A stretch of DNA of 40,258 nt, taken from IMG/VR virus record IMGVR_UViG_3300008255_000227, positions 1 through 40,258 of that record; one strand, given 5' to 3'. Source of the DNA: a virus. Lineage: Duplodnaviria > Caudoviricetes. Both the position numbers and the translations under genes were made by a program. The notes beneath the pieces were generated by a model. It did not search any database, was not told the origin of the DNA, and worked only from the letters and a program-made list of their open reading frames with translations. Shown piece after piece: positions 1 through 40,258 of the stretch (position 1 is its first letter; each line of letters starts with the position of its first letter).

Positions 1-13
1 ATCGCGCGGCACC
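1..13. repeat. Terminal 13-bp direct repeat, left copy (putative cos cohesive end)
   Basis: ATCGCGCGGCACC at 1-13 is identical to 40246-40258; once circularised it lies just upstream of the ParB-like/terminase genes. Confidence 0.8.
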
Positions 14-34
14 CGCATGGGGAGGGGGTGGGGA

Positions 35-41
35 AGAACCT
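35..41 (-). promoter_or_regulatory. cosQ-like element
   Basis: Minus strand AGGTTCT(TCC), 21 nt before the 13-mer; resembles lambda cosQ GGGTCCT(TTCC), which sits a similar distance before cosN. Confidence 0.5.
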
Positions 42-123
42 ACCCCTTTTCTATGGTAATGTAACATTGTTGCGCGGTGGCACGCGCTGGCAGGGATGGC
101 AGCAAGGTGGTGTGAAGGTGACA

Positions 124-870
124 TTAACGCCGCCTTCCACGCGGTGACTTGATCGCATCATCAAGCGCCTGCACCAGATAGGGGTTGTAACTCTTGGCCA
201 CAAAGGCTTCCACGTTCGTGATCAAAGGCCACAGCTTTCCCACCTCAACCTTGGGCAGAAGTTCATAGAGAATGTCAAGGCTTGGATCATCCTTGCCTGC
301 CCTTTTCGCCACGAAGGTGCGGCCACTCTTGCCTTTCATAATGAAGGCTTTCGGCTCATTGTTCAGCAACACCATGCCGGTGCCATTGCGGCGCTTCTTC
401 CTCTTGCCGCCGCCCTTCTTTGCAATCCTGCCGGGCCATGTGCGTGGCCCCAGCGTGCGCTTGCCGGGGTTAAGTGTTTCGCGGGTTGATGAACCGCTGC
501 CGGTATTGCTGAAGGGCACAGCCAGATCACCTGTGCGGCCCTTCTTTTCGCCGCCTGTGGCGGCCATAGCTGCGATTTCATCCTTCACCCCAAGGATGGC
601 GTGAATGTCTGGGAACTGGCCCTTGCGGCTGGGCACCACGGGCATGGCGCCCTTCTTCAGAAGCCAGTCGGTGCGAAGGGTGAAGAAGTCACCGATCTTC
701 CCCTGTTCCTGATCGCGCGCATCATAGGCCATGCGGTTGACCGCCCGGCTGATGGCAAAGGGCAGCTGTTGCCGTTCCAGCATATCAAAGAAATGCTTGG
801 CTTCTATGGCGTTTGTTTTTATGCCAATCTGCACAGTCACGCGGTAAACCCTCAAAAATTCACGATTCAT
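124..870 (-). CDS. Putative tail completion / minor tail protein (lambda Z-like); start uncertain
   Basis: Basic 248-aa ORF with N-terminal QLPFAISRAVNRMAYDA motif; position beside cos is typical for this family. Confidence 0.5.
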   Translation of the reverse strand: MNREFLRVYRVTVQIGIKTNAIEAKHFFDMLERQQLPFAISRAVNRMAYDARDQEQGKIGDFFTLRTDWLLKKGAMPVVPSRKGQFPDIHAILGVKDEIAAMAATGGEKKGRTGDLAVPFSNTGSGSSTRETLNPGKRTLGPRTWPGRIAKKGGGKRKKRRNGTGMVLLNNEPKAFIMKGKSGRTFVAKRAGKDDPSLDILYELLPKVEVGKLWPLITNVEAFVAKSYNPYLVQALDDAIKSPRGRRR

Positions 871-884
871 TAAAACATTTTTTA

Positions 885-913
885 TTGCCCCTGTCTATCT
901 TCCACCGTATTGT
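885..913 (+). promoter_or_regulatory. Sigma70-like promoter of the N4/N6 methyltransferase
   Basis: TTGCCC-N17-TATTGT, with ATG at 921. Confidence 0.5.
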
Positions 914-920
914 TATACTG
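905..920. promoter_or_regulatory. Palindromic operator copy 1
   Basis: CCGTAT-TGTT-ATACTG, one mismatch to CCGTAT-N4-ATACGG. Confidence 0.65.
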
Positions 921-1667
921 ATGAAAATTGAAACGGGAAATTTCACCATCTACTGCGGCGATGCACTGAAGATCATGGGCGATCTTCAGGCTGATATGCT
1001 ATTCACGGATCCACCGTACCCCATCACCGAAGGCGGGAACACAACCGGCGAAATGGGCGGGGCTTTCTCGCGTGATCGCTATGACAATAGCGGAAACTTT
1101 TTTGAAGATATGCCTGAATGGCACGAATTAATGCCGCTTCTGTTTTCCTGCCTGAAGCCGCAGGCCCACGCCTACATCATGGCCAATGACAAGAACTTGC
1201 GCGATATGCTGAACAGCGCGCATGAAGCGGGCTTTCGCTTCCACAACTGCCTGCCGTGGGATAAGGGCACGGTGACGCCAAACCGCTGGTATATGAAGCA
1301 GGCCGAATTCACCGGCTTCTTTTTCAAAGGCAAGGCGTTCCCGATCACGGATTGCAGTTCAAAGCAGATCGCCCGCGTGCCGGCCGATGATCAAAGCCAG
1401 CACTTTGTGGTGCCTGATGAAGAAGGAAACCGTCATGGCCATCCGACCGAAAAGCCGGTTCACCTGATGCGCCATTACATCACGAATTCATCACAGCCGG
1501 GACAAGTGGTGATTGATCCCTTCATGGGCACCGGCAGCACGGGCGTGGCGGCCCTTCTCGAAGGCCGCCGGTTCATCGGTATTGAAAAGGATGAACGGTG
1601 GTTTGAAGTGGCGCGCAAGCGGCTGGAAGAAGCCGCGGTGCGCGGTGTGCAGATCAGGATGATTTAG
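921..1667 (+). CDS. DNA methyltransferase, N4-cytosine/N6-adenine, beta class
   Basis: FTDPPY catalytic motif, HPTEKP, then DPFMGTGST SAM motif and FIGIEKD; start placed at ATG 921. Confidence 0.92.
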   Translation: MKIETGNFTIYCGDALKIMGDLQADMLFTDPPYPITEGGNTTGEMGGAFSRDRYDNSGNFFEDMPEWHELMPLLFSCLKPQAHAYIMANDKNLRDMLNSAHEAGFRFHNCLPWDKGTVTPNRWYMKQAEFTGFFFKGKAFPITDCSSKQIARVPADDQSQHFVVPDEEGNRHGHPTEKPVHLMRHYITNSSQPGQVVIDPFMGTGSTGVAALLEGRRFIGIEKDERWFEVARKRLEEAAVRGVQIRMI

Positions 1668-1826
1668 CGGGCGGGTGCTGCCATCCCGGCTTTACCACGG
1701 CCTGATCGGCCTTTTTCAGAAAATGAACTGTCCGAACTTCCTGTTTATGCCGCTTGCATTTATCAGGCTGTTCGGCACCTTTGCCTGCCCAGCTGCATCT
1801 GCACTCATAATCCACCAGAACCATGA

Positions 1827-1854
1827 AAAATCCCCCCATGTGCTGGGGGGATTT
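1827..1854 (-). terminator. Rho-independent terminator after the helicase remnant
   Basis: AAAATCCCCC-N8-GGGGGATTTT hairpin with A/T tracts on both sides. Confidence 0.7.
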
Positions 1855-1856
1855 TA

Positions 1857-2918
1857 TCAGGTTGCGTTCTTTGTGGAAAGGTATCGTTCGACTAGGCGCC
1901 GCAAGTGGGTGGTGTCGGTGTCAACAACCTGAACTCCCAGATATGGGTCGATGATCTGGCTGGCTTCGGATGATTTAATGCCCAGCACATCCATCATGGG
2001 CGGGTCGCTGCCATCATCCGTGACAAGGAAGAAGGCGGTCACGGGGTTCTGCTGGCCCTCGCGGTCAAGGCGCCAGATGCACTGCTGATGGATGCCCGGA
2101 CTCCAATCCAGTTCCCCGAAAATGCCGGTGCTGCATCGGTGCTGAATTTCATCCACGCCTGCGCCCGATCGCAAGGACATAAACAGAATATCCGTTTCCT
2201 TGTTCAGGAATCGCTGCAATTCCTTGTCCTTCTTCCCGGCCGTTTCGCTGCCTGTGTACATCGCGGGGTTAAGGTCGGAAAGTTCCTTGTTCCAGATTTC
2301 GTAAACCTCGCGGTGCCATCCCCAGATAATCACGGGTTCGCCGGCTTCGACCAGAAGGCGCGCGAACATGGCCACGCTCTTGGCCTTGGCGACTCCTGTG
2401 GTCTGGCGCATCATCACATCAAGATCGCGCGCGGCGCTGCCGCGTTCAATGAAGCTGCCGCTTGTGGCCTTGATCGCCAGCATCCGGGCCATATCATCGA
2501 CCGCAGCCACGGCCTTCTGGTCATAGTCGATGTGTTCGACAATCCGCGAAACCTTTGGCAGCTGAAGGCCCACATCGGCCTTGGTGCGGCGCAGAAGAAC
2601 GTGCTGTTCGCGCATATAGGTGCCCAGCGCCTTGGGGTCGGTGATGCGCCACTTGCTGCCGACAACGTGGCACCACTCGCGGCTAAACTCATCCCAGCTG
2701 CCCAGAGCGGCTTCATCGATAAACTGCATAATGTGCCACATTTCATCCCCATAGTTATAAATCGGGGTCGCGGTCAGGCCCATGCGGTAGGAAACAGCGT
2801 TTGAAAGCACTTTGCACGCCCGGCCCTTGTTCGTGCCAGTGCCGGTGCGAAGGCTCTGTGGTTCGTCATAGATCGCGGCCTTGAAAAAGCCCAGCGCGAA
2901 AATGTCCGACCAGCCGGC
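1857..2918 (-). pseudogene. 5'-truncated SNF2-family helicase
   Basis: Motif II (IYDEPQ), III (GLTATP) and VI (Q-CIWRLDREGQ) are present. The reading frame is open only to a TGA at 2939-2937, and Walker A is missing. Confidence 0.75.
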
Positions 2919-3100
2919 CTGCCATAGGGGCAGGCGTCATGTGCCACAGCTTGCTGTTCTGCCAAAACTGATGGCGGGCAGTGCAGCCCATGAACAAGCC
3001 CGGCCTTCAGCTTGATCAACCGGCGGGTCTGGGTCTTTATGCCCGCCAGGGTGGCGCGCACCAGCGCGGGCTGGAATAAAATCGGTTTATCAGCTTGCAT
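2913..3100 (-). pseudogene. 3'-truncated ASCH/PUA-like phage protein
   Basis: MQADKPILF...LAGIKTQTRR...CPYGRP N-terminus, then runs out of frame into helicase DNA instead of the usual PGDRLWVRE. Confidence 0.65.
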
Positions 3101-3416
3101 CGTCTTTCCCTTCCAATGCTTTGGTTTTGATTGCCGGGCATCCGGCCAGATGTTCCATGCCTTCATCGCACTGGCAAAACTTGCACCTGATGCGCTTGCT
3201 GTATTTTGACAGGGTAGATTCTGGCCACCTGAAAAGGCGCTTCAGGCGGTCGCCACCAAGCCCCGCTTCCCTGCAATCGGCTTTTGTTTTGCCATAGGTC
3301 AAAATGTGATCGGTGCCAGCCGCATCACGGCAGATAATGATCACTTGCTGAAGGTTGTGTTCCTTCAGGAAGGCGCCAGCGGCTTTAATTGGAATTCGCT
3401 TCATCGCAATCCTCAT
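3090..3416 (-). CDS. Hypothetical protein (C-terminal CxxC..H..C)
   Basis: ORF overlapping neighbours in the leftward early operon. Confidence 0.6.
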   Translation of the reverse strand: MRIAMKRIPIKAAGAFLKEHNLQQVIIICRDAAGTDHILTYGKTKADCREAGLGGDRLKRLFRWPESTLSKYSKRIRCKFCQCDEGMEHLAGCPAIKTKALEGKDDAS

Positions 3417-3567
3417 GTTCTTTGGAAAATCCGTTCATAGTGGCCACGGCCTGCCACACGGGCCGACCGTTCACGCCATCATCAAGCGGATGTTCATCGC
3501 CGCAGCCAAGGCAGCGCATCACCTGTTTGTGGGCATCCAGCACAGTTTTTGCCATCACATATTCCAC
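3385..3567 (-). CDS. Small hypothetical protein (CxxC...HxxC)
   Basis: Operon-coupled ORF with a possible zinc-binding pattern. Confidence 0.55.
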   Translation of the reverse strand: MEYVMAKTVLDAHKQVMRCLGCGDEHPLDDGVNGRPVWQAVATMNGFSKEHEDCDEANSN

Positions 3568-4013
3568 TCGCCATCACGGTAAACTTCAGCACGCCATGCG
3601 GTTTCATGTACGGAAACAAACATTCCCGACCAGCCGGCATATTGTTTTTGGTGATCCCACGCGGCCAGCGTTTCATATTCATAGCCGCGGGTGCCATCGC
3701 CATCCTTGTGCAGGCGGCCGATGATCAGGCACACCGCGCAGCGCAGGCGGGCACGGGCATCCTTCCAGCGCGAAGTGAAACCCCTTTCCATCAGGGCAGG
3801 CGTGAACAGGGCGCACAGGGCCTTCCAGCGCTGCCGGCGTTCTTCTTTCGCCACCTCGGCCCACAATTCTGCTTCTTCTTCCTTGGACATTCCAAAATAT
3901 GATTCGGCTTCATCGCCGCAGGCATTGCACAGGCACTGGCCTTCCGGCGCATCGACCTTGTGGCATCCAGCGCAGCTTCCCGTGCTGTGTTTTTCTGCAT
4001 AATTGATCATCAT
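3555..4013 (-). CDS. Hypothetical protein with N-terminal CxxC-CxxC
   Basis: Likely start MMINYAEK overlapping the stop of the upstream ORF. Confidence 0.55.
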   Translation of the reverse strand: MMINYAEKHSTGSCAGCHKVDAPEGQCLCNACGDEAESYFGMSKEEEAELWAEVAKEERRQRWKALCALFTPALMERGFTSRWKDARARLRCAVCLIIGRLHKDGDGTRGYEYETLAAWDHQKQYAGWSGMFVSVHETAWRAEVYRDGEWNM

Positions 4014-4282
4014 GCCGCCCACCATGCCTTCAGCGCGGCCCAATCGCGGCGCATCTGAACCTTTATTTCCAGCAAGAAAACAGCCCAGCGCAGGGCCAGA
4101 ACATCCCACGGGTTCGGATTCGCTTTGTGGTTAAAACAGGCCGCCAACCGGCCCCAGCGCGCACGCAGGCGCATCATCATATATTCATCGCGCATTTCTT
4201 GCCCCTTTCCCTTGGCATGAAGTACCGGGAACGGCGGCTTATGTTTTGGGCCATCTGCCGCCGCCCCGGAATAATTTGACAT
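4010..4282 (-). CDS. Hypothetical protein; start uncertain
   Basis: First ORF of the leftward operon from the divergent control region. Confidence 0.45.
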   Translation of the reverse strand: MSNYSGAAADGPKHKPPFPVLHAKGKGQEMRDEYMMMRLRARWGRLAACFNHKANPNPWDVLALRWAVFLLEIKVQMRRDWAALKAWWAA

Positions 4283-4322
4283 TGCCTATTGCCGGTGGCA
4301 TTGTCAACGTATAATTATACGG
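4276..4322. promoter_or_regulatory. Divergent control region with operator copy 2
   Basis: Inverted repeat TTGACATTGCC...GGCATTGTCAA (4276-4307) giving TTGACA on both strands, TATAAT at 4310, and ACGTAT-AATT-ATACGG at 4307-4322. Confidence 0.7.
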
Positions 4323-4344
4323 TGGCAAACCAAAGAGGAACAAA

Positions 4345-4644
4345 ATGAAAAAGCCCCTGCACCCACATCTGAAACTGATTCCCCCAGCGCGCCTTGCTAA
4401 AATGACAGATAAGCAAAAGCGCGTTGTGGAAGGCTATACCAGCTTGGACAAGCTGAAGGCCGTGCTGCGCTGGAAGCCCCGCATCACGGCGGTGGGAATC
4501 AGTGTTTCCAAGCTGGCAGAAAGCCTGCAACCGCCCAAAGAGCAAAGCCGCGTTTCGGAATGGCTGATCTTTACGCATGAACCGGAGGAAGAAAACTATC
4601 TGGCGGTGGAAGCGGCGATTTACCGCTTTGAAACTACCGCATGA
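4345..4644 (+). CDS. Cro-like helix-turn-helix regulator
   Basis: GISVSKLAESL...QSRVSEW pattern; first gene after the divergent promoter; AGAGGA RBS. Confidence 0.6.
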   Translation: MKKPLHPHLKLIPPARLAKMTDKQKRVVEGYTSLDKLKAVLRWKPRITAVGISVSKLAESLQPPKEQSRVSEWLIFTHEPEEENYLAVEAAIYRFETTA

Positions 4645-4709
4645 AATAGGCCCGCCGGCAGCGCACCTGGCGGGCTTCAACAAGGGCGCAAAAAGACGGG
4701 AAAAGCACA

Positions 4710-5396
4710 ATGACATTACCTTGGTATCCGCGCGACATGGGGAAATATGCGCGCGACACTAAACACCTCACGATGATGGAACACGGGGCCTATAACTTGC
4801 TGCTGGATCACTACTATTCCAACGGCGGCCTGCCCCAAGTTAGCAATGCTTCTAGCAATGCTTCCTTAATGCCTGATCATAGCCGCCTATATCGCTTGTG
4901 CGGGGCCATGAACAAAGCAGAACAGGAAGCCGTTGATGCGGTGATTTCGATGTTCTTCACGCTGGATGATTCCGGGCACTACCGGCAAAGCAAGGCTGAT
5001 GAAGTCATTGAAGAACAAACACTTAAACATGAAAGGCGCGTGGAAGCGGGCCGAAAAGGGGGCCAATCCAAGGCCGGAAGCAATGCTTCTAGCAATGCCC
5101 CCCAGAAGAAGAACCAGACAAAGACAAAGAATATAAAACCCCCTACCCCCAAACAGGGGCCTGTGTATAACGGTGATAACCAAGGTTTGCTTTCAGGGGG
5201 GGCTGGCGCTGGCTTCAACATCGATTTCAAACTTTCAGATTCGGCACGGGATAAGGCAAAAGCAATTTGCCGCGATCTAAACCGCGATTTCTATGTGGTC
5301 ATGCGGGAATATAACCATTGGGTGGCCGGAAAAGGCGCGCCGCAGTTCCCTGATGCCGCTTTTATCGCCTACTGCAAAAAGCTGGATCGGCTATGA
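4710..5396 (+). CDS. Replication initiator-like protein, DUF1376/YdaU family
   Basis: LPWYPRDMGKYARDTKHLTMMEHGAYNLLLDHYY N-terminus and AGRKGG motif; internal iterons. Confidence 0.85.
   Translation: MTLPWYPRDMGKYARDTKHLTMMEHGAYNLLLDHYYSNGGLPQVSNASSNASLMPDHSRLYRLCGAMNKAEQEAVDAVISMFFTLDDSGHYRQSKADEVIEEQTLKHERRVEAGRKGGQSKAGSNASSNAPQKKNQTKTKNIKPPTPKQGPVYNGDNQGLLSGGAGAGFNIDFKLSDSARDKAKAICRDLNRDFYVVMREYNHWVAGKGAPQFPDAAFIAYCKKLDRL
4841..5098. repeat. Iteron-like repeats (putative replication origin)
   Basis: AGCAATGCTTCTAGCAATGC at 4842-4861 and 5079-5098, followed by an A-rich tract. Confidence 0.65.
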
Positions 5397-5626
5397 AGTG
5401 CTGCGATGATCCGCAATGCCCGGTCAATCGGCATGATGATGATTTCCAGTTGCTTCACGCCGCCTATTTGAACCGGCGCCTTCAGCAAGAGCGCGCGCGA
5501 TTCTGTGGCACCAGCCGCGAACCGCATCCCTTCCTGCTGGGCGCGTTCATCCGTGCGGAAACTGAACTTTTCATTGTAATGCACGCCGAAAACATCGGCG
5601 GGCCAGAGGAAGAACCATGCCAGTGA
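5393..5626 (+). CDS. Hypothetical protein
   Basis: ATGA overlap with the upstream gene. Confidence 0.55.
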   Translation: MKCCDDPQCPVNRHDDDFQLLHAAYLNRRLQQERARFCGTSREPHPFLLGAFIRAETELFIVMHAENIGGPEEEPCQ

Positions 5627-6090
5627 AGCGCCCCTTGATCAGATACCACGGCGGGAAATGGCTGCTGGCGCCGTGGATCATCGCCAATATGCCGGCGCAT
5701 GATTGGCAGAACTACGGCGAAGCCTTTCAAGGAATCGTGGAACGTCTGCGCGGCGTAGTGATCGAAAACCGCGATGCAAAACAGGTAATGGCAAAGCACG
5801 ATTCGCCGGAAACCCTGCACTATGTTGATCCCCCTTATCTCATGGAAACCCGCACCGATTCAGGCAAGGACTACCGGCACGAAATGACGGATGCCCAGCA
5901 CTTTGAACTGGCCGAATTCCTGCACGGCCTTCAGGGGCCTGTCATGGTTTCAGGCTATCGATGTGATCTTTATGATTCGGCTTTCCGTGGCTGGCACCGC
6001 ATCGACCGTGAAGCGCTGGCAGATGGCGCGCGTAAGCGCATTGAAAGCCTGTGGTTTTCGCCCAGCGCGGCACCAGCGCGATTAATTTAA
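5617..6090 (+). pseudogene. Dam/D12-family adenine methyltransferase with in-frame internal deletion
   Basis: RYHGGKW (motif X) and YVDPPY are present, but there is no EPFxGxG SAM motif or recognition domain; only 157 aa. Confidence 0.75.
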
Positions 6091-6111
6091 AAACCCCCCT
6101 TGCGTTTGTCG

Positions 6112-6127
6112 CCGTATTCTTATACGG
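6112..6127. promoter_or_regulatory. Palindromic operator copy 3
   Basis: CCGTAT-TCTT-ATACGG in the intergenic gap before the 6152 operon. Confidence 0.75.
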
Positions 6128-6151
6128 TGCTTAAAGGGAAAGGAACTTGAA

Positions 6152-6559
6152 ATGAAAGCATTAAAACACGATACCAGAATCACCAGCGCGGGAATGGCAG
6201 TGGCCATGCGAACCAAGGACAGAAAACCGCGCTTCATGGTGGTGGGAAATCCTGATATTCAGATGACACCTGGCACCATGCGCCTTTTGACCGATGAAGA
6301 ACGCGCCCAGATGAGTCTGCCGGATGATTGGTGGCAAAAGAACCCGCCAATCCTGCACGCGCACCACCAGCCCACTTGGTCACAAGGAAACGGGCGCATA
6401 CGGCGCGCGCTGCGCTATATCGGCGCGGCGGCTGTTCTGTTCGCCCTGATCATCGGCTTCATGCTTCTGGCGGTGGATGCCATCGACCGTGAAGCTGCAT
6501 GGCGTGAAGAACGCCTGTGCCGCATTTACGGCGTGTGCAATCCAAACGCCGGCCCATAA
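6152..6559 (+). CDS. Hypothetical protein with one TM helix
   Basis: AAGGAA RBS; hydrophobic YIGAAAVLFALIIGFMLLAV. Confidence 0.6.
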   Translation: MKALKHDTRITSAGMAVAMRTKDRKPRFMVVGNPDIQMTPGTMRLLTDEERAQMSLPDDWWQKNPPILHAHHQPTWSQGNGRIRRALRYIGAAAVLFALIIGFMLLAVDAIDREAAWREERLCRIYGVCNPNAGP

Positions 6560-6592
6560 TTCATAACTGCTTTCTTGGGAAAGGGAAAAGCA

Positions 6593-8473
6593 ATGTCATA
6601 TCAGCTTCCACTGGATAACGAAATGATCGTGGACAACTTCGCCGGCGGCGGCGGCGCGTCATGCGGTATTGAAGCGGCGCTGGGCCGCCCTGTAAACATC
6701 GCCATCAACCATGACCGCGTGGCCATCGGGATGCACGCGAAGAACCACCCTTTGACAGATCACCATTGTGAAGATGTGTGGCAAGTGAAGCCCCGCGAAG
6801 TCACCAAAGGCCGGCCGGTGCTGCTGGCGTGGTTTTCTCCCGATTGCAAACACCACAGCAAAGCGCGCGGCCAGAAGCCCGTGAACAAGAACATCCGCGG
6901 GCTGGCGTGGGTCGCATTGCGCTGGGCCGCCACTGTGCAGCCGCGCATAATCATGCTGGAAAACGTGGAAGAATTTCAGGATTGGGGGCCTGTGGTCCAT
7001 GCCCGCGATGAAAAGGGCCATCTGCGCTATAACAGCGATGGCAGCAAGGTGATGATGCCGGATGCCGATCGCCGCGGCATCACCTTCCGTTCCTTTGTGA
7101 ACGCCCTGAAGCGCAACGGGTATGAAGTTGAATGGCGCGAACAGCGGGCCTGCGATTATGGCGCGCCGACCATCCGCAAGCGCCTGTTCCTGATCGCCCG
7201 CCGTGATGGCCTGCCGATCATCTGGCCCAAGCCCACCCACGGTAAGAAGGCGAACAAGTCGCTGGGCGTGAAGCTGTACCGCACCGCAGCGGAGTGCATC
7301 GATTGGGATATTCCGTGCCCTTCCATCTTTGACCGCAAGCGCCCGCTGGCGGTGAACACCCTGCGCCGAATCGCCAAGGGCCTTGAAAAATTCGTGATCA
7401 ATAATGCGGATCCGTTCATTGTTCGGGTGAACCACACGGCCAGCTATTATGAACACTTCCGCGGGCAATCCATCCATGATCCGCTTGGCACAGCAACCCA
7501 GGTCAATGGATTTGCCTTGGCGCAGCCCACGCTGGCGCCTTTCATCACGGAACACGCCAACGGCAGCAACCAGCGCAATATGGCGATGGATGAACCGACC
7601 GCCACCACCACAGGCAAGGCCGACACCGCGGTGATGTGCCCCACGCTGATTCAGGTCGGCTATGGCGAACGCGAAGGCCAGCAACCCCGTGCGCTTGACC
7701 TTGAAAAGCCCATTGGCACGCTGGTGGGCGCTGGGAAGCACGCAATCGCCGCGGCCCATGTGATGAAATTCAGGCACGACTCTGGCGGTTCGGATATGAA
7801 CGCGCCCCTTCCAACGATAACGGCCGGCAGCTTCATTAAAAGGCCGGGCGGCGCGGGCCATGCAATGGGGGTTTGTAACGCCTACATCACGAAGCTACGC
7901 GGCGACAACGTGGGCCACCCTGCTGATGAAAGCCTGCACACGGTTTCCGCAGGCGGGCAACACCACGCGGTTTCCATGCCTTTCATGGTTAAGTATTACG
8001 GCAACGGGGATGGCAAAGAACCCCACACGCTGGATAAGCCGCTGGGCGCTATCACCACCAAGGACAGATTCGGCCTTGTGGATTCGTGCGTGGATTTCCC
8101 GCCCCTTACACCCGACCAGATCGACCGTGCCCGCCAGGTGGCCGACCTGATGCGCGAGTTCGGATATTGGGATGATCGGGAATTCGTCACCGTCATGCTG
8201 GATGGCGTGGAATTGGTGGTGGTCGATATTGGGATGCGTATGCTGGCCCCGCGCGAACTGGCGCGCGCGCAGGGCTTCCCCGATTCCTACATCATCGACC
8301 GCGCCCTGATCTGGGATGAAGCCACCGGCGCCTATGTGGAACGGCAGCTGACGAAAACCGAACAGGTGCGGATGATCGGCAATAGCGTTTCGCCCGAACA
8401 CGCCAAGGCGCTTGTGCTGGCCAATGTGCCCCGCTGGGCCATCCAGCCTGCACAGCACGCGGTGGGGGCTTAA
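6593..8473 (+). CDS. C5-cytosine DNA methyltransferase with long repetitive variable region
   Basis: FAGGGG (I), SPDC (IV variant), ENV (VI), RKRLF (VIII), RELARAQGFP and IGNSV (IX-X). Confidence 0.93.
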   Translation: MSYQLPLDNEMIVDNFAGGGGASCGIEAALGRPVNIAINHDRVAIGMHAKNHPLTDHHCEDVWQVKPREVTKGRPVLLAWFSPDCKHHSKARGQKPVNKNIRGLAWVALRWAATVQPRIIMLENVEEFQDWGPVVHARDEKGHLRYNSDGSKVMMPDADRRGITFRSFVNALKRNGYEVEWREQRACDYGAPTIRKRLFLIARRDGLPIIWPKPTHGKKANKSLGVKLYRTAAECIDWDIPCPSIFDRKRPLAVNTLRRIAKGLEKFVINNADPFIVRVNHTASYYEHFRGQSIHDPLGTATQVNGFALAQPTLAPFITEHANGSNQRNMAMDEPTATTTGKADTAVMCPTLIQVGYGEREGQQPRALDLEKPIGTLVGAGKHAIAAAHVMKFRHDSGGSDMNAPLPTITAGSFIKRPGGAGHAMGVCNAYITKLRGDNVGHPADESLHTVSAGGQHHAVSMPFMVKYYGNGDGKEPHTLDKPLGAITTKDRFGLVDSCVDFPPLTPDQIDRARQVADLMREFGYWDDREFVTVMLDGVELVVVDIGMRMLAPRELARAQGFPDSYIIDRALIWDEATGAYVERQLTKTEQVRMIGNSVSPEHAKALVLANVPRWAIQPAQHAVGA

Positions 8474-8638
8474 ATGGCCTGCCATCATTGCCTGCCGGGC
8501 AAAACCTGCCCGCACCTGAAGGAAGTTTTCAGCCGCCATGCCGCCACGCGCAGCCAAAAGATGCGCCGGCGCGCGGAAAGCTGGAATTCATGGGTTTACG
8601 AAAAAGAAAAAATGAACGGGAAGGAACTGAAAAAATGA
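8474..8638 (+). CDS. Small hypothetical protein, 54 aa (not in ORF track)
   Basis: MACHHCLPGKTCPHL...; starts immediately after the MTase stop and ends in an ATGA overlap with the next gene. Confidence 0.6.
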   Translation: MACHHCLPGKTCPHLKEVFSRHAATRSQKMRRRAESWNSWVYEKEKMNGKELKK

Positions 8639-8937
8639 CACTCGAAAAAATCAAAATTCCAGCGCGTCCGGGGCTTGATCCGGTCACGGCATACTTTGAC
8701 GATATGGGGCCGGGCGAAGGCCGCGTGGTTCTGGTGTGCTATGATCTGGCCATTCAGGCATATTGGGGCGCGATGGGCGATTGTTCCGTGAAGGAATTTT
8801 TCGCCAAGTGCGGCGTGGATTATATCTGCAACCGCATGGGCGGCAGGCATTACAAGGCTGGCAAGTCTGATCAAAGCTATATGCAAAAGATCGTCACCGC
8901 CGTGCATGAAAACCTGAACCAGAAGGAAACCGCGTAA
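8635..8937 (+). CDS. Phage hypothetical protein
   Basis: LDPVTAYFDD.GPGEGR...CYD...AYWGAMG motif typical of phage early genes; AAGGAA RBS. Confidence 0.7.
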   Translation: MTLEKIKIPARPGLDPVTAYFDDMGPGEGRVVLVCYDLAIQAYWGAMGDCSVKEFFAKCGVDYICNRMGGRHYKAGKSDQSYMQKIVTAVHENLNQKETA

Positions 8938-9572
8938 TGAGCGAAGCATATCCACTGAACTGGCCGCATGGCTGGCCCCGCACCCCGCTTGACCAGCGCG
9001 AACGCGGCTATCAATTCAAACAGGCCGCCAGCGCAGGCAGCTGGGGCCGTGGCCTTGTCACCTTCGCGGTGGCGCGGGATAAACTTTACACCGAACTTGA
9101 ACGCCTTGGCGCAAAGTCTGTGATCGTTTCGACAAACCACCAGCCGGACAAGTACGGCATCCCGAAGGAAGAAAAGCGCCGCGTGGCTGATGATGGCGTG
9201 GCGATCTATTTCCAGCTGAACGGGCGCCCTATGGCGATGGCCTGCGATCGCTTCGACAATGCGGCCGCGAATATGCGGAGTCTGGGCCTTGGCATTGAAG
9301 CCATGCGGCAGTTGGCCCGACACGGCGGCGGCCAGATGATGGAACGTGCTTTCACGGGCTTTGCGGCCCTGCCAGCGCCGAACACACCAGTGCGCCATTG
9401 GTCAAGCGTTCTGGATGTGGCCACGATGGCCACGGCTGATGAAATTCTGGCTGCATACCGCCGCATGGCGAAGAAATACCACCCGGATGCACCAGGCGGC
9501 AGCCATGAACGGATGGCTGAAATTAACGATGCGCTGGCACAGGCCCGCGCGGAAGGGAAGTGTTCAGCATGA
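8937..9572 (+). CDS. Phage protein with C-terminal DnaJ (J) domain
   Basis: AYPLNWPHGWPRT N-terminus; AYRRMAKKYHPDAPGGSHERMAEINDA with intact HPD. Confidence 0.85.
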   Translation: MSEAYPLNWPHGWPRTPLDQRERGYQFKQAASAGSWGRGLVTFAVARDKLYTELERLGAKSVIVSTNHQPDKYGIPKEEKRRVADDGVAIYFQLNGRPMAMACDRFDNAAANMRSLGLGIEAMRQLARHGGGQMMERAFTGFAALPAPNTPVRHWSSVLDVATMATADEILAAYRRMAKKYHPDAPGGSHERMAEINDALAQARAEGKCSA

Positions 9573-9745
9573 AAAACCAGCATGGAATGGAAGTAGTGGT
9601 GGAAAAGTCACCTGAAGATGGCCGCGTTTTTATCGCGGTGGGCGGTGTTCAGGTGGAATTTCATTCCGATGATGTGGGCGTTTCCGTTCAGATCGTGAAG
9701 GGGAACGCGGTTCTGGCCGAATGTTCCGCTGATTATGACGCCTGA
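9569..9745 (+). CDS. Hypothetical protein
   Basis: ATGA-coupled ORF. Confidence 0.55.
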   Translation: MKNQHGMEVVVEKSPEDGRVFIAVGGVQVEFHSDDVGVSVQIVKGNAVLAECSADYDA

Positions 9746-10043
9746 AAAATACCCCGCCAGCTTCGCTGATGCCACCCACGGCTTGGTGCTTCGAGCATCA
9801 TCATGGGAAAGGCACCTTTTCGTGATGTGCCGCATCACGCGCCGGCCGGCGGGGATGATCTGCATAGAAAATGCAGGCGGGCAAACCTTCACCTTCAGCA
9901 TCCAGCGCGATGAAAAGGGGAAAGAGTTCGGGCACCTGATTCAGTCCGGGCAAGGCTATGATGGGCGCGGAACCGGCCCCAAGCGGTTCAGGGTTGTGCC
10001 TTTCAACCCAGATGAAGGGCAGAAAACGGGAAAAAACAGATGA
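9735..10043 (+). CDS. Hypothetical protein
   Basis: Overlap-coupled ORF. Confidence 0.55.
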   Translation: MTPEKYPASFADATHGLVLRASSWERHLFVMCRITRRPAGMICIENAGGQTFTFSIQRDEKGKEFGHLIQSGQGYDGRGTGPKRFRVVPFNPDEGQKTGKNR

Positions 10044-10294
10044 TTGATATTAACGAAATAAACGTGGGCGATCGGGTGGAATATCACGATGGCAAAACCG
10101 GCGTGGTGAAGGTGATCTGCGAAAAAATCGTGGATGGCGTGAATCAGCCAGCGGATGAAGGCGTGCTGATGCAGGCCCGTTTCATGGTCGATCTGGAAGG
10201 CGGCGGCGGGCGCTATCACACCCACCGCAAGGATGGCGTTTCACACGCGGCACAGGCCGGCGACATTGTGGCCATCAGGAAGGAAGCGGCATGA
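10040..10294 (+). CDS. Hypothetical protein (SH3/KOW-like)
   Basis: INVGDRVEYHDGKTGVVKVI; ATGA overlap. Confidence 0.6.
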   Translation: MIDINEINVGDRVEYHDGKTGVVKVICEKIVDGVNQPADEGVLMQARFMVDLEGGGGRYHTHRKDGVSHAAQAGDIVAIRKEAA

Positions 10295-10497
10295 CGGAAC
10301 CAACCTTTCGGGAAATCCAGATGTGGGCGTGGCGCCGTGATAATCGCCGCTATCCTCTTGTTTCCACCGTGGCCGAAGCCGCGAAGCGATTCAAAGTCAC
10401 CGTGGAAAAGATCGTTGAAATTGTCGGGCACACTGGCCCTTATTTCTACATCGTGGGCGATGGCCCAGAAGCAATTTTTGAACATGATGGGGATTAA
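10291..10497 (+). CDS. Hypothetical protein, possible HTH
   Basis: TVAEAAKRFKVTVEKI; ATGA overlap with RBS. Confidence 0.6.
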   Translation: MTEPTFREIQMWAWRRDNRRYPLVSTVAEAAKRFKVTVEKIVEIVGHTGPYFYIVGDGPEAIFEHDGD

Positions 10498-10500
10498 AAA

Positions 10501-11043
10501 ATGTCTGATCTGATGCCATATCCTGCCGGCGGCGCCGGCTTTCAATCACATTCCGAAACCAGCCGCGCAGCGGCACACGGGCGCAAGCGTTCAGGTGCCC
10601 AGCGCGAATCGGTGTTTGACTTCATCGCCGGGCAGGGCCAAACAGGTGCCACAACCGATGAAGTGAAGGCGGCGCTGCTGGCGCGCGGGGTGATCGGCCC
10701 AAATTCCATTATGAGCGCCCGCGTGCGGGAACTGGAAATGGATGGCCGTGTGGTAAAAACCACCATCACGCGCGACACCAGCGCGGGCTTTGCGGCCAAT
10801 GTCTATGTGACAGCCGAAGTTTTCCAGCTTGGCGGCTATGAAAGGGATTTTCAGAAAGAAAAGCCCGCGGGGAAGGAAAAGGCCCAATCTGCCGAACTGG
10901 TGGCGCGCGAAATACTGGCGGCGCGCATGGTCAAGGCGCTTTCAGGCTACACGCTGCATGGCGGTCGCTTTGGCGACACAGCGGCGCAGATTATCATTGA
11001 TCAGGTGCTTTCCAGTTATTCCAACGGCATGAAGGTGGTGTGA
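10501..11043 (+). CDS. Winged-HTH DNA-binding phage protein
   Basis: SETSRAAA...GATTDEV...SARVRELEMDGRV pattern. Confidence 0.65.
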   Translation: MSDLMPYPAGGAGFQSHSETSRAAAHGRKRSGAQRESVFDFIAGQGQTGATTDEVKAALLARGVIGPNSIMSARVRELEMDGRVVKTTITRDTSAGFAANVYVTAEVFQLGGYERDFQKEKPAGKEKAQSAELVAREILAARMVKALSGYTLHGGRFGDTAAQIIIDQVLSSYSNGMKVV

Positions 11044-11228
11044 TGTTCAGCTATGAATGGCAGCGTTATGGTGGCCTGATAAAGCACCACGGGATTCCGA
11101 TGTATCTGGGAACCGAACTGATCACGCCGTGGTCGCTGGTGTGGTGGTGGCCGGTTAACTGGTTCATCTTCATCTGGGCCTGCGGTATAGCATTAAGGGA
11201 AAAGGTGAAAAAGCATGGCAAAGGTTGA
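11040..11228 (+). CDS. Small membrane protein
   Basis: Trp-rich hydrophobic segment; overlap-coupled. Confidence 0.5.
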   Translation: MMFSYEWQRYGGLIKHHGIPMYLGTELITPWSLVWWWPVNWFIFIWACGIALREKVKKHGKG

Positions 11229-11406
11229 TAAGAAGGCCACGGCTGCCCAGCGCGAATTCCTTCCCACTGGCGCACGCATCGCGCAGTTATCGCATGACCT
11301 TCACAGCATGGGCGCGCACCAAGCGGCCCGCCATGTTCAGCAAGCTGGCGATATTTTCCACAGCGATGTGGAAAGAATTTTAAAATTAAGAGGAAAAAAA
11401 CAATGA
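11215..11406 (+). CDS. Hypothetical protein
   Basis: Coupled ORF with AAGG RBS. Confidence 0.55.
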   Translation: MAKVDKKATAAQREFLPTGARIAQLSHDLHSMGAHQAARHVQQAGDIFHSDVERILKLRGKKQ

Positions 11407-12413
11407 CTGAAACAGCCCAGCGCGTGGCGGCATGGCGTGAAACAGGCCGCACAGGATCATCCAGCAAAACGATGGCGGCCCACCTGATGGGCGAAACTGT
11501 GCCTTCGCCTTCCTATCCGCATGATGCGGCCGATTTCGGGCGGTGCCTGGCGCTTCTGGATGCCGTGCCGGAATTCCGCGCGCGCATCGGTGAAATGGCA
11601 GAACTTTCTGGCTATGTCGGGGAAGTCTGGGGCGCGCTGGCCGAAAATTGGGCCACGCTGGAAGAACTTCACGGGCAGATGCCTGAATCCTGCACCACGG
11701 CCATGAAGGCCATCCTGAAGCCAATAGAGGAAGCCAGCGGGCGCGTGGTTCGGCTTGGCGGCAATGCTTCGCTGCACCTTCCTGACAACCCGCTGGGCAA
11801 CATGATGAAGGAAGGCATGGAAATTTCCTATGCTGCCGCGGTTAAGGCGTGCGTGGATGCTGGGGAAGTCACCCACACCATCATCCAGCGCGCCACCGGC
11901 CTGAACACGGAAATGCAGGCCCAGATCATCCAGCGCATGACAAAGGATGGTTTGGTGGAACCCACCGGCAAAAATGGAAAGCTGTTGCTGACAAAAAAGG
12001 CTATACAAGCCATAGGCATAGCGGATAAAGTGCAAGAGATTGCAGAAGCAACGGGAAAACCGGCCGCACAGGTGCTGGATGCCGCCAAAAAGGCGGTGGG
12101 CATCGGCCACAATTCAGGGGAAAAAGCTGTGGATAAGCAGGAAGAAATGATGAATCAGGCAAAGGGCACCGCCGAAGGTGAGATTTCCGGCCAGCGCCTG
12201 AAATCGTTCATTGAACGGGTCGAGCGCCTGGAAGAAGAAAAGCGCACGCTGGGCGAAGATGTGCGGGATGTATATTCAGAAGCAAAATCACAGGGCTTTG
12301 AACCCAAGATTATGCGGAAAATCGTGGCACTTCGCCGGTCAAACCTTGAAAAGCGGCGGGAAGAACAGGAAATTCTTGATCTTTACATGGCCGCCATCGG
12401 CATGGCCGAATAA
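11403..12413 (+). CDS. Multidomain protein: unknown N-domain + FtsK-gamma-like winged helix + GapR (DUF2312) domain
   Basis: C-terminal QRLKSFIERVERLEEEK...DVYSEAKSQGFEPKIMRKIVALR is GapR-like; central YAAAVK...IIQR...IIQRMTKDGLVEP resembles FtsK gamma. Confidence 0.85.
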   Translation: MTETAQRVAAWRETGRTGSSSKTMAAHLMGETVPSPSYPHDAADFGRCLALLDAVPEFRARIGEMAELSGYVGEVWGALAENWATLEELHGQMPESCTTAMKAILKPIEEASGRVVRLGGNASLHLPDNPLGNMMKEGMEISYAAAVKACVDAGEVTHTIIQRATGLNTEMQAQIIQRMTKDGLVEPTGKNGKLLLTKKAIQAIGIADKVQEIAEATGKPAAQVLDAAKKAVGIGHNSGEKAVDKQEEMMNQAKGTAEGEISGQRLKSFIERVERLEEEKRTLGEDVRDVYSEAKSQGFEPKIMRKIVALRRSNLEKRREEQEILDLYMAAIGMAE

Positions 12414-12414
12414 A

Positions 12415-12447
12415 GGAATCCCCCGCCCAGCGCGGGGGTTTCTTTTT
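12415..12447 (+). terminator. Rho-independent terminator ending the early operon
   Basis: CCCCCGC-N5-GCGGGGG followed by TTTCTTTTT. Confidence 0.75.
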
Positions 12448-12502
12448 GACCTTTTCCACCAGCGCGCTAAACTGTCTTAAACCTGATATAAGGGGGATAT
12501 GA

Positions 12503-13240
12503 ATGATTGATTTCCTTGAATTTATGCTTTCGGCATACGGCCTGCCGCTGATCCTGTGGATGGCGTTTCTTTCGCGCCTGTCCGGGGGCGGCTTTTTCGC
12601 ACCGCTTCTGAACAAGCGTGGCGCAGTTGGCGATGATGGCAAAGACTTGGGCGGGGTGATCCCGTTCATCAGCCTTTCCATGCTGCCGGAAATCATCTTT
12701 GGCATCACGATGGGTGCGTTCTTCTTCTATGTGCTGCATTATTGTGGCGTGCCGGAATGGCAGCTGATCACCCGCGGCGGCCAGTATGCGATCGGGCCGT
12801 GGGTTTCAGGCATCATTTCCTTGGCGGTGGCCGTGCGGTGCTATCTGTGGATGGAAACAGGGCATGGCATCGTTCTTCCGTGGGGCGGCCTTCTGCCCTA
12901 TGCCCAGCGCTTCCGCACGCAAACCCTTTCCCCTGTGGTCGATTGGCTGGCCGACAAGCTGGGTATCCAGAAGGTGCAGGAAGATGGCTATTCCCGCACA
13001 CTGAACTATTGCCGCCTGTTCATGGCTGTGAAGGGCCTGCTGATCGGCCTGCCCTTCGGCGGCCTTATCCTGATGGTCTGGTGGCCAGCGGCCTACGAAA
13101 TGGGCGCCAGGTTGCGCGGGAAGGTAAAATTCGACTCCCACGCCTTAACCGAAATGGTGGCAGGCGCTGGCACAGGCGTGCAGATCGCCGCAGGCGTGGC
13201 GCTTCTGAAATGGCTTGCCCGATTGATCGGCATCGCATAA
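12503..13240 (+). CDS. Multi-pass membrane protein (moron-like)
   Basis: Several hydrophobic segments; own promoter candidate TTGACC-N16-TAAACT (12446-12473) and a downstream hairpin. Confidence 0.75.
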   Translation: MIDFLEFMLSAYGLPLILWMAFLSRLSGGGFFAPLLNKRGAVGDDGKDLGGVIPFISLSMLPEIIFGITMGAFFFYVLHYCGVPEWQLITRGGQYAIGPWVSGIISLAVAVRCYLWMETGHGIVLPWGGLLPYAQRFRTQTLSPVVDWLADKLGIQKVQEDGYSRTLNYCRLFMAVKGLLIGLPFGGLILMVWWPAAYEMGARLRGKVKFDSHALTEMVAGAGTGVQIAAGVALLKWLARLIGIA

Positions 13241-13284
13241 AATCCAAAGGCTTGCGCGCACCCTTTCCCGTCTGCGCTGAAACT

Positions 13285-13318
13285 GTTCAGGCCCGCCCGT
13301 AAAAAGGCGGGCCTGAAC
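13285..13318. terminator. Perfect 13-8-13 inverted repeat (probable terminator insulating cassette A)
   Basis: GTTCAGGCCCGCC-CGTAAAAA-GGCGGGCCTGAAC. Confidence 0.6.
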
Positions 13319-13343
13319 TTCAAACAGCCCCTTAATTTGTCGT

Positions 13344-13559
13344 AAACAACATTATCACATCGCTGGGAACAGGCACCGACCGCGATGTGGTCATGGTCGA
13401 ATTCACCGGCACCCCTACCCTCACCCACCATGCCACCAACCTTCCCCTGCCCAATAACGCCAATATCTTGGTGGAAGCCGGCGACAAGGCTATTTTCGCG
13501 CGCCGCGGCAGCGCGGGCAGCGGGCAGTGGGATCTGATCAGCTATCTGCGGAAATCTGG
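13344..13559 (+). repeat. Tail-fibre switch repeat, copy A (216 bp)
   Basis: By manual alignment, 10 mismatches to copy B (direct) and 11 to copy C (inverted). Confidence 0.97.
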
Positions 13560-13983
13560 CCGTTCACTTGTCGGTGCAGAAAAATTGCAGGCCAATCCAG
13601 CCAACCCAACAGGAACATCATCAGCCACAAAAGTGCATATGGGTGTAGGCCAGACTTTTACGCCAAGAAAAACAGGCAATATTCTTTGCATTATCAGCGG
13701 CACTTGCGGCACAGTCACCAATAAAGCAACCACCATTTCATTGCGATATGGAACTGGATCGGCGCCTGCCAATGGCGCCGCAGAAACGGGTTCATCAGGA
13801 AATGCAGATATTACTTGCGGCAACGCATCTGCAAACGCAGACGGAAAGCCTTTTAGCCTGAATTCTGTTATATCTGGCTTAACAATTGGAACAGCTATAT
13901 GGGTAGATTTTTCTGCGGCACTTTCAACTGCCGGGGGAACCACCACATTCAGCAATATTTCAATTTCAATTGTTGAAATATAA
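13345..13983 (+). CDS. Silent tail-fibre C-terminal cassette A (no native start)
   Basis: Begins with the NNIITSLGTG...SYLRKSG segment of the tail fibre, then a distinct beta-rich domain; in-frame TAA just upstream and no RBS. Confidence 0.85.
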   Translation, partial: NNIITSLGTGTDRDVVMVEFTGTPTLTHHATNLPLPNNANILVEAGDKAIFARRGSAGSGQWDLISYLRKSGRSLVGAEKLQANPANPTGTSSATKVHMGVGQTFTPRKTGNILCIISGTCGTVTNKATTISLRYGTGSAPANGAAETGSSGNADITCGNASANADGKPFSLNSVISGLTIGTAIWVDFSAALSTAGGTTTFSNISISIVEI

Positions 13984-13988
13984 GCAGA

Positions 13989-14276
13989 TCAGCGCGCATC
14001 GACTATCTTGGAAATGCTTTTCTTGTCGGCATTGCATGATGCCAGCGCCTTATCCTGCGCGTGCATAAACACGCCCAGATCGTTATCGGTCATGGTGTTT
14101 TCATCAGGGGGTGGTGGGGCTGGGGTTGGCTTCAGGTAAACCGCTGGCACGCTTTGAGTCACCGGCTTCACTGGCTGGTGCCCCTCTAAGCAACCGGACA
14201 GCGGCACGCAAAGGCAAACTATTGCGGCCGCAAGCGCTATCCGGCAGCTTCCTGATTTCATCGACCGTGGCAGCAT
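13989..14276 (-). CDS. Outer-membrane spanin (Rz1-like lipoprotein)
   Basis: Lipobox LSGC, Pro-rich, CNADK end; overlaps the i-spanin. Confidence 0.85.
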   Translation of the reverse strand: MLPRSMKSGSCRIALAAAIVCLCVPLSGCLEGHQPVKPVTQSVPAVYLKPTPAPPPPDENTMTDNDLGVFMHAQDKALASCNADKKSISKIVDAR

Positions 14277-14526
14277 ATTTCTGTTCCCTTTCCAGTGTTT
14301 CGGTGATGGAAGCCTGAAGGGCATCCACCGTGGTTTTGTGGCTGGCTTCCAGCGCGATATTGGCGGCCACCAGTTCAGTGTTTGCCGCCTTCAGCGTTTT
14401 CACTGCGGCGCGGTTCTGTTCGGCGTTCCTGATATAAAGCAGGATGGCGCCGGCCACGGCGGCGATCACCAGCGCAAGAATGATATTCTTCCACGGCAGG
14501 GCCTTCAGGGCAGCGAACTGAATCAT
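14104..14526 (-). CDS. Inner-membrane spanin (Rz-like)
   Basis: N-terminal TM helix then coiled coil; follows the endolysin. Confidence 0.85.
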   Translation of the reverse strand: MIQFAALKALPWKNIILALVIAAVAGAILLYIRNAEQNRAAVKTLKAANTELVAANIALEASHKTTVDALQASITETLEREQKYAATVDEIRKLPDSACGRNSLPLRAAVRLLRGAPASEAGDSKRASGLPEANPSPTTP

Positions 14527-14918
14527 GGGGCACCTACGATGTGAAGGGTGAATTCAGGCGGCAGAAGGCCGCGCAGCTTGTCCAGAGTGGCACGGGAATT
14601 GACGATGCCCGGCACGCCGCCGATCACACCCTTTGCAGAACCCACAAGGATGCAGCCCTGTGTGTCTTTGTGGGTGTTTCCAGCGTGAATAAGGATTGCT
14701 TCGCGCGGTGCGGTCTTTCCCAAAATCCACACGTTCTTATATTTTGTGCCGCTGTGTGGGCGCACGGGATATGCACCTGGCGGGATGCAGGAAATTCCCT
14801 TGGCATTATTGCGATCAGGATCTTCCAAGGTTAGGCACACGGCCTTGCCATCGATGTAAAAGGTTCCGAAAACGCCGTTTTCAGTGCTTTTTTCGCGGAT
14901 GATTGTGAATTTTTCCAT
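14523..14918 (-). CDS. Putative endolysin, DUF5675 family
   Basis: TLED...SCIPPGAY...ILIHAGN..DTQGCILVG; between holin and spanins. Confidence 0.85.
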   Translation of the reverse strand: MEKFTIIREKSTENGVFGTFYIDGKAVCLTLEDPDRNNAKGISCIPPGAYPVRPHSGTKYKNVWILGKTAPREAILIHAGNTHKDTQGCILVGSAKGVIGGVPGIVNSRATLDKLRGLLPPEFTLHIVGAP

Positions 14919-14949
14919 GCCGTGCCTTCCAGCTTCCGGCATTGGCCGG

Positions 14950-15279
14950 CTATTTCGTGAACTTGTCAATCAACTGATCCAGCCCGCGTTTCAGCATCTG
15001 GAAAACAGCGCCCTTGTTCAAGATCATAGCATGAAGGCCATCGCGCGCCAAGATTGCCGAACAGCCCGTGATCGCCAGCGTGACAAAATCAGGTGCATCC
15101 AGTTCCATAGCGATGCCGCCGGCCAGCACCCCAATGGGGGCCGAAACGATGAAAAGGGCCAGCCAGTGCCTTATTCCGCGCTTTTCGGGCATGATAATGG
15201 ACTCCATCAAACCACATATGACCGACACGAAAAAAAGCAAGATCAGATCGGGCAGCTGTGAAAAAAGTCGTTCAAACAT
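14950..15279 (-). CDS. Putative holin
   Basis: 109 aa, 2-3 TM helices, basic C-terminus, upstream of the endolysin. Confidence 0.7.
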   Translation of the reverse strand: MFERLFSQLPDLILLFFVSVICGLMESIIMPEKRGIRHWLALFIVSAPIGVLAGGIAMELDAPDFVTLAITGCSAILARDGLHAMILNKGAVFQMLKRGLDQLIDKFTK

Positions 15280-15666
15280 CTAACGCCCCCCATCCTGTTT
15301 TGGTTTCGGCCCTTCATAGTGTTTCAGCACCAAAAAGGAAAAAAGGTGCCATCCGATCATGCACAGCCCTTCCAGCGCATGATAGAACGCAAAAATGAAT
15401 TCTTGTTTGCTGGGCAAAAATCCCAGATGCCCATCCATAAGATAGCGAAACAGCGCCAGCACAATCAGCATATTGGCCACGGTGGATAGCACTGTGAGGA
15501 TATAAATCGCTTCAACGGGGCTTTTAAGCAGACGGGTGACACGGCTGGCTTCAAACCTGTTCTGATGCACTGCAATAACAGCAAAGCCCATGACAAGGCT
15601 GATGCAGTGGAAAACAACGGCTGACCAGTAAACGTGCCCGAACAGGGAAATATAATCTTCAATCAT
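15280..15666 (-). CDS. Membrane protein (possible second holin/antiholin)
   Basis: From MIEDY; about three TM helices; abuts the holin. Confidence 0.6.
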   Translation of the reverse strand: MIEDYISLFGHVYWSAVVFHCISLVMGFAVIAVHQNRFEASRVTRLLKSPVEAIYILTVLSTVANMLIVLALFRYLMDGHLGFLPSKQEFIFAFYHALEGLCMIGWHLFSFLVLKHYEGPKPKQDGGR

Positions 15667-15688
15667 GCCCGGTTTTCTTAATGGAAGG

Positions 15689-16894
15689 TTAAGGCCCTTC
15701 CGGGATGGTATCACCGTTTTCCAGTTTTTTAAACCTTGGATTTTCCCAGCCGGATGCCATCGCTTCAGCGGCGGCGTTCGCGCCCGCCTTCTTTTCCTTA
15801 TTGTGAATATATCGGCTGGTGGTTTCCATGCGCTTGTGGCCCAGAAGATCGCCAACCTGGCGCTGTGAAAGCCCGCCTTTTTCGTGTGCATAGCTGCCGG
15901 CCGTGCGGCGCATATCGTGGACGGTGAAACCCTCGATCTTCAGCGCCTTCCGCATGGCTTCCCACTGGCGCCATGTCCAGCTGATGGCCTTGCGCTTGGT
16001 GGTAGCGCTGGGGAATATGAAGCCGGTTTTCGGGCGGCCCAGCGCCTTGTGCAGGGCCTTCAGGATCACCAGCGCGCGCTGGGGCAGATATACCACCCGC
16101 CCGCCGGTTTTATTGTCGGGCAGAATATAGACTTCTGCGGCCCATTGAATCCATTCCCAGCGCCCAAGTCGCCATTCATCACGGCGCAGGCCCGTTAAAA
16201 GCAGAAGGGCGAAAAGGTCAACATAGCGCCAGCCCGCCTTGCGGTTGCGCTTGTATTCATCGAAGGAAGCATAAAGGCGCTGGTTTTCATCATCGGACAG
16301 GATGCGATCGCGGCCGCCTTCCTTGAACCGGCGCGCCTTCCTGAACGGGTGGTTTTCAATGCTGGCACCATGCCAGCGCAGGGCCACCAGCACCAGCGCC
16401 ACGCATCGGTTGAACGTGGCAGGCTTCTTTGCCAGCCGGCGGCGCAGGCGGTTCACATCTTCATCAGAAAGGCTTTCCACGGCGCTGGAACCTATGCACG
16501 GCAATATATGGGCGTTCCAAAGGGAATCATATCCGGCCATCGTCTTTGGCTTCAGTTCACCTTTCCGCAGGCGCTGGTGCGCTTCGGCCAATTCCCGCAC
16601 TGTGGCGATGGTGCCGTGCCCTGCGAACGGATCCCTGCCTGAATATAGCGCAGCCAGGCGTTCCTTGGCCTGCGCCCGCGCTGCCGCAACTTCCAGCACC
16701 GCGCATCGGCCCAGCGTCATAATGCGCTGCCGGCCGGCGATGCGGTAGCGCAGCACATACGCCTTCACGCCCGCGCTGGTGCAGCGCACGCCGAAACCGG
16801 GCAGTTCACTATCCCACAGGTAAACGAATTGCCCGCCTGTACGGTCTGGGCCAAAGGTCAAGGCATCGATGCTGGCGCGGGTTATCTTAGCCAT
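15689..16894 (-). CDS. int: Tyrosine recombinase, P4-like integrase with N-terminal arm-binding domain
   Basis: LWDSELPGFGVR...YR..GRQR..TLGR N-domain; catalytic R (TGLRRDE), K (NKTG), HDMRR, LLGH, Y (TSRY). Confidence 0.92.
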   Translation of the reverse strand: MAKITRASIDALTFGPDRTGGQFVYLWDSELPGFGVRCTSAGVKAYVLRYRIAGRQRIMTLGRCAVLEVAAARAQAKERLAALYSGRDPFAGHGTIATVRELAEAHQRLRKGELKPKTMAGYDSLWNAHILPCIGSSAVESLSDEDVNRLRRRLAKKPATFNRCVALVLVALRWHGASIENHPFRKARRFKEGGRDRILSDDENQRLYASFDEYKRNRKAGWRYVDLFALLLLTGLRRDEWRLGRWEWIQWAAEVYILPDNKTGGRVVYLPQRALVILKALHKALGRPKTGFIFPSATTKRKAISWTWRQWEAMRKALKIEGFTVHDMRRTAGSYAHEKGGLSQRQVGDLLGHKRMETTSRYIHNKEKKAGANAAAEAMASGWENPRFKKLENGDTIPEGP

Positions 16895-17163
16895 GCTGGT
16901 GTTTTCGGGTTCACGCTCTTGGGTTTCAGCGCCTTCAGCCGTTCCATGATGGTATCAAAGGGGGGCAGTTCTTCCCCGAATTCTGCGGCGCACCATTTTT
17001 TAAACAGGTGCTGAAGGCTGCAATCGCCCGCCTTGAACATCCAGCTGCCGGATGGTGATCTGGTGGCCTGCATCTGGCTATGACTATCAAGGCGCACATA
17101 AATGCGCTGATCCGTCACCTTTCCGCTGATGCTTAATTTTTCCCACCAAGTCACCTTGATCAT
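16882..17163 (-). CDS. Hypothetical protein
   Basis: Overlaps int start and the upstream ORF. Confidence 0.55.
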   Translation of the reverse strand: MIKVTWWEKLSISGKVTDQRIYVRLDSHSQMQATRSPSGSWMFKAGDCSLQHLFKKWCAAEFGEELPPFDTIMERLKALKPKSVNPKTPAWLR

Positions 17164-17351
17164 GCAGGCACCGTGCGGATGGCTGCGGCGGTTTTATAGG
17201 CGGCAAGGCGCTTCTGCACGCGCTTTAGTTCCTCGATCAGAAGGGCCTTTTCGGTGTTTGCCTTGTGGTTCGGGCTGGGCAGGGCGGTTGCAATGTTGAT
17301 GGCGCTGGCGGTCAAGCGTTCGATTGCTTCGGCGTTTTTTGCATTGTTCAT
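17160..17351 (-). CDS. Hypothetical protein
   Basis: ATGA-coupled to the downstream ORF. Confidence 0.55.
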   Translation of the reverse strand: MNNAKNAEAIERLTASAINIATALPSPNHKANTEKALLIEELKRVQKRLAAYKTAAAIRTVPA

Positions 17352-17414
17352 GGCGGTGGCTTTTCGGAAATAGGGTGAAGCGCCGGCGGTTGTCTATCAT
17401 TTTTCCGGTTTTTT

Positions 17415-17438
17415 GAGAGTCAAAACCCTTTGACTCTC
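17415..17438. promoter_or_regulatory. Perfect 10-bp inverted repeat (operator or terminator)
   Basis: GAGAGTCAAA-ACCC-TTTGACTCTC in an intergenic gap. Confidence 0.5.
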
Positions 17439-17470
17439 GCGGATGAAAGACAACCGCCCTGCCACAGGGT

Positions 17471-18340
17471 TTAGGCCAAGGCGCGCTTGGCTTCATTCAC
17501 GGCATCATTCCAGCCGCGCACCGCGGTGGGATGTGCGCGCATCAGTTCGCGCACCGTGTGTTCATGGGCCAGCAAGCCTTCCAGAGCTTCCTTCACGCTC
17601 TTGGGCTTGCCAGGTGCTTTTTTGATGATGCCGGCGCCCTTGGTTTCCAGTTCGGTGACAACTTCCGAAATCTGGGCTTCGCGCGCCGCATCCGGCAACT
17701 GGTTCCATTGATCAATGGTCAATCCAGTGCGGCGGTGCGCTTCACATACCACATCACCAAGCGGAACCTTCCCGCCTTCGCCAAGATCAAATTCAGATGG
17801 CTGGCGATCACTGCCAATAAGTGTTTGATAATGGGATTCATCCTCGCCTTCTTCTGCACCTGGCACGGGCAGCTTGGTGACGGATTGCTTCAGGCCGGTG
17901 GCTTTTTCTGCCGCCTTTACCTGTTTGGCCGCCAGTTCCTCGTTCTGATCTTCAGAAAGGGGTTTTTCAGGCTGCACAGGCTGCGCGCCGCCGCCCAGCG
18001 CGGCATCCAGTTTCACTGCGGTGGCCGCGGTGGAATCATCAGCGCCATCGCCGTTTTCGCCCAGCGCGGGCGGTTCATCAGAATCGCCTTGGGTTTGAAC
18101 AGTCTTGCTGGCGTCATCTTCGCCCGGGCCGCCTGCGGCTTGGCCATCGGCGCCTTCGGTTTCAGCGCCTTCAGGGGCGGCAGGCGCGCTGTCATAACCG
18201 TGATACTTCAGAATGGCTTCCTGAATGTCGCCTTTCTTGTCACGGCCTTCCAGATTGATTTTTTCGCGCTGCGCGTGTTGGCGCAGCTGTGGCACCGTCA
18301 TTTCATCGATTTCCTTGACTGTGGGGATTTTCTTGCTCAT
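17471..18340 (-). CDS. Protein with N-terminal Rho-N/HeH-like domain and acidic linker
   Basis: IDEMTVPQLRQHA...KKGDIQEAIL; AAGGAA RBS; promoter candidate TTGACG-N17-CATTGT at 18431-18403. Confidence 0.7.
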   Translation of the reverse strand: MSKKIPTVKEIDEMTVPQLRQHAQREKINLEGRDKKGDIQEAILKYHGYDSAPAAPEGAETEGADGQAAGGPGEDDASKTVQTQGDSDEPPALGENGDGADDSTAATAVKLDAALGGGAQPVQPEKPLSEDQNEELAAKQVKAAEKATGLKQSVTKLPVPGAEEGEDESHYQTLIGSDRQPSEFDLGEGGKVPLGDVVCEAHRRTGLTIDQWNQLPDAAREAQISEVVTELETKGAGIIKKAPGKPKSVKEALEGLLAHEHTVRELMRAHPTAVRGWNDAVNEAKRALA

Positions 18341-18580
18341 GGCGTGTTCCTTTATGCTATGATGGGTGGATGAAAAGCCCCTTTTTCAGAGCCTGCAAAC
18401 CCACAATGGCACGGTTCTTTTCGCGCGTCAATGTAAGCGCTATATAAGCGCGTGCAGAATTTTCTATTTTTCCATTGTTTTCCCATAGGTTAGGAACAGA
18501 TTACACCCTTCATGCGTTCTGGGGTGTTAGGCGCTGTTCTTAATGTTATACATCGGAAATCATTGCGCTTTCTGGCTTTT

Positions 18581-18609
18581 ATCCCTTCTGTTGTCCTAAC
18601 AGAAGGGAT
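18581..18609. repeat. Perfect 12-bp inverted repeat in AT-rich intergenic region
   Basis: ATCCCTTCTGTT-GTCCT-AACAGAAGGGAT. Confidence 0.7.
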
Positions 18610-18624
18610 TGCCCTGCTTTATCA

Positions 18625-18640
18625 CCGTATTTTTATACGG
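18625..18640. promoter_or_regulatory. Palindromic operator copy 4
   Basis: CCGTAT-TTTT-ATACGG. Confidence 0.75.
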
Positions 18641-18650
18641 AAGAAAGTTC

Positions 18651-18679
18651 TTGCACCGACCAGCGCGCGCTGGTAATTT
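18651..18679 (+). promoter_or_regulatory. Sigma70-like promoter with palindromic spacer
   Basis: TTGCAC-N17-TAATTT; perfect 16-bp palindrome ACCAGCGCGCGCTGGT at 18659-18674. Confidence 0.6.
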
Positions 18680-18686
18680 CATCATC

Positions 18687-18770
18687 AGATGGGAAGGCGG
18701 CACCGGGCCGCGCCACGGTGTTTCATCGAAGCCACCGCTGGCTGGGGTTCAAATCCCCGCCCATCACTTA
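18687..18770 (+). ncRNA. tRNA-like RNA (non-canonical cloverleaf)
   Basis: Acceptor GATGGG/CCCATC, D stem GGCG/CGCC, CGGTG/CACCG stem with 12-nt loop, 5-nt variable loop, T arm TGGGG-TTCAAAT-CCCCG; no U8, no CCA. Confidence 0.6.
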
Positions 18771-18793
18771 ACCTTAACAAAGAGGAAAACCAC

Positions 18794-18982
18794 ATGACTC
18801 CCATGACAGCAGGCCGCGCAGCATATGAAGCCTATTGCGCCACCACGGGCTGGAAATCGGCCGTAACGGGCGCCGACCTTCCGCAATTCGTGGACACGAA
18901 ACCGGAAATTCAGGAAGCGTGGGAAAACGCCGCTGCCGCCGCGATCAATTTCCACGGCCCCGGCGAACAAGCCGCGGCATAA
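18794..18982 (+). CDS. Small phage hypothetical protein
   Basis: AGAGGA RBS; GRAAYEAY...GADLPQF...QEAWENAA motif. Confidence 0.7.
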   Translation: MTPMTAGRAAYEAYCATTGWKSAVTGADLPQFVDTKPEIQEAWENAAAAAINFHGPGEQAAA

Positions 18983-19118
18983 CCGATGCCCAGCGCGGCC
19001 CTGAAAGGGCTGGCGGTCTATCCTGCGCGCCTGCCGCAGTCGGTGGATGCAAACAGCGGGCAGAGGGGGCGGGGCGCCCTGCCCCCTCTTTAATTTTCAA
19101 ATAAAGGACGGGAATCCT

Positions 19119-19769
19119 ATGCACATCAAAATCGGAACCACAGGCCGCGGTTGGGCCATCGCTGAATTCGCTGATCGCTATGGCGCAGCGTGTTCCATCC
19201 AAAAATCATCCCTTGCCACCGAAAACGCGATATGGCTGGGCGTGGATGATGCCGATCCCAAAATAATGGCGCGCGATGCCGCGGCGCATGGGGTAGCCAC
19301 AGAAGAAACGGTGGGCTGGGTTCCATTCCCGATTCCGCAGGCCGTTCAGCTTCGCACGCGGATGCACCTTACACAGGAACAGGTGGCTGAACTTTTGCCG
19401 ATTTTGCAACACTTCGCGGAAACCGGCGAACTGCCCGAAAAGGCCCCCTGCGCGGTGGGTGACGATTGTGAAGAATGTCGGGATGAAAAAGACAGTCAGG
19501 CCGCCGCTGTTGATGCCGCGGAAACCCTGCTTAGGCACAAAATAGGTGCGGCGCTGTATGAAAAATTTGAGGGAGTCAGGTTCACGCCAGAAAACATCGA
19601 AACGGTCAAGGCCCAAATGGTGCAAGTGATCGCCGCGGTGATTCAGGAAGTGGTGCCACCGCATATCCCGATGCCGGAAGTTTCCATTGAATTTGACAAG
19701 GATACATGCGGGCTGAACATCGAAATCAGCGCGCCGCCGCGGCCTGTAACGCTTGAATTCAAGGTCTGA
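19119..19769 (+). CDS. Phage hypothetical protein
   Basis: TGRGW...FADRYG..CSIQKSSLATE.AIWLG...RMHLT.EQV motif; AAGGA RBS. Confidence 0.75.
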   Translation: MHIKIGTTGRGWAIAEFADRYGAACSIQKSSLATENAIWLGVDDADPKIMARDAAAHGVATEETVGWVPFPIPQAVQLRTRMHLTQEQVAELLPILQHFAETGELPEKAPCAVGDDCEECRDEKDSQAAAVDAAETLLRHKIGAALYEKFEGVRFTPENIETVKAQMVQVIAAVIQEVVPPHIPMPEVSIEFDKDTCGLNIEISAPPRPVTLEFKV

Positions 19770-19805
19770 AGATGCGGCCCGCGATTGTTAAAACAGGGTG
19801 ACACC

Positions 19806-19958
19806 ATGAAAGCCTATTTGCGCGGCCTGCGCCGCCGTTATATCGTGTGGATGGCACGCCGCCTGCCGGAATACAAAAGCGAAGAATTCAGGGCGATCAT
19901 GCGCGCGGAACGGCGCGCATGGGCCGCCCATGATAAACGGCAACGGCCCCGCCGCTGA
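19806..19958 (+). CDS. Small basic protein, 50 aa (not in ORF track)
   Basis: MKAYLRGLRRRYIVW...; AGGGTG RBS; fills the operon gap. Confidence 0.5.
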   Translation: MKAYLRGLRRRYIVWMARRLPEYKSEEFRAIMRAERRAWAAHDKRQRPRR

Positions 19959-19985
19959 AGCGGGCCAAAAGGAAGGAAGAAAGCT

Positions 19986-20282
19986 ATGGCAAAGAAGAAC
20001 GCCGAACAGCAACCCGTGACAAAGGAATCCATCGCCGCTGAAAATGCTGCCGCAGCTGAAGCGCAGGCTGAACAGGCACCTGAACCGAAGTGCTATGACT
20101 TTGAAGGCATCGTGCGCGCGCTGGGTGAACAGGGCATTTCCAGTGTCACCCTAAAGGACTTCACCGCAGATCCTGAATCTGGCGCGCTGGTCGGCAAGGT
20201 GTTCAAGGTCGATGGCGATGTGCTGGCCGAAGTGCGCCTGGCGGGCGATCGCGTGGTGGTTCAAAGCCACTGCGAAATCTAA
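19986..20282 (+). CDS. Hypothetical protein
   Basis: AAGGAAG RBS; ends just before a terminator. Confidence 0.7.
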   Translation: MAKKNAEQQPVTKESIAAENAAAAEAQAEQAPEPKCYDFEGIVRALGEQGISSVTLKDFTADPESGALVGKVFKVDGDVLAEVRLAGDRVVVQSHCEI

Positions 20283-20301
20283 AAAAGCCTTGATATTATA
20301 G

Positions 20302-20332
20302 AGAAAGCCCCGCTTCGGCGGGGTTTTCTTTT
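20302..20332 (+). terminator. Rho-independent terminator insulating cassette B
   Basis: AGAAAGCCCCGC-TTCG-GCGGGGTTTTCT-TTT. Confidence 0.9.
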
Positions 20333-20336
20333 ACCT

Positions 20337-20552
20337 AAACAACATTATCACATCGCTGGGAACAGGCACCGACCGCGATGTGGTCATGGTCGAATTCACC
20401 GGCGCACCCACCCTCACCCACCACGCCACCAACCTTCCCCTGCCCAATAACGCCAATATCGTGGTGGAAGCAGGCGACAAGGCGATTTTCGCCCGCCGCG
20501 GCAGCGCGGGCAGCGCGCAGTGGGATCTGATCAGCTATCTGCGGAAATCGGG
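20337..20552 (+). repeat. Tail-fibre switch repeat, copy B (216 bp)
   Basis: 10 mismatches to inverted copy C and 10 to direct copy A. Confidence 0.97.
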
Positions 20553-21009
20553 GTTGGCGCTGGGCAGCCCGAAAACTTACATTGCCACGAATTCCACATA
20601 TTCGACTGGCACCAGCGCCATCCCGACCGATGGAACGGTGCCGCAAAGCAGTGAAGGCACGGAAATTCTCACCACCACCTTCACGCCCAGCCCGGGCACA
20701 AAGCGCCTGAAGATCAGCGCAAACACCAATGTGAACATAGGTTCAACGGGTGCATATGGTGCGCTGGCTATTTTCACAAACGATAGCGCCAGCGCTTTGA
20801 ACGCCCGCGGCTTTTCAACGGTGAACGCATCAAACAACACCTTTGGGATTGGCTGTGATGCCATATATACACTGCCCGATCTGGGATCAATCACCATTTC
20901 CGCACGTATCGGGTGCAGCGGCACCTGGCGCGTGAATGGTGATAGCACCGGCACGATGTTTGGCGCCGCCGGCGTGTCGACTCTCATTGTCGAAGAACTT
21001 ATGGATTAA
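20338..21009 (+). CDS. Silent tail-fibre C-terminal cassette B (no native start)
   Basis: Same shared segment, then a second distinct C-terminal domain; in-frame TAG at 20299 with no ATG before the repeat. Confidence 0.88.
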   Translation, partial: NNIITSLGTGTDRDVVMVEFTGAPTLTHHATNLPLPNNANIVVEAGDKAIFARRGSAGSAQWDLISYLRKSGLALGSPKTYIATNSTYSTGTSAIPTDGTVPQSSEGTEILTTTFTPSPGTKRLKISANTNVNIGSTGAYGALAIFTNDSASALNARGFSTVNASNNTFGIGCDAIYTLPDLGSITISARIGCSGTWRVNGDSTGTMFGAAGVSTLIVEELMD

Positions 21010-21021
21010 GAAAGGGTTAAT

Positions 21022-21315
21022 ATGTCCAAGATCACCGATGCCATCGCCCACGCATATCCGGGCCTTCAATTTTCCATGATCAATGATGATCCGGCCACTA
21101 TTGTGTGGGCCGATAAAGAACAGGCACTTTCCAGCGCCCAGATTGCGGCCGCCGTGGAAGATTTTGACAAGGCCCAGCGCCGCCGCGAAATCATCGCTGA
21201 ACTGGCCGATATTGATCTGAAATCAATCCGGCCGCTTCGCGCCGGTGAAGGCGACAAGGTTCAGGTGCTGGATGATCAGGCAGCCGCCCTGCGCGCTGAA
21301 CTTGCGGCGCTTTAA
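21022..21315 (+). CDS. Tail-fibre assembly/accessory protein of cassette B
   Basis: Follows cassette B; shares DL.SIRPLRAGEGD...Q...LR.ELA.L C-terminus with 21312-21611. Confidence 0.75.
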   Translation: MSKITDAIAHAYPGLQFSMINDDPATIVWADKEQALSSAQIAAAVEDFDKAQRRREIIAELADIDLKSIRPLRAGEGDKVQVLDDQAAALRAELAAL

Positions 21316-21611
21316 AGCCCTGCCAGTTCTTCACGCAATAATTGGGCCTGCCTGTCTATTTCTGCCAGTCTATCCCCCTCCCCTGCCCTTAAAGGCCGGA
21401 TGCTGGCTAGATCAAGCGATGAAAGTTCTAAAATTATTTCGGCGCGCCGGCTCTCTTTTTCCACGGCAGGGGAGGGGGCGGGATTGGCATAATTACCATC
21501 TGACTGAAGGACTTGCCCCGCAATAACATCATCTGGCGCCGCCACAAAACCTTCCTGTGGTGACAGGGAAACGCTTTGAACCACTCCATTTTCAATCTGA
21601 ACAAACTTCAT
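21312..21611 (-). CDS. Tail-fibre assembly/accessory protein of the expressed fibre (cassette C)
   Basis: Follows the tail fibre gene; paralogous C-terminus; convergent stops overlap at TTAA. Confidence 0.75.
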   Translation of the reverse strand: MKFVQIENGVVQSVSLSPQEGFVAAPDDVIAGQVLQSDGNYANPAPSPAVEKESRRAEIILELSSLDLASIRPLRAGEGDRLAEIDRQAQLLREELAGL

Positions 21612-21620
21612 TTTTACCCC

Positions 21621-22685
21621 TTATAAGTATTTCTTTATGTGAACCATATTCATACGCTCTGTGAAGCCACTCACGTTGAAAGTGGGCTGTGCGGTGCTGG
21701 CGCTTTTCGGATATATTTCAATTCTGAAAGTTTTACCGGCAGCAATGGTGAAAAACCATCGATGGCTTCCAAAACCTTTCATTGCTACGTTTGATTGGTT
21801 TTTATCGTTAAGGCCGCGCCCTACCTCAACAGAGTCGGTTACGTTATAAAGCCGCGCAACAGGATCAACCGTGCCCGTGCTATAAATGGAAATAAGGGCC
21901 TCAATATCATAAGTTCCAGCGGGCAGGGTGAACTGATTGCTTGCCAGTGTCACAATGCTATCGTCATCTGACTCTTCTGTGTTTAATGGCACTGTTTGCC
22001 ATGAACGCGCGCTATAAGTAACCCATGAGCTGCCTTGTGCTAGTTCATGCACCAACCTTGCATATTTTACAGGTTCTGGCGCTTGAAGTGCTTTTCCCGA
22101 TTTCCGCAGATAGCTGATCAGATCCCACTGCGCGCTGCCCGCGCTGCCGCGGCGTGCGAATATCGCCTTGTCGCCTGCTTCCACCACGATATTGGCGTTA
22201 TTGGGCAGGGGAAGGTTGGTGGCATGGTGGGTGAGGGTAGGGGTTCCGGTGAATTCGACCATAACCACATCGCGGTCGGTGCCAGTTCCAAGCGATGTGA
22301 TAATGTTGTTTCCGGAAACTGAAATGAAGTGAGAATCCGCGGCGCCAATGTTCGTGGTGGCGGCTGATGCAATCGTGGTGCCCTTGCGCTGAAGCACGCC
22401 AAGGTTGGCGCGCGCCGCGGCATAGTCGGCCAGCCCGGTCAGGTTGTCGGCCTTGTACATATCGCCGCCGGTGGCCAGCGCCTGAATGGCTTGGCCCAGC
22501 TGGGTCAGGTCGCCATCATCAGGAGTCAGGCCCGCCAGAACGATAGCGGCGACAATCTCGCGCATCGGGTGTTCGATAGCTTCCGCAGGGGGAATGGAAC
22601 CTTCCGTGCTGGTGCTGGGGTTGGCGTTGATATAGGGGCGATCAGGATCCGCTTGGTTCCCGTTAATCGGCGGCACATAATACAT
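21621..22685 (-). CDS. Tail fibre / receptor-binding protein (expressed form)
   Basis: After the Mu gp48-like gene; N-terminal GSIPPAEAIEHPMREIV...AGLTP...DLTQL..AI anchor; C1q-like beta-rich C-terminus. Confidence 0.9.
   Translation of the reverse strand: MYYVPPINGNQADPDRPYINANPSTSTEGSIPPAEAIEHPMREIVAAIVLAGLTPDDGDLTQLGQAIQALATGGDMYKADNLTGLADYAAARANLGVLQRKGTTIASAATTNIGAADSHFISVSGNNIITSLGTGTDRDVVMVEFTGTPTLTHHATNLPLPNNANIVVEAGDKAIFARRGSAGSAQWDLISYLRKSGKALQAPEPVKYARLVHELAQGSSWVTYSARSWQTVPLNTEESDDDSIVTLASNQFTLPAGTYDIEALISIYSTGTVDPVARLYNVTDSVEVGRGLNDKNQSNVAMKGFGSHRWFFTIAAGKTFRIEIYPKSASTAQPTFNVSGFTERMNMVHIKKYL
22096..22311 (-). repeat. Tail-fibre switch repeat, copy C (216 bp, inside the expressed gene)
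   Basis: Inverted relative to copies A and B. Confidence 0.97.
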
Positions 22686-22693
22686 ATTATTCC

Positions 22694-23326
22694 CTACCCT
22701 TCATAGCTGAAAATTACCTCTGTGTGCGCGGGCTTCAGCTTGTTAATAATACACTCTAAATCATCCGCATTGTCAATCTTGGCCAGCGGATCCTTGCCAA
22801 GTTCAGACTGTGAAACGCGTAACCATGTCACGCGCGGTTCCAGAACTTCCACCCGCCAATAATAGCGCAAATCCAGCAATTCCGTCACGCCATATACCAC
22901 GGTGCTGGCGCCAATTTCTTCTTCCACCAGCCCACATTCGGACAGGCCGCACACGAAGGGCCGGAATTCCTTGAAAATGGTTTCATAGCCCAGGGCATCG
23001 GCTTGCTGCTTAAAATATCCGGTTGATTGCCCGCCTATGGCTGTCAGCTTCTGCACCACGCGGTTCCGGCGTTCTTGAATGGTCTGGCTAGGCGCAAAAA
23101 CACATTCATCAGGCAGGCCGGTGATGCGTTCCCAATCGGTCAGGGTTTCCAGCGCCGTGCGCGGGTCGGCTTCATCCAGCATATTACCCACGCGGGAATC
23201 CACGCGGTTAAGTTCAAGGGAATAGGCTTCCACCATCGCATCGCGCTGGGCAGCGCCTTCACGCGGCCATGCAAGGCCCGTGGGCAGCAAGTTCAGAAGA
23301 AGGGCTTTATAATCCCTTACACCCAT
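22694..23326 (-). CDS. Baseplate protein, Mu gp48/YmfQ (DUF2313)-like
   Basis: LLPTGLAWP...EADPRTA.E.L.DWER..GLPD.C...LEC.INKLKPAHT. Confidence 0.9.
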   Translation of the reverse strand: MGVRDYKALLLNLLPTGLAWPREGAAQRDAMVEAYSLELNRVDSRVGNMLDEADPRTALETLTDWERITGLPDECVFAPSQTIQERRNRVVQKLTAIGGQSTGYFKQQADALGYETIFKEFRPFVCGLSECGLVEEEIGASTVVYGVTELLDLRYYWRVEVLEPRVTWLRVSQSELGKDPLAKIDNADDLECIINKLKPAHTEVIFSYEG

Positions 23327-24372
23327 GTAATCACCCCGAAGGTTGCAATCTGGCCGGTTGTGTGCGTCACATCGGCGTTGGGCACGGTCACGCTGTTGTC
23401 GTTTTCACCGGCCGCCACGGAAACCGCTTCACGGATTTTTGAAAGCAGGATGGTGCCGCCAGGCTCGGCGGTACGGCGCAGAAGATCGCGCAGGGATTCT
23501 TCAACGGCGGCGCGCACTTCGGCTGTGTCAGGTGAAATTTCAATGGTGAAATCCAGCGGCACCCCAATGGGTGCGTAAACCGTCAAATCAGCGGTGGCAG
23601 GCCGGCGGCTTGGATCATCGATATATGCCTGCACCTCGGCCACCTTCCCGGCATCGGGGATGTTATCGGGCAGGCCATCCAGAACGAATGTTAGGCCAAC
23701 CGTGCCAAGCCCTGTGGGGTTGGCATAGGCCCATGCGCGCGTGACGCCCGCCACCTCTTTGGCCCACTTGACGTAATCGAAAAGCGCGCCGCCGTGCGGG
23801 GCCTGCTGGATGCGGTCAATCAGCTTTGCGCGAAGGCTTTCATCAGACTCACTGTCAAGGCCGCCAGTCAGGCCACTGGCATCAGTGGTGGCGGCAGTGG
23901 AAATGCCTGCGATGGCGTTGACCATTGCGATGGCAGAACTGCCTGGTGTGTTTCCTGCCGTGCCGGCGTTGACCGCCTTCACCGCGATGGTGACGCTGCC
24001 GCCGGAAACCGCCCCGCTGGCGGTGGTCAGGAAAAATGCGCCATCGGAACGCTTCAGGCGCGTTCCTTCAGGCACCAGCGTGCCGTTCACACCCGTGAAG
24101 ATCACATTGCCGGTGGCGTAGGTGGCGGCGGTGCGCTGAACACCCCAGATGCTGGCCCAGCGCGTCATATACTCGGCTATGGCGGTATCAGGAAACAGTT
24201 GCTGGATGGCCCATGCGATATAGCCATAAACAAGATGTACGGCCCCAGCGTATGCGCGGGCCAATATTGCAAGAAAGGAACGCGCCAGCAATTTTCCTGT
24301 GGAAAGGCGGGTTTCCACATCAGATATGATGCGGGAAACAATTTCAGGAAGTGAAGGGCGATTCCATGCCAT
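23317..24372 (-). CDS. Baseplate wedge J-like protein (Mu gp47)
   Basis: QLFPDTA; GG.D.ESDESLR; PHGGA..DY..WAKEV.GVTRAW. Confidence 0.93.
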   Translation of the reverse strand: MAWNRPSLPEIVSRIISDVETRLSTGKLLARSFLAILARAYAGAVHLVYGYIAWAIQQLFPDTAIAEYMTRWASIWGVQRTAATYATGNVIFTGVNGTLVPEGTRLKRSDGAFFLTTASGAVSGGSVTIAVKAVNAGTAGNTPGSSAIAMVNAIAGISTAATTDASGLTGGLDSESDESLRAKLIDRIQQAPHGGALFDYVKWAKEVAGVTRAWAYANPTGLGTVGLTFVLDGLPDNIPDAGKVAEVQAYIDDPSRRPATADLTVYAPIGVPLDFTIEISPDTAEVRAAVEESLRDLLRRTAEPGGTILLSKIREAVSVAAGENDNSVTVPNADVTHTTGQIATFGVITWV

Positions 24373-24384
24373 GCGCTTTTGCCT

Positions 24385-24876
24385 TTATACGAAATTCAAC
24401 TTTATGGAAGTGTTTTGCACCTTCATTTCGCTGTATTGTGCCACGGCTTCCCACAAATAGGAATATTGCTTTGATGTGCCGCGGGCAATCGTGATGGAAA
24501 GCTGAAGGCCGAACGGGCGCACCAACTGGGATTCCACTGTCACGCTGCCAGCGATTTCATCGCGCACCATCCATTCCAGCGCAGTTTCGGCGTATTCCTT
24601 GGCGCGCTGGGCCACTTCTGGCACTACCTTTTCGCGCTGGATAAGCCATAAAAGGCTGCCTGTTTTCATGGTGTCAATTTCTGGAAGGTCGCCCCACCAG
24701 CCGCGCATCGATGTTTCGCCATCCGGCAACTGTTCAGGCACCGGCGCGCGCGCATCGGTGAAAAGGGAAATCAGCACAGCACTGGCAAGGCCGCCATCGT
24801 GCAGAAGGTCGCCGTTGTCAATTTTCACATCCGCGCCGAAGTCATACCAAAGAAGCTGTGCATCGCTCATGTTCAC
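24385..24876 (-). CDS. Baseplate protein, Mu gp46-like
   Basis: AVLISLFTDARA...RGWWGD...GSLLWL..REK. Confidence 0.92.
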   Translation of the reverse strand: MNMSDAQLLWYDFGADVKIDNGDLLHDGGLASAVLISLFTDARAPVPEQLPDGETSMRGWWGDLPEIDTMKTGSLLWLIQREKVVPEVAQRAKEYAETALEWMVRDEIAGSVTVESQLVRPFGLQLSITIARGTSKQYSYLWEAVAQYSEMKVQNTSIKLNFV

Positions 24877-25430
24877 ATCCCCTGATTGGGCGAGTCTGTC
24901 GGGCCGCCCGGATTGTTGTTTTCATTATGGGTATGGCTATTATAGATTGTTCGCATCCCCGCCATATTATTGGGGTTGGTGTCGCAAGTGTCTATAATAT
25001 CGCCGGTGACTTCCAAAACGGGGGTTTCCATCCGCACCTTTTCGCTGGCTTTCACCGTCAAAGTGGCGGTGTTAATTTCGATATTATTCCCACGCTTCAG
25101 AATGATGGAATCGCCTTCATCGGTATAAATAGCCACCTCGCCTTCGGCCAGCCCCTTCAGGCGAAACCGGCGATCATCGATTGCCACGATGATTCCGTGG
25201 TCACGGCAACCGCCCACGAATACCACCGCGGCTTCTGCGCCGGCTTTCGGAACGCTGGTGAAACCGTATTCCTGAAATCGTTCCAGTTTGTCGCGGGTTT
25301 CATTGCCCATAAGGGAAACCTGCGCGGTTTGGATTCCGCTGGCATCATTGACAAGGCGCAGCACCGCGCGGCCGATCGTCAACCGGACGCGGCGAACAAG
25401 GGCATGAAGTTTGCGGTCACTGGTATTCAA
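24873..25430 (-). CDS. Baseplate spike, Mu gp45/gpV-like
   Basis: ERFQEYGFTSVP; DDRRFR...GEVAIY; C-terminal HTH iron-binding motif (YNSHTH). Confidence 0.93.
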   Translation of the reverse strand: MNTSDRKLHALVRRVRLTIGRAVLRLVNDASGIQTAQVSLMGNETRDKLERFQEYGFTSVPKAGAEAAVVFVGGCRDHGIIVAIDDRRFRLKGLAEGEVAIYTDEGDSIILKRGNNIEINTATLTVKASEKVRMETPVLEVTGDIIDTCDTNPNNMAGMRTIYNSHTHNENNNPGGPTDSPNQGM

Positions 25431-26473
25431 AATTCATCCTCATCATCATCTTGGCCCTTGGCCAGTTCCTCGGCTTCCAGATCGGGCTGCATTTTGAAGG
25501 CATCCGGGCGAACAAGTTCAAGGGTGGTGGTGGTGCCATCATCGTTAGAAAGCCCATAGGAAACTTCCTTGATCAGCATATCACCATCCACGCCCAGCTG
25601 CGGCAGATATGCCCGCACAAGTTGGTTTTCGCGCCACGGCGCGCCATCCACATCCCAATCGGCAACCGTGCAGGAAAACGTGGTGGCCTTGGCGGCGCGC
25701 ACCGCCGCTTCCCACTCTGCCCGCGCCTGCGCCAGCCCTGCATCCACCGCCACTTCGGCCAAGATGATCTTGGGGCGGTATCGGGTCACGCCTGCATCAC
25801 GCGCGGAACCCTGCGGCCCTACGGCTGCTTCTTCATCCACTTCATCGGTGCCCGGCTGCTGGCCATAAACATAATAGGTGCTGAATCGGTCGGAATCGTC
25901 ATAGTTCGCTGATGCCTGAATGACGTTTTCGCCCATGAACAAGCCCGCCGGCGCGCGGTCGGTGCCATAGTTCCTGATCACCAGATTTCCTTCGGAATCT
26001 GATGATGGAAGAAGCCCCCGCATCCGGCACGCGCGTTCAATGGCTTCAAAAGCACTTTCCTGCTGGAAGCTGAACTTTTTGAACGGTCGGCCGGTTTCCA
26101 CCTCAAAGGAAACGGGGATGCCGAAGGGCGCAGCCACCCGTTCGATGATTTCGCGCAGGGTCAGGCCATAGACTTCCTGCGCTTCAATAAGGGTGTCAGC
26201 GTCCACCATGTCAGCTGTGCGATCGCGGCCTGTCACCATCAGGGTGTGGGCGCCGCCTGAAATATCGATTGCCACGTTAAAGACATAGCCGGAAATAACC
26301 TTGTTCCCGTTCAGAAGAAGATCACATTTTGCGCCGCGCGGAACGGGGTGTGGATCCATCTTTGTAAGGCGCAGGCGAAAACGGCCAGCCATCGAATCAA
26401 TCGACCGCACCACCTCGATTTCGTGCCATCCGGTGTATGCCGTGCCGTTGATCTGCAATTCCACATCAGCCAT
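25427..26473 (-). CDS. Baseplate hub, Mu gp44/gpP-like
   Basis: L.ING..YTGW; GRDRTADMVD; DRFSTYYV.GQ; RYRP.II. Confidence 0.92.
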   Translation of the reverse strand: MADVELQINGTAYTGWHEIEVVRSIDSMAGRFRLRLTKMDPHPVPRGAKCDLLLNGNKVISGYVFNVAIDISGGAHTLMVTGRDRTADMVDADTLIEAQEVYGLTLREIIERVAAPFGIPVSFEVETGRPFKKFSFQQESAFEAIERACRMRGLLPSSDSEGNLVIRNYGTDRAPAGLFMGENVIQASANYDDSDRFSTYYVYGQQPGTDEVDEEAAVGPQGSARDAGVTRYRPKIILAEVAVDAGLAQARAEWEAAVRAAKATTFSCTVADWDVDGAPWRENQLVRAYLPQLGVDGDMLIKEVSYGLSNDDGTTTTLELVRPDAFKMQPDLEAEELAKGQDDDEDEF

Positions 26474-27680
26474 CAGATAGCACCTGAATTGGCACGCCGC
26501 CAGGCACGAAGCCCGGATGCCGCAGTTGGTTCCGGTTCACAATATCATCGGCGCGCGTGGTGCTGCCGTATTGCTCATAGGCCACCACCAGCGCGGGTTC
26601 AGATTGACGGATAACGATATTGCGAAGGCGCGGGATAGTTTCGCTGTTTTCCGGCACTGCGGCCGCAATCTCGCGGCGCATGGCCTGCATGGCGGTATAT
26701 TCATCATCGTTCTGGCTGGATTCCAGAAGGGCATCGACCTTTTGCAGCACCGCGGTGCGCGCTTCAATGGCTTCTTCATAATAGGAAAAATCACGGCCCA
26801 CCAGCGCTTTGGTTTCGTTCGCCACCGCTGCGGTGCGAACAAATCGTTCCACGGTTTCAGCGTTCTGATTGATGGCGCTGGCCACCACCGATGTTCCGGT
26901 GGTTTTCTCTGTTGTGAAGTCAGAAAAGCGTGCGAAATTCGCACCGCTTTCCTTGTCACCCACGCCAAGATCAAGAACCCCGCCGAACAGGGAAATCAGC
27001 TTTCCCGCCACCCCGGCAATATCGCTGATCAGGGTCTGGCTGGGAAATGCGATTTCGGCAAGGTTGGCCACCCAATCGGCGGCCTGATTGATCTTGCTAA
27101 TGCTGGTCTGGCCATTGATGCCACCGGCCAACTGGATGGCAGAAAACACCCCTGAAATATCGGAAAGGCTGCCGCCGTAGGCTTCGCGCACATATTCAGA
27201 AATGCCATCCACGTTGATGCCGCCGGTGAACAGCGTGCGGGCCACAGATAGCAGATCATCCGCGCGCATGACCGCCAACTGGTTTGGCAGGGGGGCGGCG
27301 GTTGGGAAAGACTTTGCGCCAGCTTCCACAAAGGAAAAGGTGACTTCACAAAAGCCGCCATCGCGCTGGCTTTCGCGCACGCGCAGTTCTTCTACCTTGA
27401 CAGTTTTCCGGCCCAGATACGGGTGGACAAGCTGGCCCACCTCGCCACTTTCTGCGGCGTCCAGAAGGGCATCCCGCGTGGTGGTATAGTTCGCCCCCAC
27501 CAGATAGCCATTGACCGACCAGCGGCGGGCCTTGCGCCCCATGTCCTCGGTATAGGGTTCATCCCGCAGCGGGTATTCATTGACCACCAGGCGCCGGCCC
27601 ACAGCGGCTTCATGGTCTTGAACCTTGAACTGGATGCCGTTGAAACTCGCGGGAAGAAGGGTGTCACGCCAAGCCATCAA
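26466..27680 (-). CDS. DNA circularisation protein, Mu gpN-like
   Basis: WRDTLLPASFNG..F...GRR...EYP.RD...EDMGR; LVHPYLG; RN...HPGFVP. Confidence 0.93.
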   Translation of the reverse strand: MMAWRDTLLPASFNGIQFKVQDHEAAVGRRLVVNEYPLRDEPYTEDMGRKARRWSVNGYLVGANYTTTRDALLDAAESGEVGQLVHPYLGRKTVKVEELRVRESQRDGGFCEVTFSFVEAGAKSFPTAAPLPNQLAVMRADDLLSVARTLFTGGINVDGISEYVREAYGGSLSDISGVFSAIQLAGGINGQTSISKINQAADWVANLAEIAFPSQTLISDIAGVAGKLISLFGGVLDLGVGDKESGANFARFSDFTTEKTTGTSVVASAINQNAETVERFVRTAAVANETKALVGRDFSYYEEAIEARTAVLQKVDALLESSQNDDEYTAMQAMRREIAAAVPENSETIPRLRNIVIRQSEPALVVAYEQYGSTTRADDIVNRNQLRHPGFVPGGVPIQVLSDG

Positions 27681-29089
27681 TAACCCCCTGCCATCGCAAT
27701 GCCCTGATCGACGGTGACATTGCTGTTCTGGTTTTCCACAACGCTGGCGCGGGTGCCGGCCGGCGCGTTCTTAAACGAAACTTCAACCTTCGCCTGCCCG
27801 GGCGGCGCGGCGGCGGCGCGCTGGGCCGCCGTGAAGCGCTGGCCGGCGCCCTGTTCGCTGGCGGGCACACCTTCATTGATGTTTGCGGCAGCCTGCCCAA
27901 AGCTGAAGTTTGCGGCCTTGGTAAGCCATTCCGGGGCCGTGCCCAGCTTGTTCCACAGGGCTTCAACCACCTTCAAAACGCCTTGGAAGGGGGTCAGCAA
28001 GGCATCGATGATCACCCCGCCCAGCACGAAAAGCGCGTTTCCAAGGCCGCCGGCCATCTTGACCAGAGTCATAAATTGCCAGATCAGATAAGCGAAAAGC
28101 CCGGTTAGCAGGGTGATCTGCGCGAAAAGGGCGGCGCCCGCCAGCGTGATGCCGCCAATCGCGCCGATGATGAAGGACATTGCCATTGCCAACTGGCCAA
28201 AGATCACCAGAAGCGGCCCCAGCACGGTGATGAAAAGGGCAAAATAAACGATGATCTTTTGCTGAAGCGGGGAAAGCTGGGTGAACCAGGCGGTCAATTC
28301 CTTAACCTTCTGGCCCATAAATTCTAGCTTTCCGGTCAGGTCAACTGCCTTGGCAGCTGCCTGCCCGAACTCGGCGCCAGCGAACATGACAGTATCTTGG
28401 AACGCCGCCCAGATGCCAGCAAGGGAACGGCTTTGGCGTTCCATCTGGTTTGCGAACAGGCCGCCTTCTTCCCGCATCGATTGCAGCGCGCGTTCGATCA
28501 TCGGGAATTTCAGCCTGCCCTGTTCTGCCATCTTGAATATTTTCTGTTCAGAAACCCCCAGCTGCTTCGCCAGCACGCTGATGATCGGGATGCCGCGGGT
28601 TGCGAACTGCCGCAAGTCTTGCGTGAAGGCTTTGCCCTTGATCTGTAATTCCGTGTAAAGCGGAATCATTTCATCCAGCCTGCGGCCGGAACCGGCGGCA
28701 ATGTCACCCAGCATCCGAAGGGTAGGAATCAGCTTTTCGGCAGATGTGCCGGCGGCCAGAAGCCCGGCGGCGGCGTTGCCAGTGTCGCCAATATCAAAAG
28801 GCGTGCTGGCGGCAAAGGTTTTAAGTTCTTCCATCAGGTCAGCGGCCCTTTCGGCAGAACCGACCAGAGAAGAAAACCTGATTTCAAGCTGTTCAAGGTT
28901 TGCCGCTGATTTCAAGGCATAGCGGCCCATCAGCGTCATTGGCAGAGTGACTTTCAGGGAAAGGTTCTTGCCAAGCTGATCAGCCTTGCGCCCTATCCTG
29001 TCCAGTTTGCTGCCAAAGGAAGCAAAGCCGCTGGTGAACTTGTCAATCGCGGAAATGATGATTTCAAGCGGGAACCGTTTTGTCGCCAT
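27677..29089 (-). CDS. Tape measure protein
   Basis: FAASTPF tape-measure motif, Ala/Gly-rich, hydrophobic segments; follows the chaperone. Confidence 0.9.
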   Translation of the reverse strand: MATKRFPLEIIISAIDKFTSGFASFGSKLDRIGRKADQLGKNLSLKVTLPMTLMGRYALKSAANLEQLEIRFSSLVGSAERAADLMEELKTFAASTPFDIGDTGNAAAGLLAAGTSAEKLIPTLRMLGDIAAGSGRRLDEMIPLYTELQIKGKAFTQDLRQFATRGIPIISVLAKQLGVSEQKIFKMAEQGRLKFPMIERALQSMREEGGLFANQMERQSRSLAGIWAAFQDTVMFAGAEFGQAAAKAVDLTGKLEFMGQKVKELTAWFTQLSPLQQKIIVYFALFITVLGPLLVIFGQLAMAMSFIIGAIGGITLAGAALFAQITLLTGLFAYLIWQFMTLVKMAGGLGNALFVLGGVIIDALLTPFQGVLKVVEALWNKLGTAPEWLTKAANFSFGQAAANINEGVPASEQGAGQRFTAAQRAAAAPPGQAKVEVSFKNAPAGTRASVVENQNSNVTVDQGIAMAGGY

Positions 29090-29265
29090 CAGCTGCCCCC
29101 CTGTGCATCTGCTTCCATTCTCATGCGCTGAATCGCTAGATCATACCAAAATAGCAGATCATCCGCATCCATATCATAGAGCGTTTCAGGTGAAATGTAA
29201 AACGGTGCGCCAGCTAGGCAGGCCCAATAAGAAGAAAGTTCTTCTAGGGGCCATCCGGCAAAAAA
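29089..29265 (-). CDS. -1 frameshift extension of the tail chaperone (P2 E'-like)
   Basis: T-TTT-TTG at 29265-29259; the -1 frame reads FAGWPLEE...ISPETLYDMDADDLLFWYDLA...GGS and stops in a TGATG overlap with the tape measure start. Confidence 0.85.
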   Translation of the reverse strand, partial: FFAGWPLEELSSYWACLAGAPFYISPETLYDMDADDLLFWYDLAIQRMRMEADAQGGS

Positions 29266-29507
29266 TCAGCCACCTTTTGCATGATAGCGGTCAGGTCAGT
29301 GGCAAGATCAAGTTCACCCACGAATCCTTCAGGCTGTCCGATCAGGCGGGCAATCAGCTTCAGCTGATCATCCATGTTCTGGGCCACGTTCTTCAGGCCC
29401 TTCAGGTCTTTGCCCTTGGGCCGGCGAACCGTCACTTCCGTGATACTATCATCACCCCATTGGACAGGGTGCGCCAGTTTGATAACTGTGTTTTCTTCTT
29501 TTCCCAT
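29244..29507 (-). CDS. Tail assembly chaperone (P2 E / Mu gp41-like)
   Basis: IKLAHPV...TEVTVRRPKGKDL; between tube and tape measure. Confidence 0.88.
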   Translation of the reverse strand: MGKEENTVIKLAHPVQWGDDSITEVTVRRPKGKDLKGLKNVAQNMDDQLKLIARLIGQPEGFVGELDLATDLTAIMQKVADFLPDGP

Positions 29508-29521
29508 CTTTTAGCCCTTTT

Positions 29522-29884
29522 TTATGTGATTTCGCGCGCCGATTCGCCGGTGAAGCGAACAGCAATATTGCCTTCCTCGGTCTGCACGTTTCCTTCGCCG
29601 CTGAAGAAGGCGTTTTTGAAAACAACCGTTTTCCCGTTCGCCAGTTCCAGCGTCACCGTGGCTTCCGTGATGTTCAGAAGCGCTTTCACATCAAGTTCGA
29701 TGCGGTCGGTAATCTCGCCCTCGCAATATGCTTCCTGCGGAATCTCTTTGAAACCGTGAAGCGCATCGTGGCCAATAACGGCATCACGCTTGGGCGCGCC
29801 AAGGTTATAGGTGAACTGACCCTTCGCATCATACTGCTGGCCATCAACCTTGATGAAAATTGTACCGCCTACGCGCCTAGCCAT
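29522..29884 (-). CDS. Tail tube protein (Mu gpM-like)
   Basis: RVGGT.FIKVDGQQ...HGFKE.P...ELANGK. Confidence 0.9.
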   Translation of the reverse strand: MARRVGGTIFIKVDGQQYDAKGQFTYNLGAPKRDAVIGHDALHGFKEIPQEAYCEGEITDRIELDVKALLNITEATVTLELANGKTVVFKNAFFSGEGNVQTEEGNIAVRFTGESAREIT

Positions 29885-29896
29885 GTGTGTTCCTCC

Positions 29897-31378
29897 TTAA
29901 ACCAAGAACTGAATCTGAATTGCAGTGACGCGCAGCTGGTTCACCAGGTCAGGCGGCAGGCGCACATCGATGCGGTTGGGGTCGCTGATGTTGCGGGAAA
30001 CAATCAGATCCTTTGCGAACTGATCGGCACCTTCCACCAAGGCGATGAACTCCCATTCCTCGAAAAGGGAAACCAGTTCTGCCTTGATAACCTTGGGCGT
30101 GACAACCGCTTGGCCGGCGCCAAAGCGCGTGCCATCGTTTGCCAGCTTGTGGCGTGGGTACTTCAGAAGCAGGCGGTTGCGAACCGACCAGCGGATATAG
30201 GAAAGCGTGAAAAGCGTTTCCACATCCAGATAAGCAGGATCATCCGCGCCAAAGGCGTTTTCCTTGTACGTGGTGACAGAACGCTGAAGGCGAACCACGC
30301 CGCTGGCGTCCGTGTAAGCCGTGGCAATTCCATCATAAAGCAGAATGTTGTTTTCCTGCATGGTGAATCGATCAGCGCGCGCCGGCGCCTTCACGTAGTT
30401 CATGGGCAGGGTTTGCGTGGGCCGCGCAGGGTCGATGGAACGCTGATATGCTTCCACCGCGGCATATGCCGCCGCGTTGGCAAAGGCTGGCGTTGGAACG
30501 CCTTTCATGCCCATGACGGTCAGGAATTTTTCGTTGTGGCTGTCGCCAAAGGTGCCAAGGTTGGCGTGCGTATCGTCTTTGAACGAATATGCCACCGCTT
30601 CGATCTGACGCAGCGGGCCAGCACGGCTTGCCAATTCCACCTTCAGGTCGGAAAGGGTTGCGCTGTCCGTCCACGGGCACACAATCACGTTATAGTGTTC
30701 ATCGCCCAGAAGCGGCCACAGGGTATCAAGATCAACCGCGCCGGTGCCGCCGGTCAGTTGGGTGATGGTCACGCCAGTGCCAGCCGGCAGAACCTCGCCA
30801 TCGAAATAGTTCACGCGCATATTGATGGTGTTGCCCAGAAGGCCGATTTCCAGCGCGGTGACGTTCACTTGCGTGGTGTCGCTGCCATCAACCGCAGCCG
30901 AAACTGGAAGGCCCGTGGCGGCGTTAATAGCCGCCGCAACCGCCGTTGCAATCTGCGCTGCTGTCTGGCCGGAAGCCACTGCGATCTGCAAGCGTTCGCC
31001 TGCGATATAAAGGCTGATTGTGCCCGCGGCAGTGGAAGGGCCTGTGAAAACAAGCGTGCCTTCTGCTTCTGCGCCGGAAGGGTTGCCGAATCCAGCCGCC
31101 CACAATTCTGTGATGGTGTTTTCAGTGAACCAAGCGCGCGCCATCAGGTGAAGGCTGGAACCGGGGCCGAACAGTTCAGACGCCTGCGCGGCGCTCGTGA
31201 TGCGGCGGGGATTCAATGTAGTGACTGTACCGCTGGCAAGTCGCTGGCCGATCATCAAAGCCTTGAAAGGCTGAACACCTGGGCCTTGGTTCGCGCGCGT
31301 AGAGTCGTATTCCGTATAGACATACGGAACGCGAATCTGCAAAGGGATTTCATTGAAGGAAATTGCAGCATCAGCCAT
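29897..31378 (-). CDS. Contractile tail sheath (Mu gpL-like)
   Basis: ISFNEIP..IRVP..Y.E.D; DPARP.QTL; KYPRHKLANDG; P.DLVNQLRV. Confidence 0.96.
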   Translation of the reverse strand: MADAAISFNEIPLQIRVPYVYTEYDSTRANQGPGVQPFKALMIGQRLASGTVTTLNPRRITSAAQASELFGPGSSLHLMARAWFTENTITELWAAGFGNPSGAEAEGTLVFTGPSTAAGTISLYIAGERLQIAVASGQTAAQIATAVAAAINAATGLPVSAAVDGSDTTQVNVTALEIGLLGNTINMRVNYFDGEVLPAGTGVTITQLTGGTGAVDLDTLWPLLGDEHYNVIVCPWTDSATLSDLKVELASRAGPLRQIEAVAYSFKDDTHANLGTFGDSHNEKFLTVMGMKGVPTPAFANAAAYAAVEAYQRSIDPARPTQTLPMNYVKAPARADRFTMQENNILLYDGIATAYTDASGVVRLQRSVTTYKENAFGADDPAYLDVETLFTLSYIRWSVRNRLLLKYPRHKLANDGTRFGAGQAVVTPKVIKAELVSLFEEWEFIALVEGADQFAKDLIVSRNISDPNRIDVRLPPDLVNQLRVTAIQIQFLV

Positions 31379-31384
31379 GAAAAA

Positions 31385-31588
31385 TTATCCCTTCTTCTGG
31401 TTTTGCGGTTTGATGGTCGGCGCCGATGCCGGCGTTTTTTCCTCGCGCACCACCAGATCGCCATCGGAGATTCGGCGCTGGATGTAGCTGGTAAGCATCA
31501 TGTTAGAACCGCCCGCAGGAATATGGCTGTTGCCATGTTCTGCGCGCACTTTAACACCATCACGGGGAATGACGAAAACCTGTTTCAT
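31385..31588 (-). CDS. DUF2635-like small tail-region protein
   Basis: VIPRDGVKVR...Y.QRRISDGDLV; typical position before the sheath. Confidence 0.8.
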   Translation of the reverse strand: MKQVFVIPRDGVKVRAEHGNSHIPAGGSNMMLTSYIQRRISDGDLVVREEKTPASAPTIKPQNQKKG

Positions 31589-31609
31589 GGCTTTTACTTT
31601 CTCACATTT

Positions 31610-32158
31610 TTAAGGTTGGGGCAAGTCAATGGATTCTTCAAAGGTCGGCGGGTCGGCTGGCGGGGCATCTGCTGGCTTAATCTGCACTTCAAATCCTTCC
31701 AGCGGGGTGGTGGCTGGTTCGTGGCGGGTCATATAGCGCAGGGCAAAGCGCAGGATCAGCGCGCCGGTGGCTTTTTCGGCGTTCTGAAGGGCCATGTCAA
31801 AGCCCGTGCATTGCAGATCATCAAGAATTTCCTTCAGTTCCGCGCTTGCTTCGGCGCGAATAAGGAAATCTTCTATTTTCTCGCCATAGTGATATAGCAC
31901 TTCCTGAAGATCATCGCCGCCTTGCGCCACATAGGCAATCACCAGTTCATCGTTCCGGTCATAGTCGACTCCCGAACCAAAGCGGCTTGAAGCGCCGCGC
32001 AGGATGCCAACCTTGATGCCGGGCAATTCGGTGTCAGGATCAAGTTCGCGGAAAGGATTGCGGAAATAGTTTTCATCGGCCACATCGGTAACATTCGCAT
32101 CCTGAAGGGCCGTGATGATAGTTTCAATGATGGTTTTGCGGTTGCTTTCGTTCGCCAT
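31610..32158 (-). CDS. Tail terminator/completion protein
   Basis: Position between head-tail joining gene and sheath; start MANESN. Confidence 0.65.
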   Translation of the reverse strand: MANESNRKTIIETIITALQDANVTDVADENYFRNPFRELDPDTELPGIKVGILRGASSRFGSGVDYDRNDELVIAYVAQGGDDLQEVLYHYGEKIEDFLIRAEASAELKEILDDLQCTGFDMALQNAEKATGALILRFALRYMTRHEPATTPLEGFEVQIKPADAPPADPPTFEESIDLPQP

Positions 32159-32159
32159 T

Positions 32160-32486
32160 TCACACCTTTTCCAGCACCAAGGTGGCGCCGCCTTCGCCAT
32201 CTGGTTCCACAGCGCGGATGCGGTATTCAATGCTTGTGGCGTTTTTGATGATGATATTATTCTTCACAGGGGCCACCGCAAAATCTGCCAGGCGAACACC
32301 CACATTTGGTTCAGAACTCATAACCTGAACGCCAGTGTCAGGGTCGGCTGTCATATAGGCATCCGACCAAACCCCGGCAAAATCCTGATCTGGGCCTGAA
32401 GCGGGCCGATGCGTGAAAGGCTGCCCAAAGAAGGGGCCGGATGTGGCATGGCCCAGAAGGCGATTCACTTTGCTTTCCCATCCCAT
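32160..32486 (-). CDS. Head-tail joining protein
   Basis: P.VGVRLADF...Y.I..VEPDGEGG..L.L motif; position. Confidence 0.8.
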   Translation of the reverse strand: MGWESKVNRLLGHATSGPFFGQPFTHRPASGPDQDFAGVWSDAYMTADPDTGVQVMSSEPNVGVRLADFAVAPVKNNIIIKNATSIEYRIRAVEPDGEGGATLVLEKV

Positions 32487-32501
32487 CTTTCATTTCCTCT
32501 T

Positions 32502-32542
32502 AAAAAAAGGGGCCGGCCGGTTTAAACGGCCAGCCCCTTTTT
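32502..32542 (-). terminator. Terminator after capsid/DUF2190 genes
   Basis: AAAAAAAGGGGC...GCCCCTTTTT hairpin. Confidence 0.75.
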
Positions 32543-32561
32543 CTGATCATCAGAATAAGGC

Positions 32562-32912
32562 TTAGGCAACCGCCGTAAGGGCGATGCCATCCAAGCGCAC
32601 CGTGCCGGTGGCGCTGGGGTTGGCTGCGGCCGCACCAGCAACGCCGCAGGCATAAAGGCCCGTTGCGCTGGCAGTGGTGAATCGCTTGTTCGTGTTATCC
32701 CAGAAGATCAGCTGGCCTTCTGTCCACGCTTGCGCCGAAACCTTGGTGCCTTGAATAACACCGTTCACTTCGCCAGCGAACTGTTCGCCTTCCAGTGCCG
32801 TGGTCAAAGGAACCACCAGAAGCACGCCGATCAGAACCGGGGCGCCAGAAACCACACCACCCGAAGGGGCGGTGAAGGTCATGTTTTTGCCATCTTTTAC
32901 GTAGTTTTTCAC
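32562..32912 (-). CDS. DUF2190 family capsid-associated protein
   Basis: KNYVKDG...APSGGVVSG...AWTEG..IFWDN. Confidence 0.9.
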   Translation of the reverse strand: MKNYVKDGKNMTFTAPSGGVVSGAPVLIGVLLVVPLTTALEGEQFAGEVNGVIQGTKVSAQAWTEGQLIFWDNTNKRFTTASATGLYACGVAGAAAANPSATGTVRLDGIALTAVA

Positions 32913-32992
32913 GGCTTTTGCCTTTCTCTTTGTGTTTAACCAGCCCCTTCAGTATGCCGGGCGACTTGCGCCGCCCGGCTACTTCATAGGGA

Positions 32993-34954
32993 TTATGCGT
33001 TGTTCGTGGACTTGGCAAGGCCGCGGAAGTCGATGGCCTTGGCCACGAAGTCATGGCGAACCTTGAATTCCACGCCATCGCGGGTGAAGCCTTCGCGGCT
33101 TTCCAGATAGGGCATGGTTTCACCTTCCAGATAGGCATATTCGATGGTGTCGATCTGGCTGGGGTCGGCAGCCATGAAGAAGTTCGTGGTGCTGGCCGCA
33201 TCCAGAAGCGGTTCCACGATCACATCAAAGCTGCTGGCGTAGGGGTTCACCGCGGTGGTGGTGTTTGCGATGATCTGCGCCTTCAGCTGAAGTGCCACGG
33301 TTTCCAGCGCTGCCGGAACCATCAGATACTTCGGCATGACGTTCAGAACATCTTCGCCGCTGGGGTCTTTCTGGGTACGCATCAGGCTGCGGATGGTGCC
33401 AAGGCCGGCCACGTTCAGAAGGGCATTTGTCAGGTTGCCGTGCGCGGCGTTGAAAAGCGCCACACTGTCCGACATATTCGGGTTTGAAGTGATGATTTCC
33501 CAAACAAGGCGGTTTTCAAGGCGTGCAGCTGCCGCTGCCATCTTTGCCGGAACGCGGGTGAAAGCGTCCAGATCATCGTTGACGATCGCTTGGCGGGTGA
33601 TGGCAAACAGGCGGCCATAGGTCGCCAGGCGGTAGGTTTCGCCGTTCTCCACCATCGTGCCATATTCGTATTCAGCGCCTTCTTCAACCTTCTTCAGGCT
33701 GGTGAAGTTGCCCAGATTGCCGCGCGTCACGGGTTTGAAGTCAGGAAGCGTGGTTTGGCGGGCAAAGGGCATGAACGTGCGCGGCGTATCAGCATACGCT
33801 TGGCGCAGGCTCTTGTTCGCCACGTTGGCCAGAATAATCGGGAAGTCGCTGGTGCTGTGCATTGCACGGCCAGCGATTTCCATCTTGTTCATGCCGCGGG
33901 CATCTTTGCCGACAAATTCGCGGGCAATGTCCATCAAGGACATACCGCGATATTGGCGGCCGGCATCGGTAATCTGAACCTTGCCGGGTTCTTGGCGATG
34001 AAGAAGGGCGTTTTCAACAGCCGCCATGCGGGTGTCTTTTTCGTCCTTGGTGATTCGCACATCGCCGCGGATGGTGATTTCATCATCCTTTTTGGCAAGG
34101 TGTTCAATCACGGCGGCGCGCACGGCATCAACCGTTGCACCATCTTTGATGTGCTTTTCAGCAACATCATCGGTCAGGCCGACCGATCGCACGATGGTGC
34201 GGATTTCTTCGCTTCGCTGGCGCTCGGCTTTGACCGCTTCCGCGCGCGCATCATCCAGCGCCCGCTGGTCAAGCGCGGGGGCTTGCGCCGCAGGCTGAAC
34301 CGCAGGGGTGGGTTGTGCGCCGGGGTCGTTACGGGTGGCGCCGTTTTCTTTGTCTTTCGGATCCATGTTTTCACCTTTCAAGGTTGTTTCGGCTTGGCCG
34401 CCTATAACGATGCAGGGGTGGTTTTCTTCCTTGTGGCGAACGCCTGCACCCGCGTCTGCCGGAACGGCAACCATACTGATTTCATATGGTTCCCAATCGA
34501 TTGCCCGCATACGTTTCACTTTGTCACCATCGGGGGTAACATCCTGAAACCTGTGGACTACATATCCAACCGAAACATTGCGGATGATACCAGCCACAAT
34601 GTCCTTCCAATAACCTTCCACATCCGCGCGTTCGCTGAATTTCAGCGTGGCGTGCGTTTCATCTGCTTCCAGCACCGTGCCCATCACATTGGACAGATCA
34701 TAGTTGCGGTGTGAATTCAGAACAGGAACCGCACCTTGCTGGAAACGGTCAAGGCGCACATGGCCCTTTTGCGTGGAAAGTTCTTCATAGAAATCTTCAT
34801 CCCAGAAGCGCTGGCGAAACACTGCCGCGCCGCTGGTGTATTGAACCCGAACAGTGCGTTCTTCCATATTGATGGAAGAAGGCTGAACAGTGGCAGCACG
34901 CTGCATCATCGGCATCGCGCGATTTTGTTCCTGCTCTTTGTTCTTTTTGTCCAT
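32993..34954 (-). CDS. Prohead protease-major capsid protein fusion
   Basis: Protease motifs PVLNSH, IIRNVSVGY, WEPYEISMVAVPAD; capsid motifs HSTSDFP, AIVNDDL, IEYAYLEG, IDFRGL. Confidence 0.95.
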   Translation of the reverse strand: MDKKNKEQEQNRAMPMMQRAATVQPSSINMEERTVRVQYTSGAAVFRQRFWDEDFYEELSTQKGHVRLDRFQQGAVPVLNSHRNYDLSNVMGTVLEADETHATLKFSERADVEGYWKDIVAGIIRNVSVGYVVHRFQDVTPDGDKVKRMRAIDWEPYEISMVAVPADAGAGVRHKEENHPCIVIGGQAETTLKGENMDPKDKENGATRNDPGAQPTPAVQPAAQAPALDQRALDDARAEAVKAERQRSEEIRTIVRSVGLTDDVAEKHIKDGATVDAVRAAVIEHLAKKDDEITIRGDVRITKDEKDTRMAAVENALLHRQEPGKVQITDAGRQYRGMSLMDIAREFVGKDARGMNKMEIAGRAMHSTSDFPIILANVANKSLRQAYADTPRTFMPFARQTTLPDFKPVTRGNLGNFTSLKKVEEGAEYEYGTMVENGETYRLATYGRLFAITRQAIVNDDLDAFTRVPAKMAAAAARLENRLVWEIITSNPNMSDSVALFNAAHGNLTNALLNVAGLGTIRSLMRTQKDPSGEDVLNVMPKYLMVPAALETVALQLKAQIIANTTTAVNPYASSFDVIVEPLLDAASTTNFFMAADPSQIDTIEYAYLEGETMPYLESREGFTRDGVEFKVRHDFVAKAIDFRGLAKSTNNA

Positions 34955-35017
34955 ACTGGTGCCCCCAGAAAACCTATTCGTTAAATCCTACATGAAACCC
35001 GCGCGGAATCAAGTCTG

Positions 35018-36565
35018 TTATTCTTCATCATCCCCGCCGGCTTCAGATGAACTGCCTGCGCGGGCATCTGCCAACGGTCGGCCGCCCGAAGTCAGCTTGC
35101 GCGGGTCACTATCCAGAAGGATGCCTTTATCATCAAGCGCCTTATTGCCTGCCGCGATTTCATCCAGCACTTCTTCAGGGTCAAGGCCAAGGCGCTGCTG
35201 TTCGCGGAACAGACTTGTCAGGCCACCGCGGATGGCTTTAATGGCGGCAGGAACTTCTTTGGTGGGATCCATCATTTCGCGCTTGGGCATAATCCACTTC
35301 ATATAGGCATTTTCCGAATTATAGCCCATGATGGTGCAGCCGCCAAAGAACCACGCCGCGATGCGGTCAAGGATCATGGCCTTCAGCACGTTGTTCTGCC
35401 AATGCGTTATATTTCGGCCCATTTCAATCCAGCCAAGGCGGCCAGAACTATAGTTTACGCCTGAATAGTCGCCTGTCATGGCTTCATAGGTGATGCCGTA
35501 TGTCGCCGCCACGCCCAGAAGATTCGCACGGGCATATTCACCATATCCGGAAACGCCAGGCGGGTTGGCGAATTGCACGCTTTTTCCAAGTGGCAGATGT
35601 TCCATGATGCCGGGCTGCACGAAATCTTTTTGCGTATCGGTGGGGCCTGTGGCAGCAAGGCCAGTGGCGCCGGCCGGCGATGCCGAAGCATCGGTGATGA
35701 ACACAGAAAAACAGGCGGCGATCTTCTGGCGCACCAACTGTGCATCCTCGTAATCGTCATAGTCCTTCAGGCGGCGCACGCCAGCATGGCACCACGGCAC
35801 GCCGCGGCCCTGCCCTGCCCTGTCAGGGTCAAAAGCGTGGATGATTTCACTGGCGGGGATGCGGAAAGACTGGAAGGCACCGCGCGCGGCGGTCACAACA
35901 TCGCCGGGGTGGGCTTCGCGCAGCCAATAGGCTACACGTTCGGCGCGCTTGCTGAACTCGATGCCGCCGACAATGTGGCCGCCATTAGATAATTCGCCAT
36001 CCTTGGTTTCGTCCAGATAATCAGGTTCCAGAACCTGAATCTGCACCGGGATAGGAAGGCCATTGTTCACGCGGCGATAACGCCGGCGAATAATCACTTC
36101 CCCTGATTCCACCACGCAGTTGATGGCCTGCGCCAGAAGGCCGCCCAGCGTCTGCATACCCTCGGAATCAATATTTGTGGTGTTTGCCCAATCCCAGAAC
36201 ACGTTCGCCAGCTTTTTCTGGGCGGGGCCAGTGACTCCTGCAATCTGGCCCTGTGGCCCTGCGCCCACCACGTTGTTCCTGATCACGCGCATTGCGTTCT
36301 TGGCCCAAGGATTGTTCCGGGTCAGGTCGCGGCTGGAATTACGCAGCTTGGGAAGGGATGGAAGGATGGCGGCGTTCGCGCTGCTTTCGGGGCGGCGCCA
36401 TTGCTGGAAGCGGGATGAATTGCTGGCGCCATCATACCGCCGCACCTTTGCCATCATATCAAGGCCAAGGCGTGCCTGCTCTCTTTTCAGGCCAGTGGCT
36501 GGGCTGAAAAAAGAAATGGTGCGATCCAGAATGTTGCGCTTGGGAAAATCTTCATTATTTTTCAT
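35018..36565 (-). CDS. Portal protein, lambda family
   Basis: LRNSSRDLTRNNP; R.GQGRGVPW; GDYSGVNYSSGR; DPTKE. Confidence 0.96.
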   Translation of the reverse strand: MKNNEDFPKRNILDRTISFFSPATGLKREQARLGLDMMAKVRRYDGASNSSRFQQWRRPESSANAAILPSLPKLRNSSRDLTRNNPWAKNAMRVIRNNVVGAGPQGQIAGVTGPAQKKLANVFWDWANTTNIDSEGMQTLGGLLAQAINCVVESGEVIIRRRYRRVNNGLPIPVQIQVLEPDYLDETKDGELSNGGHIVGGIEFSKRAERVAYWLREAHPGDVVTAARGAFQSFRIPASEIIHAFDPDRAGQGRGVPWCHAGVRRLKDYDDYEDAQLVRQKIAACFSVFITDASASPAGATGLAATGPTDTQKDFVQPGIMEHLPLGKSVQFANPPGVSGYGEYARANLLGVAATYGITYEAMTGDYSGVNYSSGRLGWIEMGRNITHWQNNVLKAMILDRIAAWFFGGCTIMGYNSENAYMKWIMPKREMMDPTKEVPAAIKAIRGGLTSLFREQQRLGLDPEEVLDEIAAGNKALDDKGILLDSDPRKLTSGGRPLADARAGSSSEAGGDDEE

Positions 36566-36780
36566 AGGCCAGAACCATAAACCCCGATCAGGCGGCGGCT
36601 GCCGCTATTATTCCCGCCATCTTGCTGCGCCAGGCAATCTTCCATGATCTGCTTCAGCTTTAGCATATCGGACAGGCTGCGATATTCCACTTCCTTATCC
36701 TGATACTTGACGCGCAGCGCACCTTCCGCGATCGCCGCGTTAAGTGCATCAAGCTGTTCCTGTGTCCAACTGCACGCCAT
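36562..36780 (-). CDS. Head completion protein (gpW-like)
   Basis: QLDALNAAIAEGALRVKY.DK.VEYRSL; between terminase and portal. Confidence 0.88.
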   Translation of the reverse strand: MACSWTQEQLDALNAAIAEGALRVKYQDKEVEYRSLSDMLKLKQIMEDCLAQQDGGNNSGSRRLIGVYGSGL

Positions 36781-38735
36781 CAGATAAAAGGCCCCTCTTT
36801 ACCCGTGAACGGGTTCACGGTCTTTTTGGCTTCCGGCTTATTGTGCTGTATTTTCGGCAATTCTTCAAGTCGGGTTTCCAGCTGGGCATAATGTTCTTCC
36901 ACAAAGCGGTCAAGGCCATAGACATATGCGGCCGCGCGCGCGTAAACACGGCAATCCAGTGCCTCGTTTCGCTCATATTTCTTTTCCCACCTGAAGGCGG
37001 TCTTTCCGTTGATGGTGCGGCGCACGCGCTGTTCTGCTGTCAACTGCTGGAAATGTTCTTTTTCATACTGCGGCCAATGGCAGAAGCCATCCGGTTCAGG
37101 ATGGCCTTCATCCAGCGGTGGCGGTTGCCTGAAGAACCCATAAAGTTCTGTCTTGATCACGGAACTGCCGACCGGCCACAGCTTGGTGCCGCGGTAAATC
37201 TTTTTCCCGTGAATATCAATATCCACATCCTTTGGCGGGCCAACTGGCACCACCATGTTATCCATCCCCTTGATGGCCATCACGCGCGGGTCGGACACAT
37301 CGCGCACCTGTTTATAAACAATCTGTGTTTGGTCAGATGAATCCACCGCCAGCATTTCAATCTTCAGCCGCGTGGCGCTGCCCTCAATCGGCCATGTTTC
37401 GGACAGGCACCCCCACAGCTTTGCCCAAACTTCCGCATCTGATGTGTCGCCCTTCAGCACGCGATAATCGACCGACCAGCTGCGGAAGCGCCGGCCCCAT
37501 CCCACCACTTCAATTTCGATGCGGTCGCGCTGAATATCCACGCCTGCGGTTAAGAAAAGGATGCCGCGCGGGCACGTATTGAAAGCATAATCATCCCGCC
37601 TGCGATAAAGCGCTTCCCAATCCGGCACATCGCCTTTTTCGCGCCATGTTTCGGCCAGCACGGTGTTCACGAAAACCTTCAGTTCGCTGGGCCTGCCCTT
37701 AGCCTTCAGGAAGTCGGTGACAATATCGGCCCACGAATACCAGCCCAGCGGCGAATAAAGGGAATTCAGGAAATAGCCTTTATGGTGCTTGATGTGCGGG
37801 GCGTGCGCGATCCAGTCACCATGTTCCAGTATCCACGTTTTCTTGTGTTCTGGAATAAGGCTGCCGCAATGCTGGCACATATAGGCCACAGTTTCCGGCA
37901 AGTCCTTTTCCTTGCCGGTCACTTTGTCCACCTCTTTATCCCACACCAGATTCCCGAACTTCAGAACCTGTTTTTCCTCGCAATCCGGGCAGGGGATATA
38001 ATAATGCCGCTGGTCTGAATCCTCAAAGCTGGTTTCAATACGGGAATTGCCGCTTTCCGTTGGGGTGCTGGTAATCAGGATTTTAGAATTGCCGAAGGTG
38101 CGCGTGCGGGCCTTCGCCAGGTTCACGGGGTCGCCTTCACCGTCCACATCGCCGGGGTATCGGTCAACTTCATCCATGAACAGGTAGCGGATGGGCATAG
38201 ATGCAAGGCCGGCCGGCGCGTTGGCGCCCGCCATGATCAAAATGCCGCCTTCAAATTCCTTGGCCCATTGGCTGTTCCCGCCCTCGCGGGATTTCTGTTC
38301 TGCCACCTTTGCCCGCAGATTGGGCGTTTCGTTAATAGCGGGGTCAAGGCGCTGCTTCACCACCTTCTTCACCATGTCGGTGTTCGGCTGCACCATCAGC
38401 ATGGGGCCGGGCGCAAGGTCGATGATGGAACCGATCCAGTTCAGGCCCGTTTCCGTTTTTCCCAGCTGGGAACCAAAAAGCATGGTGACTTGCTTTGTTG
38501 GATCCTGCGGTGAAAGGGCATCCATCGGTTCGCGCAGATATGGCGTGCGGCTAGTGTTCCACCGGCCCGGCTCGGAACTGGCGCGGCTGGAAAGAAGGCG
38601 ATATTCATCAGCCCATTGCGAAACGGTCAGGTGTACGGGGTCAGGCTGGATGCCGCGAAAAAAGGCCGCGGTGAAGCTATCCTGCGCCGTTGCAAGTTCA
38701 GCTTGCCCTTCATTTACTGCGCTTGGTGCCGACAT
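36780..38735 (-). CDS. Terminase large subunit, lambda GpA family
   Basis: RTPYLREPM; SQLGKTE Walker A; FMDEVD; STPT; AGVDIQ; RNEALDC. Confidence 0.97.
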   Translation of the reverse strand: MSAPSAVNEGQAELATAQDSFTAAFFRGIQPDPVHLTVSQWADEYRLLSSRASSEPGRWNTSRTPYLREPMDALSPQDPTKQVTMLFGSQLGKTETGLNWIGSIIDLAPGPMLMVQPNTDMVKKVVKQRLDPAINETPNLRAKVAEQKSREGGNSQWAKEFEGGILIMAGANAPAGLASMPIRYLFMDEVDRYPGDVDGEGDPVNLAKARTRTFGNSKILITSTPTESGNSRIETSFEDSDQRHYYIPCPDCEEKQVLKFGNLVWDKEVDKVTGKEKDLPETVAYMCQHCGSLIPEHKKTWILEHGDWIAHAPHIKHHKGYFLNSLYSPLGWYSWADIVTDFLKAKGRPSELKVFVNTVLAETWREKGDVPDWEALYRRRDDYAFNTCPRGILFLTAGVDIQRDRIEIEVVGWGRRFRSWSVDYRVLKGDTSDAEVWAKLWGCLSETWPIEGSATRLKIEMLAVDSSDQTQIVYKQVRDVSDPRVMAIKGMDNMVVPVGPPKDVDIDIHGKKIYRGTKLWPVGSSVIKTELYGFFRQPPPLDEGHPEPDGFCHWPQYEKEHFQQLTAEQRVRRTINGKTAFRWEKKYERNEALDCRVYARAAAYVYGLDRFVEEHYAQLETRLEELPKIQHNKPEAKKTVNPFTGKEGPFI

Positions 38736-39255
38736 TTTCCACCTGTTGCAAGTCTTTTAAGCCCTCGGCCAGCTGCGCGCGCAGATAAATGGCAATTTCC
38801 CGCGGTTCTGTCATGTGCGCCAGTTCAGCGCATACCCGTTCCGGCAGGCCCATCAGGGAGTCGCGCACGTTGCGCGCCACGCGGAAGGCTTCAGCCTTCA
38901 CCTGGTCAGCGCGCACCAGTGCGCCTGCCTTTTCCTGATATTCCAGCTGCGCCAGCTTTGCGGCAAAGGTTTCTTTGACCGCCCGCGCGCGCTGGTAATT
39001 GCTGGATGTGCCCGCATCCATTTCCTTGGTGGCTGCCTGCTTCGCGGTATCACGTTGTTTTGATGGGTCGATGTTGTCGGCCCATTCTTTCAGCCCAGCG
39101 GCAAGGTCAATTTCATATTTCTTTTTGCCGCCCTTAGCTGTTTTGACTGTCACGGATTTTTCGGTTAGAACACCGGCCTTGATTGCGGTGGAAACCCTTT
39201 GTTTAGAAACCCCCAGCTTGTCAGCGAACTTGGCCGCATCTACTTTTTCGGCCAC
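38710..39255 (-). CDS. Terminase small subunit
   Basis: N-terminal HTH (FADKLGVSKQRVS) and AKLAQLEY...G.LV motif; overlaps GpA. Confidence 0.88.
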   Translation of the reverse strand: MAEKVDAAKFADKLGVSKQRVSTAIKAGVLTEKSVTVKTAKGGKKKYEIDLAAGLKEWADNIDPSKQRDTAKQAATKEMDAGTSSNYQRARAVKETFAAKLAQLEYQEKAGALVRADQVKAEAFRVARNVRDSLMGLPERVCAELAHMTEPREIAIYLRAQLAEGLKDLQQVENVGTKRSK

Positions 39256-39258
39256 GGT

Positions 39259-39465
39259 TCACCCCCTGAAATCGCTGGGCATGAATTTTGTTTTCTTGCG
39301 GTCATATGGCGCAGCTTTCTTTTTCTTGGTGGTCAGATGGAAGGCGGTGGAATCGGGGCACCTGTAAACCTTGGCGCGGTTGCGCTTCTGGCGTAGGTGT
39401 TCGGCTTTTTCGCGGGCGGCATCACGGGTGGGATAGCATACTTTCCCGCAGGCGCAGTTTTCCAT
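39259..39465 (-). CDS. Small basic zinc-finger-like protein
   Basis: CGKVCY...VYRCP....FHLT pattern. Confidence 0.65.
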   Translation of the reverse strand: MENCACGKVCYPTRDAAREKAEHLRQKRNRAKVYRCPDSTAFHLTTKKKKAAPYDRKKTKFMPSDFRG

Positions 39466-39469
39466 CTTC

Positions 39470-40186
39470 CTATGCCTTTCCTTTCTTTGCCCCCTGCTTT
39501 TTCTTTGGGGCGGTTTCCTTCGGCGCGCGGCCGGCAGCGCGCGTGTCGTTCAGATATGCTTCACAGATGCGGGCCAGTGCATTGCCGGTGTCATTTTCGT
39601 TCAGGCCATCACGGAACGGGCCAGCCTTGATTGCGGCCCGAACCGCGGCCTTAACCTTGTCCAGTTGCTTCTTATGGAATGTATATGTTACATCCTTGAA
39701 TTCGCTTTTCTCGGCGGCGGCAGGCGGCGGTGCTTCATTCTCGCCATCATCAGCGCCAAGAATATCTTCCAGTTCATCTTCATCAAAGCCTGTCAGGTCA
39801 AGGTTGAAGCCTTCCAGTTCCAGCGCTGCCAGTTCCTCGGCCAGCTTTTCTTCATCCCAGCCAGCGTTTTCGGCAATCTTGTTATCCGCTATCACCAGCG
39901 CCTTCACTTGCGTGTCGGTCAGGTGATCGATGATGATCACCGGCGCCATGTCCAGCTTCAGCTTGGTGGCGGCTTCAATCCGTCCGTGCCCGGCAATCAG
40001 CGTGCCATCCCCGCGGGCCAGAACGGGGTTCACAAACCCGAATTCTGAAATGCTGGCGGCAATCTGCGCGATCTGGTCGGCGCTGTGGGTGCGCGAATTA
40101 TTCGCATAAGGCTTGAAAAACGCTAGAGGGCGCATTTCTACCTTGGCAGCGAAGCGTTCGGTGATTTCGTGGTGTTTTGTTCCCAT
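39470..40186 (-). CDS. ParB/Srx N-terminal domain protein
   Basis: PYANNSRTHS..QI..IAASI.EFGF.NP...IAGHGR..AA...ADNK.AENAGWD. Confidence 0.92.
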   Translation of the reverse strand: MGTKHHEITERFAAKVEMRPLAFFKPYANNSRTHSADQIAQIAASISEFGFVNPVLARGDGTLIAGHGRIEAATKLKLDMAPVIIIDHLTDTQVKALVIADNKIAENAGWDEEKLAEELAALELEGFNLDLTGFDEDELEDILGADDGENEAPPPAAAEKSEFKDVTYTFHKKQLDKVKAAVRAAIKAGPFRDGLNENDTGNALARICEAYLNDTRAAGRAPKETAPKKKQGAKKGKA

Positions 40187-40245
40187 CTTCTAACCTATTG
40201 TTTAGTCAACACAAATTATTTTCCGCAAACTAGAGAACGTCCGGG

Positions 40246-40258
40246 ATCGCGCGGCACC
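40246..40258. repeat. Terminal 13-bp direct repeat, right copy
   Basis: Identical to 1-13. Confidence 0.8.

Follow-up and report, generated by a model that had tools for sequence, protein, structure and literature searches.

The stretch of viral DNA analysed here, which we refer to as the window, is 40,258 nt long and comes from a record classed as linear and 88% complete (CheckV), with 13 nt in common at both ends. A tail-fibre gene on the minus strand contains one copy of a 216-bp repeat (C), and two further copies (A and B) lie in the opposite orientation, each in front of a spare tip (Table 1). The copies differed at 10 (A/B), 11 (A/C) and 10 (B/C) of 216 bases, which corresponds to 95.4, 94.9 and 95.4% identity and agrees with an earlier note on this DNA that had described inverted, ~95% identical repeats. 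No other repeat in the window comes close in length: the next inverted pair spans 42 nt at 71% identity. The copies share identical runs of 57–67 nt.

Table 1. Features of the fibre locus and of the putative invertible segments (window coordinates)
Feature	Position	Strand	Basis
Tail-fibre gene, 354 aa: anchor, linker domain, tip C	21621–22685	-	PHROG tail-fibre matches; after Mu gp48-like and baseplate J genes
Repeat C, fibre codons 125–197	22096–22311	-	repeat comparison
dif-like site C, within coding sequence: XerC-like arm 22293–22303, spacer 22304–22309, XerD-like arm 22310–22320	22293–22320	+	rank 6 of 80,462
Putative chaperone-like gene after tip C, 99 aa	21312–21611	-	position; 39% identical to gene after tip B; no family match
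Putative chaperone-like gene after tip B, 97 aa	21022–21315	+	position; 39% identical to gene after tip C
Silent cassette B: repeat 20337–20552 and 151-aa tip	20337–21009	+	
dif-like site B, spacer 20339–20344	20328–20355	-	rank 2 of 80,462
Hairpin with T-tail before B, terminator-like; overlaps XerD-like arm	20300–20331	+	sequence
Silent cassette A: repeat 13344–13559 and 140-aa tip; end head to head with Rz1	13344–13983	+	
dif-like site A, spacer 13346–13351	13335–13362	-	rank 3 of 80,462
13-bp hairpin before A	13285–13318	not assigned	
Lysis genes: Rz1, Rz, DUF5675 putative endolysin, holin-like; within 9-kb segment	13989–15279	-	
Tyrosine integrase with arm-binding domain, within 9-kb segment	15689–16894	-	PF00589 and PF13356

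Repeats A and B continue in frame into their tips, and the claim that these are different C-terminal domains was borne out, as tips A, B and C are unrelated (pairwise identity 21–26%). The predicted fibres after a swap would be 337 aa long with tip A and 348 aa with tip B. Both spare tips are open frames, and 12 of the 15 variable sites in the repeat are third-codon positions (P=0.0003). The single in-frame ATG in the repeat, at offset 49, had no Shine-Dalgarno sequence evident by eye, and both cassettes sit just after a hairpin, so that the earlier description of start-less copies behind a hairpin or terminator stands. A scan for sigma-70 promoters gave 9, close to the 6.9 expected by chance, and ARAGORN and Rfam returned nothing at threshold. 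The Atlas model of tip B resembled viral Pgp3-C-like domains (TM 0.88–0.90) and the Bc2L-C N-terminal lectin (TM 0.69), and P0013 is a natural full-length fibre that joins the linker to a B-like tip. The Atlas model of tip A seems to resemble BclA_C/Bc2L-C-type domains, which we treat as a lead only; a single-sequence AlphaFold model of the fibre was discarded (mean pLDDT 37.8). The tip likely determines host choice. Tips B and C are each followed by one gene whose position suggests a chaperone-like function, and none accompanies A.

From the positions of the repeats, a crossover between C and B would invert ~2.0 kb and a crossover between C and A ~9.0 kb, the latter containing the lysis genes and the integrase, beyond which the third cassette lies ~7 kb off, as had been noted. 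A and B are direct repeats, so recombining the two would remove 6,993 bp, including the lysis genes and the integrase. The earlier note had proposed an inversion switch with three host-range states; the anatomy was confirmed, and inversions among three sites would yield four isomers with three tips.

In one sequencing run, possibly the source of the record, the A-type and C-type forms of the repeat were assembled separately, as was each flank, and the contigs stop at the repeats. The copies are thus not a plain misassembly, one of the possibilities raised earlier, but these contigs do not fix the orientation of the segments. No joint of the anchor to tip A or tip B was present in the contigs of 7 runs, and contigs drop rare variants. 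The X1, X5 and X6 contigs continued across sites B and C without a break and thus showed no abundant second isomer, and L001, a second contig of the same phage, had B and C in the same orientation; X4 and X7 gave short pieces only. An X2 contig fused B-type letters (offsets 124–179) to tip A, and this joint was discounted because k-mer assembly would collapse exactly this bubble; X3, from the same sample, has A-type letters.

As the earlier note had supposed, neither a Gin-like gene nor a reverse transcriptase was found. A six-frame search of the one record, which is 88% complete, with PF00239 returned no serine resolvase or invertase (0/1; the control was positive in 13 of 14 genomes), and a search with PF00078 returned no reverse transcriptase (0/1), so the hallmark of a diversity-generating retroelement is missing. 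The six-frame search found one tyrosine recombinase, the integrase, which scored far below the XerC and XerD cut-offs and is 64% and 52% identical in relatives without the switch. A dedicated armless tyrosine invertase of the Rin/Rci type was not found beside the cassettes; the sole tyrosine recombinase has an arm-binding domain.

Sites of the gix/cix type have a 2-bp core and a Fis enhancer. The edge of the repeats in this phage fits another layout, and the implied lack of a dedicated crossover site, a part of the proposed switch, was not supported: all three repeats begin inside a 28-bp, 11-6-11 dif-like site, a candidate tyrosine-recombinase site, with identical 6-bp spacers and one identical (XerC-like) arm. 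The outer repeat edge is the same base in all three copies and falls in mid-domain, and the upstream half of the domain, missing from A and B, is present in 61 of 66 homologous domains. The ranks in Table 1 are from a scan of the 28-mers of the window with a matrix built from 23 dif candidates of alphaproteobacterial and related genomes, the class of the phage host being itself suggested by a GapR-like gene and by relatives; 11 positions of this matrix were set by the search pattern, and the idea arose after the sequence had been seen. Table 1 of PMC2731167 was compared by eye only. The three sites scored 7.3–12.0 versus 26.6–45.6 for 20 of the 23 training sites, and shuffled windows gave a mean maximum of 8.9 (95th percentile 14.1) and 1.2 sites scoring at least 7.3. 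Because shuffled windows reach similar scores, no site is significant alone, and only the coincidence with three repeat edges is.

The XerD-like arms carry further information, as their nine outer bases fall outside the repeat and differ among the sites. Their scores nevertheless placed these bases among the best 0.5, 0.4 and 2.0% in the window (1.8, 1.4 and 5.5% with an AT-rich control). G5, A8 and A9 are present in all three arms. Of 120 viral sequences that match the same inner 15 bases by chance, 4 had them; these matches, none with the linker domain, were used only as a control, and the best of them, L266, looks like chance in AT-rich DNA. Sequence identity ends two bases beyond the spacer, as expected if the arms stay with their flanks. 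The fibre peptide at site C is N-N-I and homologous domains mostly have T-T-T; of the 66 domains, 2 have N at the first of these positions, 1 has N at the second and none has I at the third. The canonical inner XerD arm, TTATG, is absent, since all three arms differ at position 4 and C also at position 3, with T1 and G5 kept. In the available text of PMC9226527, the TTATG arm is needed for FtsK-driven recombination in V. cholerae, and T1 and G5 are reported as crucial in XafT-driven Xer integration. No XafT-like helper was identified. On these letters, the repeat edge is a candidate crossover site that is dif-like rather than gix-like.

Such sites could also serve as core-type sites for the phage's own integrase or for another tyrosine recombinase acting in trans. 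No recombinase other than the integrase was found in the record, its gene is within the 9-kb segment, the arms of site A are near-symmetric, and tyrosine invertases switch fibres in the Bifidobacterium Rin system (PMC6109161, in the part available) and in haloviruses phiH1 and phiCh1 (PMC6210493). However, the enzyme has an arm-binding domain, which is absent from Rin as far as the available part of PMC6109161 describes it, it is conserved in relatives without the switch, and the site arms fit the asymmetric outer XerD positions, all of which makes its involvement improbable.

In three relatives (L159, L087 and L088) the fibre module is head to head with Rz1, and in L159 and L087 the integrase gene is also opposed to the tail genes. 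This gene order is the one expected of the C×A isomer. The comparison of related genomes, which the earlier note had suggested, thus supports at least one past inversion of the 9-kb segment. In a related strain, ~9–12% divergent and present in two samples of one study, contigs end inside repeats B and C, and the middle contig bears repeat ends on both sides, with unlike tips, which supports that the B–C inverted pair has been kept with other tips. In this strain, cassette A is missing, the upstream gene and Rz1 directly flank the hairpin, and the contigs merge nowhere but in the distal repeat. The inner repeat edge is a tip-swap point of the family: P0203 and P0225 have anchors 90% and tips 20% identical, and the P0203 tip is 78% identical to tip C on an anchor that is 53% identical.

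The same three-repeat layout was found in none of the relatives whose DNA was compared. Among 85 loci with the fibre or its linker domain, an inverted copy was confined to L001 and L007 (the same phage), apart from a 73% fragment in L073. Of 107 gp48 loci, L099 and L158 (again the same phage) were the only ones with long near-identical inverted repeats; 16 further genome loci lay outside the repeat scan, and 4 of the 16 were scanned for dif-like sites. The integrase scan gave one locus, and the chaperone scan one locus, without the switch, besides the same phage; nine cultured phages have one copy of the linker domain each. A protein search for start-less cassettes returned only the window's own three. 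P0204 is cassette-like in appearance, on a contig of 1,481 nt.

The loss of A from the related strain and the lack of isomers among the contigs could indicate that one historic 9-kb inversion left A behind and that switching is over, or A and B could be stand-alone proteins made from the internal ATG, the Met at which gene callers place their starts (P0010 and P0011). We consider both decidedly improbable. A fossil does not fit the intact frames and mostly synonymous changes, nor repeats that differ by 5% when the strains differ by ~10%, and stand-alone proteins would begin mid-domain, behind a hairpin, from an ATG that lacks an evident ribosome-binding sequence.

Differences among the repeats fall in blocks, as a mosaic (5 runs in 14 sites, P=0.002). 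This pattern suggests homologous exchange, a process that could by itself invert segments. RecA or a phage recombinase might thus act between the 216-bp repeats and cause low-frequency inversion or tip conversion, with the dif-like edge unused or a relic of cassette origin. The long identical runs, the mosaic, the family-wide tip swaps at the inner edge and the merging of the related strain's contigs in the distal repeat would all follow, but three copies that start at one mid-domain base, in a dif-like site with fitting unshared arms, are left unexplained, and we regard homologous recombination as a rather unlikely explanation of the switch. It is compatible with inversion by Xer enzymes as a second process.

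Because the outer edge of the repeat resembles dif, the phage likely borrows the Xer enzymes of its host. We assign a probability of about one half to inversion by host XerCD at the dif-like sites, with homologous exchange keeping the repeats alike. Points in favour include the common mid-domain edge, the site ranks, the fitting unshared arms, the end of identity close to the spacer, the deformed peptide, the gene order of the relatives, the inverted pair of the related strain and the mostly synonymous changes; points against include the weak site scores, the absence of TTATG, the risk of the A×B deletion, the lack of a second isomer and the mosaic repeats. The phage would have one complete fibre gene and two start-less spare tips behind linker-coding copies of the repeat, and the tips would be switched by site-specific inversion at the 28-bp sites, with host XerC and XerD as the likely catalysts. 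Strand exchange in the spacer between C and B would place cassette B, together with its chaperone-like gene, behind the anchor, and exchange between C and A would do the same with cassette A and turn the lysis-integrase block too. The remaining repeat is probably not where crossover takes place; its end coincides with the junction at which the family naturally swaps tips, and it may provide homology for importing new tips and be kept alike by homologous exchange. From the relatives, A appears to be the ancestral tip in the ancestral gene order, with the B/C pair added later. Since the XerD-like arms are degenerate, the reaction would likely be slow, XerC-first or in need of a helper. In Acinetobacter plasmids, reversible inversions occur between inverted XerC/D sites with identical spacers (available text of PMC9947245). 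More tentatively, the locus may be an active three-tip host-range switch run wholly on host XerCD, with a dif mimic within the fibre coding sequence and one flip that turns the 9-kb lysis and integrase block, in which the degenerate XerD arms, and perhaps the ~200 bp of XerC-side repeat in the manner of cer/psi accessory sequences, favour inversion over the lethal A×B deletion.

The P1 C segment (Cin), the Mu G segment (Gin) and the p15B Min system, which has more than two tips, likewise have a constant fibre N-terminus, head-to-head tips each with a chaperone gene, and a crossover in coding sequence (bioRxiv 10.1101/2022.07.24.501295 and PMC6109161, in the parts available). This layout is found here for B and C, whereas A has no chaperone-like gene. 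In contrast to those systems, no serine recombinase was found, the sites are dif-like with an 11-6-11 layout, and the third tip is 7 kb away past lysis and integrase genes that would turn with the segment. The Rin shufflon of Bifidobacterium prophages (PMC6109161, in part) and Int1 of phiCh1/phiH1 (PMC6210493) also invert fibre or receptor-binding tips with a tyrosine-type enzyme, and Rin faces the same problem of directly oriented sites as A and B. As far as the available text describes them, the recombinase of these systems is a dedicated one (armless in Rin), encoded next to or within the cassettes, whereas this phage has only an arm-type integrase common to non-switching relatives, and its sites resemble host dif. 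In Acinetobacter pdif (pXerC/D) modules, too, a mobile element carries degenerate XerC/D sites, the spacers of active pairs are identical, and host enzymes invert the DNA reversibly, but the sites bound whole modules and have identical XerD arms (PMC9947245, in part). In this phage, one site falls within coding sequence, and the sites have the XerC-like arm in common but not the XerD-like arm. Integrative mobile elements exploiting Xer (IMEX; the CTX, VGJ and TLC phages and a gonococcal island) rely on host XerCD and dif-like sites, in some cases with divergent XerD arms, and integrate at chromosomal dif (PMC5357621 and PMC9226527, in part); here the sites would instead recombine with each other and rewrite a gene, in a phage with its own integrase.

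A literature search found no dif-like fibre switch in print. To our knowledge, the known fibre switches carry their own invertase. If the three sites are Xer targets, host XerCD would be used beyond integration and plasmid shuffling, to rewrite a phage gene, and such switches would escape searches for a neighbouring invertase. Three natural sites, two of them direct around essential genes, would then be a test of what directs Xer recombination to inversion at places other than the chromosome terminus.

The three 216-base repeats described in the earlier note were present, with pairwise differences at 10–11 of 216 bases, and the spare copies A and B ran in frame into different C-terminal tips of 140 and 151 aa, each copy being preceded by the hairpin that had been reported. 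Tip swapping would give predicted fibres of 337 aa (tip A) and 348 aa (tip B), and the three tips share 21–26% identity among themselves. In Atlas models, tip B was close to viral Pgp3-C-like domains (TM 0.88–0.90) and Bc2L-C (0.69), and tip A resembled lectin-like fibre heads more weakly than B did; placing A and B among such heads is a lead only. Genes of ~98 aa lie downstream of B and of C, head to head and mutually 39% identical, in positions like those of U and U′ in P1 (bioRxiv 10.1101/2022.07.24.501295). Five bases separate the end of cassette A from the Rz1 stop, and this cassette has no chaperone-like gene. Selection on the spare copies was visible, with third codon positions making up 12 of 15 variable sites (P = 0.0003).

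Features of the fibre locus and other features of the phage record
Feature	Coordinates	Strand	Remarks
Repeat A	13344–13559	+	spare tip cassette, start-less
Repeat B	20337–20552	+	spare tip cassette, start-less
Repeat C	22311–22096	−	codons 125–197 of the 354-aa fibre
Tail-fibre gene	22685–21621	−	
dif-like site A	13335–13362	−	matrix rank 3; arm after TGTTGT TTACGACAAAT
dif-like site B	20328–20355	−	matrix rank 2; arm TTAGGTAAAAG
dif-like site C	22293–22320	+	matrix rank 6; arm TTCCGGAAACT
Fourth dif-like 28-mer	22670–22697		across fibre start codon; perfect ATAA-6-TTATG core, different spacer
GapR-like domain gene	11403–12413		C-terminal DNA-binding domain; ~0.9 kb upstream of cassette A
DNA methyltransferase genes	813–8473, 39470–40186		three (N6/N4, D12-type, C5), plus one ParB-like/methyltransferase N-terminal gene
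DUF5675 gene	14523–14969		endolysin position; unrelated gene there in L159 and L087
tRNA-like cloverleaf	18688–18765	+	TTCAAAT T-loop, long anticodon arm; fold z −3.75, 0/200 shuffles equally stable; no ARAGORN or Rfam call, unmatched in relatives' loci
Inverted repeat	~18580–18610		12-bp arms, 5-bp spacer; upstream of int-lysis block; 30/31 bases kept in L159 (17538–17568); operator or attachment core as a query only

Different causes account for the inner and outer edges of the repeat. At its inner edge a common linker domain comes to an end, and there the family exchanges tips: the homologues P0203 and P0225 are 90% identical in anchor and linker but 20% in the tip, the P0203 tip has 78% identity to tip C, and a third homologue (P0013) is a natural fibre with the linker and a B-like tip. 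The outer edge falls mid-domain, and the upstream half missing from A and B was present in 61 of 66 homologous domains, which came from 58 of the 72 homologous proteins examined. At this edge the window's fibre reads N-N-I, the 66 domains being mostly T-T-T (N twice, N once and I never), and the 28 bases have 39% G+C within a 60% stretch. Peptide and composition together suggest a constraint on the DNA itself.

Read along the complementary strand, all three outer edges carry a site of 11-6-11 layout with CGATGTGATAA and TGTTGT common to all three and a differing second arm, and such sites resemble the proteobacterial dif sites listed in Table 1 of PMC2731167. The sites were ranked among 80,462 28-mers by a matrix from dif candidates of alphaproteobacterial and related genomes, using 23 of 35 loci and excluding genomes that matched many times as well as one not yet published; the search pattern had preset 11 positions, and chance may account for two or three training sites. 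The nine outer bases, which are not part of the repeat and differ among sites, are the fair test. By these bases the three sites fell in the top 0.5%, 0.4% and 2.0% of the window (1.8, 1.4 and 5.5% for AT-rich 28-mers), and 3, 3 and 7 of 120 controls, unrelated viral sequences that match the sites at their inner 15 bases, scored equally well. G5, A8 and A9 were found in all three sites and in 4 of the 120 controls. Counting the other way, the site scores of 7.3–12.0 were far below those of 20 of 23 training sites (26.6–45.6) and within reach of shuffled windows (mean maximum 8.9), and T4 was missing throughout. In V. cholerae, TTATG is required for FtsK-driven recombination, and XafT-driven recombination needs mainly T1 and G5 (PMC9226527); plasmid and IMEX Xer sites are frequently degenerate (PMC9226527, PMC5357621). 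Given these precedents, the low scores and the missing T4, the sites resemble Xer targets that are weak or depend on a helper, and not chromosomal dif. Inverted XerC/D pairs sharing identical spacers undergo reversible inversion on Acinetobacter plasmids (PMC9947245). The fourth dif-like 28-mer had the highest score in the window (12.1, within the range of shuffled maxima), and was absent from loci L159 and L100; it may have arisen by chance, or may serve as an accessory or attachment site.

We give a probability of about one half to fibre switching by host XerCD at the dif-like sites. The three-tip inversion proposed earlier was partly supported and sharpened: repeats, frames and relatives with C×A order supported it, but its implied lack of a dedicated crossover site was not borne out, a dif-like site marking each outer edge. 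The repeat differences were blockwise, those peculiar to C coming first, those of B next and, at the end, mostly those of A (14 sites forming 5 runs, P = 0.002), and homologous exchange therefore also acts on the repeats. Homologous recombination alone, favoured by these blocks and disfavoured by the dif-like outer edges, is a less probable alternative. The locus shares its working principle with Mu G, P1 C and Min but lies outside that group, as it has no serine invertase; nor is it a Rin-type shufflon, as it has no armless invertase. Six-frame searches of the record were negative for resolvase and for reverse transcriptase, as the earlier note had it. PMC6109161 describes one bifidophage inversion that has no recombinase close by. 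Judged by title or abstract start, in a literature whose subscription papers were mostly outside coverage, no host-Xer tail-fibre switch was found, and the word 'Xer' is nowhere in the main text of PMC9881135, a survey of gene-altering inversions.

Inversions alone (C×A, ~9.0 kb; C×B, ~2.0 kb) would yield four isomers, of which two carry tip A while tips B and C are found in one each. Among three sites one pair is always direct, a problem shared by Rin (PMC6109161), and in the deposited state A×B crossover is predicted to excise 6,993 bp including lysis and int. No contig from seven sequencing runs joined the anchor to either spare tip, and contigs drop rare forms; those of X1 and of a related strain's runs (X5, X6) were unbroken across sites B and C, and L001, a second contig of the same phage and possibly not independent, had the window's B/C orientation. 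P1 grown lytically is likewise mostly in one orientation (bioRxiv 10.1101/2022.07.24.501295). A fossil arrangement, or A and B as stand-alone genes, would agree with the single observed state and sits less well with start-less cassettes under selection; we consider it improbable.

The record is a single contig of 40,258 nt, classed as linear and 88% complete, so every 'not found' applies to this record; its ends have 13 nt in common. It represents a temperate myovirus with lambda-like head genes, Mu-like tail genes and a tyrosine integrase, and the GapR-like gene points to a putative alphaproteobacterial host.

Related genomes do show an alternative arrangement, the comparison that had been proposed. 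Loci L159, L087 and L088 have the fibre module facing Rz1 head to head, int being opposed to the tail genes in the first two (identity to the window: L159 gp48 65%, int 64%; L087 J 69%, int 52%); the L087 contig also has a GapR-like gene, in the same direction as int. This order is that of the C×A isomer, which makes it likely that the 9-kb block flipped at least once and that A is the ancestral tip. The record's one tyrosine recombinase by six-frame search makes switching by the phage integrase, or another such enzyme, conceivable; L159 and L087 have int and, like L088, no switch, and we regard this as unlikely. In another locus, L205, several perfect 23–30-nt inverted repeats (11621–13173) directly downstream of a distant gp48 homologue look like a short-site fibre shufflon.

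The X5/X6 strain (one study; 9–12% divergent) has the window's orientation and lacks A and site A, 13319 being joined to 14002 via 11 other letters. At its endolysin position a stretch is replaced by one of equal length. Its flank contigs stop within repeats B and C, offset 186, and its middle contig has repeat ends at both sides and was unmatched to tip B, tip C or their chaperones. From these contigs, the inverted pair is conserved while tips change, and cassette A is dispensable. Among the homologues P0203, P0225, P0022 and P0204 are fibres whose anchors are 75–90% identical and whose tips are unrelated, and a protein that starts mid-domain and has a C-type tip; these may mark switches in related phages.
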